Positions 1 to 64,000 of a stretch of DNA of 64,000 nucleotides are shown here, piece after piece (the stretch's first letter is position 1; each line of letters begins with the position of its first letter). The notes beneath the pieces are model-generated. The model worked only from the letters and a program-made list of their open reading frames with translations, had not been told where the DNA came from and searched no databases. This stretch comes from an uncultured Candidatus Altimarinota bacterium. Lineage in GTDB: Bacteria; Patescibacteriota; Gracilibacteria; BD1-5; UBA2023. Made by a program: the position numbers and the translations under genes. The stretch covers positions 1,024-65,023 of the forward strand of contig CALHQS010000038.1 in NCBI GenBank assembly GCA_938036655.1. Direction: 5' to 3'.

Positions 1-582
1 AGTACTTCCAAGAGAAACCCCAAAAACTAGCGCCCAAAGCCAAAAGTTTTTTATTTCCAAATAATAAAAAATTTTCTTCAAAAAATATAATATAACACCA
101 AAAATCGCAACATTAATTATAAATATAATATATTTTGAAAAAACTCCAAAAAAGAATATACTAACCAAATGTACCAACATATAAAACAATGGTGGATGAA
201 CATCCATTGCTTGATTAAAATACACCATATCAAATCTTAATACATCCTTTATATCAACAGTCACATAATCTTTAGCATCTTCCATCGTTTTCCAAATTGG
301 CTTTTGTTTACTCTCAATTTCATTCACTTTAGCTCTCGCCCCATTAATATCTTTAATGAGTGAAATCCAATTATTTTCGAATATTACTCGATTCATACCA
401 TTAGCATAATCATATGGTCTAAACATAATATCATACCTATAATTAGATGAACCATATGAAAATACTTCATCAGAAAATAATCCTTTTTTCTGCCCCATCC
501 AATACAAAAAATTAGCCATAATAATAGTTATTACTAAATATTTAAAAACTCTGCTATTAAAAATTTTATTTAGCTTTTCCAT
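1..582 (-). CDS. membrane glycosyltransferase-like protein (PMT_2/ArnT-like), N-terminal part; gene runs off the window start
   Basis: Manual translation from ATG at 582 leftwards stays open to the window edge. It begins MEKLNKIFNSRVFKYLVITIIMANFLYW. It has several hydrophobic helices and a DVHPPLFYMLVH loop like the HPPL(Y/F)Y motif of GT39/GT83-type transferases. Confidence 0.45.
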   Translation of the reverse strand, partial: MEKLNKIFNSRVFKYLVITIIMANFLYWMGQKKGLFSDEVFSYGSSNYRYDIMFRPYDYANGMNRVIFENNWISLIKDINGARAKVNEIESKQKPIWKTMEDAKDYVTVDIKDVLRFDMVYFNQAMDVHPPLFYMLVHLVSIFFFGVFSKYIIFIINVAIFGVILYFLKKIFYYLEIKNFWLWALVFGVSLGST

Positions 583-649
583 AAAAACTCCAGTTAATAT
601 TATTTTCTATTTTAATATACAACATTTTGCAAATATTTACAAATTATAA

Positions 650-681
650 ACATAAAAAAGGATGCTTATTCAAGCACCCTA
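650..681 (-). terminator. intrinsic terminator after the dGTPase gene
   Basis: The minus-strand RNA has a GGGUGCUU-GAAU-AAGCAUCC hairpin (one G.U) followed by UUUUUUAUGUUU. It starts right after the TGA stop at 693-695. Confidence 0.55.
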
Positions 682-692
682 AAGTAAAATAT

Positions 693-1943
693 TCAAAATG
701 TAATCATCCTTTCATACTCAGAAATAGCCTTTCTATCAGTCATTCCAGAAATATATTCAATTATAGCAAAAGCATAGCTCTCACTACTTTGCAAATCGAT
801 AAATTTCTTAAAATCATATACATTTCCGTCATCATAGCTGTTTATCTCTTCCAAGTCAGTTTTAAAGTTGAAACAATAAATTTTTAGCCACTTAACAAAG
901 TCAAGCACTACATGTCCATATTCCCTCGCTGGGCGGGCAATCTTTAAAACACCATCATCATTTAATCCATAATATAAATCAAATAATGTATTTAAAATTA
1001 GTGAAAAATAAGGTTTGCTAATTTTCACTCTCTCTGAAAAGCAAATACGAGAAGTATTAAACGCCTTTATAGCATCCAATCTCTCAGCCCATTCCCCAGA
1101 AAATCTAATTCCATCCTCTGGATTTGAGTTTTGAACACAATCATTAATTAACCCACCAACAATTACATCCCTATTATATTCATTAAATTTTAACTTCAAT
1201 GAATATAACAAATCTCGTTCAATTTCCTCTCTAGTTAAAACATTTAGACGCAAAGCATCTTCAGTATCACGCATTATATAAGAAATTTTGTCTGACAGTT
1301 TCACCACACAAGCTTCCCATGTATAAGGATCATATTGGTTCGGCCTTATGTAATCCCTCTCTAGATTAATAAATTCATTTCTAGGCTTAAGGCCATTATC
1401 ATCCACCTCTCCACAGTGAGAAATTATACCATCCCTCACCGCATAGGTAAGGTTAAGCTGTTGACTCAGTCCCTTACTGCCCACAACAAGCTCAAAGTAA
1501 TCTGCAAGCACCACTCCATTCTTCTCATGCCAGAATGGTCTATTACAATATTTAAGATCAATCTTGCTTAAAATTGATTCACCTTCATGTCCAAATGGAG
1601 CATGACCAATGTCATGTCCAAGTGCAATTGCCTTACACAAGGTTTCATTAAGTCCCAATCTATTAGCAATCGTACTAGCTATAGATGATACATACAACAC
1701 ATGTTCACTCCTGGTACAAACATGGTCGTTCACAGGACTAAACAATAGTTGAGTCTTATTCCTAAGCCTCTTATATGCATTAGATTCCATGATTCGATAA
1801 TAATCTAATTCGAATCCCTTTGCATAATTAACATCCGTATCGAAAATCATCTTTCTCCGTCTAGATATTGCATTCTCATATCTATTATTTCCCTTATTCA
1901 TTGCTACTTCTAAAAATTTTTTCATATTATTCCTTTCTGCCAA
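693..1943 (-). CDS. dGTP triphosphohydrolase-like HD-domain phosphohydrolase
   Basis: Uninterrupted 416-aa ORF. It has the HD motif region RSEHVLYVSSIASTIANRLGL...ALGHDIGHAPFGHEGE typical of Dgt-family dNTPases. It ends with TGA used as a stop. Confidence 0.8.
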   Translation of the reverse strand: MAERNNMKKFLEVAMNKGNNRYENAISRRRKMIFDTDVNYAKGFELDYYRIMESNAYKRLRNKTQLLFSPVNDHVCTRSEHVLYVSSIASTIANRLGLNETLCKAIALGHDIGHAPFGHEGESILSKIDLKYCNRPFWHEKNGVVLADYFELVVGSKGLSQQLNLTYAVRDGIISHCGEVDDNGLKPRNEFINLERDYIRPNQYDPYTWEACVVKLSDKISYIMRDTEDALRLNVLTREEIERDLLYSLKLKFNEYNRDVIVGGLINDCVQNSNPEDGIRFSGEWAERLDAIKAFNTSRICFSERVKISKPYFSLILNTLFDLYYGLNDDGVLKIARPAREYGHVVLDFVKWLKIYCFNFKTDLEEINSYDDGNVYDFKKFIDLQSSESYAFAIIEYISGMTDRKAISEYERMITF

Positions 1944-2097
1944 TCGGCAACAAAAACATTAAACATTATAACATTATGTTACTATATTTATGTAAAATTG
2001 TTAATTTTAAGACAAAAAACAAATAACCAATACTTTTTTCAAAGATATATTGAATTTTATTTTCTTAAATTATATAATGTCACTACAAATTACAAAC

Positions 2098-2173
2098 GCC
2101 TGGATAGCTCAGTTGGTAGAGTGCAGCCTTGGTAAGGCTGAGGTCGGCAGTTCAATCCTGCTTTCAGGCTCCA
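2098..2173 (+). tRNA. tRNA-Thr (anticodon GGU), CCA encoded
   Basis: Cloverleaf read by hand: acceptor GCCTGGA/TTCAGGC, D arm GCTC-AGTTGGTA-GAGT, anticodon stem CAGCC/GGCTG with loop TTGGTAA, T arm GGCAG-TTCAATC-CTGCT. Confidence 0.85.
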
Positions 2174-2188
2174 TTTTATAAAAGCAAA

Positions 2189-2220
2189 AGAGCAGATCGT
2201 GAATTCTCACGATCTGCTCT
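2189..2220. terminator. perfect 14-bp hairpin terminator (AGAGCAGATCGTGA-ATTC-TCACGATCTGCTCT)
   Basis: A perfect inverted repeat with a 4-nt loop. It has a U-run on the minus-strand side (TTTTGCTTTTAT) and lies just 3' of the tRNA on the plus side. Its style differs from the terminators seen after 4.1 kb. Confidence 0.65.
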
Positions 2221-2511
2221 TACACATTATACTAATTTAGGCAAACCTACTCACATATCAAAATTTCTCTCAAGTGTAAATAAGTTCATACTGACTATTT
2301 TTTTATTCCTACTCTTAATAACCCTCCTTGTTAAAGTCCACTTCGCATCATTGACACTGATGCAATCAAGCAATCCAGGAAATCTTTTTCCAAAAGAATT
2401 AAGCACTTCTTCTTGCTATCCTATCGAAACAGGATAACCATCCGTCCATAAATTCATATGATACGAATTATCTTCAGATTCGCCATTTCTAAGGAAAAAA
2501 ATCCTATTGGG

Positions 2512-2916
2512 TTATTCGTGAAGTACAGCTGTTATACCATACTTACATAAAAACTTTTGAAAACTTTCTTCTCTAAAGAAAGTGTATTGATTATCTATAA
2601 AACCATCCGATAAACCTAAAGTCCCGTTTCCAAAAATTTCGCCTTTTTTAACAACAAATTCCATATTTATGACTCTAAGAGGTTCATTCGGCGTCTTAAG
2701 GGTTAATTTAGCAAAACCGTTTTGATATAATGTATACCTCATGCTATGGATGCCATCAATGCACAGCTCCTTCGCTGTACATTTTATAACTCCATTGTTC
2801 TGAACTTGGCATTCCCAGCCATTTACTAATAAATACTTGGGAATAAATATTTCAAATTTAACTCCCTCGCATTTTTCGAACACCAAATTCTTTATGGTTA
2901 TCATCGCTGCAGCCAC
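2512..2916 (-). CDS. hypothetical protein (134 aa)
   Basis: Intact ORF with a TAA stop. I recognise no motif. Confidence 0.45.
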   Translation of the reverse strand: MAAAMITIKNLVFEKCEGVKFEIFIPKYLLVNGWECQVQNNGVIKCTAKELCIDGIHSMRYTLYQNGFAKLTLKTPNEPLRVINMEFVVKKGEIFGNGTLGLSDGFIDNQYTFFREESFQKFLCKYGITAVLHE

Positions 2917-3228
2917 AATCTCCTTTCCCTACCCTATTAGGGTTCGTTTCCAAAATATAAAACTGGCTAAATCTATATTCCTGCTACATTAGCGGGGCTT
3001 TTCATTAATATATTACACAAAAAAAAAGATTCTGGCTGAACCTCAATTAGTATATATGAGGTAACAATTATTATCTTTTTTTCAATGTGCACGTATTATG
3101 TTACGTGGCAACTATTATAAACCATTTTACATAAAAATTCAATTAATCCGATTAATTAAATTTTTTCCAACCTCAAATAAAAAAAATATGATATAATATA
3201 CAAAATACATTAGAAAGAACTTAAAACA

Positions 3229-4074
3229 ATGGCATTCGACGGAATAATTTTAAAAAACATAACAAACGAATTAAAAGAACTTATAAATGGAAAAATAAAC
3301 AAAATTCAACAAAGTTCCAAAGATAACTTAACTTTATCAATTTATAACCAAAGACCCTATAACTTATACATAGATATTTCAGCAAATAACTATAGAGTAC
3401 ATTTAACAAATCATTCTGAAAAAAACCTTCAAACGCCTTCAAATTTCTGTATGGTATTAAGAAAATATATTACATCAGCCAAAATAACCAATATCTATTC
3501 ACTAGGATTAGAAAGAATTCTCTATATTGAATTTGAAACATATAATGAAATGAATGATTTAATAAAAAGGTATCTTGTATGTGAGTTAATGGGTAAATAT
3601 AGTAATATATTGCTTTTAAATGAACATTTCAATATAATTGACGCCTTAAAGAAATTTGACGGAAATGATATATCAAGAGACATCATGCCAGGTAGGCACT
3701 ATTCACTACCAAATGATACAAAAAATGACTTTACCAAAATAAATGAATCAGAATTTATCAACATCATAACAAATTCAGAATTCAAAACACTTGAAACAGT
3801 CATACCTTCCCTATTTACAGGAATAAGTAAATTATACATTCAGTCACTAATAAATGAATTAAAATTAAGTAATACCATTTCAGATAAAGCTTTAAAAGAA
3901 CTATACAAATCAATTTCAGACTCAATAGCAAATGGAAAAGGGATAAATTTTAAAAATAACTACACAATAATTCCTACATCTAATTCTGATAATTTAAAAT
4001 TAAATAAATTCTTAGATGACTTTTACTATAACAAAAATAAAATTGATAATTTTTTCACAAAAATTTTTTCGTAA
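3229..4074 (+). CDS. rqcH: RqcH/FbpA (NFACT-N) ribosome quality control protein, N-terminal 281 codons only (truncated at a sequence junction)
   Basis: It starts MAFDGIILKNITNELKELINGKINKIQQ, a typical NFACT-N/fibronectin-binding protein A N-terminus. Full-length homologues are roughly twice this length. The reading frame runs into a short unrelated tail (FFTKIFS*) at about 4045-4074. Confidence 0.7.
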   Translation: MAFDGIILKNITNELKELINGKINKIQQSSKDNLTLSIYNQRPYNLYIDISANNYRVHLTNHSEKNLQTPSNFCMVLRKYITSAKITNIYSLGLERILYIEFETYNEMNDLIKRYLVCELMGKYSNILLLNEHFNIIDALKKFDGNDISRDIMPGRHYSLPNDTKNDFTKINESEFINIITNSEFKTLETVIPSLFTGISKLYIQSLINELKLSNTISDKALKELYKSISDSIANGKGINFKNNYTIIPTSNSDNLKLNKFLDDFYYNKNKIDNFFTKIFS

Positions 4075-4152
4075 AAAACTCGAAAATATAATTTGTTTTT
4101 TTCTTGAAAAAAAGTACAATGTGTGTGTCAAAATTTTATCAAAATACAATTT

Positions 4153-5478
4153 ATGAATTTTTCACAAAAGAATGTAAATTTTACATTCAAATTTTTTCTT
4201 TTCTTTTTGCTCGGAATTATTTTTGGTGGTTTTTGGATTTTTCTTGGCTTTAAACAATGATTTTTTATCGCAAATTCCGCTTCACAATCAGAAAATATTC
4301 TTCAAAAAAATAATTTTTCACAAACTTCTGACAATGTCAAAAACTCGTGAGAATTGTGAGTTTTTTCCTCAAATAAGCTCAAAAAGATTTATTCTATTAT
4401 TGATCAGAAATTCTATGGATTTGCACAAAAATCTCAAGAAGAAGTCGAAAATAAAATAGCTGCCGCGATGATTGCAGGACTTGGGGATAAGCATTCAGAA
4501 TATTTTACTGCTGAAGAAAATGAAGAATTTCAATCTGAACTTTCTGGTGATTTTGAAGGAATTGGAGCGGTTGTAGGAACTCATGAATTGGGTGCTAAAA
4601 TTGAACGAATCCTTCCGAGTTCGCCGGCTGAAAAATTTGGGCTTTTGGCCGGAGATGTTGTGATTTCGGCAGACAATAATTCCCTTGCTGGGCTTACAAC
4701 GACGGAGGCAGTCAAGTTCATTCGTGGGAAAAAATGAACGAGTGTGACGCTCAAATATTTGCGTAATGGTGAGGAAAAAACGGTTGCTGTAACTCGTGAT
4801 TCTGTGAATCTTCCTTCGGTTGACGCGAAAATGATAGAAAATTCTCCGATTGGATATATTCAGATTAATTCTTTTGGAGAAAAAACGCCGTCAGAATTCC
4901 ATTCTGCGATTGCTGATTTGAAAAAATCTGGTGCTAAAGGACTTCTTTTGGATTTTCGATTCAATGGTGGCGGATATCTGACTTCCGCACAAACAATGCT
5001 TTCAGAATTATTACCGAGAAATTCAAAAATTGTGACGATTAAAGAAAATAATCCAATCAATAATGAATCACTTTTTACAAACCTTCTCTCATCGCCTGAT
5101 ATAGAAATTCCGGTGGCCGTTCTCGTGAATGAGTATTCCGCTTCAGCATCGGAAATTGTGGCAGGCGCGATTCAGGATTATAAGCGAGGAATTATTATTG
5201 GAAATAAAACCTATGGAAAGGGTTCGGTGCAGGAAATGTTCCCTCTCGGTGACGGTTCTATGATAAAAATTACAGTTGCACGATGGTATACACCAAATGA
5301 TAAAAATATTGATAGTGACTGAATTGATCCAGATATTGTAGTCAATTTTACAGATGAGGATCGTAAAAATATTTTTGATCGACAGAAAGATGTGGCACAA
5401 AAAATTCTTCAAAAAATGATTGATGGTGCAAAATATCAGGAAATAATTAATTCCGCAAAAGAATTTTCTAACTCATAA
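4153..5478 (+). CDS. carboxy-terminal processing peptidase (S41, Ctp/Prc family), table 25
   Basis: Joins the in-frame segment 4153-4467 with track ORFs 4468-4737 and 4744-5322 plus a tail, across 5 in-frame TGAs. It has an N-terminal TM, a PDZ region (GIGAVV...[23 protein letters not shown]), S41 motifs ([29 protein letters not shown]) and the TGA-encoded Gly positions RGKK-G-T and SD-G-IDPDI. Confidence 0.85.
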
Positions 5479-5483
5479 TTATT

Positions 5484-6728
5484 ATGTCTTATATTCAAAA
5501 ACAAGATCCAGAGCTATACGAGGCACTCTTGGGAGAAGAAAAACGCCAGCAAAATGAACTTGAACTGATTGCTTCTGAAAATTATGTTTCTAAGGCGGTT
5601 CTAGAGGCAAATGGTTCAATTTTTACTAACAAATATAGTGAATGATATCCTGGAAAGCGATATTATGCTGGTCAAAAATATGTCGATATTGTCGAAAATG
5701 TGGCGATTAAACGCGTGAAAAAACTCTTCGGGGCTGAACATGTTAACGTACAACCTCTTTCAGGCTCGCCAGCCAATTTAGCCGTATTTTTTGCTGTACT
5801 AGAACACGGTGATACGATTCTTGGAATGAATCTGGATCATGGAGGTCATCTATCTCATGGACATCCACTTAATTATTCTGGAAAAAAATTCAATATTGTA
5901 TCATATGGTGTCAATAGATCGACATGATTGATCGACATGTCGAATGTGGCGAAGTTGGCGAAGGAATATAAACCAAAAATGATTATTGCTGGGTTTTCAG
6001 CCTATTCTCGAAGCCTTGATTGGGAAAAATTTCGAGAAATTGCTGACGAGGTCGGTGCTATTTTAATGGCAGATATTGCTCATATTGCAGGACTTGTTGC
6101 TGGAGGGGTTCTTGAAAATCCTGTTCCATATTGCGATATTGTAACAACCACAACTCATAAAACACTTCGTGGTCCACGAGGAGCTATAATTATGTGTCGT
6201 GAAAAATACGCGAAAGATATTGATCGTGCTGTATTTCCAGGAATCCAATGAGGCCCACATGAGCATATTATTTTAGCAAAGGCTGTTGCTTTTGGTGAGG
6301 CTTTAAAACCAGAATTTTCGACATATGTTCGACAAATTATCGACAATGCTCGACAGATGGCGAAGGTATTTGTCGAAGAATGATTCGTGGTGATTTCAGG
6401 ATGAACAGATAACCATATCGTATTGCTAGATATTTTTGCATCGACAGGACTTTCTGGAAAGCAGGCTGAAGAAATTCTTGAAAATATTGGAATTTCCACC
6501 AATAAAAATATGATTCCATATGATACACGCAAGCCACTTGATCCATCAGGAATTCGTATCGGAACGGCAGCGATTACGACGCGAAAGTTTACAGAAAAAG
6601 AATGTGAAAAACTGGCAAAAATCATAGTACAAGCACTTCGTGAGCCAGAAAATTCTTCTTTGCAATCAGAACTTCGTGAGCAAGTGCATGAACTTTGTCG
6701 GCAATTCCCTATTCCTTCAACTTTTTAA
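5484..6728 (+). CDS. glyA: serine hydroxymethyltransferase, table 25
   Basis: Four same-frame pieces are joined across 5 TGAs. TGA falls at NKYSE-G-YPGKRYY, IQ-G-GPHEH and ISG-G-TDNH. The PLP region [13 protein letters not shown] is present. Confidence 0.95.
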
Positions 6729-6731
6729 AAT

Positions 6732-7463
6732 ATGGGTTTGGATAATTACGAATGACTTGATGATTCGCCCCAGCTTGCGAGTGGTCGTGAAGAATCTCAA
6801 GAACAATATCAAGAAAAATCTCGAAAAGCACAGATTCAGCTCAAAAAAATTCAAAAAGATGAAAAATCTGCACAAAACGATAATCAGAAATTATTTCTCA
6901 TTTTGTCGAGGTTTATTCAGGATGCTTATTATGAGTCACTCATTGGTGATGTTTCGGCTCTTTTGAGTGCAGGATTTTCGTCACGCGGAATTATTGCATT
7001 TATAGCGCTTTTTTATCCAGATGCGACTTTTTATGTCGCGGATTCGCTTGAAAGAAAAGAAAAAATGAAATTACTACTTTGATTACCTCGTTATGAAGAA
7101 AAAATCGAATTTCACGAGCAAAATATTTTCCCAGAAATTCGTGCCTGGATTTCAGAATGGATTCTTATGACAGAACTTTTTTTGACGGATAAATCAGCGT
7201 CTGTTCTTATGAACAAAAAAACTTTTGAAATGATGCGAGGTGAACATTCAGCGCTTATTGAACGCATTTTATCAAATTTTTTAATCTTTTTCTTTGGGAT
7301 GCGAAATGTGATTTTGCCCGAACATAAGGCGCGTGAGTTTGCAAAATTTATCAAAAAAAATATTTCCGACAAACTCGAAAAATATTTTGCTATTCAAGAA
7401 AAAAATATCCATGAACTCATCACGGATATTGAATTTAATTCCGATGATTTGTTTGGTTCGTAA
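6732..7463 (+). CDS. hypothetical protein (243 aa, 2 in-frame TGA)
   Basis: The ATG lies 3 nt after the glyA stop. The frame is continuous with track ORF 7167-7463 when TGA is a sense codon. I recognise no domain. Confidence 0.5.
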
Positions 7464-8997
7464 GAATTTTTTGCTCTTGTGAATGGAGTAAATAGAGAAA
7501 TCCCATGAAGTACAAAATGATACTAAGTGGGATTTTTGCTTGTTCAGGAATTTCTACAAGTGAAAATTTTCCAAAAAACCCAGAAACTGTAAAAATAATT
7601 TCTCCCAAAAAATATACTGGCAGTCAGAGAATGTACAAAATACTATCGGGAATAATAAAACTCAATCCAATATAAATCGTTGCCAAAAAGAGAAGTACAC
7701 TCATGAATCCTGCAATTAAAATATTGGCAATAATCCCCAAAATACTAACACTTCCGAAAAAATATATCATCGAACCGAGGCTTCCCATCGTTGCAGCCAA
7801 TGTTACACTCATGAGTGTTGAAATCCATGAAAATTTAAAAAATTTTTGTAAAAAATCATGAATTGGCCGATTGAGAAGAATAATTCCAATCGTGGCACCA
7901 AATGAGAGTCAAAAACTTGCATCATAGAGGAGGCTGAGTGGCGAGAAAAAGCTCAATATTACAGCCAGTGCACTCAGTAGGCTGATGCTATTAATTTTCC
8001 ATCCATTTGTAATACCAAAATAAATAATAATCCCCATCACAGTCGCCCGAATTACAGGAATATCCCATCCAACAAGACTTCCATAAAGTCCCAAAAATCC
8101 AAAAATCAGAATATATTTCATGATTCTTCTCATAGGTATATATTTGAGAAAAAACCCGAGAATCATGATAATAAAAGTGATATTTGATCCACTCACTACG
8201 AGAATATGCGTCAGGCTCGCGTTTTTAAATTCTCATTTCATTTCGCTCGTCATCATATCGGTATTTCCGATCGTGATACCAAGCAAAAGTGCAGAAGTTT
8301 TTTCTGGAAAGCCATTGAAAATCATGTTTTTTACTTTTTGTTGAATAGTATCAAAAAATGTTGGTTCTGCTTGAAATTTTCTCTCAAAAGTATAGAGTGA
8401 AAATTTGGCGTACGATTCGTGAAACCATGCATATCGTGAAAATCCTGTCACAGATTCATTCTCAAATTCGATCAGTGGCTTGAGCTTTCCTGAAAAAGTG
8501 ATGACATCGCCAATATTGAGTGTAAGGTTCTTTGGGATGTCGACAAAAATGCCGATTTTGTCTTCTGGATCACCAATATAGCGTGTCGAAGTTGTGTCGA
8601 TCATGTCGATATTGAGGCGATAAGTTTCGCGTTGATCGCCCTGAAACATCTTGCGAGTGATTCGTCCTGTAATCGTTGTTTTCTCAGAAAAATCGAGTGT
8701 AATCTCGCTGAGTTTCTCGAGCACTGCATGGCGATGATTTTCGGCTGTATTTGCAAGGCTCAGTCCAATCAAAAAAATGCCCAGAAAAAAGAAAAATTTC
8801 ACAAAAATTTTCTCAAAACTCGCATACAAAAAACCGAGAATAACCGTAATACTCACCAAAATAATAGCCAAAGAATAATTACTTCCAGCAATAATTCCCA
8901 AGAAAAAAGTAAAAACACCAAAGAAAAAGAACATCCGAGGATGTTCTAGGAACGAAAATGCTTTAAAATTCATATAATAGCCATCATAATAAAACAA
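7435..8997 (-). CDS. ComEC/Rec2-like competence channel protein without the C-terminal metallo-beta-lactamase domain, table 25
   Basis: Track ORFs 8233-8997, 7909-8196 and 7624-7812 plus a tail are in one frame across 3 TGAs. It has an N-terminal OB-like region (TITGRITRKMF...NIGDVITFSGKLKP) and a competence domain (LLLGITIGNTDMMT...LTHILVVSGSNITFI) with many TM helices. The start could instead be ATG 8973. Confidence 0.7.
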
Positions 8998-9725
8998 ATT
9001 CCGACTAGTTGATTCAATCGAATAAAAATCTCAAACATATCTGGTTTTCCAGATAAAAATTCCCCAAAAAAGAGCATCACACCAATTCCACTGAGCAAAA
9101 TATTTCCTATGTAACCATCGGGAATATTTTTATTTTCAAATTTTCTCCAAACGACGATAAGTCCGATAGTGATAAGGATATAGAGAATTGCGAGAGGAAA
9201 TAATTTTCCAGGAATGGAACTATATTTTGTATTATAATCCACTGCAAAAAACAGTGACGATGACACTCAATAGATCTGTCCACCCAAGAATGCTCCAATA
9301 TATCCTACGATTGATGCAATCAAAAATGATGGCAAAATCGCGTCGAGATATCGCTCGCGCATATTTTTTTGATCACGTGTTTTCCAAAAAAATACTATTG
9401 CAAAGCCGATAATTCCGCCCGCGAGTGAAAGATTGTAATTATCCGTGATGAAAAAATTTTGTAAAAATTCTATCAACGACGCATTTCCTGACAAGAAACT
9501 TTGAAATCCAAACTTCGTATCTCGCCACGCAGAGAACATATAAAAGAGCCTCGCAAAAAAGAATATTGCGATTGTAAAGCTCATAATATCGGAAAAAACT
9601 GGCTTTGTAATTCCCTTTTTTTGTGAAAAAATATGCAGACAATAAAAGAAAATTATCCACGAAATCACCAGAAAAATTCCAAAAACATAGATGTGAACGT
9701 CTCAAATGACAAGTTTGGGATACAT
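8946..9725 (-). CDS. lgt: prolipoprotein diacylglyceryl transferase-like (divergent Lgt), table 25
   Basis: ATG at 9725, with three in-frame TGAs joining track ORFs 9267-9668 and 8970-9266. It is a polytopic membrane protein with LAGGIIGF, GAFLGGQIY-G and GEFLSGKPD resembling the Lgt GG(I/L)xG, GNFxNxE and EFxRxPD regions. Confidence 0.6.
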
Positions 9726-9734
9726 AATGAAAAA

Positions 9735-11261
9735 TTATTTTGCGTATTCAATTACTCGTTTTTCACGAATGAGGTTAATCTTCACCTCACCAGGATAGCT
9801 ACAGTTTTCTTCAATTTGCTGTGCAATCTCGCGTGCACGATTCTCAGCATCAAGATCAGAAACTGTCTCTGCATCAACAAATACTCGTACTTCACGCCCA
9901 GCCGAGAGAGCAAATGCTTTACTGATACCAGGAAGGCTCATAGCAATCGCTTCCATCTCCTGAATTCGCTTGATATAATCTTCAATATTCATACGACGAG
10001 CACCTGGTCTGATAGCGGAAATCGCATCAGCAATTTGTACAATTTTCGTTTCTATACAAATCTGTGGAACATCATCGTGATGTCCTTCAATAATATTGGT
10101 CAATTTTTCATCGAGACCATATTTGCGAGCAATTCGTCCACCAATTTCAGGATGCGTTCCTTCAATATCGTGATCCATTGCTTTTCCAATATCATGCAAA
10201 AGCCCTCCTTTAAATGCTAGATCAGCATCTGCGCCAATGAGTTTGGCAATCGCACGAGCAATGTATGCCACTTCTTTTGAGTGTAACAATAAATTCTGTC
10301 CATAACTCGCACGGAATCGGAATTTTCCGATGAGTGGATACAGATCCTCAGGAATTCCAATAATTCCCATTTCATCAATCGTTTTTTGCCCGAGATCACG
10401 AATGAGTTTTTCTGCGTCTTGTTGATTTTTTTCTACGATTTCTTCAATACGAGCTGGCTGAATGCGTTTGTCAGCAATGAGATCTTCCAGAGATTTTTTA
10501 GCAATATATCGTCTAAAAAGATCAAAACTTGACAAGAAAACCGTATCAGGAGAGTCATCAATAATGAGTGAAACACCCGTTGCTCGCTCAAATGCGATGA
10601 TATTTCGTCCTTCTTTTCCGATGAGTTTTCCTTTTAGATCATCACTTTCGAGAGGAAAAATTGTTTGAGTTGCCTCGTTAGTTACTTCGCCGGCATACTG
10701 CTGGATAGCACTTATAAGAATTTCACGCGCCATCTCACCAGAGCGTGTGGTAAAATCTTTTTTCTTTTTTTCGATACGAGCAAGAATATCTTTTTCGTAT
10801 TTTTCTTCTGTGATTTTAAGAAGTTCTTCGCGCGCCTCGTCTTGTGTTAATCGAGCGATGTCCTCTATTTTTGACTGAAGTGATTTTTTTTCTTCTTCCA
10901 AAGAATTTTTGATTTTTTCATTTTCGTGTTCGCGTTCCAAAAGTTTGGTTTGTTTACGTTCTAGATCTTCGTATTTTCGATCGACTTTTTGCTCTTTTTC
11001 TTCGAGTTTTCGCTCATTTTCAGAAAAAGTTTTTTTACGATCTTTGAGATCAGCGCGCGCATCATCAATTTCTTTTTTGATAATATTCGCAGATTTTTCC
11101 GCGCGTTCAACAATTTTTTTGGCTTCATCTTCAGCATTTGCTACGATATCGTGCGCGTGTTTTTTTTGTTTTTGGTGAATAAAATAAAACATCGCCAAAG
11201 CACCCAAAGCCACACCCAGGATAATCCAGAGCGCTCCATAAAAAAGGGAAATGTCAGGCAT
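9735..11261 (-). CDS. rny: ribonuclease Y
   Basis: 508 aa with an N-terminal TM, a long coiled coil, a KH domain (LIGKEGRNIIAFERATGV) and an HD domain (LLHDIGKAMDH...HH). There is no in-frame TGA. Confidence 0.95.
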   Translation of the reverse strand: MPDISLFYGALWIILGVALGALAMFYFIHQKQKKHAHDIVANAEDEAKKIVERAEKSANIIKKEIDDARADLKDRKKTFSENERKLEEKEQKVDRKYEDLERKQTKLLEREHENEKIKNSLEEEKKSLQSKIEDIARLTQDEAREELLKITEEKYEKDILARIEKKKKDFTTRSGEMAREILISAIQQYAGEVTNEATQTIFPLESDDLKGKLIGKEGRNIIAFERATGVSLIIDDSPDTVFLSSFDLFRRYIAKKSLEDLIADKRIQPARIEEIVEKNQQDAEKLIRDLGQKTIDEMGIIGIPEDLYPLIGKFRFRASYGQNLLLHSKEVAYIARAIAKLIGADADLAFKGGLLHDIGKAMDHDIEGTHPEIGGRIARKYGLDEKLTNIIEGHHDDVPQICIETKIVQIADAISAIRPGARRMNIEDYIKRIQEMEAIAMSLPGISKAFALSAGREVRVFVDAETVSDLDAENRAREIAQQIEENCSYPGEVKINLIREKRVIEYAK

Positions 11262-11550
11262 ATATAAAAATTAAAAACATACATCCGATGAAACATTTTT
11301 CTTCATTTAAAGTACAAAATTTTTCGTCAAAATATTTCAAAATTTTTTCGATCAAAAGGACAAATAATTTTTCTTCAAAATTTCACCAGTGTGCACATAT
11401 TGTAAACAAAAATTGAAAAATAGAAAGTATTTTTTGAAGATTTTTATTTTTTGGCTTTCCATCCACAAAATTATATATCTTGATTTTTTTTCAATTTTAT
11501 TGTATAGAATATTTTTGAGTGAAAAAAGTGTGAAGATGGAGTGAAAATAT

Positions 11551-11578
11551 TTGACTTTTGAACGAATTTTGATATTAT
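11551..11578 (+). promoter_or_regulatory. candidate sigma-70-type promoter upstream of the S-layer gene (TTGACT-16-TATTAT)
   Basis: Same hexamers as the tRNA operon promoter at 19751. It would give a roughly 300-nt leader. Other AT-rich hexamer pairs exist in this 625-bp spacer. Confidence 0.35.
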
Positions 11579-11700
11579 TCTTGCGTTTTCAGAAACTTTT
11601 TTTAAAAGAGTTTCAAAAGCTTGGCCCGTCATGTCCGATGACAAGAGAATAATTTTTGGATTTTTTCTCGAAATTATCCTCTTGTTATGAACATAACTTG

Positions 11701-11718
11701 AGGTTAAAGCTTTAACCT
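11701..11718. repeat. perfect 18-bp palindrome AGGTTAAAGCTTTAACCT in the S-layer gene leader
   Basis: Read directly from the sequence. It is followed by a TCTCTC-CTGACCA-GAGAGA hairpin at about 11744-11762. Confidence 0.6.
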
Positions 11719-11886
11719 TTTCGTCTTTATGGCGACTTGGTAGTCTCTCCTGACCAGAGAGATCACAAAAAATCGTATAATGATACTTCAGTATTATTAT
11801 ACATGATAACTTCTGACCAAAGTTATCAAAACTTTCCTGCAAAATCATTTGATTTTTGCATTTTATTTTCTAACCATACTATTGTT

Positions 11887-14802
11887 ATGGCTAACTTCTC
11901 TACGAAGCTTGCTTCTACAGTAAGTGCTGCGGCTATCGTTGCATCAGCAATGGGTGCTTCACTCGTTTCTGCTGCTTCTGAGTTCCTTCCTTACGCTGAA
12001 GCTCTCGCTGCTAAGAAAGTAATCAACTCTCAGAATGCTGAGTCTGGTTACCGTCTTAACGATCAGATTACTCGTGCAGAACTTGCAAAAGTTGCTGCAA
12101 ACCTTGGTGGTTACACTGCAGTAAAATGTACTGGTAAAGTATATACTGATGTAACTGCATCTCTTGGTGATCTTTGTGATGCTATCGAAACTCTTGCTGC
12201 TGCAAAAGTTATCTCTACTGCATCTAACACATTCCGTCCTACTGCCAACGTTACTCGTGCAGAAATGACAAAAATGATTCTTGGTGCTCTCGCTGTAGCT
12301 CCTTCTACTAAAAACGCAGGTTTCTCTGACGTTAACTCATCTCTTGGTGATCTTGAAGGATTTATTAATGCAGCTGCTGAACAGAGCATTGTTAACAAGG
12401 CTACTTACTTCCGTCCTAATGCTACTGGTTCTCGTGGTGAAGTATTCAAGATTGCTGCTCGTGCTGCTAAACTTGAAGTGAAAACTGACAACAAACCAGA
12501 AGTTAAGGCTGGTAATGTAACAGTATCTCTCGTAGGTTCTGCTGCTGCTCAATACACTCCTCGGAACGCATCTTCTGTTAAGGTAGGCACTATCAAAGTA
12601 ACTGCTACAGGTGGTGATGTAACTCTTAATACTCTTACTGTTTCTCGTTCAGGTCTTGGACAGGTAGCTGGACTTAAGGCTTCTCTTGCTCAGAACGGTG
12701 TAGTAGTTGGTAATGCTCGTACATTTAACAACACAACTCAGGAAGCAGTAGTTCGTCTTAATACTCCAGTAGTATTGAAGAACGGTTCTTCTGTAGAATT
12801 TGATGTTCTTGCATCTCTTCCTAATGACGGAACTTCTAACTCTCAGCACCAGTTTGCAGTAAACGCTGCTAACGGTACTGCTATGTCTCCTGTAACTCTT
12901 GGTCTTCTTAATACTACTTCATACGCAGTATCAGACGTAGTAGTTTCTAATCTTAAGGCTGAATCAGTTCGTTCTGGTCTTGCTGGTACTCGTATTGCTA
13001 ATGTTGATATTCAGGCTCCAGCTGGACGTGATGTAACTGTACACGGAATCACTATCTCTAAAAATACAGGTAACGACCTTTCTCAGGCTATTACAAATGT
13101 AAAAGTATTCCGCAATGGTGTAGATACAGGTGCTAAGGCTACTGTAACTTCTGACAAGATTGTTATTACTGGTCTTAATACAAAACTAGAAGCAGGTAAC
13201 ACTGCTAAGTACGAACTTCGTGCTGATACTATCTATGTTGGTGAAACAGCTACTTATAATCTTCACATTGCTAATACAGAAGATATTTCTGCTACAGAAA
13301 ACTCTACTGGATATGTAACTCGTGTGAAAGGTACTGGAGTTAATGATGCACTCCCTGCTGCTGTTACACTTACAGTAAGCGGAATTAAAGTAACTACTGC
13401 TTTGAATAACAACTCTCTTAAGAATGTTGCTCCTGGAACATCTGGAGTTGACTTCCTTGATGGAAAAATCACTTCTTCTGCTTCTTTCGAAGTTCGTGGA
13501 TTTGAACTTACTGCAACTCCAAATACAATTGATAACTTGAAAAAAGTATTCTCATCTCTTACTCTTGATGTAGCTGGTTCTAACTATGACCTTCTTACTC
13601 AGACAATGGATAATGGTAAATTTAAATTTGGAAACTCAGATTCATTTGTAATGGATGCTGGTACTCCTGCAAACATCCGTGTTCGTGGTACAGTAAAACA
13701 GGACGCTGATAAGGCAAATATTGACGCTGTTAAATTCTCTTTGAAACTTACATCTCTTAAGAACCTTGACAACGGAAATACATTTACGCCTTCATCAGAC
13801 ATTGTTCTTACAGGTAACAATGTAAAAATCAAGGCTTCTACTCTTGATGTTCGTACTGCTACTGTAGCAGCTCCTTCTTCTCGTCATATTGCTGCTAATA
13901 TGAACGGTGTTGAAATCGGTCGTTTTGCTCTTGAGGCTAAAAATGCTGATATTCGTGTTGCGAAGATTACTGTTAACAATACGGGTAATCTTGCAGATCT
14001 TAAAAAACTTGCTGATGATGCTTCTTCATTCCGTCTTGTAGATCTTTCTACTGGTCAGGAAGTTGATACAAGCAAAGAATTTAAGAATGCTACAACGCTT
14101 GAATTTACAATTTCTCCAGCTCTTACTGTAAATAAAGACACTATCAAGAACTTTAAACTTACTGTTGATACAAAGGCTCTTGATACAGATGCTATGGCTA
14201 AGACATTTATCGGTAACTTCACAGTAGCTGCTGACGATCTTTCTACTGATAATGGTACTGCTGCTCTTGCTACTGCTACTGCTACAGGTGAAACTTACAA
14301 AACAGCTATTTCTATGCCTACTCTTAAGGTAAACCCTGTATCTCTCGTTGCTAACGGTCCTGTTGCTACAGTAACTGTGAAGAATGAAGATTCAGATAAT
14401 TATATTAAGGTTGAAAAAATGAAAATCCGTGTACAGGCTCGTTACACAGGAAATAATAATGTAAACTTTGATAATTCAAAAGTGTGTCTCCGTAACCGTG
14501 GTGCTACTGTAGCATGTTCTGATACTACTTCAGTAGTTCCGTCTACAGCTGGTGCGGTAAACGGTGCTTCTCTTGAATTTACATTCTCTAGCAACATTGA
14601 TGCTGGTAAAGTAATCTCTACAAATAGCGCGACAGACTTCGAAGTATACCTTCAGGATGCTCCACTATGGGTAGCGGGTGATCACGTTGCGGTATCTATT
14701 GAGTCAGCTGATTATAAGTATGGAGAAACTAGTACTCCAAATACAGATATCAAAGACACTTACGTAGGTCTTGCTGATGCTACTGCTACTTCTACAAAGT
14801 AA
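11887..14802 (+). CDS. S-layer protein with an N-terminal signal peptide and three SLH-like repeats
   Basis: It starts MANFSTKLASTVSAAAIVASAMGASLVSAASE. It has three repeats of the SLH type (YRLNDQITRAELAKVAANL, FRPTANVTRAEMTKMILGAL, FRPNATGSRGEVFKIAARAA). These are followed by about 750 aa of T/V/A/N/G-rich beta-type sequence. The gene has a strongly biased codon set (gct/act/ggt/ctt/cgt) and no TGA. The track start at 11737 is an upstream read-through artefact. Confidence 0.75.
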   Translation: MANFSTKLASTVSAAAIVASAMGASLVSAASEFLPYAEALAAKKVINSQNAESGYRLNDQITRAELAKVAANLGGYTAVKCTGKVYTDVTASLGDLCDAIETLAAAKVISTASNTFRPTANVTRAEMTKMILGALAVAPSTKNAGFSDVNSSLGDLEGFINAAAEQSIVNKATYFRPNATGSRGEVFKIAARAAKLEVKTDNKPEVKAGNVTVSLVGSAAAQYTPRNASSVKVGTIKVTATGGDVTLNTLTVSRSGLGQVAGLKASLAQNGVVVGNARTFNNTTQEAVVRLNTPVVLKNGSSVEFDVLASLPNDGTSNSQHQFAVNAANGTAMSPVTLGLLNTTSYAVSDVVVSNLKAESVRSGLAGTRIANVDIQAPAGRDVTVHGITISKNTGNDLSQAITNVKVFRNGVDTGAKATVTSDKIVITGLNTKLEAGNTAKYELRADTIYVGETATYNLHIANTEDISATENSTGYVTRVKGTGVNDALPAAVTLTVSGIKVTTALNNNSLKNVAPGTSGVDFLDGKITSSASFEVRGFELTATPNTIDNLKKVFSSLTLDVAGSNYDLLTQTMDNGKFKFGNSDSFVMDAGTPANIRVRGTVKQDADKANIDAVKFSLKLTSLKNLDNGNTFTPSSDIVLTGNNVKIKASTLDVRTATVAAPSSRHIAANMNGVEIGRFALEAKNADIRVAKITVNNTGNLADLKKLADDASSFRLVDLSTGQEVDTSKEFKNATTLEFTISPALTVNKDTIKNFKLTVDTKALDTDAMAKTFIGNFTVAADDLSTDNGTAALATATATGETYKTAISMPTLKVNPVSLVANGPVATVTVKNEDSDNYIKVEKMKIRVQARYTGNNNVNFDNSKVCLRNRGATVACSDTTSVVPSTAGAVNGASLEFTFSSNIDAGKVISTNSATDFEVYLQDAPLWVAGDHVAVSIESADYKYGETSTPNTDIKDTYVGLADATATSTK

Positions 14803-14825
14803 TTTTTCTCTCGAAAGATTATAGA

Positions 14826-14852
14826 AAATTTCCCCTCTTTGGGGATTTTTTC
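14826..14852 (+). terminator. intrinsic terminator of the S-layer gene
   Basis: AAAAT-TCCCC-TCTTT-GGGGA-TTTTTT. Confidence 0.75.
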
Positions 14853-14890
14853 GTGGTCGTTTTTTGAAATATATTTTGAGAAAGCAATGT

Positions 14891-14916
14891 AAAATCCCCA
14901 ACTTTGGGGATTTTTT
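14891..14916 (-). terminator. intrinsic terminator of sufCB (structure is bidirectional)
   Basis: AAAATCCCCA-ACT-TTGGGGATTTTTT lies between convergent genes. Confidence 0.7.
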
Positions 14917-14933
14917 GATATAGAATATTACAT

Positions 14934-16325
14934 TCATTCCATTTCCATAGCGATGAGTACATTCATTTCGGCAGCGTATTCGAGCGGAAGCTCTTTCATG
15001 AGAGGAGAGATGAATCCTCTCACGATCATCGTGCGTGCATCATCTTCTTCGATTCCGTGTGACATGAGATAGAAGAGTGTTTCTTCATTGATTTTCCCGA
15101 CGCTTGCCTCGTGTGCCACCATAGAAGTAGCGTTATTGACACGAATATCAGGGATAGTATCAGATCGAGAAATACTATCAAGAATCAATCCATCACAGTC
15201 AATCTTGGAAACGGCATTTTCAGCCGATTTTTTGATATCCAAGAGACCTCGATAGGTGGAGATACCACCTCACTTAGTGAGGCTTTTGGAAATAATTTCA
15301 GAGCGAGTATTTTTTCCGATATGGATAACCTTCGCACCAGTATCAGCATTTTGATTTGCATTGGCGAATGCGATTCCAAAGTTCATAGCTTGAGAATTAT
15401 CCCCCTTGAGGATAGAACACGGATAGAGCATTGTCACGCCTGAGCCAAGGTTTCCACCCACCCATTCAATCGTACCATTTTCTTCTACGAGTGCACGCTT
15501 GGTATTGAGATTATAAGTATCGAGCGACCAGTTTTCTACACTAGAATAACGCATTTTAGCATTTTTTCCGACATAAATCTCTACACAACCCGCGTGGAGA
15601 CTTGGAGTATCATATTTTGGTGCAGAACAGCCTTCGATGTAGTGCGCTGAAGAATCATCTTCCAGAATAATGATGGTATGTTCAAATTGTCCACCAGCCC
15701 GCACATTCATACGAAAATATGCCTGTAAAGGTGCATCAATATGTACACCCTTTGGAATATAGAGAAAAGTTCCACCAGACCACACAGCACCATGAAGGGC
15801 TGCAAATTTATGGTCGTGCATTGGTACTACTTTCATGAAGTGTTTTTTCACAAGATCTTCGTGCTTGTGGATAGCGACCGACATATCTTCGAAAATTACA
15901 CCTTGCGCCTGTAGTTCTTCGTGAAGACTATGATAGACCACTTCACTATCGTATTGTGCACCCACACCTGCCAACATGGCGCGTTCAGCCTCGGGAATCC
16001 CCAGTCTATCAAATGTTGCCTTGATATTTTCCGGCACATCTTTCCATTCTTTTTTATTTCCCGCACCTTCTGGTTTTGCAAAATAATAGATTTCATCGAG
16101 ATTGAGTCCACTCAAATCTGGCCCCCATTTTGGCAATTCCATTTTTTGAAATGTTTCGAGGGATTTGAGACGAAAATCAAGCATCCACTGAGGCTCGTTG
16201 AAAGAAGCTGAGATTTGTCGCACGACTTCTTCGTGGATTCATTGTACAGCTATCGATTGATAATTGACTGAATCGCTTGCATCTAGCGATTCTCGTGAGA
16301 TGTCTCAAAATGTTGTTGTATTCAT
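14934..16325 (-). CDS. sufB: Fe-S cluster assembly protein SufB, table 25
   Basis: ATG at 16325, with 3 in-frame TGAs joining 15270-16223 and 14934-15242. Conserved regions include HGAVWSGGTFLYIPKGV, EGCSAPKY and SKSLTK-G-GGISTYRGLL (TGA at 15270-15272). Confidence 0.9.
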
Positions 16326-16329
16326 AAAA

Positions 16330-17064
16330 TTATTGTGTGAATCCGTCTTGTTTAATTTTTTCAAGCAATTTTTTGTCTCCTGATTCGAGAATTTCTCCGT
16401 CTTTTAAAATAGTAATTGTATCAATGTTGAGATTTTCGAGCAAATGTAGGTTGTGAGAAATAATAATAATCGTTTTTTTCTCAGCTTTCCATTTATTAAT
16501 TTGCTCTTGCAAAACGCTGATAGCGTCGATGTCAAGCCCAGAATCGATTTCATCCAAAATAATCAGACTTGGATTCAAAAGAGAAACCTGCAAAAGCTCG
16601 ATTTTTCGCTTTTCACCACCAGAAAATCCTACAAAAAGTTCGCGTTCAAGCAATTCTTTTTCAATGTGTAATTCTGGCAAAAGTTTTTCCACCATTCGCT
16701 TAAAGACAAACAAACTTGGTGGTTTTTTGTCAGGATTTTCACGGGAAAAATGAGAATTATAGATAGTTCGCAAATATTCAATGACCTGAATTCCAGGGAT
16801 TTCTGGAATATTTTGAAATGAGAGAAAAATTCCTTTGCGATGGCGTTCTGACGGAGAAAGTTCCACGATATTTTCACCATTCAAGAGAATTTCACCAGAA
16901 ACCTCATAGCGCGGATGTCACATGAGAGAAAGTGCGAGCGATGATTTTCCCGATCCATTGTGCCCCAAAATAGCCGTAATAGTGCCATGAGGAAAGAATA
17001 AATCAAGCGCCGACAAAATAGAAGCGTCTTCAATAGACACCGAAAGATTCTTGATTGTAAGCAT
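16330..17064 (-). CDS. sufC: Fe-S cluster assembly ATPase SufC, table 25
   Basis: It starts MLTIKNLSVSIED. It has Walker A GHNGSGKSS, LM-G-HPRYE with TGA at 16918-16920, the ABC signature FSGGEKRK and Walker B LIILDEIDSGLD. Confidence 0.9.
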
Positions 17065-17169
17065 AAAATTTTTTAACGGCCTCTATAATAATACTAATTC
17101 TCAAAAACGCAAGTGAAAAAGTGGTCAAAATTGCTTTGGTTTTTTCTGAAAATTTCATATAATCGTACT

Positions 17170-17706
17170 ATGAATGAAAATCCATGAGCATACAACGAAG
17201 CGAGAAATCGTCTGCGTGAGGAAAAGGAGCGTGAACGTAAAGTGCTCGAGAATTTGGTCGAGCGATTTGAAAAGGAAAAAACTCACATGCGAGCAGAGAA
17301 AAAATTTGATATTTTTGAACTCAAAAGTCGCATAGAAACACATCATTCACTCAATACACTTCGTTCTGATATTGATAAAGCGCTTCGTGAAGGGATTATT
17401 TCGCGAGAAATGTTTGACACACTCAAAAATAAAATTGAATTTATTGAACATTTGCCGGAAAAAAATATTCTCACAAAACAATCGGAAAAAGCATTTTTTG
17501 ATGACGAAGATTTGCCTTTTGGAAAGACTGAGATTACGAAATTTTTGGAAAAAAAGAAAATTGGTGAAAATATTTTGGTGGATATTGGTGGGTTTTTCTA
17601 TGGATTCGTGGTGCAGGGTGGTGCGATTTTCGTTATTTTGCTCTGGAAAATCCTTTTGGATATTATTTTTCTACCACGCGATATTTTAAAAGAATTACAA
17701 AAATAA
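17170..17706 (+). CDS. hypothetical coiled-coil protein with a C-terminal TM segment (178 aa, 1 TGA)
   Basis: ATG at 17170 is in frame with track ORF 17242-17706 across TGA 17185-17187. Confidence 0.5.
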
Positions 17707-17707
17707 T

Positions 17708-18415
17708 ATGCAACGATTTTTTATTAATCGCCCATTACGGGAAATAGAAATTTTTGACGATGAAATATTTCATCAAATTACGAGGGTTCTTCGAATGAAA
17801 AAAGGTGATCAAATTATACTTTTTTGTGGAGATGGAATTGAATATCTGTACGAATTGACCAATTTTTCAAAAAAATCGGTGGAATGTGTCCAACAGAAAA
17901 AAATTGAACCGATGGATCGTGAGGCTCGCAAAAATATTACGCTCTATCAGTCTTTACCGAATAAAATAGAAAAACTTGAATGGATTGTTCAGAAAAATAC
18001 GGAGCTTGGTGTGCGGAAAATTATTTTTTTCCGATCTGATCGTTCGCAAAAGTTATTTCTTTCTGATTCTAAAAAAGAACGAATCAAAGCAATTTCTCGC
18101 GAAGCATTGGAACAATGTGGTGGACTTTTTCCGGTAGAAATTATTTTTTCTGATGAAAACCTAGGATCGATTTTAAAAAACAAGAATCCAGACGAAAAAA
18201 GAATATTTCTCCATACAGAATGACAAAAAACGCAACTCAATGAACTTGTGAATGAAGAAAAATTTGGAATTTTTATCGGGCCAGAAGGTGGATGGTCAGA
18301 CTCAGAAATTCAAAAAATGAACGAAAATAATTTAATAATTGTTCATTTATGATGAAGAATTCTGAGAACAGAAACCGCGGGTATGTGTATGGTTTTTGGC
18401 CTCAATAATATCTAA
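17708..18415 (+). CDS. rsmE: 16S rRNA (uracil1498-N3)-methyltransferase RsmE, table 25
   Basis: It starts MQRFFI. It has the SPOUT C-terminal motif GPEGGWS...HL-G-G-RILRTETA, where the two Gly are consecutive TGA codons (18350-18355). Confidence 0.85.
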
Positions 18416-18450
18416 AACACAATATATTGTGTTTTTATTTTTCTCTTACT
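18415..18450 (+). terminator. intrinsic terminator of rsmE
   Basis: AAAACACAATAT/ATATTGTGTTTT palindrome followed by TATTTTTC. Confidence 0.65.
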
Positions 18451-18675
18451 CCGATAGTAAAAATTTTACTTGTATAATTGCTCAAAAAACTTAAAAAATA
18501 ACGATTTTAAGAGAAGAATATGAGTACAGAAAATATACAGATACAAAAATTTTATACAAAAATCGTTTAATAACTGTCCGTTTTTTATATAAATATATTT
18601 TCCCTTACCAAAGCCAAAAATTGAGAATATCCTCTATATTTTGCGATTTTTTCATCAAAAAGCAAGACTAAAAGG

Positions 18676-18704
18676 TTGCAGCATTTTCGAAAAACTGATA
18701 TACT
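18676..18704 (+). promoter_or_regulatory. sigma-70-type promoter TTGCAG-17-TATACT of the ORF-less transcription unit
   Basis: Hexamers and the 17-nt spacer were read directly from the sequence. Confidence 0.5.
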
Positions 18705-18708
18705 GCTT

Positions 18709-19145
18709 GTGTCTTCTGGAGAACAGAAGGACACCTTAACAAAACCTGACTTGCTAATCATAGGATCCTTGACTCACAAGATCATCCTGTTTGTAAAAAC
18801 AAAAATTTATTTTGCCAATAATTATACCAATACAAAAGAACAAATAATAATTATACCAAAAGCAAATACAACGGAATGAGAGTCTATACTTTTTTTCTTT
18901 TAAAAAAGGAAGCGAAAAAGTTTAGATTCTCACTCCAACCAAAGGATTGAAACTTCCTTTTCAAAAAAGATTCGAAAAGCCAGTTAGGTCATTGCTTCGG
19001 CAATGCGAGCGTGAGAACTCAAAACCCTCGTGAATTGTGTCGTCTGACCTCTATTATAATGCCATAGATGCATTCGAGTGTCCCACAATCACTTATTATT
19101 TGAACTTCGGTTGTACCAACAATCCGAAGTTTTTTTGTTTTTCAA
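18709..19145 (+). ncRNA. candidate structured non-coding RNA of about 430 nt, class unknown
   Basis: A promoter lies upstream and a strong terminator (ACTTCGG-13 nt-CCGAAGT + T7) at 19104-19145. There is no ORF under table 11 or table 25. Helices seen: a 5' hairpin at 18709-18734 (10 bp), a long irregular hairpin at 18873-18936, and a CATTGC-TTCG-GCAATG tetraloop hairpin at 18990-19005. Confidence 0.45.
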
Positions 19146-19235
19146 AAATGGGCAATTATAAAAGTTTTTCACAAAAATGTAAAAAACTTGTTAAAAAGTA
19201 CAATTATAGTTCGATAATTGTCCGAAAATAATATT

Positions 19236-19694
19236 TTATTCGTGATGATAATTACTTCACTTCATAATTTCAAAACTTCGATAAATCTGCTCCATCAAAA
19301 TTAAAAAAGCAAGTGAATGAGGAAAAATCATATCTGAAAATTTGAGAAGTTGCACTCAATATTTTTCTTGAATTTTTTCAACATCAAAACCATAACTTCC
19401 ACCAATCACAAAAATTATATTCTCGCTTGTATTGTATAATTTTTGTATACAATTTGAAAAATTTTTCGTACTCATATGTTCGCCACGCTCATCACAGAGA
19501 AAGATTTTACCAGGAATTTTGGCAAGTTTTTCAAGAATTTTTTCAGTTTCTTTATTTTTGATAAAAATACTTTCTGTATGCTTAATTGATTTCAATGTAT
19601 GAATGGAAATCTGCTTTCCGAGGCGTTTTTCGTATTCTTTGATAGCATCACTAAAATGTTTGTGTCCGTCAGAAATGTGAATTATATGAATCAT
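19236..19694 (-). CDS. rlmH: 23S rRNA (pseudouridine1915-N3)-methyltransferase RlmH, table 25
   Basis: Track ORF 19356-19694 extends across 2 TGAs to TAA at 19236. It has VIGGSYGF and a C-terminal EQIYRSFEIMK-G-SNYHHE like the RlmH EQ(L/I)YRA..I..G.PYH tail. Confidence 0.85.
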
Positions 19695-19750
19695 ACAGTG
19701 GCTTTAATAAAAGAAAAAACAGAATTTTGAAAAAATTTTATAAAAAAATT

Positions 19751-19778
19751 TTGACTTTTCAAGTATTTTTCATATTAT
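19751..19778 (+). promoter_or_regulatory. promoter TTGACT-16-TATTAT of the tRNA Thr-Tyr-Val operon
   Basis: Read directly. It lies about 20 nt upstream of the first tRNA. Confidence 0.55.
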
Positions 19779-19798
19779 CTCTTGCGTCTATATGACAT

Positions 19799-19874
19799 GC
19801 CACCTTAGCTCAGTTGGTAGAGCATCGGTTTTGTAAACCGGCGGTCATCAGTTCAAGTCTGATAGGTGGCTCCA
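19799..19874 (+). tRNA. tRNA-Thr (anticodon UGU), CCA encoded
   Basis: Acceptor GCCACCT/AGGTGGC, anticodon stem TCGGT/ACCGG with loop TTTGTAA, T loop TTCAAGT. Confidence 0.9.
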
Positions 19875-19966
19875 CTTATTTGGGTTTTAGAAGTTTGGAA
19901 TATTAGATTGAAAAATCTTAAATCTAAAATTCGAAAAGTCTAAAACTTTTTTCTTTTCATTTTCCT

Positions 19967-20051
19967 GGGTCGGTTCCAGAGCGGTCAAATGGGGAGGACT
20001 GTAAATCCTTTGGCTTCGCCTTCGGGGGTTCGAATCCCTCCCGGCCCACCA
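19967..20051 (+). tRNA. tRNA-Tyr (anticodon GUA), long variable arm, CCA encoded
   Basis: It aligns by eye to bacterial tRNA-Tyr: GGGTCGG..CCAGAGCGGTCAAAT..loop CTGTAAA..variable arm TTGGCTTCGCCTTC..GGGGGTTCGAATCCCTC. Confidence 0.9.
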
Positions 20052-20064
20052 CTTTTACATCTAT

Positions 20065-20141
20065 GGGTGATTAGCTCAGTTGGCGAGAGCATCTGCCTTA
20101 CAAGCAGGGGGTCGGGGGTTCGAATCCCTCATCACCCACCA
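20065..20141 (+). tRNA. tRNA-Val (anticodon UAC), CCA encoded
   Basis: Acceptor GGGTGAT/ATCACCC, anticodon stem TCTGC/GCAGG with loop CTTACAA. Confidence 0.9.
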
Positions 20142-20145
20142 TATT

Positions 20146-20170
20146 GGTAACCTTTTGGGTTATTTTTTGT
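20146..20170 (+). terminator. terminator after tRNA-Val
   Basis: TAACC-TTTTG-GGTTA followed by TTTTTTGTTT. Confidence 0.55.
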
Positions 20171-20189
20171 TTAAAGGCATCAAAAAAAT

Positions 20190-20217
20190 TTGCTTTTGAT
20201 GAAAAAATTTATATAAT
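20190..20217 (+). promoter_or_regulatory. promoter TTGCTT-16-TATAAT of the tRNA Arg-Leu operon
   Basis: Read directly. It lies about 27 nt upstream of tRNA-Arg. Confidence 0.55.
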
Positions 20218-20244
20218 CGGCTCGGTTTTGAATTTTCAAAATTT

Positions 20245-20320
20245 GCACCCATAGCTCAATTGGAAGAGTATCGGTCTTCGAAACCGGCGGTTGTAGGTTC
20301 GAACCCTACTGGGTGCACCA
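20245..20320 (+). tRNA. tRNA-Arg (anticodon UCG), CCA encoded
   Basis: Acceptor GCACCCA/TGGGTGC, anticodon stem TCGGT/ACCGG with loop CTTCGAA (positions 34-36 = TCG). Confidence 0.85.
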
Positions 20321-20329
20321 CAGATATTT

Positions 20330-20413
20330 GCTCGGGTGGTGGAATGGTAGACACGTACGCTTGAGGTGCGTATGCCTAACGGTGTGGGGGTTCAAGTCCC
20401 CCCTCGAGCACCA
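20330..20413 (+). tRNA. tRNA-Leu (anticodon GAG), long variable arm, CCA encoded
   Basis: It aligns by eye to bacterial tRNA-Leu: GCTCGGGTGGTGGAATGGTAGACAC, anticodon stem TACGC/GCGTA with loop TTGAGGT, and T arm GGGGGTTCAAGTCCCCC. Confidence 0.85.
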
Positions 20414-20518
20414 ATTTGAACCAAAATTTTGGTTTCCTATTTCGCCAAATTAAAAAATAGGAGGAGGCTTTCGTACCTATCTTGAGCGATTGCATTTTAC
20501 TCTTTTATCCATTATTGT

Positions 20519-20773
20519 ATGAAAAAAGGAATTCATCCTGAATCTCGCGAAATTCTTTTCGTGGATCGAAGTGCGAATTTTGTTTTGAAAACTCGCTCAA
20601 CTCTTCAACCAAAAGATACTTACGAATACGAAGGGAAAGAATATCCTGTAATGTTTGTGGAAACTTCTTCAGCTTCTCATCCATTCTACACAGGACAGAA
20701 AGTTCTTTTGAAAACTTCATCTATCGACAAGTTCTACGCTCGTCAGAAAAAAACTGAAAATCTCTCAAAATAA
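20519..20773 (+). CDS. rpmE: 50S ribosomal protein L31, Cys-less type B
   Basis: MKKGIHPE...SSASHPFYTGQ. The CxxC zinc motif is absent. Confidence 0.9.
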   Translation: MKKGIHPESREILFVDRSANFVLKTRSTLQPKDTYEYEGKEYPVMFVETSSASHPFYTGQKVLLKTSSIDKFYARQKKTENLSK

Positions 20774-20790
20774 TTTGAGAGATTTTTTCG
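20761..20790 (+). terminator. terminator overlapping the rpmE stop
   Basis: TCTCTCAAA-ATAA-TTTGAGAGA followed by TTTTTTCG. Confidence 0.65.
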
Positions 20791-20910
20791 GTGAAATTTT
20801 AAAAAATTCTGCTCTCATTTTTCTTGGGAAACTCATAAAAAAGTAGATTTTTCTTTTGCATTTTTTGGATTTTTCCTATAATAGAGCGTACTCTTAACTT
20901 TATTTATTGT

Positions 20911-22218
20911 ATGTTAGCAAATGTGAAAAAAATCTGGGGAACAGCGCATATTCGAAAAAGTATAATTGTGACGCTTCTCTTGATTTTGGTCTACAAACTT
21001 TTGGCTTCAATTCCAGTGCCAGGAGTGAATACAGCACTGCTTGATCTGTATATTCAACAATTCCAATCGAATCAGCAACTTGCATTTTTTGGTGCGTTGA
21101 TGGGTGGTGGTTTGGAACAATATTCTATTATTTTGATGGGACTTGCGCCATATATCAACGCAACAATCGTCATTCAATTGCTTGGTGTTGTGATTCCATC
21201 GCTCGAATCTCTCAAAAAAGAAGGTGAACAAGGACAGAAAAAACTCAATAACTACGGACGATATTTGACAGTTCCACTCGCATTTGCGCAGAGTTATGGT
21301 ATGATTTTGCTTCTAAATACACTTTTCAATATTCAGATTATTGATACTTCCAACTTTATGGGAGCAGTGTTGCCAGCGATGATTACTATTACGGCTGGAA
21401 CAATGATTCTTCTTTGGCTTGGTGACTTGATTACAGAGAGTGGTATTGGTAATGGTACCTCGATCGTAATCTTTGCCGGTATCCTTGCGAATGTACCACA
21501 ATATTTTGTAAATTATATTTCCCAAGGGCTCTATATTCCACTAATTTCGCTCGTAGCACTGACAATTTTGGTGATTTATATTATTGTACGATTTACAGAA
21601 GGACATCGTCGCATTCCTCTCGTATATACTCGTACTGGTCGAGATGAGCGTTCATATTTCCCAATTCGTATCAACCAGGCAGGTATGGTACCTATCATCT
21701 TCGCAGCATCTTTGGTAACTTTCCCTTCTATTATTGGACAAGTTTTGGTACAGCGCGCTGGTGGTCAGGCTCGTGAAATTGGTGAATTTTTGGTAAGTCA
21801 TTTCAGTATGAATAACCCAAGTTGGTGGTTCATCGGAGTATATTTCCTTCTGATTATTGGGTTTTCATATTTTTATGTAGCGATTACATTCAACACAGAC
21901 GATGTTGCAGAAAATATTCAAAAACGCGGTGGATATATTCCAGGAATTCGACCAGGAAAAGAAACTTCTGAATATTTGACAAAAGTTTCTAATCGTCTTA
22001 ATCTTTTTGGTGGTGTATTCTTGGCGATTATTGCGGTTTTCCCGTATATTGTAACGAATCTCAATAATCAGTTTGGATTTTTCCCAGCACCGAATGGTGG
22101 TATGATTGACCTCGTGATTCCGGGGGCGAGCCTGATTATTGCGGTAGCGGTAATTCTCGAAATTATTCGTCGCATTGATACGGATCTCAAAAGTTTCAAT
22201 TATCGAAAATTTTATTAA
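20911..22218 (+). CDS. secY: preprotein translocase subunit SecY
   Basis: 435 aa with 10 TM helices. Typical motifs are PVPGVN and LGLAPYINATIVIQLL. There is no TGA. It is not attached to the ribosomal protein operon. Confidence 0.95.
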   Translation: MLANVKKIWGTAHIRKSIIVTLLLILVYKLLASIPVPGVNTALLDLYIQQFQSNQQLAFFGALMGGGLEQYSIILMGLAPYINATIVIQLLGVVIPSLESLKKEGEQGQKKLNNYGRYLTVPLAFAQSYGMILLLNTLFNIQIIDTSNFMGAVLPAMITITAGTMILLWLGDLITESGIGNGTSIVIFAGILANVPQYFVNYISQGLYIPLISLVALTILVIYIIVRFTEGHRRIPLVYTRTGRDERSYFPIRINQAGMVPIIFAASLVTFPSIIGQVLVQRAGGQAREIGEFLVSHFSMNNPSWWFIGVYFLLIIGFSYFYVAITFNTDDVAENIQKRGGYIPGIRPGKETSEYLTKVSNRLNLFGGVFLAIIAVFPYIVTNLNNQFGFFPAPNGGMIDLVIPGASLIIAVAVILEIIRRIDTDLKSFNYRKFY

Positions 22219-22248
22219 AATCTTCCTTTTTTGGAGGATTTTTTTGTG
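22218..22248 (+). terminator. terminator of secY
   Basis: ATCTTCC-TTTTTT-GGAGGAT (one G.U) followed by TTTTTTTG. Confidence 0.55.
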
Positions 22249-22314
22249 GAAAATTTTTCTGAAAATAAAATTCTTGACAAAAATGAAAAAACTCGAAAAA
22301 TAGAGATAAAATTT

Positions 22315-22343
22315 TTGCAAATTTGTAAATAATATGCTAAAAT
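22315..22343 (+). promoter_or_regulatory. promoter TTGCAA-17-TAAAAT of the giant ORFan operon
   Basis: Read directly. It lies 25 nt upstream of ATG 22369. Confidence 0.5.
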
Positions 22344-22368
22344 AACAAGGAATTTAATTTTTTTATAT

Positions 22369-24867
22369 ATGACAAGTTCTTATCAAATCAATTCTTTGCG
22401 CGATTTTTTTGAAAAAGGTGAAGAAATAACGAAAAAACCTTTGAGTGATTCGGTGATTACAGAATATGAAACACTGGTAAAATCGGCTGAAAATTTTATT
22501 AAAAACCTCGAAATAAATAGTCCAGAGCGACCTCAGGCAGAAAAAGCGCTTCAAACATTGCGTGAAAGTTTTGTAAAATTACAAGAAACAAGCAATGCTA
22601 ATAAACAAAAAATTCAGGAAGAACTTCGTACTGAGTGGGAAACATTGAGAAACTCTGTTGTTGAGATTACACCAACTCATTCATCTCAAAATGAGTGAAC
22701 ATCACAAGAAGAGGATTCTCAGGAAAAAAATTCTGAATCTCAAGAAGAATCTCAAGTAAAGCCTGCTGAATATAAACGAGAACCAATCACTGCAAAAGTA
22801 CAAGAAGAATTGAATGAATTCCAAAAGGAGGCATTCGAGGCTTTTAAAAAACAAACACTCGGTGAAAATGGAAAAATGGATGAACTTTCTTTCCGTCGCG
22901 GAATTGAATTTTTGTCGGAACTTTCTACTTTTTCAAACATTGAAGTGGAAAAAGGAAAATTTGACTGGTTGGACACAAAAGAAAAAGAAATGCTTCTCAA
23001 ACAAATGCCCGCTGTTCAGGGAATTATCGGTTCTATTTTTGTAGAACAATTTTTCCGTGCTGGATATGAATTTGGTTTCAATGCTGATAATACTGTGATT
23101 GTAAAACCAAAAAATGCTGGTCAACAAACAAAAGCTCGTGAACTAGAAACGCAGCTGAATAATCAAATTGCTCGCAATCCTCATTTTGCAAATTCGATTA
23201 AAGCCGGTCTTCTCTATAACAATCAAGATTTGCTCACATACTTGCGAATGAATGCTACTTCTGACGGAAAAGAAATTTCTGAAGATGCACAGAAACCAGA
23301 AAATTTTATAAAATTTTTGCAAGGGCGTAATACTGAGTCTGCCAAGGCTATTTTGGCGAGCCGAAATTTTTTCAAAGATTTGGATTGGGAAGGACATTTG
23401 CATGCTGCCAGTTATGTTCCAAGTTTTTCGAAAAAATTATCTGTGATAATGGATGATCCTGAAACTCAGCAGGCGATTGCTCGGAATTTTACTCAGAATC
23501 AGAGTGCTCCGAATCGTGCAACAGTGCTCTTTAATACAATGACTGCCCCAGATGATTCTCTCAATAAACCGCTGCCAACTTTGAAAGAAAATATTGATAA
23601 ACATGGATATGCTGGAGGAATGCTCACACATACAGGAATGCTTTGGGGTCGCGGATTTAAAACTTTATTTTCTTCGCCAGAAGCAGGAACTTTGACTATT
23701 GCGGCAATGATTATTTTACCATTTGTTGTTGGATTCAAAAATGCAATGGGAATTTTTGCGGGAACACCGTTGGCACTTGGGCTCATTGATAGTTTTACTA
23801 ACGATAAAAAGCCAGAGGAAGGATCACCAGAAGAAGAAAATGATCCGCCAACCACTTCTGCTGATCAAATGGGTATCAAGGATCTTGTTCCTGAGGAACG
23901 CAGAGCCCTCATTGAATCCACTTACCCAAAAGAAGAAGTTGAGCCAATGATTAAGGCTACGGCGGCTCTTCAGACTGAAAAAGTGGGATATCTTCGCGAT
24001 TATATCGGAGGAAATGCTGATGCAAAAATTTCTGATAATGCGAAGCAATCCCTTGAAACTGAAAATAATAAAGAATTAGCAAAAAAACATATTGAAACAC
24101 TTCGGAATAAGGAAATTGAGCTTGCAAAACAATCTGGTCAGTTGACTGAAGAAGGATTAAAAGTATATACACAACTACTTGACGATATGCGACTTTCGCA
24201 GCTGGAATGGTATTCTGTTAGTTCTATTGAAGAAAGAACCAAAACAATCAATGCATATATGCAGAAAAAAAGTGAACCAAATACCTCGAAAAATTCAGAT
24301 AGCTCAAATGATGCAAAAAAACAACAAAGCTCTTGATTGTCAGCATGGGAATATGGATTTTATGGTGCCATGACACTTATCGCAGTAAAGTTGATGGGCG
24401 GGGGACCACTCTTGAAAGGAGCATGGTGAGTAACGAAATGGGTTGTGGTAAAAGGAGGTTATGGTAAAGTCTTAAAACCAGCCGGTAAAGCAATTTTTGA
24501 TAAAGGAAAAACAGCTTTAGATAAGGTGACAGGGGGACGTAAACATATTATCACTTTGAAGACTGGAGAACAGGTAACACTTTCGCGTGCAGCATATCAG
24601 GACCATCAGGATCTAAAAAAAATGCTTCAAGGGGGGAAGATAGATGCTAATGATATACCAGAAATTAATAAAAAAATGGAAAATGTATTTAAAGAAGCTC
24701 TTCAAGACGCAAATTTTAAAAAGAAAGTTCTTGCAGAATACGGAACTTCTACTTTGGATGAGGCAAAATTTTTGGATGATATGAAGTATCAAACTTCAGC
24801 GAGAGGTCTAATGAAATCTCATAATATGTCAATGAGAAAGAGGATTCTTGAAATCCTACTTCACTAA
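22369..24867 (+). CDS. giant hypothetical membrane-associated protein A (832 aa, table 25)
   Basis: Track ORFs 22369-22698, 22810-24336 and 24445-24867 share one frame and are joined by 3 TGAs with no TAA or TAG between them. It has a coiled-coil N-terminus and hydrophobic segments (GTLTIAAMIILPFVVGF...GTPLALGLI; YGFYGAMTLIAVKLMGGG). A Gly/Lys-rich stretch and a C-terminal module of about 110 aa follow. I recognise no family. Confidence 0.7.
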
Positions 24868-24876
24868 TTATTATTT

Positions 24877-27051
24877 ATGTTTAAAAAACCAATAACATCT
24901 CGTGAATCTGATTCTAATAATACTTGGCAAGAATTACAAGATACTATTGGAGAAATTCGATATGAATGACTGGAAAGTACGGATTTTAGAAACTTTACTC
25001 GAGAAGAATCTATTCAAGAATTGAAGTCAATTATTTGGGAATTTTTTGAGATGACGAGTATTTTTAGACAAAACCCTGAAAAGTGAAAAAAAATTGCAGA
25101 AGATTTTTTCAACTATATTTTACAATTTCCATGATTTGATATTGATCAGATTCAATCAATTGGAATTAATCAGGCTCGAATGAAAATCGACCTGAAAGAT
25201 TCTACACAAATTGTGATTGACCTCGCGAATGCTTGGGATGAAATTGTAGTGACGCCAGAAAAACAAAAAATCCAGACTGATACTCGTGAACAAACACAAA
25301 AACTCAGAGAAACGGTAGATAAAGATTCATTTTTTGGTGGAAATATTATTTTTGAATATGGTGCAATAGGTGTTACGACCGGGCTCGCAACGAAAAAAAT
25401 TATTGATATCAGGAAAACAAATCAGGCAGCCAAAGAGTGATTATTTCAGTTGAATTCTTTGCTTGTGAAAATGGATGATGGAAAAACTATGCGCATTCAT
25501 TTGAGTGATGAACGGCCAATTATTGGAACCCACAAGGATTTTCAAGATTCAGTTGGTCGTATATTGGAGCGCGCCGAATTACAACTTGACCCTACAACTC
25601 GAAAAGTATTTTTCCCTGCAAAAAAAATGCTTCAAGCACTTGATGAAGACTTTTGAAATCTTACATATGAAAAGTACTTGAAAGAGAATGAAAATATTCA
25701 AGAAAAAATGACTCGTGAAGAATTTGAAAAATTTCGTCAGGAAAAAATCATCGAAAATCGTCAGATGATTCGTGATTTTGATGCAGGGAAAATTACATCT
25801 ACAAAAATCTTAAAATCTGTCGGTCATATTGCGATGCACGCAGCAATGCTCCCACTTTTTGCTGTACAGTATCACCGCCATCAAACAGCTGCCAATATGG
25901 TTGAGGCTGTTGGGGAAGAGGTGGCATTTGCTATCGGTGCCAAAGTAGTAGGAAAAGCTGCATCAAAGGCTCCTGGTGTATGGAAAGCTCCAGCAGTGAT
26001 TGTGGGAAGTCTTGCTGGAGGTATTGGTGCTGTGTGGGCTGGGCATACATTTTCTGAAAAAATGCTTGATGCAAAGCGTCATAAATGGCTCACATTTCAA
26101 AAATCAAATTATGAAAATAAACGCTCAAGACTTGGACATATTGTATTTGGGATGGGCGTAAATGAAGGACTTGGGTATCTCAATGATGGACTCAGATATA
26201 TTACAGAAGATTCAGAAATGGGTGGCTTGGATATAGGAATTGACAGAATGTCATTTAATAACCCGTTTACTGGAAAACATCTCTTTACCACTCCAGAGAT
26301 GTCTATTTTTCAAGATAAGGTCACCCTTGGTACTGAGCCTTGGACTTGGATGCAAACCGCAGCGAATCGCGATGTGAATCGTTGGAACGAGTATGTAGAA
26401 CGCTACAAAACACTTCTAAAAACTAATATTAATATTCTATTGGGTGAATATAATCGTGGCGAAGGAATTTTCTCGGATACGGACAAAATAAAAGAAAAGG
26501 GTAGCAAAGAAAAATTACTTGAATCAGAACTCTATGAAGTACTCAGAGGTGGCGAATCTGGTATATCTTTTGTGCGAGAAATGGCCACGCTGGTGAATGT
26601 GATTTTACAAGAAGTAAAAAACTGAACATCAGCCGGTAGTCGAGGAATTAATGATTACATTGACTTTACTGTGAATCAAATGAAAATTGATAGAGGATTA
26701 TATTTGTATCATCGAAAAATATCGCTCAATGAGGAATATGTGAGACTTATATCTTCTACTGAACGTTTCTCGAATCTGACACCAGAACTTACAGAATATA
26801 TCAAAAAAATCCCAGAACGAATTTATTTGCAGCAGGAAATTTACCAAAATAATACCGAAAAAAACATGTATGAATCTATGCTGAAAAATAAAAATACAAT
26901 AGAACGAACTGATGAAAATAGAAAAAAAATACAAGTAACTGTGGGAAATGAATTTGCGATTTGGCTTGACGAGATTGTCGCTTGGAATCAAGAAAAATAT
27001 TTTCTTGAGCAAATAGAGGCTGGCAATACGAAAGGTTTTGAATGGAAATAA
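24877..27051 (+). CDS. giant hypothetical protein B (724 aa, table 25)
   Basis: Five pieces in one frame (24877-25179 plus track ORFs 25180, 25450, 25678 and 26671) are joined by 6 TGAs. It starts 9 nt after A. It has a central hydrophobic, Gly/Ala-rich region (AFAIGAKVVGKAASKAPGVWKAPAVIVGSLAGGIGAVWAG). I recognise no family. Confidence 0.7.
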
Positions 27052-27067
27052 TTTTTAAAAATTTTTT

Positions 27068-27958
27068 ATGACAAATATTGAAAAAAAAGTGGAATTTAAA
27101 GATATTCCACAAAGCGTAAAAAACGCACTTCCTGACTCAAATGAATACCAAAAATTTGAAGCAGCTCGTAATAAACTCCAATCGCAGACTGATATTTTGC
27201 AAAAAAATACAGAAGATCGTCTGACTGCTCTCAAAAATGAATTGCCACCAGATATCCGAGCTAAAGTCGAAAATCTTTCCGATTTGGCTGATGCTGTTGA
27301 GGACAAAAACCTGTTTGAGCAAGCGAGGGATAAATACAATGAAGTCAAAGGTGATATAGCTGCTCTTCCTGGAAAAGCTCTAGACTCAGCGGAGGCTGTT
27401 TATGATCAAATTATTGGTTCGGATGTTACGATCAAGACTGATAAAGATTCATTTGCTGGACTCAAAACCGCTTTTGATACTTTCAAAGAAAAAGGTTTTA
27501 TCGAAGGAATGAAAGAAATCGGAAGTCAGCTCAAAGATTTTTTTGATAAAATTATTTCGATTTTTAAAGGTGGATTTGGTTGGGCGACTTTTGAAAAAAT
27601 TGGAGATTTATTTTCTGGAACAATTGATACTGGGAAAAAAATTTCTGATGTTATCAAGTGGGCGAAAGATACAATTGGTTTGTCATTTTCAGAGGGCGCA
27701 CCTTGGCGAGATGCGCTGGAAGACCGAAAACTGCTCGCGCTTCCGATTGAAAAAATTCGTGCTGGCATGTCGGTAGAAAATATTTCAAAAGAATTGGGAA
27801 TCAAACTTTCGAATAGCGATGCAAAAACATTTTTGGACAAATTTTTTAAGCCAGAAAATTTTGAAAAAATTATTGCTGAATATAAAACTAAAACCAATAC
27901 TTCCACAGTTGACGAAAAAATCGTGACGCTCAAAGATTTGGTTCTCAATCTCGGATAA
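27068..27958 (+). CDS. hypothetical protein C (296 aa)
   Basis: Intact ORF 16 nt after B. It is helical and charged, and I recognise no family. Confidence 0.6.
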   Translation: MTNIEKKVEFKDIPQSVKNALPDSNEYQKFEAARNKLQSQTDILQKNTEDRLTALKNELPPDIRAKVENLSDLADAVEDKNLFEQARDKYNEVKGDIAALPGKALDSAEAVYDQIIGSDVTIKTDKDSFAGLKTAFDTFKEKGFIEGMKEIGSQLKDFFDKIISIFKGGFGWATFEKIGDLFSGTIDTGKKISDVIKWAKDTIGLSFSEGAPWRDALEDRKLLALPIEKIRAGMSVENISKELGIKLSNSDAKTFLDKFFKPENFEKIIAEYKTKTNTSTVDEKIVTLKDLVLNLG

Positions 27959-27964
27959 AAATGA

Positions 27965-27996
27965 ATATCTCTGGAAATTTCCAGAGATATTTTTAT
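27965..27996 (+). terminator. terminator of the A-B-C operon
   Basis: Perfect 26-nt palindrome ATATCTCTGGAAA/TTTCCAGAGATAT followed by TTTTATTT. Confidence 0.75.
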
Positions 27997-28024
27997 TTGC
28001 AAAAAAAATTTTTTCCGTTACAAT
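27997..28024 (+). promoter_or_regulatory. promoter TTGCAA-16-TACAAT of ssb
   Basis: Read directly. It lies 26 nt upstream of the ATG. Confidence 0.5.
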
Positions 28025-28050
28025 GACGGCATATTTTAACTTTCAAAAAT

Positions 28051-28506
28051 ATGGCTAATTCACTCAATAAAGTACAATTGATCGGAAATCTTACGGCTGA
28101 TCCGGAAGTTCGCGAAACTCCAAATGGACAAAAAGTTGCGACTTTTTCTGTAGCGACGAATCGTCGTTGGAAAGATGCGTCTGGAATGACTCAGGAACAA
28201 GTGGAATATCACAGCGTAACAGCTTGGCGTTGGCTTGCGGATATCGCGGAACAATACATGAATAAAGGAAAAAAAGTGTATGTGGAAGGATATTTGCAGA
28301 CTCGTAGTTGGGATGATGCAACGACTGGTCAGAAGCGCTACAAGACAGAGATCGTTGCTGATAATATTATCCTTCTTTCATCGTCGGGTGGAGCTTCTGC
28401 TGGTGGTGATATGGGTGGATTCTCAGCTGCGGCTGGAGATGATCAACCTACTCGCGCCAAAGCAAAAGTGGAAGAAGATATTTCTATCGAAGACATTCCA
28501 TTTTAA
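28051..28506 (+). CDS. ssb: single-stranded DNA-binding protein
   Basis: It has an OB fold (LNKVQLIGNLTADPEVRETPNGQKVATFSVATNRRW...), a Gly-rich linker and an acidic tail ending DIPF. Confidence 0.95.
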   Translation: MANSLNKVQLIGNLTADPEVRETPNGQKVATFSVATNRRWKDASGMTQEQVEYHSVTAWRWLADIAEQYMNKGKKVYVEGYLQTRSWDDATTGQKRYKTEIVADNIILLSSSGGASAGGDMGGFSAAAGDDQPTRAKAKVEEDISIEDIPF

Positions 28507-28523
28507 AATATATATTTCAAAAT

Positions 28524-28547
28524 AAAAAATCCCAATTGGGATTTTTT
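28524..28547. terminator. bidirectional terminator between ssb and gene D
   Basis: AAAAAATCCCAATTGGGATTTTTT. The TAA stop of D (28546-28548) abuts it. Confidence 0.75.
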
Positions 28548-31140
28548 ATTGATTTGGAGTTGCTGGCTCTCCAGCTGTCTGTGTAGATAAGTTTCCTGGT
28601 GTGAGTGTTTCTATGCCTGGGTTATCAGAATTTTTTGGTACTCAAGCAGAATTTCATTCTGATACAAACTCTTTTCCAACTACTATCGAGCCTTCATCTC
28701 ATGATTGACCTTCGTTTTGTTCTGTATCGCTTGTTGATTGTTTGATTGTTTCTAAATAGTGTTTAAAAGCAGTTGTTGTATTTGGTCCAAGCATACCATC
28801 TTGTCATTTTGCTGTATCTGAAGATTTAATACCAATGAGTTCTTGTAAATTTTTGACTGCAAGGGGTGTCGGGTTGTGGATAGCGGTTTGGATAATATTT
28901 TTTACTTCTTGATCAATATAGTCTGCATATTGACCCTGAATATTATTCCATTCCGTTACTACTTGCTTCCATTGAGTTGTCTGAATCCATCGCTTAGAAA
29001 TAGATTCTCGGTAATCAGTAGTTGCTATTTTTCCATTGATTTTTCGTGTTAAATCAAGATTGACGGTAGGAGTTTCTGAGAATTGAGTGCTTCATTCATT
29101 CGGTGCTTGACCATCTCATTCTTTTGATGTTTGAGGAATTTTTGGATTAGGTTTTTGCTCGACTGACTGAAAAACTTCCTTTTCCCAATTTGGGTCAATG
29201 GTGGAGATATCGAATTTTTCATTAATTCGTGTTATAAGAGTTGTTATGGCTGCAGCAGGAAGCGCAGATTGTTTCAATGTAGTTCGTAGTGCACCAACCG
29301 TTTCAGTAATCTTTGAATTCACCGTGTTAAGCTCTTTTTCGAGATTTGCAATATTTTCTTTGATTTCAGGTGATTTTTTTGATTGACGAAGTGCTTTTCT
29401 TTCTTCTTGAAGTGCTTTGAGGATTTCTACTTTTTCCTCACGAAGAACCTTGAGTTCATTTGATTTTTTTGCAGAGTTTTGTCTCCATTTATCCCATGTT
29501 TCTCGGATTTTACCTGGATTCTGCGCTTCCGCTTTTGGCGCTTCCGCTTTTGGCGCTTCCGCTCCTTTCGTATTAGAGTTAGCCTTCTCTAATCTTTCTT
29601 CGAGTTTTGTTTTATTTTCCGAAAGGTTTTTATTTTTAGTATCCAGTTGATCCATCTTTTTTGTAAGTTGCTCATTTTGTCGCTCAAGTTTTTTAAGATT
29701 TTGTTCTAGTTGTGCCTTTTCACTTTCAAGGTATTTTAAATTTTCATTTGCTTCTGGCTTCACTCTAGATTGTTCTAATGCCATCTGTTCTTCCTTTAAC
29801 TTACTGATTCTTTCTTGACGAATCTTTTCAACAGTAGCATTTTTCTTTGGAACTTCACTTTCTAATTGTTTAAGCTGCTGTGAAATTTCTTCATGCTTGT
29901 GATAATTAATTTTTTTATTAATATTTTCAAGATTACCACTTCCTTCACTTATACGATTAAAGTTGGAAATTCTTTCAGCTTCAAGTGCTTTTTTAGCATT
30001 ATTATTTTGTGTAATGTAATCATCAATATTGTTAATACTTTCTTTGGTATTCACAACTCGTTTTTTGGTATAGTGTTCCTGAACATTATTTTTTATCTTT
30101 CATGCAGTATTTCGAACTCGGTTAATACTATTAGAGGCGGTATTAGTTACTGCCTCTTTTACTTTTCCTGTACCCTGTGTGATTTTTTCACCAACTGCAT
30201 TTTTCAAATTATTTCCAGTTTCACTAACTTTTTTAAGATTAGACTGAACAGCTTTTCCAACGGTACTATCACCGATTACTGAACCCACTTTTCGTGTGAC
30301 AGGATTATTTACTACCGGATTTACTATTTTTTTTGCAATATTAGTAGGAGCGTTAACTGACCCTACAATAGCTTTTCCACTTCATTCTACTATTTTGCCA
30401 GCTCACTGTAGTGCTTTTCCGCCGACTCTTCCAGCCATTGATGTGCTTTCTGCACTTATTTGTGCTCACTTCTTTACCGCGAGGCCACCACCCTTTATTA
30501 GAATTTTCCCGAAGGTTTTTGCAATACCAGCGATACCAGTGATTGCCAAGATGATATCAACACTGGCTCGCCCTTGTTCATAAGGATTTCCTTCAGTCAA
30601 ATCTTTCAATGTCTGTGCGAGTTGATTTTTTACTTGTTCCCAGCTCAGATTCTTAAGCGCTTCAAATACCTGGCTTCGGAAATTTGAATTTGAAATGGCA
30701 AGCTCTACAAACTCTGGCATTGCCAAAATAGAATCCAATCCACCCATAAAAAATGCTATACCAGGATGACTTTTTGAAGGATTATCTTTATCAAAATCTA
30801 CCGCCCAATGAACCGCCCTTCGTAGCGAGTCTATAATAAGTGAGTCGGTCTGCACTCTTACTTGTTCAATAATGTCTTGCTTCTTTATGCTTACTATTAC
30901 AATAAGATCAGAGAGTGTTTGTTTGGTCTTGAGGATATTTTGTAACATTTCCTTGTATATATCCATTGCATTGTCGTTCATCTTTTTGCTTAGAATATCA
31001 CGAGAGATTTCTCGTAGATGATTGTCAACAATAGATTGAAATGCTCATATTTCTCCGTCATTATATCATTCATCTTTCATGGTTTGTGATACCATTTGAT
31101 TGATTTCTTGTTGCTTTGCACTGAGTACTGATTTTTCCAT
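28546..31140 (-). CDS. giant hypothetical protein D (864 aa, table 25) with a Gly-rich repeat region, a long coiled coil, an AEAPK repeat and a C-terminal peptidoglycan-binding-like motif
   Basis: Manual translation from ATG 31140 to TAA 28546 is open when TGA is a sense codon (12 TGAs by my count). It joins track ORFs 30466-30981, 30100-30288 and 29116-30054. A hydrophobic segment (VDIILAITGIAGIAKTFGKIL) is followed by GKxxxG-type repeats. About 250 aa of heptad-like K/E/L/N-rich sequence comes next. The C-terminal DGMLGPNTTTAFKHYLE resembles the PG_binding_1 D-G-x-x-G-x-x-T motif. Confidence 0.7.
29523..29563. repeat. 15-bp tandem repeat x2.7 (GCGCTTCCGCTTTTG) encoding (AEAPK)n inside gene D
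   Basis: Read directly from the sequence. Confidence 0.9.
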
Positions 31141-31169
31141 ATTTGACTTTATAAATAATAAACATTCTC

Positions 31170-31198
31170 ATCGTAGCACAAATTTTTTTTTCGGTCAA
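31170..31198 (-). promoter_or_regulatory. promoter TTGACC-17-TACGAT of gene D
   Basis: The reverse complement of 31170-31198 was read directly. It lies about 30 nt upstream of ATG 31140. Confidence 0.45.
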
Positions 31199-31279
31199 AA
31201 AAAAACAAATTTATACAAAAATTCGCTTGACAAACTTCTTTTTTTATAAAAAATATTGATTTCCAAAAATTTTTCCCAT

Positions 31280-31304
31280 CAAAAAATCCCTCTTTCGAGG
31301 GATA
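31280..31304 (-). terminator. terminator of rpsA
   Basis: Minus-strand ATCCCTC-GAAA-GAGGGAT followed by TTTTTTGA. Confidence 0.7.
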
Positions 31305-31307
31305 AAA

Positions 31308-32441
31308 TTATACATTTTCTTCCAATGCTTCAGCTGGGATTTCAACTGGTTCTGCTGGTGGAACATAGTTTGGATCAAGGGCTTTCAAAGAAAGTCCGAT
31401 GCGTTTTGCTTGAGAATCAAAAGTGATAATGCGAGCTTGCATCATTTCTCCAGTATGAACTTTTCCTTCGATTCCTTCCATCATATCCGCTGGGATTTCA
31501 GAAAGGTGAATCAATCCAGAAATTCCTCCGTCAAGTTCCAAGAAAATTCCGAACTGAGAAAGACGAAGAACTGGTGCTTCGATAATATCTCCAACCTGAT
31601 ATTTATCAGCGAGAACCTGCCAAGGATTTGCTTTCAATCGCTTGATAGAAAGAGAGATTTTTTCTCCTTCAATACCAATAATCTGAACTGTTACCTTGTC
31701 ACCAACGCGAGCGTATTTGTGAGGGTTGTTCACGTGTCCCCAGTCAATTTCAGAAACATGTACGAGACCTTCAACTCCGTGGAATGTAACGAACAAACCA
31801 TAAGTCAAAATTCCAGAAACCGCTCCTTCTACAACATCACCAACCTTCATTGTAGAAAGTGCTTGTGAACGCTGTTCTTCGATAGCCGCTTTTTCTGAGA
31901 AGATGATTTTCTTTCCAGACTGATCAAGGTTGATCACGCGAACCTGGAATGGTTTTCCAATGAGCTTGTTGAGCTGTTCAAGAATTTTTTCTGGGTTGGC
32001 ATTTTCCACACGAGGGTAGTGGATTGGAGTCAACTGAGAAACTGGAATGAACCCCTTGATTCCGTCAAGATCGATCAAGAGACCACCTTTGTTTGCTTCG
32101 TTTGGAACCACCGTAATAATTTCTTTTGTGTCAAAATTTGAATGAAGTTTTTCAATCAATTTTGCCTGAGAAGCCTTACGAAGAGAAAGGTGAACAAGTC
32201 CAGAGTGAGGATCGTTTCCAATAATGATAGATTCAATCTTATCACCAGCCTTAATTGTTCCTGCATCTTCTGTTGAAGACTGCATGTGATTTCCAGTAAT
32301 GATACCAGTAAATTGTCCATCAAGGTCAATCAAAATCATTTTCTGATCAGCCACGATAACTGTCCCGCTTACAACTTCACCAACATTGAATGACTTAATT
32401 GGCTCAACTGATGCAAGATCTTTTGCAAAATCTGCCATAGA
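31308..32441 (-). CDS. rpsA: 30S ribosomal protein S1 (four S1 domains)
   Basis: It starts MADFAKDL (ATG 32441; the track start at 32492 is upstream read-through). It has four repeats of the S1 OB pattern (G.VV.G.V......G..V.L.G..G..H.SE). Confidence 0.9.
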   Translation of the reverse strand, partial: SMADFAKDLASVEPIKSFNVGEVVSGTVIVADQKMILIDLDGQFTGIITGNHMQSSTEDAGTIKAGDKIESIIIGNDPHSGLVHLSLRKASQAKLIEKLHSNFDTKEIITVVPNEANKGGLLIDLDGIKGFIPVSQLTPIHYPRVENANPEKILEQLNKLIGKPFQVRVINLDQSGKKIIFSEKAAIEEQRSQALSTMKVGDVVEGAVSGILTYGLFVTFHGVEGLVHVSEIDWGHVNNPHKYARVGDKVTVQIIGIEGEKISLSIKRLKANPWQVLADKYQVGDIIEAPVLRLSQFGIFLELDGGISGLIHLSEIPADMMEGIEGKVHTGEMMQARIITFDSQAKRIGLSLKALDPNYVPPAEPVEIPAEALEENV

Positions 32442-32577
32442 ATAAATTTTAAGAAATAAAATGTTACGAAAATAAAAATATAATTGTAACAAGAAATCAC
32501 CAAATTTTGGAAACTTTTTGCTAAAATCATCAAACGAATCCCCAGATGGCTGGGGAAATTGGTTTCAAAATCAAAAA

Positions 32578-32655
32578 TGGGGCGACCGATGGGGCTCGAA
32601 CCCACGACCTCCAGATTCACAGTCTGGCGTTCTAACCAACTGAACTACGGTCGCC
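32578..32655 (-). tRNA. tRNA-His (anticodon GUG) with encoded G-1 and CCA
   Basis: The reverse complement reads G-GCGACCG..GTTCAGTTGGTTAGAAC..CCAGA-CTGTGAA-TCTGG..GTGGGTTCGAGCCCCAT-CGGTCGC-C-CCA. The extra 5' G pairs with C73, which is the His identity feature. Confidence 0.9.
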
Positions 32656-32760
32656 ACAAAAGCTTTGGGATTATACGAAAAAAAATCAAATTTGCAAAAT
32701 TTTTTTCAAAAAACTTACTCAGCGCGCCATGAAGCCAAAATTGGCGTCAAATGAGAATTA

Positions 32761-32788
32761 TTTGCAAATATAAGAATTTTCCATATAA
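32761..32788 (+). promoter_or_regulatory. promoter TTGCAA-16-TATAAT upstream of the 3D-domain gene
   Basis: Read directly. It would give a leader of about 240 nt beginning with the hairpin CCTCTT-TGAACAAA-AGAGG. Confidence 0.45.
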
Positions 32789-33034
32789 TGGGCACCTCTT
32801 TGAACAAAAGAGGCTTTCAAATTTGGAATTTTTATCGATTTTAAGGGAAAAAATTGAAAAATATATTTTTGAAAAAATACTATTATTGAACAAAAAATAT
32901 ATTCGTCAAGAGAAAATTCTCGCGTTTCCTCCAAAAATCTGCTAAACTATTTTCGAATTTGAAAAAATTCCGTCTCCTGCTCATATTTTCCTAAAAAATA
33001 TTTGCGGTCGAGCTTTTATTTCTAAAATTTTTGA

Positions 33035-34186
33035 ATGCAAATTTCTTCTTCTTTTGCTCTGAAAAATTCAACTCATAAACGGGTTTCTCTGCTTTTGGAT
33101 CGAGATTTCGAGACATTTCAACGCACAAAAACCCAAAGTTCTTTTTCCCGATTTTATTCTTCAATTTGGCGTTTTTTTGCGAATCTTTTTCAAAAAAAGC
33201 CGATTTTTTATTTCCTTCTTTTTTGTGGTGCATTTTTCGCAGTTTCTGTAGATGCGGCGATGGCGGCTGAAACAAAAACATTTATCGCGACAGCGTATTA
33301 TTCACCAACGCCTGATCAGGCGAAATACTACACTGGAACATATGCGGGCGATTTGTCGCTCAATGGTGGTAATTCAAAAGCCTCAGATGGCACACCAGTA
33401 TATGTTGGAATGGTTGCCGCTCCACGAAATTATGCTTTTGGAACAAAAATCAACCTTGATGGAATTGGTGTAGTGAGTGTCCATGATCGCGGTGGTGCGA
33501 TTGGCTCTGGTGACGGATACGATCGTATTGATATTTGGATGGGATATGGTGATGAGGGGCTGGCTCGCACGCTTGCGTGGGGTCGTCGCGAAATCACTGG
33601 AACGATTGTAGATAATGGAACTTCCGTTTCTTTGGATCTTGAAAATATCCTCACAAATGCTCCAAAAGCTGGTGATTTGGCTCTCAAAAAATTGCAAGCG
33701 ATTGGCTATAACACGACTGGGCGTACATTTTCTGATGTAATTCTCCAATTTCAGCTTGATTATGGTGTGATCAATTCTCGCACGGATGCTGGTGCTGGAA
33801 ATTATGGTCCAAAAACAACCGCAAAACTCAGTGAAGTGTACAACAATTTTCTCAAAAATGGGAGCGTTCAGGCTCCAAAAGTAGAATCTGTTGTAGAAAA
33901 TGTATTGCCTTCAGCGCGTGATAATTCGGAAATCAAAAATTCTCTGGAAGCAGAAAAATTGAGCGAAAATATGAGTACCAATTTTTTCGGAGTGACGGAT
34001 GAAAAAGTACAAAATCTCCAAAATTTCCTCAGACAATCAGGATATTCCACGGATAACAATTCTGGAAAAATGGATCTTTCAACCCTCCACGCGCTTCGAA
34101 AATATCAGTCTGCCAAAAATATCTGACAAACTGGCCGCGTCGACCTTCGTACGCGACTTACGATCGCAAACGATCTTTCAAAATAA
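33035..34186 (+). CDS. secreted/anchored cell-wall protein with a 3D (MltA-like barrel) domain and two peptidoglycan-binding repeats, table 25; start uncertain
   Basis: A TM/signal segment (IFYFLLFCGAFFAVSVDAAMA) is followed by the 3D-domain pattern TATAYYSPTPDQ...GTYAGD...DGTPVYVGMVAAPRNYAFGTKI...VHDRGGAI...RIDIWMG. It also has two PG_binding-like repeats (NYGPKTTAKL; LHALRKYQSAKNI-G-QTGRVD). The TGA at 34124 is read through to TAA 34184-34186. Confidence 0.75.
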
Positions 34187-34206
34187 TCCTTCGGGATTTT
34201 TTTTGT
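34185..34206 (+). terminator. terminator of the 3D-domain gene
   Basis: AATCC-TTCG-GGATT followed by TTTTTTTG. Confidence 0.7.
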
Positions 34207-34295
34207 TGTCCAAAATTCTCTCGGGAAAATTTTCCAAAAACTTGAAAAAAAGAAAATTTTTTTTATTATAGCACTCGATTTTTTAAAAAATTTTT

Positions 34296-34898
34296 ATGAA
34301 AGTTTGTGTTTTTGATACGGAAACAACCGGATTTCCCGTGCGTGATGGAACGCTTGATAATCAGCCATATATCGTGCAATTTGCGGCGATTGTTGGTGAA
34401 ATCGATGAAAATAATGAATATAAAGAATTGGAACGCTACAATTTTTTGGTAAAACCACGAATTGCGATTCCATTCTCTGCATCACAAGTGCACGGAATTT
34501 ACGACAAAGATGTGGAAAATGAACCATATATTGAGGATAAAATTGATGAAATTATGCGAGTGCTCAATAGTGTGGATGTGGTTGTTGGGCACAATGTTTC
34601 GTACGATGAGGAGATTATTGGATACGAACTTGCACGCCTCGGGCGAACGGGCGAATATACGCCATCTCAGGTGGTTTGTACAATGAAAAGTTCAACTCAA
34701 TATTGCAAATTGCAGGGTCGCGGAATGTCTTTCAAACCGCCAAAATTGGCCGAGTTGCACAAGTTTTTATTCAACGAATTTTTCGAAGGGGCGCACGATG
34801 CGATGATGGATGTGGAAGCGACAATGCGTTCGTTCATCGAGCTTGTGAAACGCGGTGTTATCGAACTCGAAACATCCAATGTGATGCGATTATTTTAA
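34296..34898 (+). CDS. DEDDh 3'-5' exonuclease (DnaQ/epsilon-like)
   Basis: Exo I VFDTETTG, Exo II VVGHNVSYDEEII, Exo III GAHDAMMDVEAT. Confidence 0.85.
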   Translation: MKVCVFDTETTGFPVRDGTLDNQPYIVQFAAIVGEIDENNEYKELERYNFLVKPRIAIPFSASQVHGIYDKDVENEPYIEDKIDEIMRVLNSVDVVVGHNVSYDEEIIGYELARLGRTGEYTPSQVVCTMKSSTQYCKLQGRGMSFKPPKLAELHKFLFNEFFEGAHDAMMDVEATMRSFIELVKRGVIELETSNVMRLF

Positions 34899-34923
34899 AA
34901 AAATCCCAAAGCGGGATTTTTTG
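34896..34923 (+). terminator. terminator of the exonuclease gene
   Basis: AAAAAAATCCC-AAAGC-GGGATTTTTTG. Confidence 0.75.
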
Positions 34924-34943
34924 ATGACAATTTTTGACAAAAT

Positions 34944-34968
34944 AAAAAATTCCCATATGGGAATTTTG
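34944..34968 (-). terminator. terminator of rpsU
   Basis: AAAAAATTCCCATATGGGAATTTT palindrome, with a T-run on the minus strand. Confidence 0.7.
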
Positions 34969-34978
34969 GAAAATGCTA

Positions 34979-35182
34979 TTAACGTCCAAGACCTTGACCT
35001 TTTGAACGGTAAAATTCACGAATAATAGCACTCTCACGAATCTTTCTTTTAGAAGGAGCTTTAGAATGAGTTTGTGCATTACGAAGCTTATTCGCTGTAC
35101 GAGTCTGAAAAAAAGACTTCTTGTATCGAAGAATAAGTTTTTCGTTTGTTTCACCTTCTTTCTTGATAGAATAGCAGATCAT
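34979..35182 (-). CDS. rpsU: 30S ribosomal protein S21
   Basis: A 67-aa basic protein with LILRYKKS...RTANKLRNAQTHSKAPSKRKIRESAI, typical of S21. Confidence 0.8.
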   Translation of the reverse strand: MICYSIKKEGETNEKLILRYKKSFFQTRTANKLRNAQTHSKAPSKRKIRESAIIREFYRSKGQGLGR

Positions 35183-35267
35183 AGACGAGTAAAAAATTAA
35201 ATACCGAGAAATTTTATCAAAAGATTTGATTTTGTCAAATCTTTTTTTTGTAAACTTGGCAAAATTC

Positions 35268-35296
35268 TTGCACAGCCAAAAAAATTCTGCTAAAAT
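35268..35296 (+). promoter_or_regulatory. promoter TTGCAC-17-TAAAAT of the sortase gene
   Basis: Read directly. It lies inside the track ORF N-terminus, which supports ATG 35337 as the true start. Confidence 0.45.
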
Positions 35297-35336
35297 ATTT
35301 TGGACAAATATAAAAATATTTCAAACAAAAATACAT

Positions 35337-36281
35337 ATGAATCTTTATGATCCACTTCTAGAAGCTGAAAAATCCGTTCTAGAAACTCCAAAAACACAAA
35401 CAAAAATCAAAATTTCTCGCGCGAAAATTCTTTTCACAACACGACCAAAAAGCTTTGTTCGTCAGCTTTTTTCGAGTGCAAAATTTTTTGTAACTTATAT
35501 TGCGCTTTCAACGACGATTTTTTCGGTTATGATGGGTGCGATGAATTTTAACGCGTACAGCGCGCGTGTGGCTCATTGGTTCAATCCTGATGCGTACGCT
35601 CATGCAAGCGAACAAATGCACGGAATTCTCAATACTTCTCACGCAGAAATTGCGGGTGCGAAACAAACGGAAGAAGATATTGAACAGCGTGCGATTATCG
35701 AAGAAAAAATTGCGGCACAAAATCCAGAAATGGTGTATTCTCGAAAATATGCTTCAGAAAATTTGCTTTCCAATGTGCCTTTACAATCAGCAGAAAAGGC
35801 ATCATTTTCGGTAGCACCACAGGAAAATCGCGTTGTGATTCCTCGTCTTGCGAAAAATATTCCGCTTATTGATGTGTATCATGACAAAAATACGCCATTT
35901 GAAGAAATGCACGAAATTTTCAAACAGGAACTCGTGAAAGGAATTGTGCGCTATCCAGGAACGGCTCGTCCAGGAGAAAAAGGAAATGCCTTTATTTTTG
36001 GGCATTCTTCCAATGTTCCTTGGATCAAAAGTGATTACAATGATGTTTTTGCGTTGCTCGATACGCTCGAAAACGGTGACGAAATTATTGTATATTATAA
36101 TCAGAAAAAATTTGTCTACAAAGTGACTGATCGTACAACCGTAAAACCTGGCGACACAGAAGTTTTGAACGCGCGTGATCCAAATAAAAAAGAAATTTCT
36201 CTCATGACTTGTTGGCCAATTGGAACAACACTGGAACGACTTATTATTTTTGGAGAATTGGTCGAAGAATCTGCTTCATAA
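35337..36281 (+). CDS. sortase family transpeptidase with an N-terminal TM anchor
   Basis: Catalytic His (AFIFGHSS), Cys (ISLMTCWP, TLxTC-like) and Arg (TLERLIIFG) are in canonical order. Confidence 0.8.
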   Translation: MNLYDPLLEAEKSVLETPKTQTKIKISRAKILFTTRPKSFVRQLFSSAKFFVTYIALSTTIFSVMMGAMNFNAYSARVAHWFNPDAYAHASEQMHGILNTSHAEIAGAKQTEEDIEQRAIIEEKIAAQNPEMVYSRKYASENLLSNVPLQSAEKASFSVAPQENRVVIPRLAKNIPLIDVYHDKNTPFEEMHEIFKQELVKGIVRYPGTARPGEKGNAFIFGHSSNVPWIKSDYNDVFALLDTLENGDEIIVYYNQKKFVYKVTDRTTVKPGDTEVLNARDPNKKEISLMTCWPIGTTLERLIIFGELVEESAS

Positions 36282-36290
36282 TCAAAAAAT

Positions 36291-36572
36291 ATGAACTATA
36301 CTGGAATTTTTACATACGATACATCCGTATTGCTTACAGCGCCAAATAGTCTCGTTGTTGCGATTATTGTGATTATTTTGTCGGCAATTTTCGTACTTGC
36401 GGCTCGATATTTTCTATTGGCCTGTGCTGGAATGTTTCTCATTTATCAAGACAGAAAAAAATTTGCAAATCGTAAAAAAACGCTTTCTGATCTCGTTTTA
36501 ATGAAGGATATTCAGACAGAACTTGAAAAAGAAATTGAACAAGCAACGCTCAAAGCGGCTTTTCAAAATTAA
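36291..36572 (+). CDS. small membrane protein (93 aa), hypothetical
   Basis: The ORF starts 9 nt after the sortase gene and has two hydrophobic helices. Confidence 0.5.
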   Translation: MNYTGIFTYDTSVLLTAPNSLVVAIIVIILSAIFVLAARYFLLACAGMFLIYQDRKKFANRKKTLSDLVLMKDIQTELEKEIEQATLKAAFQN

Positions 36573-36629
36573 AAATTGCTTTTTTGAAATTTTTTCCTAT
36601 AATACAAAAACTTTTTTAAATTTTGTATT

Positions 36630-37193
36630 ATGAAAACAGCTCTACAAGCAAAAGTTGGGACAGTTCTCAAAATTGATGGAGATATTTTTCTCGTGATAAA
36701 GCACGAAATGCGTCGTGGTGGACGCGGTGCAACTAACGTTACAATGCGCCTTAAAAATCTTATCCAGAATACAACTTCTGACCGCGTAATGGATGGTGAA
36801 GAAAAATTGGATGATGTAATTCTTGAACGCTCAAAGGCAGAATTTTTGTACCAGTCTGGTGATGAATTTGCTTTTATGAATCAGGATACATATGAAACAG
36901 TAGAACTTCACGCGGACGATATTGGTGACGCGGCAAATTATTTGAAAGAAGGTTTGATCGTTGATCTCCAGACTTTTGAAGGAAAATTTGTTGGTATTAT
37001 TCTTCCAATTCGCGTAACACTTCAGATTACTGAATGTGAGCCAACAGTTGCTGGAAACACAGCCGACGGAAAGGTAGAAAAGTGGGCAACTCTTGAAACT
37101 GGTCTTCAAGTGAAAGTTCCAGGATTTGTAAACCAGGACGACTTCATCATCGTTTCAACAGAAGATGGTTCATACCTTGAACGCGCAAAATAA
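36630..37193 (+). CDS. efp: elongation factor P (Arg at the loop-tip position)
   Basis: 187 aa, colinear with EF-P (GDIFLVIKHEMRRGGRGATNVTMRLKNL...; C-terminal LETGLQVKVPGFV). The PGKG loop is replaced by GGRG. Confidence 0.9.
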   Translation: MKTALQAKVGTVLKIDGDIFLVIKHEMRRGGRGATNVTMRLKNLIQNTTSDRVMDGEEKLDDVILERSKAEFLYQSGDEFAFMNQDTYETVELHADDIGDAANYLKEGLIVDLQTFEGKFVGIILPIRVTLQITECEPTVAGNTADGKVEKWATLETGLQVKVPGFVNQDDFIIVSTEDGSYLERAK

Positions 37194-37203
37194 TTTGACA
37201 AAT

Positions 37204-37228
37204 AAAAATCCCAAACGGGATTTTTTTG
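37204..37228. terminator. bidirectional terminator between efp and the T4SS-like operon
   Basis: AAAAATCCCAAACGGGATTTTTTT. Confidence 0.75.
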
Positions 37229-37239
37229 ATGCGATTTTT

Positions 37240-38223
37240 TTATCGTTTGTTAGCGTCTTGTGCGTTGTATGCTTTGAGATATGTCTGCGTTGATGCGTTC
37301 ATATAAGTGGAAAGATTATTCCTGAGGTGAATGTAATCGTCATAAATAATCGCGAGCAATAGATGTGCTGGATACGCTTTTTCCATATCCATAAAAGTTC
37401 GAATGGCACGAGGAAGGGTCGAATCGGCACGACGAATTTCTGTTTCAAGTGCGGTTGCATAATTATTGTATGATTTGATCCAAGCTTCAGAATCACGAGC
37501 GATATTTGTTCCACTTCCGGTTCCGATGGCTTGTTCTACGCTTTCTACATACGCACGATCAGATTCGAGAGTTGTGTCAAGATATGACAGATAATATCGA
37601 TAGTGACAATATTGCCGTGTCGCAGAATTGACGATTTCTTGCATTACAGCCGTTTGATTAGCATCAGAATTATTGCACTGCAAATTATCTTTTTCGCGCT
37701 CCAATCGTGTTTGTTCTTTATTGAGTTGTGTCGTGATTTCAGAATTGGCTCCATTGAGCGTGCTTTCAACGGTTTCACGAAGCCCCTTCAGAATGCGCAA
37801 ACGAGAAGTGACAATCGCACACGAAAACAATGAATTCATCGTACTACGGTACTGCAATCGCGCTACTTCGAGCGTTTTAAATCCAGAAAAATCTCCAATT
37901 CGACTCATATCAAGTTCGCTTGCGAGTCGATTTTTTTCTTCTGTAGAAAGATTGGAAAGATTCTGTGTACGCGAAATCTGATGATTCACGGCGCTGGCTT
38001 TGAGCTCAGGATATTGAGGAACTGGGCGAATCGCATTATTTTTTCCCCAATATCGATCTGTACTATCACAATAGGATTTTGCGCCATCAAGATACGACTG
38101 ATAGCTTTTAAAATCAGGATTTTGTTCGCTCGGAATAATTTCGGCGTGCGCTGGGTTTTGCGTGAAAAAAATTCCAAAAATCATTCCAAGCGCCATCATC
38201 GATGTTCAAATATTTTTTTTCAT
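37240..38223 (-). CDS. secreted hypothetical protein (327 aa, table 25), last gene of the T4SS-like operon
   Basis: ATG 38223 lies 4 nt after the upstream stop. It has the signal peptide MKKNI-G-TSMMALGMIFGIFFTQNPAHA/EII, is Cys-containing and helical, and matches no family I recognise. Confidence 0.65.
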
Positions 38224-38227
38224 AAAT

Positions 38228-40657
38228 TTAAGAAATGCGATAAATAATATCTTTTTCCACAAATTCTCGTTCGCGCGCATATCGAAGACGAGAAAATTCT
38301 TTGAGCGCTTCACCAATTTTTGGGTCTCATTTTTCAAGCCACGGACGCGGAACATCCAGTGAAAAGCCTTGACTTGGCTGACCATCCACCGACAAGCGGA
38401 GTGCTGCCTGGAATTTGTCCATATTCATAAAATCGTGATTGGAATAGGCTGGTGCGAATTGTTCTTCAAGCAATTTAGCATCTTCTGGCCCGATTTTGTA
38501 ACTCATCATCGAACCAACATTTCCGAAAATCGCATCTTTGAGGTTGAGGCTTGATTTGGTGAGCGCGTCAGATTTTTGTAATTGCCCCAAATATTGATGT
38601 GCAATAATCAGTCCAAGACGATATTTTCGCGCTTCAGAAAGAATCGATTCAATCGAATCCGTCACATAATTTTGGAATTCGTCAATGTACAAGAAAAAAT
38701 CTTTTCGCTCGCTTGCGGGCATTTGTTGGCGCTTCATAGCTGCCATTTGAATTTTAGAAACGAGGATAAGACCGATAAGACTCGAATTGATGTCTCCCAA
38801 AACTCCTTTGGAAAGTGTTGCCAAAAGAATTTTTTGCGTATTCATCACATCAGTAATATCAAACGCTGATTTTGTCTGACCGATGATATTTCGCATCAGC
38901 GTGTTGGTGATAAATGGACCAAATTTGGCAGCAAAAAATGGAATCATTTCTGCTTTTTCTCGATCACCCATCGCTGCGTATGTCGTTTTCCACCAAGTTT
39001 TTACGATTGGATTTTTGATCGTTTGTATGCGTTCGCGCTGGAAATTTTCATCCGTAAAAAGTTTGATCAGCTCAATAAGCGTTCCGCCTTCTGGATAATC
39101 CATGAGCGCCAAACATCCATTTCGAAAATAATCCTGGATTCGCGGACCGAAAATTTCTGGCCCAAAAATTTTAATCATAATGCTCGTCGCCTCGCCAACG
39201 GCCATTTGTTTTTCATCATCAGTATCAGCTTCCAAAAGATTGAGTCCCATCGGACGACTCTGATCGGCTGGGTCGAAAAAAATCAAATCTTCCGCGCGAG
39301 TTTTTGGGATAAAATCCAAAAGTCCTGTCGCAAAATCTCCGTGCGGATCGAGCACTGCGAGCCCGCGACCATTTCGCAAATCTTGGCGCGCCATCACCGA
39401 CAAAATCGAAGATTTTCCCGTACCAGTCTGCCCAATCACATAAAAATGACGGAAACGATCTTCGTTCGACAAATAAATTTTTCGGCGCTCACCACGGAAA
39501 ATATTATCCCCAAGGTACAGTCATTCGTGCGGAATATTTGTCGGAGCCTTCACGACACGAAAATGTTGCCATTTGATTTCTGGTTGTTTGTTATATTTGG
39601 AATGCGGAAAATGAAAAAGCGTCGCAATTTCCTCAATATTGAGCAAAAAATTTTTCTGCCACCATGCAAATTGTCGCAAAATAAAATATTGAATCAAAAC
39701 CGAAAGCGATTTGTGACGCATCGGTAGAAAGCGATTGTAGGCGGGCGACGCAAACTGCGAAAATGATGAAATAATATTGCGAAGCTCGGCGTTTGCCACC
39801 ATTTCATCATCGGCAGTTACAATAATTCGCACCATCACGAGAAAACCGGTTTTTTTCACTTTTTCTTTCATGAGACCTTCGTCGTCGATTGGATCTTTTT
39901 CGTCGATTTCAGGCTCGTCTTTTTTATTTTTTTCTTCTGGATCTTGGAAAAAAATTTCTAAAAATCCACGAATCCACACAAGTGGATTGAGCGAAAAATA
40001 TCGTCGTTTTCCAGGACTTTTCTCTTCTTTTCGAATCATTTTTTTGATGCGATTTTGCCAGCCGTCATCCTCAGGCTTGAGCAAAATCTGAATCGTTGCA
40101 GAAGTATTTTCACTGAGCCGACCAAGCGCCGACAAAATAGCGTTCATACTATCTGATTCGAGCTTTTGATACGTTCGAATTGGGAATTCGTCGCCTTTTT
40201 TGAGAATCATCGCCTCGCCCAACACGGATTTTCTGTTTTCAAAAATATTGATTTCGCTTGTTTCTTCGATGAGACAATCCGGATAAAAACCAATAATTTG
40301 CTTTTCAACGAGCAATTTGGATTTGCGCGGTACCACGATATAAAAATAAATTTCGTTCGCGTGCGCCGTATATTCGAAAGAAATATATTCCTGCCCCAGA
40401 AGCCAGCCCAAAAAATTCCCGCGATAGAGCGATTTGAGATTGGACAAAAGTTGCTCCATGAGAGAAATTTGTTCTTTAAAATCTCGAATTGTTTCCTTTT
40501 TTTCATCGCTGTCGCTGTCTTTTCGTGCCATCACTACACGCAAAAAAGCCATTTCCTTCGAACGGCGTTTTGCGATATTTTTGCGATATTGCCACCAGAA
40601 AAAAGTCAGGAGAACAATTGTCGCAACGATGATGAGAAAAATTTTCCCAAGTTGCAT
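38228..40657 (-). CDS. VirD4/TraD-type coupling-protein-like P-loop ATPase (809 aa, table 25) with an N-terminal TM anchor and a large N-domain
   Basis: Track ORFs 39521-40657 and 38327-39472 are in frame, joined by TGA and extended across a second TGA to TAA 38228. It has an N-terminal TM (IFLIIVATIVLLTFFWW), Walker A HFYVIGQTGTGKSS, LAVLDPHGDF, Walker B FFLYIDEFQNY and IIAHQYLGQL. This fits the HerA/FtsK-like T4SS ATPase fold. Confidence 0.7.
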
Positions 40658-40666
40658 ATTTGTGAA

Positions 40667-41671
40667 TTAGAATGTGATTCCTTCGAGAATGAAAAATCTA
40701 AAAATTGCGTGACTCGCGACGAGCAAAACGAGCCCAATCACGATATAAATAATAATTTTTTTCGCGCGAGAAATTTTTTCTTCGTCGCCACCAGAAATAA
40801 ACAAAAGCCAACCCGCATAAATCGCCATCAAAATACAAAAAATCGTCAAAAATGTATTGAAATATTTGATAATATTGGCAAAAAGTTCTACCGCACCTTC
40901 AAATCTGGCCTCAGAATTGCTAGTACATGGCGTTTTCGCCAAATCCCAAACATGACCGCTCATTTGCTCACATTTTGGAACGCCGCTGTACAAAAGTGAA
41001 ACGATTCGATGAGGAATTTGAATCAAAATAAATCCCACCAATGCAAAAATCAGCGTATTTTTCCCTTTTCCAAATTTTTCTTCGTCGCCTGACCCTGTGA
41101 CGATAATATAAAATGCGTAAATCATCATCGCGAGGAATATAAATCCTGTAAAATAATATACCAGCCCCACGAGTGGTTCCAAAATATTATTCCAAAATTC
41201 CCACCCCCATTCAGCATCAATAATAACCGAAGTTCCATTGCTTGGATTTTTGAGAAGCGTCGCCCAAATAGAATACGCCATTTGAAGCAAAATCGCACCC
41301 GCCGCGGTCCAGGCAATATTGTATTTCCATTTTTTTACATCATCATCACTTCCGTCTGATGTGAACAATTTTATCACGCCGATAATCAAAAAAATTACCG
41401 CAATGAGCAACATAGCATTTTTGATTCCTTGCGCAATATTAAAAAATGTCGCACTAAGCGCATCATTTGCATTTGTGCTATCTGATTTGATAAAATAGCC
41501 TTCACCAACATCTTTTGTGAATTCATTAATTTGTTTGTGTTCCGTTCCTTCCGTTTTGATATTATTGGAAAGATTATTGATGACGTCGTTGTTGTCTTGT
41601 GCATGCGCGATAGGCATCATCGTGACACAAAAACTTGCCAGCAAAATGAGAAAAGTTTTTAAAAATTTCAT
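40667..41671 (-). CDS. signal-peptide protein built from three tandem VirB2/TrbC-like pilin hairpins (334 aa)
   Basis: Signal peptide MKFLKTFLILLASFCVTMMPIAHA. It then has three repeats of TM - short acidic turn - basic patch - TM. These are ...IGVIKLFTSDGSDDDVKKWKYNIAWTAAGAILL, ...YIIVTGSGDEEKFGKGKNTLIFALVGFILI and ...GWLLFISGGDEEKISRAKKIIIYIVIGLVLL. Confidence 0.6.
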   Translation of the reverse strand: MKFLKTFLILLASFCVTMMPIAHAQDNNDVINNLSNNIKTEGTEHKQINEFTKDVGEGYFIKSDSTNANDALSATFFNIAQGIKNAMLLIAVIFLIIGVIKLFTSDGSDDDVKKWKYNIAWTAAGAILLQMAYSIWATLLKNPSNGTSVIIDAEWGWEFWNNILEPLVGLVYYFTGFIFLAMMIYAFYIIVTGSGDEEKFGKGKNTLIFALVGFILIQIPHRIVSLLYSGVPKCEQMSGHVWDLAKTPCTSNSEARFEGAVELFANIIKYFNTFLTIFCILMAIYAGWLLFISGGDEEKISRAKKIIIYIVIGLVLLVASHAIFRFFILEGITF

Positions 41672-41691
41672 ACAAAAAAATTATCTCAAAT

Positions 41692-41720
41692 AGTATAGCA
41701 ATTCTTGCTCAAAAAAGCAA
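41692..41720 (-). promoter_or_regulatory. promoter TTGCTT-17-TATACT of the T4SS-like operon
   Basis: The reverse complement was read directly. It lies 20 nt upstream of ATG 41671. Confidence 0.5.
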
Positions 41721-41745
41721 ATTTCTTGCGCACTCTTCAAAAAAG

Positions 41746-41773
41746 TTGCATTTACAAAACTTTTTTTTATACT
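41746..41773 (+). promoter_or_regulatory. promoter TTGCAT-16-TATACT of fmt (divergent)
   Basis: Read directly. It lies inside the track ORF N-terminus, which supports ATG 41798. Confidence 0.45.
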
Positions 41774-41797
41774 ACAATTATAAAAATTTTTCAAAAT

Positions 41798-42739
41798 ATG
41801 CTTAAAATTGGTTTTTTTGGAACTCCAGAATTGTCTGCGTCGGTGCTTCGTGGGCTTTTGGAAAATGAAAATTTTTCCGTCGAATTTGCCGTGACAAATC
41901 CTGACAAAAAATTTGGCCGCGCGCAAACGCTCATTGCAAGCCCCGTTAAACAACTCGCTGAATCGTATCAAATTCCTGTTTTTCAGCCAGAAAAAATCCG
42001 AAATAATACCGAATTTCTTGAAAAAATTGCTGAGTATCAGTGCGATTATTTTGTCGTTGTGGCGTACGGAAAAATTTTGCCGAAAGAACTTCTGGAAATT
42101 CCAAAAAAAATGTGTATCAATGTGCATGGCTCGATTTTGCCCAAATATCGTGGCGCCTCGCCAGTTCAGTCTGCGCTTTTAAATGGGGAAAAAGAAACTG
42201 GCGTGACGATTATGCAGATGAGCGAAGGCATGGATGAAGGCGCGATGATTTGTGTTGCAAAAATTGCAATTTCTCCAAATGAAACGAGTGTGTCACTTTT
42301 TCAAAAATTTGCCGAAATTTCCCCAAATGCTCTCATTGACGGGATTTTGTGATTAGAATCAGGAAAATATTCCCCAATCGAGCAAAATCACAGCGAAGCA
42401 ACATATTGTACTAAAATTTCCAAAGAAGATGGAAAAATTGATTGGAATCAGGATGCACGCGAGATTTTTCATAAATATCAGGCATATTCGCCGTGGCCAG
42501 GAATTTTTGATATTTACCAAGGAAAACGCTTATTATTTGAAAAAATTTCTTTTTCTGATGCTATCGCGACTGACAAAAAAATATGAACAGTTTTTAAAGA
42601 TTCTGATGGAAAAATTGCGATTGCAGCCCATTCTGGCGTGATTTTTCCAGAAATTGTAAAATTGGAGGGGAAAAAATCTCAGTCGATTGCTGATTTTATC
42701 AACGGAAATCGTGCATTTCTTGATTTTTCATTTAATTAA
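41798..42739 (+). CDS. fmt: methionyl-tRNA formyltransferase, table 25
   Basis: MLKIGFFGTPE...VVVAYGKILP...INVHGSILPKYRGASPVQ. Two TGAs join the C-terminal domain. Confidence 0.9.
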
Positions 42740-42751
42740 TCATTTTTTCTT

Positions 42752-43168
42752 ATGTCAACTATTTTTTCTAAAATCATTGCTGGCGAAATTCCGTCATTCA
42801 AGATTTATGAAGATGATTTTGTATTTGCGTTTTTGGATATTTTTCCTCAACAGAAAGGGCATACATTGATTATTCCAAAAATCGAAATTGACCATTTTTC
42901 TGATGTTCCGCCAGAATATTTAAACGCGATGCTCTCGGCCGCGCAAAAAATTTCCAAAGCACTTCAAAAAGCGACCCATTGTGCGCGTGTTTGTGCGAAA
43001 TTTGAGGGATTTGAGGTTCCGCATTGTCATTTTCATTTGATTCCCGCCAACTCGATTGAAGATTCGAATTTTCAGAGTGTGCCTCGCACTGATGACGCTG
43101 AATTGGCTGATTTGCAAGCCAAAATTATCCAAGAATTATCTTCAGAATTTTCCAATCTTTCAAAATAA
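42752..43168 (+). CDS. HIT family (histidine triad) hydrolase
   Basis: FSKIIAGEIPS...FLDIFPQQKGHTLIIPK...VPHCHFHLIP. Confidence 0.85.
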   Translation: MSTIFSKIIAGEIPSFKIYEDDFVFAFLDIFPQQKGHTLIIPKIEIDHFSDVPPEYLNAMLSAAQKISKALQKATHCARVCAKFEGFEVPHCHFHLIPANSIEDSNFQSVPRTDDAELADLQAKIIQELSSEFSNLSK

Positions 43169-43169
43169 T

Positions 43170-43931
43170 ATGTATACAATTGCACTCAATACATTTCGCG
43201 AAATTCTTCGGTCTCGATTTTTTTCGATAACCTGTTTTTTTGGCATTGTAATGCTCTTTGGGATTATTTTTTTCAATATTTTGTCACTTGATCAATCCCA
43301 GTTTATCGTGCCAGATTTTGGGCTTTCATTCATGGAAGTCACGGGATTGTTGATTATTTTGTTTCTCGGAAATCGCCTTTTGTCGCGCGAATTTGAAGAA
43401 AAAACAATTTATCTTACGCTCTTGAGGCCGATTAGTCGTGGAAAAATTATTTTTGGAAAATTTTTTGGATTTGCGGCGATTTTACTGATTCTTGTGTTGA
43501 TTTTGTCAACGATTTTGATAGGGTTGATGATTTTTTTTGAAGTGCCAGTGACGCCGATTTTTGGTTTCGCGATCTTAGGAATTTTTCTCAAATGGCTATC
43601 ACTTTTGGTAATAATTTTGTTTTTTTCGATTTTTTTGTCAGGCGGAATTGCGACTTTTGGAACGCTTGCGGTGTATATTGTGGCGCACAGCGGATACGCG
43701 CTTTTGGAGTATGCGACGACGCATGAGCAGGCTGTTATGGCGAGTGTTGGCCGTGGAATTTTATTTTTCTTTCCCAATTTTCAGGCACTCAATTTTAAAG
43801 AATTGATTCATTTTTCATTCATGCCCAGTATTCATACTGCGTTAGTTTTTGCTTTTGCAATAGGATACATTGTCATTTTGCTTGGCACTTCGTATTACAT
43901 TTTTTCCAAAAAATCTTTTGATAATATTTAA
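43170..43931 (+). CDS. polytopic membrane protein, ABC-2-type permease-like
   Basis: ATG 43170 (the track start is upstream read-through). It has about 6 TM helices, and the N-terminal ALNTFREILRSRFF resembles NosY/ABC-2 permeases. No ATPase partner is adjacent. Confidence 0.45.
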   Translation: MYTIALNTFREILRSRFFSITCFFGIVMLFGIIFFNILSLDQSQFIVPDFGLSFMEVTGLLIILFLGNRLLSREFEEKTIYLTLLRPISRGKIIFGKFFGFAAILLILVLILSTILIGLMIFFEVPVTPIFGFAILGIFLKWLSLLVIILFFSIFLSGGIATFGTLAVYIVAHSGYALLEYATTHEQAVMASVGRGILFFFPNFQALNFKELIHFSFMPSIHTALVFAFAIGYIVILLGTSYYIFSKKSFDNI

Positions 43932-43960
43932 AAAATCCTCATACGAGGATTTTATTTTTT
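43930..43960. terminator. bidirectional terminator between the permease-like gene and rnr
   Basis: AAAAAATCCTC-ATAC-GAGGATTTTATTTTTT. Confidence 0.7.
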
Positions 43961-45934
43961 GATAAATTCGCCAACGATTTTCCCATCTTCCTTGAGGATT
44001 TTTTTGATTTTGATAGTTTTTTTCTCGCCGATTTGGAAAATAATTTTCTGATGACGATCGATAATTGCGCCCACGACGTTATCCACCTGAAAATCGTGAA
44101 ATCGTGGCAAATATACGAGAATTTCCACACCCATATCGAGCTCTACAAAAATTCCCCAATCCGTCACGCCCGAGATTTTTCCGTCAAAAATCCCGCCAAT
44201 ATGAGCTTCCATAAATCGCAACATATAAATTTTGTCCACAGAATTTTCAATCATTTCGGCACGCTTTTCTGTCAAAGTCGCAATTTCGGCTGTTTTTTCT
44301 AAAAATTTGGTGAGTGATTTTTTATTTTTTTCATCCAATTTTTTTGCCAAATATTGCTTGATGGCGCGATGCGTCGCGAGATCGGGATAGCGTCGAATCG
44401 GGCTGGTAAAGTGTGAATAAAAATCAAGCGCCAAACCGAAATGTCCACTTCTATTGTGTGAATAAATGGCTTTTGACATTTTGGGAAGAATGAGGCGAGA
44501 GGCATGATATCGTGCACTTTCATCGAGTTTTTCGAGATATTCAGCGATATGTTTTGGAAGAATTTTTTCAGATTTTTTGCGATTTTTCCCAAGAATATTT
44601 TCGAGAATTTGTATACCTTCGTCGTTCGGTTCATCATGCACGCGCGACAAAAACGGAATTTTTCGTTTCGTACACCATTTTGCCACCTCCTCATTGGCGA
44701 GCACCATAAATTCTTCAATCAACCGATGTGCATCGTTGCGATCGCGTTTTCTGATTCCAATCGGCGTGTGACTATTTTTTTCAAAATCAAAATACAACTC
44801 CGTCGTCTCGAACGCGATTTTTCCTTCCTTTTTTCGTCGTTTTTTAATGATTTCAAATAATTCAAAAGCATTTAAAATCGTATTTTCAAGAGATGCGTTT
44901 TCAAATTTTTTCTTTTGAAAATTTTCAAAAATTTTCCCATATTCGCCACGATGTTGGCTCTGAATGAGGCTTTCAAAAATATCGGTGTGAAGCACTTTTC
45001 CGGTTTTCTGATCGATTTTCATGAGACAGGTGAGCGTTTTTTTCTCGGTTTCTGGTGTCAGACTGCAAAGATGATTAGAAAGCGTTTCCGGAAGCATTGG
45101 AATCACTTTCTGCGGCAAATAAATACTCGTGCCCCGCGTTCGTGCCTCGTGATCGATGGGCGATTTTTCTGTGACAAAATGGCTTACATCCGCGATATGT
45201 ACACCAAGTAAAAAATTTCCATCGTCGTATTTTGCGATACTGATTGCATCGTCGAGATCTCTCGCGTCACTTCCATCGATGGTGAGTGTGTACCAATTTC
45301 GCAAGTCTACACGAGTGTCATTCTCGCTCGAAAGAGCGTTAAAATACGCGATTTCGGGATTATTTTTGAATATAGAAAGGAGATTTTTTTCGTCAGCGAT
45401 GAGTGAATCCGCTCGAAAATGAGGCTCGACTGGAAGCAATTTTTCATCAATATTTTTCAGAAATTTTTCCTGTTTTTTGATTTCTGGGCTCCATTTTTCA
45501 GGAATATTGTGCAAAAACAAAATACTCGCCACTTCGCTGTCGTGCTCAGTTGGTTCAAAAATTTTCTGGATTTTGGCAAATTTTTCATCAATTTTAAATT
45601 CTACCATCACATCACCAGGGAATTTTTCGAGAGAATTTTTCTCGATTCGAATTTTTTCAATAGTTCCAAAATTTGGCGCTAAAAAAATATATTTTCATTT
45701 TTTTTGTCCCAGCAGAATTTTTTGTGTTCGTTCCATGATTTTGAGAATCGCGACTTCCGCCATCCGCCCAGATTCTGATTTTTTCGTGATTTTCGCGAGC
45801 ACAATATCGCCGTGCACGAATTTTTTCCCCAATTTTCCACGCACGAAAAATCGCTCCCCGTGAGCGTTGAGGATGATTTTTGAACCCTCAAATAAGAGTT
45901 CGCCAACGAGATTTTTTGGATTTTTTTTCTTCAT
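43952..45934 (-). CDS. rnr: ribonuclease R/II family exoribonuclease, table 25
   Basis: Track ORFs 45695-45934 and 43952-45610 are in frame across one TGA. It has the RNB motifs TIDGSDARDLDDAISI, GVHIADVSHFV and TSIYLPQKVIPMLPE, plus a C-terminal S1-like domain. Confidence 0.9.
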
Positions 45935-45937
45935 ATT

Positions 45938-46378
45938 TTATGCCAAAAAATCAATTTCTTGGTACGCAATATCTGCCAAAATCGCATCAAGCGCGATTTT
46001 GTGATGTGGAATAAAAGGTGATGGCAAAGCAGAAATCGGGAACCATGCAAGGTCGGTTGCCAGGTCGGGTTCGCAAATCTCAGGAACACCTTCCCATTCG
46101 TCTACGAGCCCAAAATAACTAATTTTTGAACCAGAATTATTGCGATGAAAAACAATTGTTTCGCCAGAAAAGTTATATTTTTTTGCGTAAATCCCAACTT
46201 CTTCGGTCAATTCACGAAGTCAGGCTTCACGAAAAAATTCAAAATCATCCACTTTTCCACCAGGAAAAGCCCAAAAATTGGGCCAAGCTTTTGCTTTGTG
46301 AGATCGTTTGATGAGGAGAATATCGCTCCCATTGCGACAAATAATATTAGAAGAAGCGGGAAGAAACGCGCGAGTCAT
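45938..46378 (-). CDS. NUDIX hydrolase, table 25
   Basis: ATG 46378. The Nudix box GGKVDDFEFFREA-G-LRELTEEVGI fits Gx5Ex7REUxEExGU, with one TGA inside it. Confidence 0.85.
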
Positions 46379-46422
46379 GCGCGCATTGTATAAAATTTTT
46401 GAAAAAGTGCAAATTTTCTCGT

Positions 46423-47151
46423 CTATCCAAAATTATAGTCATCAACATTTCCACGCATCATAGTTTCTGCACCAATTCGTGGATTATAATAATTGTATAA
46501 AAGCTTGATAAGTTCGTCTTTTTTGAGTTCTTCCGCACGAAGTCCGATACTTTCGAGCGACATTTTAATGGTGCTGAGTCGCTCAGAATTCCCTTTATGA
46601 AGCTTCTGAACGCGACTTCGGTTGGCGCGAATATCGGCTACTGATTCGGTTTGAGAAATCGCCGACCAAAAACTTCGAAAAATCCCAAGAAAATCAGTTT
46701 TTCGAACACTTTCATTGTTTTCAAAATCGTATGGCACCACGATATAAAATTCTTTTTTCATAATTTGTGCCAAATCAATCAGTGTCAAAAGAAAATCGAT
46801 ATATTTGTATGTTTGTTCTTGGAGAAGCGGATTTTCTTGTTTGAGTGCGAGATTTTTGAGTTTGTTGATATAACTTTCGATATCCACGCGAAGCGAGCGA
46901 ATAATGATCTGGATTGGAAAATTGAGTGCATTCAAAAAACGCTGATAGCTCATCAAAATTGCGTCTTGCTCCTCAGTACTTTTGAGATTAAAATTGAGCG
47001 CATGAACCTTGAGAACCATACGAGACGAGCCGTCTTTCATCACGATGAGATTGTCGCGAATCTCAGAAAAAGGCATATAGCGCTGTACGCTCATATCCTG
47101 ATTTGGTTTTTTCCCACTTTTCACGGATTTTGTAGTTTTTTCTGCAATCAT
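46423..47151 (-). CDS. stand-alone VirB4/TrbE N-terminal-domain-like protein (242 aa)
   Basis: YMPFSEIRDNLIVMKDGSSRMVLKVHALNFNLKSTEEQDAILMSYQRFLNALNFPIQIIIRS follows the pattern of the N-domain of Gram-positive VirB4-like ATPases. It ends at a genuine TAG with no P-loop domain. Confidence 0.5.
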   Translation of the reverse strand: MIAEKTTKSVKSGKKPNQDMSVQRYMPFSEIRDNLIVMKDGSSRMVLKVHALNFNLKSTEEQDAILMSYQRFLNALNFPIQIIIRSLRVDIESYINKLKNLALKQENPLLQEQTYKYIDFLLTLIDLAQIMKKEFYIVVPYDFENNESVRKTDFLGIFRSFWSAISQTESVADIRANRSRVQKLHKGNSERLSTIKMSLESIGLRAEELKKDELIKLLYNYYNPRIGAETMMRGNVDDYNFG

Positions 47152-47154
47152 ATT

Positions 47155-47577
47155 TTAGAGATTTTTGAGTTTTTCCGCGAAATCTTCGTTGTTCGCGATT
47201 GAGGAAGTAAAGCTTTCTTTGGAAGTTGTTTGCACGATTTTTTCGTTTGAACTTGAAATGTGGCCAATTTCAAGTTCGGTATAACTATCCGTTCACTGCG
47301 ACCATGGACGGGCTTTTCCATTGAGCGACATTCGCAAAAAGTTGAGCGTTAGCGGTAAAAATGTCATTTCTGCGATTCGAACAAGCGCGATTCCAATACC
47401 CATTCCTGCCACAATAATTGCTGGAACGAGCGCGATTCCACCAATTCTTGATTCTAAAAATTGAAAGAGCGCGTAGGCGATTCCACCAAACACCATCATA
47501 ATCCCGAGCTGCCGCAAAGAAAGCCCAAGAACGATAGTATCTTCATTTTCGATTTGAATAGGAATTTTGTACTGCAT
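47155..47577 (-). CDS. PrgI/VirB3-like small membrane protein (140 aa, table 25)
   Basis: It starts MQYKIPIQIENEDTIVLGLSLRQLGIMMVFGG, followed by two TM helices, like PrgI-family proteins. One TGA is read through to TAA 47155. The promoter lies inside the longer track ORF. Confidence 0.55.
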
Positions 47578-47594
47578 AATTTTTGTTTTTAGAA

Positions 47595-47623
47595 AGTATA
47601 TACTATTTTTCGTAAAATCGCAA
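47595..47623 (-). promoter_or_regulatory. promoter TTGCGA-17-TATACT of the prgI-like operon
   Basis: The reverse complement was read directly. It lies 17 nt upstream of ATG 47577. Confidence 0.5.
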
Positions 47624-47691
47624 GAATTTTCTGATTTTTTTTGACTTTTTTGCACTCTCCCATAATATAAGGAAAATTTTAAAATATTTTT

Positions 47692-48732
47692 ATGTACTCA
47701 TTTGTTAAAAATCGAAAATTTGCGTATATTCTCGCAGGAATTCTTTTTATTTTTTCTGTTATTTCTCCATTTATTCTGCCATTTCATCAGGGAATTGATT
47801 TGACGGGTGGAGTGCAGGTCAAATATAATGTAACCAATATTGATACTGAAAAAGTAATTTCTGAAACGCGAGAAAAATTTATCGCTGAAGCGAAAAATAC
47901 GCTTTCTCGTGAAGAACAAGCGATTTTGACGGATTTTCTCGTTTATCGAATTACGGGTTCAGATGATTTTATGATCGAAATTGGTGTTGATGAGGCGATG
48001 ACAACGGGCGACACGGCGACTAAAACGGCTTTTGTCAATGCAACCAAAGAAAAATTTTTCCACAATCTTCAAGAACTCTACAATAGCGTTTCTGATGGGA
48101 AAATCACCCAATCACAATATGTAAATATTGGTGCGTCATTTGGAGAATATATTAAGAATTCTGGATATATTTCGCTTACACTTGTGGTGATTATGATTTC
48201 CATTTATATTATGTATGCATTTTCTGGCGCGATTCCGGGAATGGCGAGTTGGCCGTTTGCGGTGGTAACTGGAATTTCGCTTTTGCATGATGTGGTGGTG
48301 GCATTTGGGCTGTATGTCTTGACTTCAGCGATTTTCCCGGCATTCAAAATTGATATTTTCTTGATTACAGCGATGCTTACGGTGCTTGGATATTCTATCA
48401 ACGATACGATTGTGATTATGGATCGAGTTCGCGCTACGCTTAAAGAAGAGAAAAAGAAAAATTTGCCAACAATTATTGACGAAGCGATTCACGGGACAAT
48501 GCGCCGCTCGCTCTTTACCTCGCTCACTATTTTGATTGTTCTTCTTGCGATGTTTATTTTTGGTCCCGAATCTATCAAGGGTTTTGTGCTTGCAATGATT
48601 TTCGGAACAATCGTCGGAACTTGGTCGTCAATTTTCTTGGCAGCACCAGCGCTCGTGGATTTGACGGATTTTGATCCCAACAAAAAAATTCCAAAAAAAT
48701 CTCGTCGCGATGAAGACGGAATTATTCTCTAA
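47692..48732 (+). CDS. secF: protein-export membrane protein SecF
   Basis: GIDLTGGVQV near the N-terminus and the six-TM SecF core (LTVLGYSINDTIVIMDRVR...RSLFTSLTILIVLLAMFIFG). Confidence 0.8.
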   Translation: MYSFVKNRKFAYILAGILFIFSVISPFILPFHQGIDLTGGVQVKYNVTNIDTEKVISETREKFIAEAKNTLSREEQAILTDFLVYRITGSDDFMIEIGVDEAMTTGDTATKTAFVNATKEKFFHNLQELYNSVSDGKITQSQYVNIGASFGEYIKNSGYISLTLVVIMISIYIMYAFSGAIPGMASWPFAVVTGISLLHDVVVAFGLYVLTSAIFPAFKIDIFLITAMLTVLGYSINDTIVIMDRVRATLKEEKKKNLPTIIDEAIHGTMRRSLFTSLTILIVLLAMFIFGPESIKGFVLAMIFGTIVGTWSSIFLAAPALVDLTDFDPNKKIPKKSRRDEDGIIL

Positions 48733-48760
48733 AAAATCCCCGATTGGGGATTTTATTTTG
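48731..48760. terminator. bidirectional terminator after secF
   Basis: AAAAAATCCCC-GAT-TGGGGATTTTATTTTG. Confidence 0.75.
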
Positions 48761-49169
48761 GTAGTTTGTTGAGACCATTTTGAAATAAATATTGCCAGCG
48801 CTCAGGATTGGACATTTTGGCAGTTGGATCTTCGCGTTTTCCGCTATTTTCCGCATAAATATCTTGTGTATCGACATTCGCGTTTCCATTGACATCTTCT
48901 TGTGAAACCACATTAATCACCGTTTCGCCGGGCATGCTTTTGTTTTGCGAAGCCTTGGCAACCTGCGTTCTGTACGCATTCGTCGAAATATATTTTTCCA
49001 AATTTTCTTTGAGAGCCGTTCGTTCCGTGATTTCTAAATTTTGCTTCGTAATGGCATCAGAAAAATTTTCCACCTGAAATTTTTTAATTTGAAAAACGAC
49101 AATTTGGTAAATCAGATAAAAAATCACAAAAGCCAGAAATGCTAAAATGAGGCGATGATACTTATTCAT
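48753..49169 (-). CDS. FtsB/DivIC-like single-pass coiled-coil membrane protein (138 aa)
   Basis: It starts MNKYHRLILAFLAFVIFYLIYQIVVF, followed by a coiled coil. The assignment rests on architecture only. Confidence 0.4.
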   Translation of the reverse strand: MNKYHRLILAFLAFVIFYLIYQIVVFQIKKFQVENFSDAITKQNLEITERTALKENLEKYISTNAYRTQVAKASQNKSMPGETVINVVSQEDVNGNANVDTQDIYAENSGKREDPTAKMSNPERWQYLFQNGLNKLPK

Positions 49170-49242
49170 TTTTTTGAATTTTTTGGAAAAATAGTGTATA
49201 CTCGCTGTATCATATTTATTTTTTTGATAAAATCCAGTTTTT

Positions 49243-50394
49243 ATGAAAAAATTTTTTCTTGCCGTTTCGGTGATTTTGGTGACTATATTTATCACAGCGA
49301 TGGGCGTTTCTGCGTACAAATATTATCGCGCAATTCATGCTGACGACCCGATTGATCCGTATCTTTTGGTGGATTCTGGTGCGGCGCGAATTGTTCGTGG
49401 CGATGTGACGATTTCACTTTCTGAACACGAAAAATATTCACTCAAAGAAAAAGACACAATTATCACCGAAGAAAAATCTGAGGCGACACTTTTTTGGCCG
49501 GATCGTTCGACGACGCAGCTCGGCGCCGATACGACTTTTGCCATCAACAAAATGCAGGTTGCGGAAGATTATTCCAAGATTGAACTTGAAGCGACGCTGA
49601 TGCAAGGAAAAATTTATACTGATATGATTCGTACATTGTATCCAGGTTCTCGAATGTCGGTTCGTGTTCCTGAACATAATATCGTGGCAGGCGTTCGTGG
49701 TACGGTTTTCTCACTCAATTTGACAGAAAATTATATTCATTCGATTGATCACGCGGTGATGCTGGAAAATAATTTTTTCCAATCTTCGCTCTTGCTTCCA
49801 GGAGAAATTGCGTCCGCGACGAATATTTTTGAAAAATTGGGTCGCGAGGTGCTTGATCAGATTTGGGAAGATGCGATGACACTCAAAAATGAAACTTACA
49901 AATCCGTGCGTGCCGATGAGATGGCTCATGCATGGGAAGTTCTTGCGGGAAATATTTTAGAAAAAAATTATTGGGATGAATTTGTGCGCTGGATTTTGAG
50001 TTTTTTCGATGCTTTTAAAGAATTAGAATTTGTACGCGCGGTTTCTTCTTTTGATACTGATGCGATTCTCAAAATTCCGAGCGACACTCTCATCAAACTC
50101 TATCAAAATCTCAAAATTGGTGATTTCGCGCTTGAACGCGATGCTATTCGTGGAGCGATGTTTGAAATTTCCAAGGCTGATAAGGCTGTACAGAATTGGC
50201 TTGAAGTCTTGTCTTCTGAGTCACTTTGGGATAAAATGCAATTTCCAAATCTGGATTTGCACAATTCTCAAAAAATTTTGAATGATTTTGCAAAAAATTC
50301 CGCTCTTGATCTTGATGCGATTTTCAAAAACCTTTCTGAAAAAAATTATGCCGAAGAAGTTACTAATAATCTCAAAAAAATGTTCCACAATTAA
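49243..50394 (+). CDS. FecR-domain-like membrane-anchored protein (383 aa)
   Basis: It has an N-terminal TM, then the pattern ARIVRGDVTIS...ATLFWPDRSTTQLGADTTF...VAGVRGTVFSL, reminiscent of FecR/DUF4974 beta-sandwich proteins. Confidence 0.5.
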   Translation: MKKFFLAVSVILVTIFITAMGVSAYKYYRAIHADDPIDPYLLVDSGAARIVRGDVTISLSEHEKYSLKEKDTIITEEKSEATLFWPDRSTTQLGADTTFAINKMQVAEDYSKIELEATLMQGKIYTDMIRTLYPGSRMSVRVPEHNIVAGVRGTVFSLNLTENYIHSIDHAVMLENNFFQSSLLLPGEIASATNIFEKLGREVLDQIWEDAMTLKNETYKSVRADEMAHAWEVLAGNILEKNYWDEFVRWILSFFDAFKELEFVRAVSSFDTDAILKIPSDTLIKLYQNLKIGDFALERDAIRGAMFEISKADKAVQNWLEVLSSESLWDKMQFPNLDLHNSQKILNDFAKNSALDLDAIFKNLSEKNYAEEVTNNLKKMFHN

Positions 50395-50422
50395 AATCCT
50401 CAAAATACTGGGGATTTTTTTA
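50394..50422 (+). terminator. terminator after the FecR-like gene
   Basis: ATCCTC-AAAATACT-GGGGAT (one G.U) followed by TTTTTTTA. Confidence 0.55.
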
Positions 50423-50520
50423 AATTTTGTGAATTTTCTGTGAAGAATCCTTAAAGTGCTTGATTGTTGCGAAAAATTCCTAAAATGAGGTTTTGTAGAA
50501 AATAAAATTTTAAAATTATT

Positions 50521-51075
50521 ATGTCTCATTTTCTTTTTACTGTTCTTTTTCCTTATTCTATTCTTGTCATTCTTTTTCCTTTTACAACCCTGTGGTACGA
50601 ATTTTTCTGAATCTTGCATCCAAAATTTGGCTGGACACATATTTCTCAAAATTTTAGATTTGAAATGTTTGAATTATATTCCGTACCATTTTTTGTTTCC
50701 GCATTTTATACAGCTTTATTTTCTGCTTCAGGTCTAACTTTTATTGGGGATAGTTCTCTTTTTGGCACCTCAAAAATGATATTTACCGTTTCTGTTATTT
50801 TTGGTGTTCTGCTTGACTTCCTCATCCTTTCTTCTATCGCTTCCAAGAATAAAAAATTTTTACAAGAAAATCCTGAAAAACTTCCAAAAAATAAAATTTT
50901 TATTATTTTCTTCACCTTTTGGAGAATCTTTTTGCCAGATATTTTCGTTGCCAGCTCGTTGTCAGCTCATTATTCTCGAATGACTTTGAACAAAAAACAA
51001 ATTTTCCTGATTTCATTTTGAGTGCAACTAATTCGTATTTCAATGCTTGTAGTAATGTCTTTATTGTTTAAATAA
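50521..51075 (+). CDS. small polytopic membrane protein, paralog 1 (184 aa, table 25)
   Basis: ATG 50521 is in frame with track ORF 50614-51021 across 2 TGAs. Its C-terminal half is clearly homologous at DNA level to 51082-51576. Confidence 0.55.
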
Positions 51076-51081
51076 TTCTAT

Positions 51082-51576
51082 ATGCATATTTTTCAAAAAA
51101 TTTCTGATTTTTGGCTTTGGATTATTTGACTGAAAGTGTTTGATTATCATAAAGGAATAGAATGGAACTTGGCTTCATATTGGGGTTGAGATTATATCTT
51201 GTTTTCCTTGTGGACTATTTTTTCGAGTACTTCAGGAATGCTTATTCTTGACGAAAAAGGATTTATCGAGTTACTTGTTATTGCTGCAATATTTTGAATC
51301 TTCCTCGACTTCCTCATCCTGTCTCGCATTTCTTCCAAAAATAAAAAATTTTTACAAAACAATCCTGAAAAAACTGCAAAAAATTCTCATTTTATAACCT
51401 TTTTCATTTTCTGGAGAATATTTTTGCCAGATATTTTTATAGTAAGCTCGTTATTAGCACGCTATTTCCGAATGAGCTTAAACAAAAAACAAATTTTGCT
51501 GATTTCACTTTGCGCTCAGAGTGTTCGTATCGCAATTCTTGCAATCATATATTTTGGTATTTATATACATTTTTAA
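51082..51576 (+). CDS. small polytopic membrane protein, paralog 2 (164 aa, table 25)
   Basis: ATG 51082, 3 in-frame TGAs. It shares ...KNKKFLQ(E/N)NPEK...FWRIFLPDIF...NKKQI(F/L)LIS with paralog 1. Confidence 0.55.
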
Positions 51577-51606
51577 AAACCCTATTTCAGGGATTTTATT
51601 TTTTTA
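51576..51606 (+). terminator. terminator after the paralog pair
   Basis: AAAAACCCT-ATTTC-AGGGATTTTATTTTTTT. Confidence 0.7.
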
Positions 51607-51660
51607 AAAAAATTTTTTGAAAATTTTGACTTGACATTTTGAAAAAAATCAAAAAAACTT

Positions 51661-51688
51661 TTGACATTTGAAAAAAATACCATATAAT
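51661..51688 (+). promoter_or_regulatory. consensus promoter TTGACA-16-TATAAT of the ribosomal protein operon
   Basis: Both hexamers match the consensus perfectly. A second TTGACTTGACA lies 30 nt upstream. Confidence 0.65.
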
Positions 51689-51804
51689 CCACGAGCTTTT
51701 TATTTATTCGTGAAAGTACTTTCATCACTGAAAGTGAAGTTGCTAACACTATTTTCTACGGAAAATACATTGGCAACCTCTCATTATTTGTATATATTTT
51801 TTAT
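51689..51804 (+). promoter_or_regulatory. structured 5' leader of the rplC operon (possible autoregulatory element)
   Basis: The roughly 115-nt leader contains GAAAGTACTTTC (a 12-nt palindrome), TCACT-GAA-AGTGA and GTTGCTAA...TTGGCAAC helices. Confidence 0.35.
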
Positions 51805-52359
51805 ATGGCAGGTATTATTGCAAAAAAAATCGAGATGACTCGCGTGATCCACAACGGGGTTTTTACGCCAGTTACTCTTGTTTCTGTGCCACAACTTCAG
51901 ATTGCACAGATTAAAACTATCGAAAACGATGGTTACGCTGCTGTCGTGGTTCGCATGATTGACGGAAAAAAAGAAACTCTCCGTGAATTTGAACACACTG
52001 GCGCTTTCGAAGGTATGAACAAAGGTGATGCAATCACTCTTGATATGCTTGATGGCGTAGAGCTCGTAACGGTAGTTGGTACTTCTAAAGGTAAAGGTTT
52101 CCAGGGTGCTATGAAGCGTTGGAACTTCGCCGGTGGTCCAGCATCACACGGTTCAAAATTCCACCGTGCACTTGGTTCTATCGGTAACCGAAAACCTCGT
52201 CGTACAAAACCAGGGAAAAAGATGCACGGACACATGGGTCTTGACCGCATTACTCTTAAAAAGGTTCCAGTAGTTCTTGTAAATAAAGAATTGAATGTTG
52301 TGGCTCTCAAGGGTCCAGTTCCAGGAGCTCGTAATTCTCTTATTACTCTTGCATTCTAG
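51805..52359 (+). CDS. rplC: 50S ribosomal protein L3 (short form, 184 aa)
   Basis: GTSKGKGFQGAMKRWNFAGGPASHGS...GRM-like region. It is the first gene of the operon. Confidence 0.9.
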   Translation: MAGIIAKKIEMTRVIHNGVFTPVTLVSVPQLQIAQIKTIENDGYAAVVVRMIDGKKETLREFEHTGAFEGMNKGDAITLDMLDGVELVTVVGTSKGKGFQGAMKRWNFAGGPASHGSKFHRALGSIGNRKPRRTKPGKKMHGHMGLDRITLKKVPVVLVNKELNVVALKGPVPGARNSLITLAF

Positions 52360-52406
52360 CTGAATGAGAATTTCCATTCTAAATTATTTAATTTCTATTC
52401 ATTTCT

Positions 52407-53024
52407 ATGAAAGCCCCACTATTTGATAAAAACGGTAAACAGAAAGGTACAGTAGATCTTGAAGCTTCTCACTTTGGTGTTACACCAAATATGGGACTTA
52501 TTCACCGTCTTCTTGTCCTTCAGCAAGCTAATGGTCGTATTGCCATTGCTCATACAAAAACTCGTGGAGAAGTTAAAGGTACTACAAAGAAACTCTTCCG
52601 TCAGAAAGGAACTGGTAATGCTCGTGTAGGTGATCGTCGCTCACCAATTCGTCGAGGAGGAGGTGTTACATTTGGCCCACGAAATACTCGAAATTTCTCT
52701 GTTGATATGAACCGTCAGGAACGTCGATTGGCGCTTCTTTCCCTTCTTTCTACAAAAGCTTCTCAGGAAGCTGTAAAAGTAGTTGAAGCATTCAACGGAA
52801 CAAAAACAAAGGATGTTGTAGCGCTTATGAATGCTATGACCGCAAAAAAACCTTTGGTTGCTATCACTCGTGATGAAAAAAATTCAGTACTTGGTGCGTA
52901 CAACATTGCTAATTCTCGTGTTGTGAATGTAGAATATTTGAATCCACACGATCTTCTTAAATATCAGGATTTGATTTTCTCAGAAGCTTCACTCAAGCAT
53001 CTTTATGAACACTTTTCAAAATAA
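52407..53024 (+). CDS. rplD: 50S ribosomal protein L4
   Basis: KTRGEVKGTTKKLFRQKGTGNARVGDRRSPIRRGGGVTFGP. Confidence 0.9.
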   Translation: MKAPLFDKNGKQKGTVDLEASHFGVTPNMGLIHRLLVLQQANGRIAIAHTKTRGEVKGTTKKLFRQKGTGNARVGDRRSPIRRGGGVTFGPRNTRNFSVDMNRQERRLALLSLLSTKASQEAVKVVEAFNGTKTKDVVALMNAMTAKKPLVAITRDEKNSVLGAYNIANSRVVNVEYLNPHDLLKYQDLIFSEASLKHLYEHFSK

Positions 53025-53059
53025 TACCTCTGTATTATTTAGTTATTAAAAATTTTCCT

Positions 53060-53353
53060 ATGAATTCTCTTTATTCTGTGATTCGTTCATTTGTGGTAAC
53101 AAACAAGAGTACTGATGGAGAAATCCGCGGTGTATACACTTGTATTGTTGATGCAAATGCCACAAAAATTGACATTAAAAATGCTATCCGCACACTTTAT
53201 GGTGCAGAAGTTGCAAAAGTAAATGTTCTCAAAACTCGTGAAAAATTTCACTTTACTCGTCAGGGTGTACAACGAAAGCGAGGTATTCAAAAAAAGGCAA
53301 TGATTACGCTTAAGGCTGGTCAAAAAATTGCAAATTTCGAGAAGGTTAACTAA
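53060..53353 (+). CDS. rplW: 50S ribosomal protein L23
   Basis: Size, position and the pattern TCIVDANATKIDIKNAIRTLYGAEVAKVNV. Confidence 0.85.
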   Translation: MNSLYSVIRSFVVTNKSTDGEIRGVYTCIVDANATKIDIKNAIRTLYGAEVAKVNVLKTREKFHFTRQGVQRKRGIQKKAMITLKAGQKIANFEKVN

Positions 53354-53385
53354 TCCCTCTCTTCATTATTATAACTCTCAATTTT

Positions 53386-54228
53386 ATGCCGATTAAAAAG
53401 TATAAACCAACTACGCCTTCTCGTCGTTTTATGACAGGCTTAACATATGAAGAAATCACTGCTCATGAACCATACAAGCCACTTACAGTATATAAGAAGG
53501 CAAATGCTGGTCGTAACAGTGCTGGTCGAATTTCTGTTCGCCACCAAGGTGCTGGACACAAAAAATTGTACCGTATTGTAGATTTCAAGCTTGAAAAAGT
53601 TGGAATTCCAGCAAAGGTAGAAACTATCGAATACGATCCATATCGCTCTGCATTTATTGCGCTTGTATGTTATAAAGATGGTGAGCGTCGTTACGTTTTG
53701 GCTCACTCAACTATGAAAGTTGGTGATGACATTATTATTTCAAATGATGCAAAACCAGTTGCAGGAAATCGTATGGAAATCGGATTTGTTCCGACAGGAC
53801 TTCCAGTATACAATGTAGAATTGATTCTTGGAAAGGGAGCGAATTCTATTCGTTCAGCTGGTGCTTCAGCTCTTGTGATTTCACAGGAAGGTGAATATAC
53901 TCAGTTGAAAATGCCTTCTGGAGAAATCCGTTTGGTACACAAAAAATGTAGCGCTACTATCGGAGTAGTTTCAAACGAAGACTGGAATCAGGTAACGATT
54001 GGTAAGGCTGGTCGTTCTCGTTGGCTTGGCCGTCGTCCTACTGTTCTCGGTTCATCTATGAACCCAGTTGACCACCCACATGGTGGTGGTGAAGGACACC
54101 AATCTATTGGTCAGCGAAAAGGTCCAAAGACTCCATGGGGTCGTCTTGCTCGCGGTGTGAAGACTCGTTCTCGCAAGAGCACAGATCGTTGGATTCTTCG
54201 TACTCGTTCTGGAAAACTTCAAGGCTAA
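53386..54228 (+). CDS. rplB: 50S ribosomal protein L2
   Basis: MPIKKYKPTTPSRR...MNPVDHPHGGGEG. Confidence 0.95.
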   Translation: MPIKKYKPTTPSRRFMTGLTYEEITAHEPYKPLTVYKKANAGRNSAGRISVRHQGAGHKKLYRIVDFKLEKVGIPAKVETIEYDPYRSAFIALVCYKDGERRYVLAHSTMKVGDDIIISNDAKPVAGNRMEIGFVPTGLPVYNVELILGKGANSIRSAGASALVISQEGEYTQLKMPSGEIRLVHKKCSATIGVVSNEDWNQVTIGKAGRSRWLGRRPTVLGSSMNPVDHPHGGGEGHQSIGQRKGPKTPWGRLARGVKTRSRKSTDRWILRTRSGKLQG

Positions 54229-54262
54229 TTCCATTTCACTCTAAAATTTTACAATTTTTCCT

Positions 54263-54526
54263 ATGACTCGTAGTCTTAAAAAATGACCTTATATTGATCC
54301 TCGTGTAATGAAAAAAATCGAGAAACTCAATGAAACAGGTAAAAAAACTATTATTAAAACGTGGTCTCGAGCTTGTACTATCGCTCCAGAATTTGTAGGA
54401 CACACATTTGGTGTACACAATGGAAAACAACATATTCCTGTGTTTGTAACAGAAGATATGGTTGGACACAAGCTTGGTGAATTTTCTTTCACTCGCCGCT
54501 TCATGGCTCACTCTGGAAATAAATAG
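54263..54526 (+). CDS. rpsS: 30S ribosomal protein S19, table 25
   Basis: MTRSLKK-G-PYID with TGA at 54284-54286 on the invariant Gly. [15 protein letters not shown] is also present. Confidence 0.9.
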
Positions 54527-54564
54527 TATTTTCAAGATTCCACATTTAACTTTATCTAAAAAAT

Positions 54565-54888
54565 ATGAAATCCTCTGTTCGAAATGTTCGCATCTCACCA
54601 AAAAAGCTTAATGTAATTGCTTATATTATTCGAGGAAAAACGGCACAGGAAGCACTTGATGTACTTCGCTTTATGCCGAAAAAAGGTGCAACTATTGTTC
54701 ATAAAGTACTTAAAAGTGCTGTTAATAATGCTGTGCACAATGATTCTCAAAAAATTGAAGATTTGAAAATTGCTTCAGTGGTTGTAACTCAAGGAATGAT
54801 GTATAAGAGAATTAACCCAGTATCTCGTGGTCGTGCACATCGAATCCTGAAGAGAACTTCAAATGTTGATATTACTCTTTCTGTATAA
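54565..54888 (+). CDS. rplV: 50S ribosomal protein L22
   Basis: VRISPKKLNVIAYIIRGKTAQEALDVLRFMPKK. Confidence 0.9.
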   Translation: MKSSVRNVRISPKKLNVIAYIIRGKTAQEALDVLRFMPKKGATIVHKVLKSAVNNAVHNDSQKIEDLKIASVVVTQGMMYKRINPVSRGRAHRILKRTSNVDITLSV

Positions 54889-54909
54889 TTTTATTTCTAC
54901 TTAAAACCT

Positions 54910-55548
54910 ATGTGACACAAAGTTAGCCCACTAGCATTTCGTATTGGATACATCAAATCTTGGAGATCAAACGGATTTTATGATAAAAAATCTTACGGTC
55001 GTCATGTTTCATCTGATGTAGCAATCCGATCTGTTGTTACGAAGCATTATAAAGGTCTTCCTCTGGCAAATATCTTCATTAACCACAGCGGAGACAATAC
55101 TGTTTCTATTACAATCTATACTTCTCGTACGGCTCTTGTTCTTGGGAACGATGATGAAAATATCAACGCTCTTAAGGCGCTTCTTGAGAAAAAATTCCCA
55201 GAATACAATTTTACTCTCGAAGTAAAAGAAGTAAAAAAACCTGAACTTTCTGCTTCAATCGTTGCTGATTCTATTGCTCGTCAGATTGAAAAGAAAATGC
55301 CATACCGCCGCGTTATCAAAAATGCCATTGCTCGTACAATGGAAAAAGGAGGTCTTGGTGTGAAAGTAAAACTTGGAGGTCGTCTCAATGGTGCAGAAAT
55401 TGCTCGTAAAGAAACTTACAAGGATGGTTCTATTCCTACTCAGACGATTCGTGCTGATGTTGATTTTGCTTATGAAAGAGCAGAAACAACTGCTGGTACT
55501 ATTGGTATCAAAGTATGGATTTTTAAAGGAAATGTTTTCAAAAAATAA
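54910..55548 (+). CDS. rpsC: 30S ribosomal protein S3, table 25
   Basis: ATG-TGA-CAC-AAA gives M-G-HKVSPLAFRIG (the S3 N-terminus MGQK.HP), with TGA as codon 2. KH and C-terminal domains are present. The track shows only the last 83 aa. Confidence 0.9.
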
Positions 55549-55591
55549 TTTCTTAAAAATTTTCAATTTATAATTCTAATAATTCAATCCT

Positions 55592-56008
55592 ATGCTACAA
55601 CCGAGTAGAACACGATATCGAAAAGCTCATCGTGGAGTAATCAAGGGAATTGCCACTCGTGGTTCTGAAATTGCTTTTGGGGATTATGCTCTGAAGGTTA
55701 CAGAGGCTGGATACATCACTTCTCGTCAGATCGAAAGTGCTCGTAAGGCAATGATCCGATACCTTCGTAAAGGTGGAAATCTTTGGATTCGTATCTTCCC
55801 AGACAAACCTTATACTAAAAAACCTCTTGAAGTTCCAATGGGTGGTGGTAAAGGTTCTGTAGAAATGTACCGCGCTCCAGTAAAACCAGGACGAATTCTT
55901 TTTGAAATCGGTGATATTTCACCAGAAGTTGCTCGTGAAGCATTTACTCGTGCATCATTCAAACTTCCACTTAAAACGAAAATTATTCTTTCAAAAACTG
56001 ATTTCTAG
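55592..56008 (+). CDS. rplP: 50S ribosomal protein L16
   Basis: MLQPSRTRYRKAHRG...PMGGGKGSVE. Confidence 0.95.
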   Translation: MLQPSRTRYRKAHRGVIKGIATRGSEIAFGDYALKVTEAGYITSRQIESARKAMIRYLRKGGNLWIRIFPDKPYTKKPLEVPMGGGKGSVEMYRAPVKPGRILFEIGDISPEVAREAFTRASFKLPLKTKIILSKTDF

Positions 56009-56101
56009 TTTTTCTCTTTCATTGGAAATACTAATAATTTCTCCTTTTAGGAAAAAAATTTGTGTTTCTTTTGTTGATTATATTCAATTTACTATTATTT
56101 T

Positions 56102-56317
56102 ATGGCTAAAACTCAGAAAGCTACTTCAAATAAAAGAGTAGACGAACTCAAAGCACTAGAAAAATCTCAGCTTTTAGCAGAGCTTGCCAAGGCACAGAAA
56201 GAGCTTTTCGTTCTTACAATGAAGAAAGATCTCGGTGAACTTAAACAGACACATTTGATCCGTGCAATGCGTAAAGATATTGCTCGCATCTCAACATTTC
56301 TTTCGTCATCACTCTAA
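56102..56317 (+). CDS. rpmC: 50S ribosomal protein L29
   Basis: Size, position and ELKALEKSQLLAELAKAQKELF. It is preceded by an unusually long 93-nt spacer. Confidence 0.85.
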   Translation: MAKTQKATSNKRVDELKALEKSQLLAELAKAQKELFVLTMKKDLGELKQTHLIRAMRKDIARISTFLSSSL

Positions 56318-56341
56318 TTTTCTTCTTTATTTTTCTCTTCT

Positions 56342-56590
56342 ATGCGAACAAAAACTGGTGTTGTGACTAGTACAAAAATGCAAAAAACTATTGTAGTCAC
56401 TGTTGAGACATACAAAACACATCCAAAATATAAAAAGCGTTATAAGTCATCATCAAAATTTTATGCTCATGATGAGAACGCAATTGCAAAGGTTGGTGAT
56501 ACTGTAACTATTCATGAAACTCGCCCTATGTCTCGCCTTAAGCGATGGGCTCTCATCGAAGATTCTGTTGTATCTCACAGCGCAGTATAA
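56342..56590 (+). CDS. rpsQ: 30S ribosomal protein S17
   Basis: [17 protein letters not shown]...HPKYKKRYK...[29 protein letters not shown]. Confidence 0.9.
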
Positions 56591-56629
56591 TCTTTCAAAA
56601 TTTTTAATTCTCCTTCTAAAATATCTTCT

Positions 56630-56998
56630 ATGATTCAGACAGAAAGTAGACTTGTAGTTGTTGATAATACTGGTGCTAAGGAAGCTCTTTGTATTAAGGT
56701 TCTTGGTGGATCAAAACGACGCTATGCAAGTGTTGGTGATATTATTGTTGTTGCTATTAAACGCGCTCTTCCAAATGGAAATATCAAGAAAAAAGCGGTA
56801 GTAAAAGCAGTAATCGTTCGAGTGGCAAAGGAAATTCGACGCCCAGATGGAACATACGTTCGTAGTGATGATAATGCTTGTGTTATCATTGATGACAAAC
56901 GTGAACCAAAGGGAACTCGTATTTTTGGACCAGTATTCCGCGAACTTCGCGCACGAGGTTTCCAGAAAATTATTTCACTTGCCCCAGATGTTGTATAA
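56630..56998 (+). CDS. rplN: 50S ribosomal protein L14
   Basis: [27 protein letters not shown]. Confidence 0.95.
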
Positions 56999-57043
56999 TT
57001 CCCATTATCAACAAACATTGTTATCATTTTAATTCAAATTTTT

Positions 57044-57346
57044 ATGAAAATCCATACAAATGATGAAGTTATCGTCATCTCTGGAAAAAGCAAAGGAACG
57101 AAAGCAAAAGTAGTTCGTGCATTTCCAAAGGAAAACAGAGTTGTTGTTGAGGGGGTAAATATTGTTACTCGCCACATTAAAAAACAAGGCGCAACACCTG
57201 GCCAGAAAGTAGAAATTGCCAAAGCGATCGATGTATCAAATGTAATGCTTGTGGATCCAAAAACTGGAAAACCAACTCGTGTTGGATATCGTATCGAAAA
57301 CGGAAAAAAAGTTCGTTTTGCAAAAAAATCTGGAACAACTCTCTAG
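57044..57346 (+). CDS. rplX: 50S ribosomal protein L24
   Basis: KIHTNDEVIVISGKSKGTKAKV (KOW motif). Confidence 0.9.
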   Translation: MKIHTNDEVIVISGKSKGTKAKVVRAFPKENRVVVEGVNIVTRHIKKQGATPGQKVEIAKAIDVSNVMLVDPKTGKPTRVGYRIENGKKVRFAKKSGTTL

Positions 57347-57396
57347 TTCATTATTTTAGTCGCGGTATGTCAAGCCGTAATATTTAATTTTTTCTT

Positions 57397-57936
57397 ATGT
57401 CTTTTAAAGAAAATTATACTCAAAAAGTTCTTCCAGAAATTGCGAAAGAACTTGATATTAAAAATCCAATGCAGCTTCCTATGATTGAAAAAGTTGTAGT
57501 GAATATGGGTATTGGTAGCTATGTTGCTTCTGGTCACAAAGATTTTTCTTCTCTCAAGAATGATCTTGCCTTGATTACAGGACAACTTCCTCGTGTAAAT
57601 CACGCGCGAAAATCAGTTTCTAACTTTAAACTTCGTGAAGGAATGCCGGTTGGTATGATGGTAACTCTTCGAGGTCAGCGTATGTACGATTTTCTTGAAA
57701 AATTGATTGCTGTAGTACTTCCTCGTGTTCGTGATTTCCGTGGTATTTCTGCAAAATCTTTTGATAAAGATGGAAACTTTAACTTTGGTATTAAAGAACA
57801 TACAATTTTCCCTGAAGTTCCTCAACTTGATGTAGTGAAAACACACGGTATGCAGATTACTATCAAATTTAAAACTCAGAGCAAAGAGCATTCTCATGCC
57901 CTTCTCAAAAAACTCGGTTTTCCATTCAGTCGTTAA
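57397..57936 (+). CDS. rplE: 50S ribosomal protein L5
   Basis: NPMQLPMIEKVVVNMGIG...KSVSNFKLREGMPVG...RDFRG. Confidence 0.9.
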   Translation: MSFKENYTQKVLPEIAKELDIKNPMQLPMIEKVVVNMGIGSYVASGHKDFSSLKNDLALITGQLPRVNHARKSVSNFKLREGMPVGMMVTLRGQRMYDFLEKLIAVVLPRVRDFRGISAKSFDKDGNFNFGIKEHTIFPEVPQLDVVKTHGMQITIKFKTQSKEHSHALLKKLGFPFSR

Positions 57937-57948
57937 TCCTTTCTCACT

Positions 57949-58173
57949 ATGGCTCGAAAAGCAATTGTATATAAATGTCAACAAGCTCAGAAAAAAGCTG
58001 AGCGCGCAAAAGAACTCGGAAAAACTCCAAAGTTTTCTACACGACTTTACCACCGTTGTTCAAACTGTGGTCGTGTAAACGGATATATTGGTAAATTTCA
58101 ACTTTGCCGTATTTGTATTCGTGAAAAGGCTAATGCTGGAGAACTCATGGGTGTTCGCAAATCAAGTTGGTAG
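57949..58173 (+). CDS. rpsN: 30S ribosomal protein S14, zinc-binding type with an extended N-terminus (74 aa)
   Basis: [23 protein letters not shown] (CxxC...CxxC) and a C-terminal GVRKSSW. Confidence 0.85.
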
Positions 58174-58218
58174 AATTGATTCTATCATTCTTCATTATAA
58201 TTCTAAATTCTAAAACTT

Positions 58219-58605
58219 ATGACACACGATTCTATCGCCGATCTTCTCACGCGTCTTAGAAATGGGTATCTTGCTCGTCTTCACGAAGTAACTGTTCCGT
58301 TTTCTAAAATGAGAGGTGAAATTCTTCGTATTTTGAAGAAAAATGGTTATATTGTGGACTACAAACTTGCAGAAGATTCTCGTTCTTTTTCTGTTCAGCT
58401 TGAAGATGTTCGTAAAACAAAATATATTCCATCATTCCGAAGAATTAGTCGACCAGGACAGAGAATTTACATCAAATCTGCTGATATCCGAAAATCTCGT
58501 AATGGAGTGGGAATCTATATTCTCTCTACTCCAAAGGGTGTGATTACTGGATACGAAGCACACGCTCTTGGTGTTGGTGGTGAACTTCTTTGCGAAATTT
58601 ACTAG
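58219..58605 (+). CDS. rpsH: 30S ribosomal protein S8
   Basis: DSIADLLTRLRNG...GVGIYILSTPKGVITG. Confidence 0.9.
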   Translation: MTHDSIADLLTRLRNGYLARLHEVTVPFSKMRGEILRILKKNGYIVDYKLAEDSRSFSVQLEDVRKTKYIPSFRRISRPGQRIYIKSADIRKSRNGVGIYILSTPKGVITGYEAHALGVGGELLCEIY

Positions 58606-58647
58606 TCCAAATTCCGTTTAATCCTCTAAAATCTAAATTTATTTATT

Positions 58648-59199
58648 ATGTCTCGAATTGGAAAACAGCCAATTACTATTCCTGCTGGAGTGACTGTAGA
58701 AATCACGCCAGAAGCAGTAGTTGCAAAAAATGCGAAACATACACTTACTGTACCAGTACTTGAAGGTGTTCGCGTTGAGCAGGCTGATAATATACTTAAA
58801 GTTTCTATTGAAAATCAGGAAGTAAAACAACAAAAAGCTTTTTGGGGTCTTACTCGTTCTTTGATTCAGAATATGATGGTGGGACTTTCTGAAGGTTACA
58901 AAAAGTCTCTTGAAATCGTCGGGGTTGGTTACAAATTTGATGTAAAAGGCCCTCAGAAAATGGAACTTTCTCTTGGTTTCTCTCATAAAGTACCAGTAGA
59001 AGCTCCAGAAGGAATTACTATCGAAGTAGATAAGGATAATAAAAATATTATTCACCTTTCTTCTCACGACAAGCAACTCCTTGGTTATTTTGCAGCCTAT
59101 GTTCGCTCACTCAAGAAACCTGAACCTTACAAAGGAAAGGGTATTCGATATGTTGGTGAATATATTCGTCGTAAAGCTGGGAAAACGGCCGGAAAATAA
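58648..59199 (+). CDS. rplF: 50S ribosomal protein L6
   Basis: MSRIGKQPITIPAGV...PEPYKGKGIRY. Confidence 0.9.
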   Translation: MSRIGKQPITIPAGVTVEITPEAVVAKNAKHTLTVPVLEGVRVEQADNILKVSIENQEVKQQKAFWGLTRSLIQNMMVGLSEGYKKSLEIVGVGYKFDVKGPQKMELSLGFSHKVPVEAPEGITIEVDKDNKNIIHLSSHDKQLLGYFAAYVRSLKKPEPYKGKGIRYVGEYIRRKAGKTAGK

Positions 59200-59232
59200 A
59201 AAGTCTATTCATTATCTTAATTATTCGTTTTT

Positions 59233-59574
59233 ATGCTTAAAAAAGTACAAAACCGTCTTAAGCGAGCACATAAAGTGCGTTCTCGAATTCAGACTTCTGA
59301 AAGTCGTTTTCGTCTTTCAGTTTTCCGAAGTAATACGCATATCTATGCTCAGCTTATTGACGATATCAATTCTGTAACCATCTGTTCAGCAAGTGATCTA
59401 AAAGTTACTTCTGGAAATAAATCAGAAAGAGCCGCAGAAGTAGGAAATATGATCGCAAAAGCGATGCTTGATAAAGGCATTAAAACTTGCGTATTTGATC
59501 GTGGAGGATATCTTTACCATGGTCGCGTAAAAGTTCTTGCGGAAGCGGTTCGCGAAGCGGGAATTGCATTTTAA
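59233..59574 (+). CDS. rplR: 50S ribosomal protein L18
   Basis: RLSVFRSNTHIYAQLIDD...FDRGGYLYHGRVKVLAEAVREAG. Confidence 0.9.
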   Translation: MLKKVQNRLKRAHKVRSRIQTSESRFRLSVFRSNTHIYAQLIDDINSVTICSASDLKVTSGNKSERAAEVGNMIAKAMLDKGIKTCVFDRGGYLYHGRVKVLAEAVREAGIAF

Positions 59575-59594
59575 TTATCTTTCTTCTATTTAAT

Positions 59595-60218
59595 ATGTCA
59601 GATACTCCAAAAACTCCAGAGACAGAAGTAGTTGAAGCTGAAACAGTAACAACAGAAGTGACTCAGGAGACACAAAAAACTCAAGAAAATACTTCTGAAA
59701 AAGGTCGTGGAAGCCGTAAGCCTCGCCGAAATGACCGTAGAGGAATTCGTGAGGAAGTGAAGGAATTTCAGGAAGAAATTCTTGCAATTGACCGCGTAAC
59801 TCGTGTAACTGCTGGTGGACGCCAACTTCGTTTCCGAGTGTCTATGGTAATTGGCGACGGAAAAGGTCGTGTTGGTCTTGGTATTGGAAAGGCTGGTGAA
59901 GTTCAGGGTGCTATCGAAAAAGCTCTTCGAGATGCTCGTAAAAACCTCATTACTTTCCCTATCGTAGATGGAACGATTGCACACGATGTGACTGCAAACT
60001 TCAAATCAAGTGCGATTTTCATTCATCCAGCGCACCCAGGTACTGGTATTATTGCTGGTGGTTCTGCTCGTAAAGTTTTCGCAGTTGCAGGTCTTAAAGA
60101 TGTGATTGCAAAACAACACGGGGCACCAAACACTATTACAAATACTCGCGTGACTTTGAAGGCTCTTCAGTCTCTCAAACCATCTTCACTTACTCGCTCG
60201 TTTAGCAAAGCAAAATAA
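59595..60218 (+). CDS. rpsE: 30S ribosomal protein S5 with a T/E/Q-rich N-terminal extension of about 50 aa
   Basis: It has the S5 core (VTRVTAGGRQLRFRVSMVIGDGKGRVGLGIGKA...). The N-terminus MSDTPKTPETEVVEAETVTTEVTQETQKTQEN is low-complexity. Confidence 0.9.
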   Translation: MSDTPKTPETEVVEAETVTTEVTQETQKTQENTSEKGRGSRKPRRNDRRGIREEVKEFQEEILAIDRVTRVTAGGRQLRFRVSMVIGDGKGRVGLGIGKAGEVQGAIEKALRDARKNLITFPIVDGTIAHDVTANFKSSAIFIHPAHPGTGIIAGGSARKVFAVAGLKDVIAKQHGAPNTITNTRVTLKALQSLKPSSLTRSFSKAK

Positions 60219-60249
60219 TTTTGCAAACGCATTTTAACTCTCTATTTTT

Positions 60250-60708
60250 ATGGCAAATCTTTCAACAATTGCTCCAAACCGTGGTTCACAAACTCGAAAG
60301 ACTCGTCTTGCGCGAGGTCGTGGATCAGGTGTTGGTGGAACTTCTGGTCGTGGTATGAAAGGGCAGAATTCTCGTACAGGAAAAGGAAAGCGTTATCCAA
60401 CTTTTGAAGGTGGACAGACTCGCCTTTTCATGAGAACACCAAAGCGTCGTGGATTTACAGCGTATAATCCTGAAGAATTTGTAATCGTGAATCTTGATCA
60501 GATTGAAAAATTGGCTCAGGATGGTGTTACAACAGTGGATTACGCAGTACTTTATGAACGACGAGTTATCCGTGAAAAAGGAAAACTTTTGAAAGTTCTT
60601 GGACGTGGTACTCTTACAGCCAAGGTTACTGTAACAGCTGATGCGGCTTCTGCTTCTGCAAAAGTAGCTATCGAAAAGGCTGGCGGATCTCTTTCTATCG
60701 CTGAATAA
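60250..60708 (+). CDS. rplO: 50S ribosomal protein L15 (last gene of the operon)
   Basis: RLARGRGSGVGGTSGRGMKGQNSR. It is followed directly by a terminator. Confidence 0.9.
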   Translation: MANLSTIAPNRGSQTRKTRLARGRGSGVGGTSGRGMKGQNSRTGKGKRYPTFEGGQTRLFMRTPKRRGFTAYNPEEFVIVNLDQIEKLAQDGVTTVDYAVLYERRVIREKGKLLKVLGRGTLTAKVTVTADAASASAKVAIEKAGGSLSIAE

Positions 60709-60710
60709 GG

Positions 60711-60738
60711 AAAATCTCGAGAAATCGAGATTTTTTTA
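60711..60738 (+). terminator. terminator of the ribosomal protein operon
   Basis: TCTCGA-GAAA-TCGAGA followed by TTTTTTTATT. Confidence 0.75.
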
Positions 60739-60749
60739 TTACAAAAATA

Positions 60750-60786
60750 TTTTAAAAACCCCACTGAATTAGTGAGGTTTTTTTGC
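60750..60786 (-). terminator. terminator of the convergent membrane-protein pair
   Basis: Minus-strand CCTCACT-AATTC-AGTGGGG followed by TTTTTAAAATATTTTT. The hairpin includes the TAA stop. Confidence 0.6.
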
Positions 60787-61245
60787 TTGACAAGTGGTGA
60801 GATTTTTGAGGAGTTGGTATAATCCAAAAAGAAGAATAATAATTCCAAGAATTTTTAGTTCTAGCCCGCCGTAGGGGAAATATTTGGCAAGTGTATTCGC
60901 AAAAACACTAGCTCCAAGAGGAATGAGGAGTGAAGACCCACAACAGACGCTTCCGGAGATGAGAACTCCAATAATTCCCCCAAGAAATCCTGTACTATCG
61001 CCCTTGTAGGAGAGTTTTCCGAACATTATACTCCGAAATATCCATGCAGTAATAAAAAGCGAAAAGAGAAAAATATTAATAATAGACGCAGCGGTATCAA
61101 TAGAGGCTTGAACGGCGCCATAATTCCCGAACATAAGCTTAATATCTGTAAAATACCACCAGAGCGCTCCAAAAAATAAAACCAAGGCAATATACCCAAA
61201 AATATATTTTTTTTGAGAAAAAATGAGTTTGAGATTTGTAAACAT
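60769..61245 (-). CDS. polytopic membrane protein (158 aa) with a GSVCCGSS motif, hypothetical
   Basis: ATG 61245 lies 8 nt after the upstream TAA. It has 4 to 5 TM helices. The track start at 61323 overlaps the previous gene. Confidence 0.5.
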   Translation of the reverse strand: MFTNLKLIFSQKKYIFGYIALVLFFGALWWYFTDIKLMFGNYGAVQASIDTAASIINIFLFSLFITAWIFRSIMFGKLSYKGDSTGFLGGIIGVLISGSVCCGSSLLIPLGASVFANTLAKYFPYGGLELKILGIIILLFGLYQLLKNLTTCQAKKPH

Positions 61246-61253
61246 AAAAAGAA

Positions 61254-61625
61254 TTAATCGAGAGCCTGAAACATTACTTCCACGCAGGCTAGTGTTGCTA
61301 GTCCAGTGAGCGTAATGTGCCATTCTTGAATATTATAAAGTGACAAAACCATAAAAAAAATCGTCGTAAGCGCGAGCAGAATGGCTTGGCGAATACTTGC
61401 GCTCATTGTTGAAAGATTGACATCGCCTCGATAGTATACTTTTTTCAGAAAAAAAATCAGTGGCACCAAAAGACTTGCAACCATCAGAAAAAGTCCAATT
61501 CCCATCAGAGTGAGCGAGCGAGTTGGGTGCGGAATGGGATTCATATAAAAGAACAAAAGCCCAACCGACGCACTACTTGCGAGAAAAATAAACATTATCA
61601 CAAAAAGATAAAATCGAATTGACAT
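61254..61625 (-). CDS. polytopic membrane protein (123 aa), hypothetical
   Basis: Intact ORF with 4 hydrophobic helices and a TAA stop. Confidence 0.5.
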   Translation of the reverse strand: MSIRFYLFVIMFIFLASSASVGLLFFYMNPIPHPTRSLTLMGIGLFLMVASLLVPLIFFLKKVYYRGDVNLSTMSASIRQAILLALTTIFFMVLSLYNIQEWHITLTGLATLACVEVMFQALD

Positions 61626-61697
61626 ATTTTTGACAAAAGAACAAAGTTACGCTAAAATAACTATATCATTGTACTTATTTTTTAAAAAATCTCAAAT

Positions 61698-62240
61698 ATG
61701 AAGGCGAAAAAAGTGAGCGAACTTGGATTCTTCTTACGATTGAAAAATTTTCTCCAAACAAAGCAGTTTCAGTTTGGTCTTTCGGCTGTTGCTTGTGCCT
61801 TTGTTATGGCTTTTTCGTTTATTGGTTTTTCTCGATTGGAAATGAATGGAAATTCTCTGCTTGCATCTGTAGCGAATTCGGGCAACAATCCTTCAAAAAA
61901 CTCTCATTTTGAAGCTGATTTGGTATTGAAGGATGTTGGCAATGGATTTGAGCTTATCGCGTGAAAATCAATGGAAAAAGTCGATTTTGTAGAATGAGTG
62001 ATTGCCTTTGATCCCAATTCTGGACTTTTAATTTCCTCAGAATGAGCAGATATTGAACTGACAGAGCTAGCGCCAGGAATGTATCGTTTTATTATTCAAA
62101 TGCATCAAAAAAATATTGAAAATTGAACGATAATTGCCCGTTTTTCAAAAAACGAACAATTATCGACCCATATTACTTTTATCGATACGCAATTTGTTTC
62201 TGAGAATATTCGTTACAATCTTTCCAATATTGTGAAGTAG
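61698..62240 (+). CDS. hypothetical protein with an N-terminal TM anchor (180 aa, 4 in-frame TGA)
   Basis: Track ORF 61698-61964 continues in frame across 4 TGAs to TAG 62238-62240. Confidence 0.5.
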
Positions 62241-62263
62241 TTGCAAAAAAAGTTTTTTTCGAT

Positions 62264-62290
62264 AAAATACCGCTCATTGCGGTATTTTTT
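62264..62290 (+). terminator. terminator after 61698-62240
   Basis: AAAATACCGC-TCAT-TGCGGTATTTTTT. Confidence 0.7.
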
Positions 62291-62312
62291 ATTTATCAAA
62301 TATTTTTTAAAT

Positions 62313-63746
62313 ATGAAAAAACATGAAATTCTTGAAAATGTCAAGATTGAAAAATTAGTTTTTGGTGGAACTGGGCTTGCAACCGCGGAAGATGGCAGGA
62401 AAATTCTCATTTCTGGCGGGGTGATTCCTGAGGCAATTGTCGATATCCGTATTTTAAAAATCAAAAAAAATCATATCGAGGCGCAAGTGGTTCGAACGGT
62501 GCAAAAATCCCCATTTGAACGCGAAATTCCTGAAAATTGGCAATTGTATGGAGGTTGTAAATGGCTGCCGATTCCGTATGAAAAACAGCTTGAGATCAAG
62601 GAAAATCAAATCAAAGAAGCATTTTTTCACATTCAGGATCGAGTGAAAAATGCCACATTTCACCCAATTATTGCGTCCGTTGAGACTGAACATTATCGCA
62701 ATAAAGTGGAATTTTCTTGGGGGAAATATATTTCCGCGAGAGAAAATATTCATGACGAATATCGCTTTGGATTTCACTTGCCAGGCGCTTTTGATCGCAT
62801 TGAAAATTGTCGTTATTGTGTTTTGGCGGACGAAGAAATCAATGCTATTTTCCACGAAGTTGATGCTATTGCGAGAAATTCAGATTTTCCAACTTATGAC
62901 CCGAAAACGCAGATTGGTTTTTGGCGTCATCTTGTGATCCGTAAGGCAAAATACACGAATGAAATTATGATTATTTTTTCGGTAAATGGATTGTTCGGCG
63001 AGACAAGAAATGCAAAAAATATTCTTATGGATGATTTTTGTACAGATATCGCTCAAAAATTGTCCGAAAAATTTCCAAATATTGTCTCTATTTTTGTGCT
63101 TGAAAATACTGGAAAAGCTGATATTGTGGCGGGCGACGCGAAACATATTTTTGGAAAACTTTCAATTACGGAAAAATTATTTGATTTTTCTTTTGAAATT
63201 CAACCGAAAAGTTTTTTTCAGGTCAATACATTTACAGCAGAAAAATTGTATCAATGCGCGATTGATTTTTTGACTGCCAAAGAAAATTCTACGGCAAAAG
63301 ATGGGATTTTGCTTGATCTATATGCAGGAACCGGAACGATTGGAATGTTGTTGTCCAAATATTTTCGAGAGGTGTATTCTGTGGAACTTGTGACTTCTGC
63401 GAGCCAAGATGGTGAAAAAAATGCGTTCAAAAATGGCGTAAAAAATATGCATTTTATCAATCAAAAAGTGGAGGATTTTGCGGCTGATTTTGCTCTGAAC
63501 AATCTTTCGGCGCATTCGATTGTTGTAGATCCGCCTCGTGATGGGCTTCATCCATCAGCCATTGAAAATATTCTGAATTTTGCGACGAATGAGATTATTT
63601 ATGTTTCGTGTAATCCTGCGACGCTTGTGCGCGATTTGGAATTGATGACGGCTACAGAAAAATACGAAATTACTGATATTCGTGCTGTTGATATGTTTCC
63701 TCACACTCATCATATCGAGACGGTCGTTCGTTTGGCGAAAAAATAA
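62313..63746 (+). CDS. RNA (uracil-5-)-methyltransferase, TrmA/RumA (RlmD-like) family
   Basis: MKKHEIL start (the terminator lies inside the longer track ORF). It has a TRAM-like N-terminus, the SAM motif LLDLYAGTGTIG, VVDPPRDG and YVSCNPATLVRD. Confidence 0.85.
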   Translation: MKKHEILENVKIEKLVFGGTGLATAEDGRKILISGGVIPEAIVDIRILKIKKNHIEAQVVRTVQKSPFEREIPENWQLYGGCKWLPIPYEKQLEIKENQIKEAFFHIQDRVKNATFHPIIASVETEHYRNKVEFSWGKYISARENIHDEYRFGFHLPGAFDRIENCRYCVLADEEINAIFHEVDAIARNSDFPTYDPKTQIGFWRHLVIRKAKYTNEIMIIFSVNGLFGETRNAKNILMDDFCTDIAQKLSEKFPNIVSIFVLENTGKADIVAGDAKHIFGKLSITEKLFDFSFEIQPKSFFQVNTFTAEKLYQCAIDFLTAKENSTAKDGILLDLYAGTGTIGMLLSKYFREVYSVELVTSASQDGEKNAFKNGVKNMHFINQKVEDFAADFALNNLSAHSIVVDPPRDGLHPSAIENILNFATNEIIYVSCNPATLVRDLELMTATEKYEITDIRAVDMFPHTHHIETVVRLAKK

Positions 63747-63809
63747 TTTTTATTTGTGAAATCGTCAAAAAGTGCTATAATATTCCTGCTATTTTTTAAC
63801 TATACAATT

Positions 63810-64000
63810 ATGAAAAAATTTCTAACGGCGCTCGCGGCTGGATACGTGATTGGAGTGGGACTTTTGATGAAAAAGCGAAAAGACGAGGGAAAATCGAAAC
63901 TTGCGGACGATGCTTCTAAGACAACGCTTGAAAATGTGGTTGACGAAATCGTAGATTTGCACAAATCAGCTTTTGAAGATATCAAAAACTTTATTCACAC
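63810..64000 (+). CDS. hypothetical membrane-anchored protein, 5' part only (runs off the window end)
   Basis: ATG 63810, MKKFLTALAAGYVIGVGLLMKKRK... The frame is open to the window edge. Confidence 0.4.
   Translation, partial: MKKFLTALAAGYVIGVGLLMKKRKDEGKSKLADDASKTTLENVVDEIVDLHKSAFEDIKNFIH

What the first reader, a model, noticed from the sequence alone, without database searches (positions are those of the whole stretch)
37240..41720. Three-gene T4SS-like operon: triple-VirB2 pilin fusion, 809-aa VirD4/TraD-like ATPase and a secreted ORFan
A single promoter (TTGCTT-17-TATACT) and a bidirectional terminator delimit three genes with gaps of 9 and 4 nt.

The ATPase has a single N-terminal TM and an uncharacterised domain of about 390 aa. 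Its FtsK/HerA-type motor carries GQTGTGKSS and YIDEFQ. The full gene appears only after joining two track ORFs and a 33-codon tail across UGAs.

There is no relaxase, VirB6, VirB8 or VirB4 motor in the operon. This is not a standard conjugation module. It may be a minimal envelope-spanning DNA or protein uptake or delivery device of the kind suspected in CPR episymbionts.
Basis: partly seen in the sequence, partly recalled or inferred. Interest (0 to 1): 0.7.

Follow-up and report, generated by a model that had tools for sequence, protein, structure and literature searches.

The report
Fused triple pilin plus coupling-ATPase operon
A chromosomal three-gene operon of an ultra-small, UGA-recoded bacterium encodes three secretion-system pilins fused into one protein, a coupling-protein-type ATPase and a lineage-specific secreted protein; it is a local variant of the type IV secretion system already described in these bacteria, not a new stand-alone machine.

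Summary
On the minus strand lie g1 (41671-40667, 334 aa), g2 (40657-38228, 809 aa, read through two UGA) and g3 (38223-37240, 327 aa), with gaps of 9 and 4 nt. UGA means Gly here: codon 379 of g2 is TGA in the window and GGA in strains about 98% identical.

- **g1** is a signal peptide plus three T4SS_pilin (VirB2-like) domains.
- **g2** belongs to the coupling-protein (VirD4/TrwB) family, not VirB4. It carries the DUF8128 N-domain, and the family is very large across Patescibacteria. It aligns end to end with a Bacillus plasmid ATPase sitting beside a relaxase-like gene and a Tcp-type T4SS.
- **g3** is a Cys-containing helical secreted protein with 38 homologues and no fold match.

The "minimal device" reading is not supported. 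A VirB3 (PrgI) gene and a TrsD-like gene lie 5 kb away. Published work (PMC12102498, PMC10633639) describes a dispersed, relaxase-less, pilin-bearing T4SS in Patescibacteria. A ComEC channel is also in the window.

What appears undescribed is the covalent triple-pilin fusion and its conserved linkage to the coupling ATPase in this lineage (GTDB class JAEDAM01 for a 71%-identical relative). Verdict: a new variant of a known kind, of moderate interest.

The parts
41692..41720 (-). Candidate promoter TTGCTT-17-TATACT, with TGC immediately before the -10 hexamer (extended -10). It lies in the divergent fmt/g1 intergenic region.
   Evidence: Single occurrence in the window, none in shuffles. Sequence read. 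Not listed by the generic sigma-70 scan because the -35 matches only 3 of 6. Function not shown.
40667..41671 (-). g1: 334-aa Sec-signal protein with three tandem VirB2-like T4SS_pilin hairpin domains (about residues 70-141, 158-231, 256-332). Two conserved Cys lie in the R2-R3 linker.
   Evidence: Pfam PF18895 at 72.4 bits in 3 stretches; NCBIfam NF045849 at 51.6 bits in 3 stretches. Repeat alignment. A three-domain architecture is kept in relatives L005, L085, L086 and L087. It is the only pilin-like ORF in the window.
38228..40657 (-). g2: 809-aa membrane-anchored coupling-protein-family ATPase. Layout: one TM helix (about residues 3-34), DUF8128 alpha/beta N-domain (about 35-375), P-loop domain with a helical insertion (about 390-775; Walker A 409-417, Walker B 654-662), and a conserved helical tail (777-809).
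   Evidence: PF26449, PF01935, PF10412. Profile against PDB: TrwB 1e-7. AF2 model of the 82%-identical P0056, pLDDT 84.9. Foldseek. hhalign to a Bacillus plasmid ATPase, E 1.3e-43 over columns 89-806.
39521..39523 (-). In-frame UGA (codon 379 of g2), read as Gly.
   Evidence: The codon is GGA in L001-L004, which are about 98% identical. Nearly invariant Gly column.
38327..38329 (-). In-frame UGA (codon 777 of g2), read as Gly. It is followed by a 32-residue conserved tail (residues 778-809).
   Evidence: The tail is conserved across the family and modelled as helices 779-793 and 797-808.
37240..38223 (-). g3: 327-aa secreted protein with a signal peptide, a UGA at codon 6, four invariant Cys, an all-helical fold and a very conserved C-terminal helix. 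It is restricted to this lineage.
   Evidence: No Pfam or NCBIfam hit. 38 homologues only. Alignment. AF2 pLDDT 83.1. No PDB fold match, best E 0.84. Found downstream of the ATPase in L005, L006, L085 and L087.
37204..37225 (.). Hairpin AAAAAAUCCC-GUUU-GGGAUUUUU between convergent g3 and efp; a candidate bidirectional intrinsic terminator.
   Evidence: The 61-nt stretch 37190-37250 containing it folds at -12.2 kcal/mol, z = -2.87. Missed by the generic scan. Function not shown.
47155..47577 (-). PrgI-family (VirB3-like) small membrane protein, 5 kb from the operon.
   Evidence: Pfam PF12666 at 36.3 bits against a cutoff of 27. Precomputed PrgI on the same gene in L001-L004.
46423..47151 (-). 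242-aa TraC-like/TrsD-like protein (resembles the VirB4 N-terminus), immediately downstream of PrgI.
   Evidence: Precomputed PF26593 TraC-like. Weak BLASTP match of residues 26-99 to residues 3-76 of a plasmid TcpF-position ATPase, E 0.016. The local Pfam copy lacks this model.

Best explanation
The operon is a lineage-specific module of the chromosomal, relaxase-less type IV secretion system already described in Patescibacteria, which derives from the monoderm MPF-FATA type.

Shown:
- g1 is a Sec-signal protein with six hydrophobic helices forming three VirB2-type hairpins in one chain.
- g2 is a membrane-anchored P-loop ATPase of the coupling-protein (VirD4/TrwB) family. All catalytic motifs are intact and it has a DUF8128 N-domain.
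- g3 is a secreted, Cys-containing helical protein.
- The three genes are tightly packed and keep their order in relatives down to about 69% ATPase identity.

Inferred:
- The genes are co-transcribed.
- The g1 hairpins insert with both ends outside and the charged GDEEK loops inside, as VirB2 does. The two-Cys linker lying outside fits this.
- g2 forms a hexamer at the membrane and powers either substrate delivery to, or pilin handling by, a channel. That channel would be built with the VirB3 and TrsD-like genes 5 kb away and a VirB4 encoded elsewhere.
- g3 is an extracellular accessory part (tip, adhesin or wall-spanning piece) or a substrate.
- The system serves contact with a host bacterium, not conjugation.
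For: - Domain assignments.
- g2 is T4CP-like and not VirB4. The PDB profile search hits TrwB and DotL only. TrwB superposes at TM 0.62-0.67 (normalised to the target), rmsd about 5-6 A. No VirB4 Pfam family appears at E <= 1.
- g2 is homologous over its full length, N-domain included, to a B. subtilis plasmid ATPase. That gene lies beside a replication-relaxation gene and TcpC/D/E plus a TcpF-position ATPase. hhalign found no match to that TcpF-position ATPase, although this single-sequence comparison was probably too insensitive to count as evidence.
- Synteny fmt | pilin x3 - ATPase - g3 is kept in L005, L085 and L087. L086 has the pilin and ATPase only.
- At the same divergence the ATPase is 69-73% identical, the pilin 44-48% and g3 39-50%, as expected for exposed parts.
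- PrgI and a TrsD-like gene are in the window.
- Literature: Patescibacteria T4SS with VirB2-like pilins, scattered genes and abundant T4CP homologues far from virB4; the system is essential in a Saccharibacterium.
Against: - No VirB4, VirB6 or VirB8 was found in the 64 kb. Its presence in this genome was not tested.
- One related genome (GCA_002747975.1, ATPase 71% identical) is scored VirB4-negative in Table S1 of PMC12102498.
- In Southlakia epibionticum the T4CP homologue was not essential while the other T4SS genes were. The family may therefore work outside the T4SS.
- In 80 loci from reference genomes the ATPase usually stands alone.
- No evidence shows that a fused pilin can polymerise.
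Confidence: 0.6

Rival explanations
1. Self-contained minimal machine. In this lineage the DUF8128 coupling-type ATPase has taken over the VirB4 role. It would extract or assemble the fused pilin, and the six-helix pilin fusion would itself be the membrane platform in place of VirB6. g1-g3 would then work without VirB4.
For: - The pilin gene is linked to this ATPase, not to VirB4, across the lineage.
- The best Foldseek E-values are full-length alignments to TrwK/VirB4, about 880 columns at 2e-14. This suggests a VirB4-like two-domain build.
- VirB6 is reported absent in the class Gracilibacteria.
- One related genome is scored VirB4-negative.
Against: - TM to TrwK is only about 0.3.
- Sequence profiles place g2 with TrwB and DotL, not VirB4.
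- VirB3 and TrsD genes, which normally partner VirB4, are retained 5 kb away.
- Most JAEDAM01 genomes seen in Table S1, including a complete one, are scored VirB4-positive.
Confidence: 0.13
2. The ATPase has been exapted for a job unrelated to type IV secretion, such as DNA handling at the membrane. Its adjacency to the pilin gene in this lineage would then have no functional meaning.
For: - The family is huge and nearly ubiquitous: 4,711 clusters at E <= 1e-30.
- It is usually not next to T4SS genes.
- The published survey raises exaptation, because the T4CP homologue was not essential in S. epibionticum.
Against: - Gaps are 9-28 nt in four of five relatives. The 117-nt gap in L085 reflects a truncated ATPase start call.
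- The order is kept from 99% down to about 69% ATPase identity.
- The nearest non-CPR homologue sits in a plasmid transfer region beside a relaxase-like gene.
Confidence: 0.17
3. Decaying remnant of an integrated conjugative element.
For: T4SS-type genes without a relaxase, scattered in the chromosome.
Against: - All three ORFs are intact once UGA is read as Gly.
- The catalytic residues are invariant.
- The same housekeeping flanks (fmt, HIT, ABC-2) recur in distant relatives.
- No integrase was seen among the annotated neighbours, and GC shows no break (2-kb windows 0.38-0.41 across the operon, flanks 0.36-0.39; window-wide range 0.29-0.41).
Confidence: 0.03

Closest known systems
Patescibacteria T4SS (MPF-FATA-derived; Wang et al. 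2023, PMC10633639; Quinonero-Coronel et al. 2025, PMC12102498)
   Same: Chromosomal and without a relaxase. It has VirB2-like PF18895 pilins, which are unusual for monoderms, plus PrgI/VirB3 and TrsD. T4CP homologues are encoded away from virB4, and the genes are dispersed in the class Gracilibacteria.
   Different: The published cases have arrays of 2-11 separate pilin genes, mostly near virB4. Here three pilin domains are fused in one ORF and linked to the T4CP-type ATPase. A lineage-specific secreted protein follows. No VirB4 lies within 64 kb.
TrwB/VirD4 coupling proteins (R388 TrwB, PDB 1E9R; DotL; Cag-beta)
   Same: P-loop domain with a helical insertion, Walker A and B motifs, and an N-terminal membrane anchor. 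The profile hits TrwB at 1e-7. TM to TrwB (normalised to the target) is 0.62-0.67.
   Different: g2 has one TM helix instead of two. It has an extra alpha/beta N-domain of about 340 aa (DUF8128) and a conserved C-terminal helical tail. No relaxase partner is present.
DUF87/DUF8128 ATPase of Bacillus subtilis plasmids (e.g. WP_144625398.1 on NZ_OX419581.1)
   Same: Homologous end to end, N-domain and tail included: hhalign probability 100, E 1.3e-43, 666 aligned columns.
   Different: The plasmid gene is 913 aa and about 24% identical. It lies beside a replication-relaxation gene and a Tcp-type transfer cluster, which is a conjugation context.
VirB4 (R388 TrwK, PDB 7O42/8RTD)
   Same: Similar length and a two-domain layout. 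The best Foldseek E-values (2e-14) come from alignments spanning the whole chain.
   Different: TM is only about 0.3. No VirB4 sequence family is matched. g2 is membrane-anchored by its own TM helix and is not adjacent to VirB3.

Membership tests
T4SS_pilin / VirB2-like pilins (PF18895) | Profile score above the curated cutoff | tested here: met
   72.4 bits against 26.6, in three stretches. NCBIfam NF045849 scores 51.6 against 40. PF04956 TrbC scores only 20.6 against 27.9.
T4SS_pilin / VirB2-like pilins (PF18895) | Signal peptide followed by a two-helix hydrophobic hairpin with a short charged cytoplasmic loop | tested here: met
   N-terminal MKFLKTFLILLASFCVTMMPIAHA is read from the sequence. 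Three hairpins carry DDDVKKWK or GDEEK loops. A crude hydropathy count gives 8 hydrophobic segments on the near-identical orthologue. No dedicated signal-peptide predictor was run.
T4SS_pilin / VirB2-like pilins (PF18895) | Small single-domain subunit (about 70-120 aa) able to polymerise | tested here: not met
   g1 is 334 aa with three domains in one chain, and this is conserved in relatives. Polymerisation and post-translational cleavage are not testable here.
Type IV coupling protein (VirD4/TrwB) | P-loop domain homologous to TrwB, with Walker A and B motifs | tested here: met
   PF10412 scores 24.0 against 20.5 over residues 398-695. The profile hits TrwB at 9.8e-8 and DotL at 2.4e-5. Foldseek to TrwB gives E about 4e-12 and TM 0.62-0.67 normalised to the target. 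G412, G414, K415, D659 and E660 are invariant.
Type IV coupling protein (VirD4/TrwB) | All-alpha domain inserted between Walker A and Walker B | tested here: met
   Residues 480-606 of the model are helices only. They lie inside the TrwB_AAD_bind match.
Type IV coupling protein (VirD4/TrwB) | Genetic or functional link to a relaxase and transferred DNA | tested here: not met
   No relaxase was found among the annotated genes of the window. A plasmid homologue does sit next to a replication-relaxation gene.
VirB4 | Match to VirB4 sequence families (CagE_TrbE_VirB, P-loop_TraG, AAA_10) | tested here: not met
   None is listed at E <= 1. No VirB4 chain appears in the PDB profile search. hhalign found no match to a plasmid TcpF-position ATPase, but that single-sequence test was insensitive.
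VirB4 | N-domain plus C-terminal ATPase fold | tested here: inconclusive
   Full-length Foldseek alignments to TrwK have E 2.4e-14 over about 880 columns but TM about 0.3. No domain-level comparison was possible.
Patescibacteria T4SS (MPF-FATA-derived) | VirB4 of the Patescibacteria clade present in the genome | not tested
   None lies in the 64-kb window. Table S1 of PMC12102498 scores most JAEDAM01 genomes seen as positive and one relative as negative.
Patescibacteria T4SS (MPF-FATA-derived) | VirB3/PrgI, TrsD and VirB2-like pilin genes, on the chromosome, without a relaxase | tested here: met
   PrgI at 36.3 bits. TraC-like PF26593 precomputed. Pilin. Housekeeping flanks.
VirB5-type pilus-tip protein (for g3) | Helical fold resembling solved VirB5 structures | tested here: not met
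   The model has pLDDT 83. No PDB match reaches E <= 0.001, the best is E 0.84 at TM <= 0.2, and no VirB5 is among the 50 listed matches.

The most novel reading that the evidence does not exclude
In this UGA-recoded lineage, a coupling-protein-type ATPase with a VirB4-like N-domain, a covalently triplicated VirB2 pilin and one secreted helical protein form a VirB4- and VirB6-independent minimal pilus or translocon. This would be the simplest T4SS-derived machine known.
Probability: 0.12. Interest if true: 0.8.

Novelty: new variant of a known kind. Interest (0 to 1): 0.42.

Why it matters
The T4SS of Patescibacteria is the first shown to be essential for its owner's growth on a host, and its mechanism is unknown. 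This locus gives two concrete handles.

- **A natural pilin fusion.** Three pilin hairpins are joined in one chain. This constrains how the subunits can pack or be processed.
- **A conserved operon link.** The pilin gene is tied to the widespread DUF8128 coupling-type ATPase, whose role in these bacteria is unclear. In one Saccharibacterium it was dispensable.

If the link is functional, it assigns that large ATPase family a role in pilus or channel biology. It also flags a full-length homologue on Bacillus plasmids that sits in the coupling-protein position.

A practical point: public gene calls for this locus are truncated because the standard genetic code was used.

Tried and rejected
- **g2 N-domain against the neighbouring TrsD-like protein.** hhalign gave only an 11-column FYIVVP match, probability 1.5. 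No relationship was shown.
- **g2 family against a plasmid TcpF-position ATPase.** hhalign gave probability 0.7. Single-sequence templates are too insensitive to settle N-domain homology.
- **g3 as VirB5, VirB8 or an adhesin.** Pfam and NCBIfam gave nothing. Foldseek against the PDB gave nothing significant.
- **Pilin and g3 next to the ATPase elsewhere.** An iterated pilin HMM and a g3 HMM were run over 80 loci from reference genomes. Only the closest relatives have these genes beside the ATPase. Other multi-TM neighbours looked like unrelated membrane proteins and were not pursued.
- **Metagenome scan with g1.** It returned only near-identical strains plus one 49% relative.
- **Supplementary Table S3 of PMC12102498.** The stored copy is cut before the JAEDAM01 rows. 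The published per-gene calls for relatives could not be read.
- **Window g2 sequence as a direct query.** That search and the structure model therefore used P0056, which is 82% identical.
- **Conjugative-element remnant.** Rejected on conserved housekeeping synteny and intact genes.


Full report
**1. Is it there?**

Yes. Three genes lie on the minus strand.
- g1 is 41671-40667, 334 aa.
- g2 is 40657-38228, 809 aa.
- g3 is 38223-37240, 327 aa.
- The gaps are 9 and 4 nt.

g2 is one reading frame only if the UGA codons at 39523-39521 and 38329-38327 are sense codons. Four lines of evidence support that.
- Every long ORF in the window, genuine genes and chance ORFs alike, ends in TAA or TAG. In-frame TGA is common in housekeeping genes.
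- Codon 379 of g2 is TGA here and GGA in four strains about 98% identical.
- Residue 379 lies in a nearly invariant Gly column of the family.
- The 32 residues after the second UGA are conserved across the family and fold as two confident helices.

So UGA encodes Gly (genetic code 25). Close relatives are labelled Gracilibacteria by NCBI. The genome holding the 71%-identical g2 is placed in GTDB class JAEDAM01.

It has a TGn extension before the -10 hexamer but a weak -35 hexamer, and the generic scan did not list it. A hairpin flanked by an A-tract and a U-tract lies at 37225-37204 between g3 and the convergent efp gene; the 61-nt stretch that contains it folds at -12.2 kcal/mol, z = -2.9. 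Both are plausible signals, and neither is proven.

**2. What the proteins are**

*g1.* It has a signal peptide and three T4SS_pilin domains.
- Pfam scores 72.4 bits against a cutoff of 26.6.
- NCBIfam's pilin-like conjugal transfer family scores 51.6 against 40.
- Both match in three stretches.

The repeats are only 17-20% identical to each other. Orthologues in four relatives keep all three repeats and are 44-48% identical overall. The fusion is therefore old and maintained. Each repeat has two hydrophobic helices around a charged loop (GDEEK-type). Two conserved Cys sit in the R2-R3 linker. That fits the VirB2 topology, with the linkers outside the cell (inference).

*g2.* The layout is one TM helix, a DUF8128 N-domain, a P-loop domain and a helical tail. 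DUF8128 is PF26449, taken from precomputed hits because it is absent from the local Pfam copy. The P-loop domain matches DUF87 and TrwB_AAD_bind above their cutoffs.

Evidence on which ATPase family it belongs to:
- A profile of 40 diverse members hits TrwB (1e-7), DotL (2e-5) and then HerA-like helicases in the PDB. It hits no VirB4.
- The AlphaFold2 model is of the 82%-identical homologue P0056. Its pLDDT is 84.9.
- The model superposes on TrwB at TM 0.62-0.67 (normalised to the target), rmsd about 5-6 A.
- The best Foldseek E-values (2e-14) are full-length alignments to TrwK/VirB4, but at TM about 0.3. This suggests, without proving, a VirB4-like two-domain build.
- tblastn against plasmids found a B. 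subtilis plasmid ATPase that aligns with the family from column 89 to 806 (probability 100, E 1.3e-43). It lies beside a replication-relaxation gene and a TcpC/D/E cluster with a TcpF-position ATPase.
- hhalign found no match to that TcpF-position ATPase, but this single-sequence test was probably too insensitive to count.

g2 is therefore a coupling-protein-type ATPase with an extra N-domain.

The family is very large. It has 4,711 clusters at E <= 1e-30 and spans many Patescibacteria groups. NCBI names its members [quoted passage not shown] or "DUF87 domain-containing protein".

*g3.* It has a signal peptide, four invariant Cys and a very conserved C-terminal helix. Only 38 homologues were found. 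The confident helical model (pLDDT 83) has no significant PDB match.

**3. Context**

- The operon is flanked by fmt, HIT and an ABC-2 permease on one side and by efp and a sortase on the other.
- The arrangement fmt | pilin x3 - ATPase - g3 recurs in relatives with 69-73% ATPase identity. One of these relatives lacks g3.
- In 80 loci from reference genomes the ATPase otherwise stands alone.
- Five kb away, on the same strand, lie a PrgI/VirB3 gene (36.3 bits) and a TraC-like/TrsD-like gene.
- No other true Walker-A protein except SufC is in the window, so there is no VirB4 here.
- A ComEC gene is at 7435-8973.

**4. Comparison with what is known**

- Wang et al. 2023 found an essential T4SS with a pilin array in a Saccharibacterium. 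It lacked a recognisable coupling protein and relaxase.
- Quinonero-Coronel et al. 2025 surveyed 3,035 Patescibacteria genomes. Most have a VirB4 of a dedicated clade nested within the MPF-FATA class, plus TrsD and VirB3.
- They found VirB2-like pilins in 1,948 assemblies, as arrays of separate genes, mostly near virB4. They counted 5,713 T4CP homologues, mostly far from virB4.
- In the class Gracilibacteria, TrsD and VirB3 are not near virB4 and VirB6 is absent.
- Their Table S1 scores most JAEDAM01 genomes seen as VirB4-positive. One relative of this window is scored negative.

The kind of system is therefore known. I found no description of fused pilins, of a pilin-T4CP operon or of g3. The only held papers that mention PF18895 are that survey and a structure-clustering preprint, and none mentions DUF8128.

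**5. Mechanism**

*Most likely (confidence 0.6).* The three genes are co-transcribed. The triple pilin is inserted by Sec with its loops in the cytoplasm. The g2 hexamer at the membrane energises substrate delivery or pilin handling. It works with VirB3, TrsD and a VirB4 encoded elsewhere. g3 is an exposed accessory part or a substrate. The system serves contact with a host bacterium rather than conjugation or DNA uptake. Only the domain identities, gene order and conservation are shown; the rest is inferred.

*Rivals.*
- A self-contained machine in which g2 replaces VirB4 and g1 replaces VirB6 (0.13).
- An ATPase exapted to a non-T4SS role, with meaningless adjacency (0.17).
- A decaying mobile element (0.03).

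**6. Verdict**

This is a new variant of a known kind, with interest 0.42.

Noticed in passing
window 7435-8973 (-): ComEC-type competence channel (Pfam Competence at 140.5 bits, DUF4131 at 36.4 bits). No metallo-beta-lactamase nuclease domain was listed. A dedicated DNA-uptake channel therefore exists in the same window.
   Followed up: partly
window 11803-14802 (+): 999-aa protein with an N-terminal S-layer homology (SLH) domain at 45.9 bits. It is probably a surface-layer or wall-anchored protein.
   Followed up: partly
window 22369-27958 (+) and 28546-31140 (-): Three adjacent large ORFs (832, 724 and 296 aa) and a convergent 864-aa ORF rich in lysine and glutamate with an AEAPK repeat. 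The 864-aa ORF has 12 in-frame UGA. None has a Pfam hit, and some have hydrophobic segments. They are possible surface or effector proteins.
   Followed up: partly
window 39521-39523; L001-L004 codon 379 of the ATPase gene: A TGA/GGA polymorphism occurs at one codon between strains about 98% identical. It is a direct natural illustration that UGA is read as Gly in this organism.
   Followed up: yes
L001-L004 gene calls: Public gene calls for this species used the standard code. The ATPase is cut to 776 aa, fmt is split in two, and PrgI and RNase II are shortened. Database annotations of this lineage are systematically truncated.
   Followed up: partly
L088 (NZ_OX419581.1 39108-41849): A B. subtilis 63.6-kb plasmid typed 'non-mobilizable' carries a 913-aa ATPase whose N-domain aligns with DUF8128. 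It lies next to a replication-relaxation gene and a Tcp-like transfer cluster. It may be an unrecognised coupling-protein type. 156 Bacillus plasmid records matched g2.
   Followed up: partly
window 50521-51576 (+): Two adjacent paralogous small membrane proteins (184 and 164 aa) share a SKNKKFLQxNPEK motif. They have no significant Pfam hit.
   Followed up: no
window 35337-36572 (+): A sortase gene is followed by a 93-aa single-TM ORF, just upstream of efp and next to the operon's terminator. It points to wall-anchored surface proteins in this organism.
   Followed up: no

What the first reader, a model, noticed from the sequence alone, without database searches (positions are those of the whole stretch)
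40667..41671. Three tandem VirB2/TrbC-type hairpins fused in one signal-peptide protein
VirB2/TrbC pilins are normally polypeptides of about 100 aa with a single TM-loop-TM hairpin. Here one 334-aa precursor with a cleavable signal peptide contains three such hairpins. Each has a conserved turn, (S/T)(D/G)G(S/D)(D/E)(D/E)K, followed by a basic patch. The hairpins are separated by extracytoplasmic inserts of about 40-60 aa containing Cys residues.

This could be a polyprotein processed into several pilin subunits, or a covalently concatenated pilus or channel protomer. I am not aware that either has been described.
Basis: partly seen in the sequence, partly recalled or inferred. Interest (0 to 1): 0.65.

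Follow-up and report, generated by a model that had tools for sequence, protein, structure and literature searches.

The report
Three pilin-like hairpins fused in one protein
An oral Gracilibacteria genome encodes one secreted membrane protein made of three joined copies of the small hairpin unit that related bacteria encode as separate type IV secretion "pilin" genes; the fusion is real, conserved and widespread, and I found no paper that describes it.

Summary
Window 40667..41671 (-) is an intact 334-aa ORF with an N-terminal signal peptide and three homologous helix-turn-helix hairpins. Each hairpin matches Pfam PF18895 (T4SS_pilin; 72 bits, three stretches). The link to classical VirB2/TrbC (PF04956) is weak and below threshold.

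The genome reads TGA as Gly (code 25). The window is 99% identical to Candidatus Gracilibacteria bacterium GN02-873.

The three-hairpin protein is a conserved family found in about 48 species genomes. It always lies next to an 809-aa coupling-protein-like (VirD4/TraD-type) ATPase, and usually also a 319-aa secreted helical protein. The three positions are old paralogues: 58-64% identity at the same position across species, 18-28% between positions.

Relatives elsewhere carry 2 to 10 fused hairpins. Other candidate-phyla-radiation (CPR) lineages carry arrays of up to 12 single-hairpin genes instead.

No conserved cleavage sites separate the hairpins, and the linkers are conserved. I therefore favour an uncleaved, concatenated pilin-like protomer working with the adjacent ATPase. 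A membrane-resident VirB6-like platform is a serious rival.

Published work describes only separate pilin genes. Verdict: a new variant of a known kind, of moderate to high interest.

The parts
40667..41671 (-). Gene for the 334-aa three-hairpin T4SS_pilin protein (ATG..TAA, no TGA codon)
41600..41671 (-). Signal peptide, aa 1-24 (MKFLKTFLILLASFCVTMMPIAHA, predicted cut before Q25)
   Evidence: Read from the sequence. Homologues share the pattern. Helix 2-18 is followed by a low-confidence stretch.
41453..41599 (-). Variable, acidic extracytoplasmic N-terminal region, aa 25-73
   Evidence: For aa 25-75: 17% mean identity to homologues, mean 6.9 D/E against 2.6 K/R.
41252..41452 (-). Hairpin 1, aa 74-140 (turn SDGSDDDVKKWK)
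   Evidence: 82 bits with own hairpin HMM; helices 68-104 and 109-140
41195..41251 (-). Linker 1, aa 141-159, extracytoplasmic, with near-invariant W157 (near-invariant W160 and invariant P166 follow at the start of hairpin 2)
40988..41194 (-). Hairpin 2, aa 160-228 (turn TGSGDEEKFGKGK)
   Evidence: 86 bits; helices 153-192 and 197-227
40892..40987 (-). Linker 2, aa 229-260, extracytoplasmic, with two near-invariant Cys (C234, C249) that probably form a disulfide
   Evidence: The disulfide is inferred.
40682..40891 (-). Hairpin 3, aa 261-330 (turn SGGDEEKISRAKK); the best match to PF18895 and the only stretch that touches PF04956
   Evidence: 91 bits
38228..40657 (-). Co-directional 809-aa ATPase starting 9 nt after the pilin stop. 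It has one N-terminal TM segment, a domain of about 370 aa (DUF8128 in homologues), and a VirD4/TraD/HerA-type P-loop domain. Two in-frame TGA (Gly) codons split it into two ORFs under code 11.
37240..38199 (-). Third gene of the module: a 319-aa secreted all-helical protein with four invariant Cys. No family or structural neighbour found.
47293..47580 (-). PrgI (VirB3-like) gene, about 5.6 kb from the pilin gene
   Evidence: PF12666, 38 bits against cut-off 27
46423..47151 (-). TrsD-like protein, which resembles the N-terminal part of VirB4
   Evidence: NF041427 28.9 bits and NF045975 40.3 bits, both below curated cut-offs. The L002 homologue carries PF26593 TraC-like.

Best explanation
The gene encodes a covalently concatenated pilin-like protein: three diverged copies of the Patescibacteria 'T4SS_pilin' hairpin (PF18895, described in the literature as VirB2-like) in one polypeptide.

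Shown:
- Three homologous hairpins follow one signal peptide.
- The family is conserved.
- It has fixed synteny with a coupling-protein-like ATPase.
- The triplication is old.

Inferred mechanism:
- The Sec system inserts the protein and the signal peptide is removed.
- The six helices cross the membrane as three hairpins. The N-terminus, both linkers and the C-terminus lie outside. The three acidic-basic turns (GGDEEKxKK) lie in the cytoplasm.
- The protein stays in one piece.
- It serves as a pre-assembled 1:1:1 hetero-trimeric building block. The co-transcribed ATPase engages it at the cytoplasmic turns and helps assemble it into a T4SS-type surface filament or conduit.
- It is the fused counterpart of the multi-gene pilin arrays of other CPR bacteria.
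- The conserved linkers, one with a disulfide, would sit on the outer surface.
For: Domain content and structure:
- Three PF18895 stretches; all 56 family members match PF18895.
- Each hairpin scores 82-91 bits with the family HMM, and no other hairpin gene lies in the 64 kb window.
- Six paired helices are predicted.

Topology:
- The positive-inside rule is met, and Cys occurs only in an outside linker.
- A hairpin starts and ends on the same side of the membrane, so concatenation needs no change of topology (inference).

Age and conservation:
- Same-position repeats are 58-64% identical across species, against 18-28% between positions.
- Linkers carry invariant or near-invariant W157, W160, P166, C234 and C249. 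That is unexpected for disposable spacers.
- No conserved small-x-small site follows TM4.

Synteny:
- In about 35 genomes the order is pilin, ATPase, 319-aa protein.
- In eight more-diverged genomes the ATPase sits directly upstream of the pilin.

Relatives:
- Relatives carry 2-10 fused hairpins behind a single signal peptide. Some repeats are near-identical, which implies recent duplication.
- One six-hairpin protein sits in an array with four other T4SS_pilin genes, three of 120-150 aa and one of 215 aa.
- Diverged Gracilibacteria have triple + triple + single genes in a row.
- Together these mixtures suggest the hairpins are interchangeable units of one assembly.

Literature:
- Separate VirB2-like pilin arrays of 2-11 genes occur in Patescibacteria, and the array is essential in Southlakia (PMC12102498, PMC10633639, PMC12857230).
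Against: - No filament has been seen for any of these proteins.
- The similarity to solved VirB2/TraA pilins is not significant.
- The partner ATPase matches coupling-protein and HerA models rather than VirB4, the ATPase that drives pilus biogenesis in known systems.
- The source genome is listed as lacking VirB4.
- The strict number of three hairpins, the position-specific invariant residues and the 39-55% identity across the class fit a fixed six-helix membrane unit as well as a filament subunit.
- I could not inspect model coordinates or predict oligomers.
Confidence: 0.45

Rival explanations
1. Membrane-resident platform or pore. The three hairpins pack into a six-helix integral membrane protein that stays in the membrane and does the job of VirB6 (the channel and assembly platform) for the adjacent ATPase. 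It would be a VirB6 analogue built from pilin hairpins.
For: - Six predicted TM helices.
- Strict copy number of three, with position-specific invariant residues Q130, W136, P166, P220 and Y228 and near-invariant H321.
- Moderate conservation across the class (39-55%), against about 25% identity between pilin paralogues within arrays (PMC12102498).
- VirB6 homologues are reported absent from Gracilibacteria (PMC12102498).
- Beltran et al. found that the N-terminal part of CedA/VirB6 is homologous to the CedA1/VirB2 pilin (PMC9905601). A pilin-derived polytopic protein therefore has a precedent.
Against: - No match to VirB6 models. Pfam lists none at E<=1, and hhalign of the family against six VirB6 proteins gives P=0.21.
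- Copy number varies from 2 to 10 in relatives, and fused and single hairpin genes are mixed in one array. This fits interchangeable polymer units better than a fixed channel.
Confidence: 0.3
2. Polyprotein. After insertion, the chain is cut between the hairpins, by signal peptidase I or a dedicated protease. This releases three different single-hairpin pilins in equal amounts.
For: - TM2 resembles a signal peptide: KKWK, then about 13 hydrophobic residues, then A132-x-S134. These two positions are small residues in 96% and 93% of members.
- Known VirB2/TrbC pilins undergo proteolytic maturation (established knowledge).
Against: - No comparable site follows TM4.
- The candidate site lies inside a predicted continuous helix, 109-140.
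- The linkers are conserved and one holds a Cys pair.
- Single-hairpin relatives each carry their own signal peptide, whereas fused ones have only one.
Confidence: 0.1
3. A generic multi-pass membrane protein unrelated to secretion. On this reading the PF18895 matches reflect only hydrophobic composition.
For: - Weak sub-threshold hits to unrelated TM families such as Yip1, MatE and DUF4126.
- The profile also hits designed helical barrels in the PDB.
Against: - PF18895 scores far above its cut-off in all 56 members.
- The turn motif GGDEEKxKK is specific and conserved.
- Synteny with a T4SS-type ATPase is fixed across about 45 genomes.
- PrgI and TrsD-like genes lie nearby.
Confidence: 0.05

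Closest known systems
VirB2-like pilin gene arrays of Patescibacteria T4SS (PF18895/PF04956 hits; e.g. the six-gene essential array of Southlakia epibionticum; PMC12102498, PMC10633639, PMC12857230)
   Same: Same domain family (PF18895). Several diverged hairpin paralogues are used together, with about 18-28% identity between them here against about 25% within arrays. N-terminal Sec signal. Encoded in the chromosome of a host-dependent CPR bacterium near T4SS-type genes.
   Different: Here the paralogues are fused into one polypeptide with a single signal peptide and conserved linkers. The neighbour is a coupling-protein-like ATPase rather than VirB4. The source genome is listed as lacking VirB4.
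Classical conjugative pilins VirB2/TrbC/TraA (PF04956 and relatives; F-pilus, T-pilus)
   Same: Signal peptide followed by a helix-turn-helix hairpin of about 70 aa, with both ends outside and a charged turn. This is the topology required for a pilus whose turn lines the lumen.
   Different: One hairpin per protein in the classical family. Sequence similarity is not significant here. No evidence of cyclisation, lipid binding or polymerisation.
Multiplied proteolipid (c) subunits of V-type and archaeal A-type ATP synthases (from my own knowledge: two, three or up to thirteen hairpins in one chain)
   Same: A two-helix membrane hairpin that normally oligomerises as separate copies is instead covalently concatenated, with variable copy number between lineages.
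   Different: Unrelated sequence family and function. The c subunits form closed rotor rings, not secretion structures. This is an analogy only (control comparison with E. coli AtpE: no similarity).
VirB6/CedA polytopic T4SS membrane proteins
   Same: At least five TM helices, encoded with a T4SS ATPase. Literature suggests that VirB6 and VirB2 share ancestry (PMC9905601).
   Different: No detectable similarity to VirB6 here. VirB6 is not built of three equivalent repeats.

Membership tests
Pfam PF18895 T4SS_pilin | Score above the curated gathering threshold | tested here: met
   72.4 bits against a cut-off of 26.6, three stretches. 56 of 56 family members match.
Pfam PF18895 T4SS_pilin | Hairpin of two long hydrophobic helices joined by a short charged turn, preceded by a Sec signal | tested here: met
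   Helix pairs in the AlphaFold2 model; hydropathy and charge statistics. Only the first hairpin has a signal peptide.
Pfam PF18895 T4SS_pilin | Encoded next to type IV secretion genes | tested here: met
   A VirD4/TraD-like ATPase starts 9 nt downstream and is syntenic in about 45 genomes. PrgI and TrsD-like genes lie about 5 kb away. No VirB4 in the window, and none reported for GN02-873.
TrbC/VirB2 pilin (Pfam PF04956) | Score above the curated gathering threshold | tested here: not met
   20.6 bits against 27.9, hairpin 3 only. 5 of 56 members hit at E<0.01.
TrbC/VirB2 pilin (Pfam PF04956) | Profile-profile similarity to genuine VirB2 proteins | tested here: inconclusive
   hhalign of the hairpin profile against six MPF_T VirB2 proteins: P=0.02, 49 columns in register, probability 2.3%. 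VirB3 control: P=0.29. Single-sequence tests were negative.
TrbC/VirB2 pilin (Pfam PF04956) | Structural match to a solved conjugative pilin | tested here: inconclusive
   Foldseek of the whole six-helix model against the PDB: best E=0.17, no pilin.
TrbC/VirB2 pilin (Pfam PF04956) | Polymerises with phospholipid into an extracellular pilus | not testable with these tools
   Needs microscopy or biochemistry.
NCBIfam NF045849 (Mbov_0395 pilin-like conjugal transfer protein) | Score above the curated cut-off for an 80-aa single-hairpin equivalog | tested here: inconclusive
   51.6 bits against 40, but this is summed over three stretches of a 334-aa protein. The protein is not an equivalog in architecture.
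VirB6/TrbL | Sequence or profile match to VirB6 | tested here: not met
   No Pfam hit at E<=1. hhalign of the family against six VirB6 proteins: P=0.21.
VirB6/TrbL | Polytopic membrane protein with five or more TM helices, encoded with a T4SS ATPase | tested here: met
   Six predicted TM helices; adjacent ATPase. This is a functional resemblance only.
Processed polyprotein | Conserved protease or signal-peptidase sites between the units | tested here: not met
   Only A132-x-S134, inside TM2. None after TM4. Linkers are conserved.

The most novel reading that the evidence does not exclude
The three-hairpin protein is not a filament subunit. It is a pilin-derived polytopic membrane platform or pore that replaces VirB6 in a minimal secretion or uptake machine. 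That machine would consist of a coupling-protein-like ATPase, the six-helix protein and a secreted helical partner, in lineages that lack detectable VirB6 and, in this genome, VirB4. It would be a living intermediate for the proposed evolutionary link between VirB2 pilins and VirB6 channels.
Probability: 0.25. Interest if true: 0.8.

Novelty: new variant of a known kind. Interest (0 to 1): 0.55.

Why it matters
T4SS-like genes and pilin arrays are essential for the epibiotic life of the one genetically tractable CPR bacterium. What they build is unknown.

A covalently fused set of three, and elsewhere up to ten, pilin-like hairpins fixes the order and ratio of the subunits. That gives structural biologists a defined unit to express, model and look for in filaments or membranes.

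It also links this protein family to an abundant and unexplained class of coupling-protein-like ATPases in Patescibacteria. It bears as well on the proposed common origin of pilins and VirB6 channels.

The host is a human oral Gracilibacteria lineage, so the finding may be relevant to how these bacteria attach to or feed on their bacterial hosts.

Tried and rejected
Searches that gave nothing useful:
- Foldseek of the whole model against the PDB: only noise, best E=0.17.
- PDB sequence searches: the hairpin profile found only designed coiled-coil barrels, and the full-length profile found nothing.
The VirB2 sequence was later verified at 99% identity.
- hhalign against small VirB2, VirB3 and VirB6 alignments that I built from six plasmids: VirB2 scored best but was not significant.

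Partner genes:
- The 319-aa partner was modelled well (pLDDT 84.5), but it has no structural neighbour, VirB5 included.
- The ATPase could not be assigned to VirB4. Only 47 columns aligned, and its best model hits are coupling proteins, CedD and HerA.

Other checks:
- Promoter and terminator scans around the operon did not exceed shuffled controls.
- Rfam found only tRNAs in the window.
- I considered that the longer multi-hairpin database proteins might be read-through artefacts of tandem genes. I rejected this because they have one signal peptide, no internal start or leader segments, and translate exactly from their contigs.
- A lipoprotein signal was rejected because there is no lipobox before C15.

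Full report
**1. What is at the coordinates**

Window 40667..41671 on the minus strand is an uninterrupted ORF of 334 codons, ATG to TAA.

The window does not use the standard genetic code. Every convincing gene ends in TAA or TAG, and many carry in-frame TGA codons. In the serine hydroxymethyltransferase gene (5484..6728), TGA falls at PGIQ#GPHEH and VISG#TDNH. These are the conserved glycines of that enzyme's QGGP and SGGTDNH motifs, which I know from established knowledge of the family. TGA is therefore read as Gly, which is code 25.

The target gene contains no TGA, so its translation is the same under either code. The window is 99% identical to Candidatus Gracilibacteria bacterium GN02-873, a human oral lineage. 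That genome is listed as GTDB class JAEDAM01, 0.95 Mb.

**2. The three hairpins are real**

- Pfam PF18895 (T4SS_pilin) matches at E=3.3e-20, 72.4 bits against a cut-off of 26.6, in three separate stretches.
- NCBIfam NF045849 (Mbov_0395 pilin-like protein) also matches in three stretches.
- I built a hairpin HMM from 168 repeats of 56 family members. It scores 82, 86 and 91 bits at aa 74-140, 160-228 and 261-330. It finds nothing else in all ORFs of the 64 kb window.
- The three repeats align almost without gaps over about 70 residues. They share a turn of the form x-G-G-D-E-E-K-x-K-K-x-K.
- AlphaFold2 with the family alignment gives six long helices in three pairs (pLDDT 73.5, pTM 0.54).

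- The exact 7-residue motif fits only repeat 3.
- The linkers are about 20 and 32 aa, not 40-60 aa.
- Only linker 2 carries cysteines. These are C234 and C249, both near-invariant.

**3. Topology**

The N-terminus reads as a Sec signal peptide: MKFLK, then 14 hydrophobic residues, then PIAHA before Q25. Across the family, K+R density is 0.25-0.3 per residue in the three turns. It is 0.05-0.07 in the N-terminal region and the two linkers.

With the mature N-terminus outside, this places the turns in the cytoplasm and the linkers outside. The Cys pair then lies outside too, where a disulfide can form. A hairpin begins and ends on the same side of the membrane, so joining hairpins needs no change of topology (inference).

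**4. A conserved family with fixed partners**

The protein search returned 72 relatives. About 60 of them are 303-364 aa, cover 77-99% of the query and are 39-55% identical to it. Sources name them 'Type IV secretion system pilin' or 'hypothetical protein', and two are assigned to Candidatus Gracilibacteria.

In G-majority columns, 74 of 840 cells in the database sequences show W. In A-majority columns the figure is 3 of 728. This is the trace of TGA having been mistranslated as Trp in public gene calls.

A scan of species-representative genomes found the three-hairpin gene in about 48 Gracilibacteria/Peribacteria genomes. Under code 25, every one of them has exactly three hairpins.

Same-position hairpins are 58-64% identical across species. 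Different positions are 18-28% identical. The triplication therefore predates the divergence of these genomes, and each position has since specialised.

Synteny is strict:
- In about 35 genomes the gene is followed directly by an ATPase of about 809 aa (67-74% identical), and usually also a protein of about 320 aa (29-51% identical).
- In eight more-diverged genomes the ATPase (35-38% identical) lies directly upstream instead.
- In nine such genomes the gene row is triple + triple + single, which makes seven hairpins.
- One locus lies on a 1.29 Mb contig among housekeeping genes, so the module is chromosomal.

**5. The neighbours**

*The ATPase (38228..40657).* It starts 9 nt after the pilin stop codon. 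Under code 11 it appears as two ORFs, because of an in-frame TGA. It has one N-terminal TM segment and a domain of about 370 aa that is annotated DUF8128 in homologues. A P-loop domain follows.

The best matches of the P-loop domain are coupling proteins (TraD, TrwB, DotL), CedD and HerA, all far below family cut-offs. Against six genuine VirB4 proteins only 47 columns align.

The published survey lists GN02-873 as having no VirB4. It also reports thousands of unexplained VirD4-like homologues in Patescibacteria that lie away from virB4.

*The 319-aa partner (37240..38199).* It is secreted, all-helical and has four invariant Cys. It models confidently (pLDDT 84.5) but has no family and no structural neighbour.

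*Further T4SS-type genes.* A PrgI (VirB3-like) gene and a TrsD-like gene lie about 5 kb away.

**6. The wider picture**

I searched the single-hairpin profile against 1.84 billion representative proteins. It found 36,756 proteins at E<=0.001. Among the 150 best, the number of matched stretches was:

| Stretches | Proteins |
|---|---|
| 2 | 13 |
| 3 | 100 |
| 4 | 18 |
| 5 | 7 |
| 6 | 5 |
| 7 | 5 |
| 8 | 1 |
| 10 | 1 |

. Ranking by summed score favours multi-hairpin proteins, so these figures are not frequencies.

The five full-length multi-hairpin sequences I read (4, 5, 6, 8 and 10 hairpins) have no internal start or leader segments; four have one clear N-terminal signal peptide, and the 10-hairpin protein has no clear leader. 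Some of their repeats are nearly identical. Further examples:
- A seven-hairpin protein comes from Candidatus Peregrinibacteria (TSD00203.1, 'uncharacterized protein'). It lies four genes from a DUF8128/VirD4-type ATPase.
- A six-hairpin protein sits in an array with four other T4SS_pilin genes.
- Other CPR lineages carry arrays of up to 12 single-hairpin genes. This matches published work.

**7. What the literature says**

Published work describes arrays of 2-11 separate VirB2-like pilin genes in Patescibacteria, with about 25% identity between paralogues. A six-gene array is essential in Southlakia (PMC12102498, PMC10633639, PMC12857230).

None of the papers returned by six full-text searches mentions fused pilin domains.

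VirB6 is reported absent from Gracilibacteria. Beltran et al. noted that the N-terminal part of VirB6/CedA is homologous to the VirB2/CedA1 pilin.

**8. Relation to classical VirB2**

This link is not established here:
- PF04956 is below threshold, and only 5 of 56 members hit it.
- PDB profile searches and the Foldseek search of the whole model find no pilin.
- hhalign against six genuine VirB2 proteins gives P=0.02. That is the best of the comparisons and the alignment is in register, but it is not significant.

I therefore file the protein under PF18895. I treat 'VirB2-like' as the literature's structural judgement, not as something I tested.

**9. Mechanism**

I favour an uncleaved concatenated protomer (0.45). 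The reasons are:
- The linkers are conserved.
- There is no conserved cleavage site after hairpin 2.
- There is a single signal peptide.
- Copy number is variable and includes recent duplications in relatives.
- Fused and single hairpin genes are mixed in the same arrays.
- Coupling to an ATPase is invariant.

A membrane-resident VirB6-like platform (0.3) is a serious rival. It is favoured by the strict number of three, the position-specific invariant residues and the reported lack of VirB6.

A processed polyprotein (0.1) rests only on one signal-peptide-like feature of TM2. A generic membrane protein (0.05) is unlikely.

**10. Verdict**

The 'VirB2/TrbC' label is looser than stated. The feature is a new variant of a known kind: the Patescibacteria pilin-like family in covalently concatenated form, tied to a coupling-protein-like ATPase.

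Noticed in passing
whole window; e.g. 5484..6728 (+), 38228..40657 (-): The genome reads TGA as glycine (code 25). All real stops are TAA or TAG. In the SHMT gene, TGA falls on the conserved glycines of the QGGP and SGGTDNH motifs. Code-11 ORF lists split many genes.
   Followed up: yes
whole window against L003 (MORC01000002.1): Across the 13 kb compared, the window is 93-99% identical at protein level (99% for the target gene) to Candidatus Gracilibacteria bacterium GN02-873 (human oral; GTDB class JAEDAM01; 0.95 Mb). A published survey lists this genome as lacking VirB4.
   Followed up: yes
public homologues in alignment A1: Database proteins of this family often show Trp where Gly is conserved (74 of 840 cells, against 3 of 728 in control columns). 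Many public gene calls evidently used code 4 instead of code 25.
   Followed up: yes
46423..47151 (-) and 47293..47580 (-): A TrsD-like protein (resembling the VirB4 N-terminal part) and a PrgI/VirB3-like protein form a pair next to RNase R, about 5 kb from the pilin-ATPase module. No VirB4 gene follows them.
   Followed up: partly
37240..38199 (-): A conserved 319-aa secreted all-helical protein with four invariant cysteines and an 80-residue C-terminal helix. The model is confident, but no family or PDB neighbour was found.
   Followed up: yes
L037, L039, L040, L042-L044, L046-L048: Diverged Gracilibacteria/Peribacteria carry two three-hairpin genes side by side; eight of the nine loci add a single-hairpin gene (seven hairpins in all). 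Where the contig reaches far enough upstream (eight loci), the ATPase precedes the pilin genes. Five unrelated single proteins also have exactly seven hairpins (P0078, P0082, P0089, P0133, P0208).
   Followed up: partly
22369..24867 (+), 24877..27051 (+), 27068..27958 (+), 28546..31266 (-): A cluster of large genes (296-906 aa) with no Pfam family. Most are rich in in-frame TGA codons: 3, 6, 0 and 14 respectively. The 906-aa protein is coiled-coil-rich and ends in a segment that resembles a peptidoglycan-binding domain. These are candidate surface or host-interaction proteins.
   Followed up: partly
11737..14802 (+): A 1021-aa ORF (about 970 aa from the likely ATG start) with an S-layer homology domain (PF00395) and no in-frame TGA. 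It is probably a surface-layer or cell-wall-anchored protein.
   Followed up: partly
33035..34186 (+) and 35226..36281 (+): A peptidoglycan-binding protein (PG_binding_1) and a sortase lie a few kb from the module. A sortase is also found near the module in many other genomes. The Peregrinibacteria locus L083 has PG-binding and DPBB proteins between its ATPase and its seven-hairpin gene.
   Followed up: partly
7435..8997 (-): A ComEC-type competence channel gene (PF03772 plus DUF4131), consistent with natural DNA uptake in this lineage.
   Followed up: no
19799..20413 (+): A cluster of five tRNA genes (Thr, Tyr, Val, Arg, Leu) just upstream of secY. No tRNA reading UGA lies in the window.
   Followed up: no
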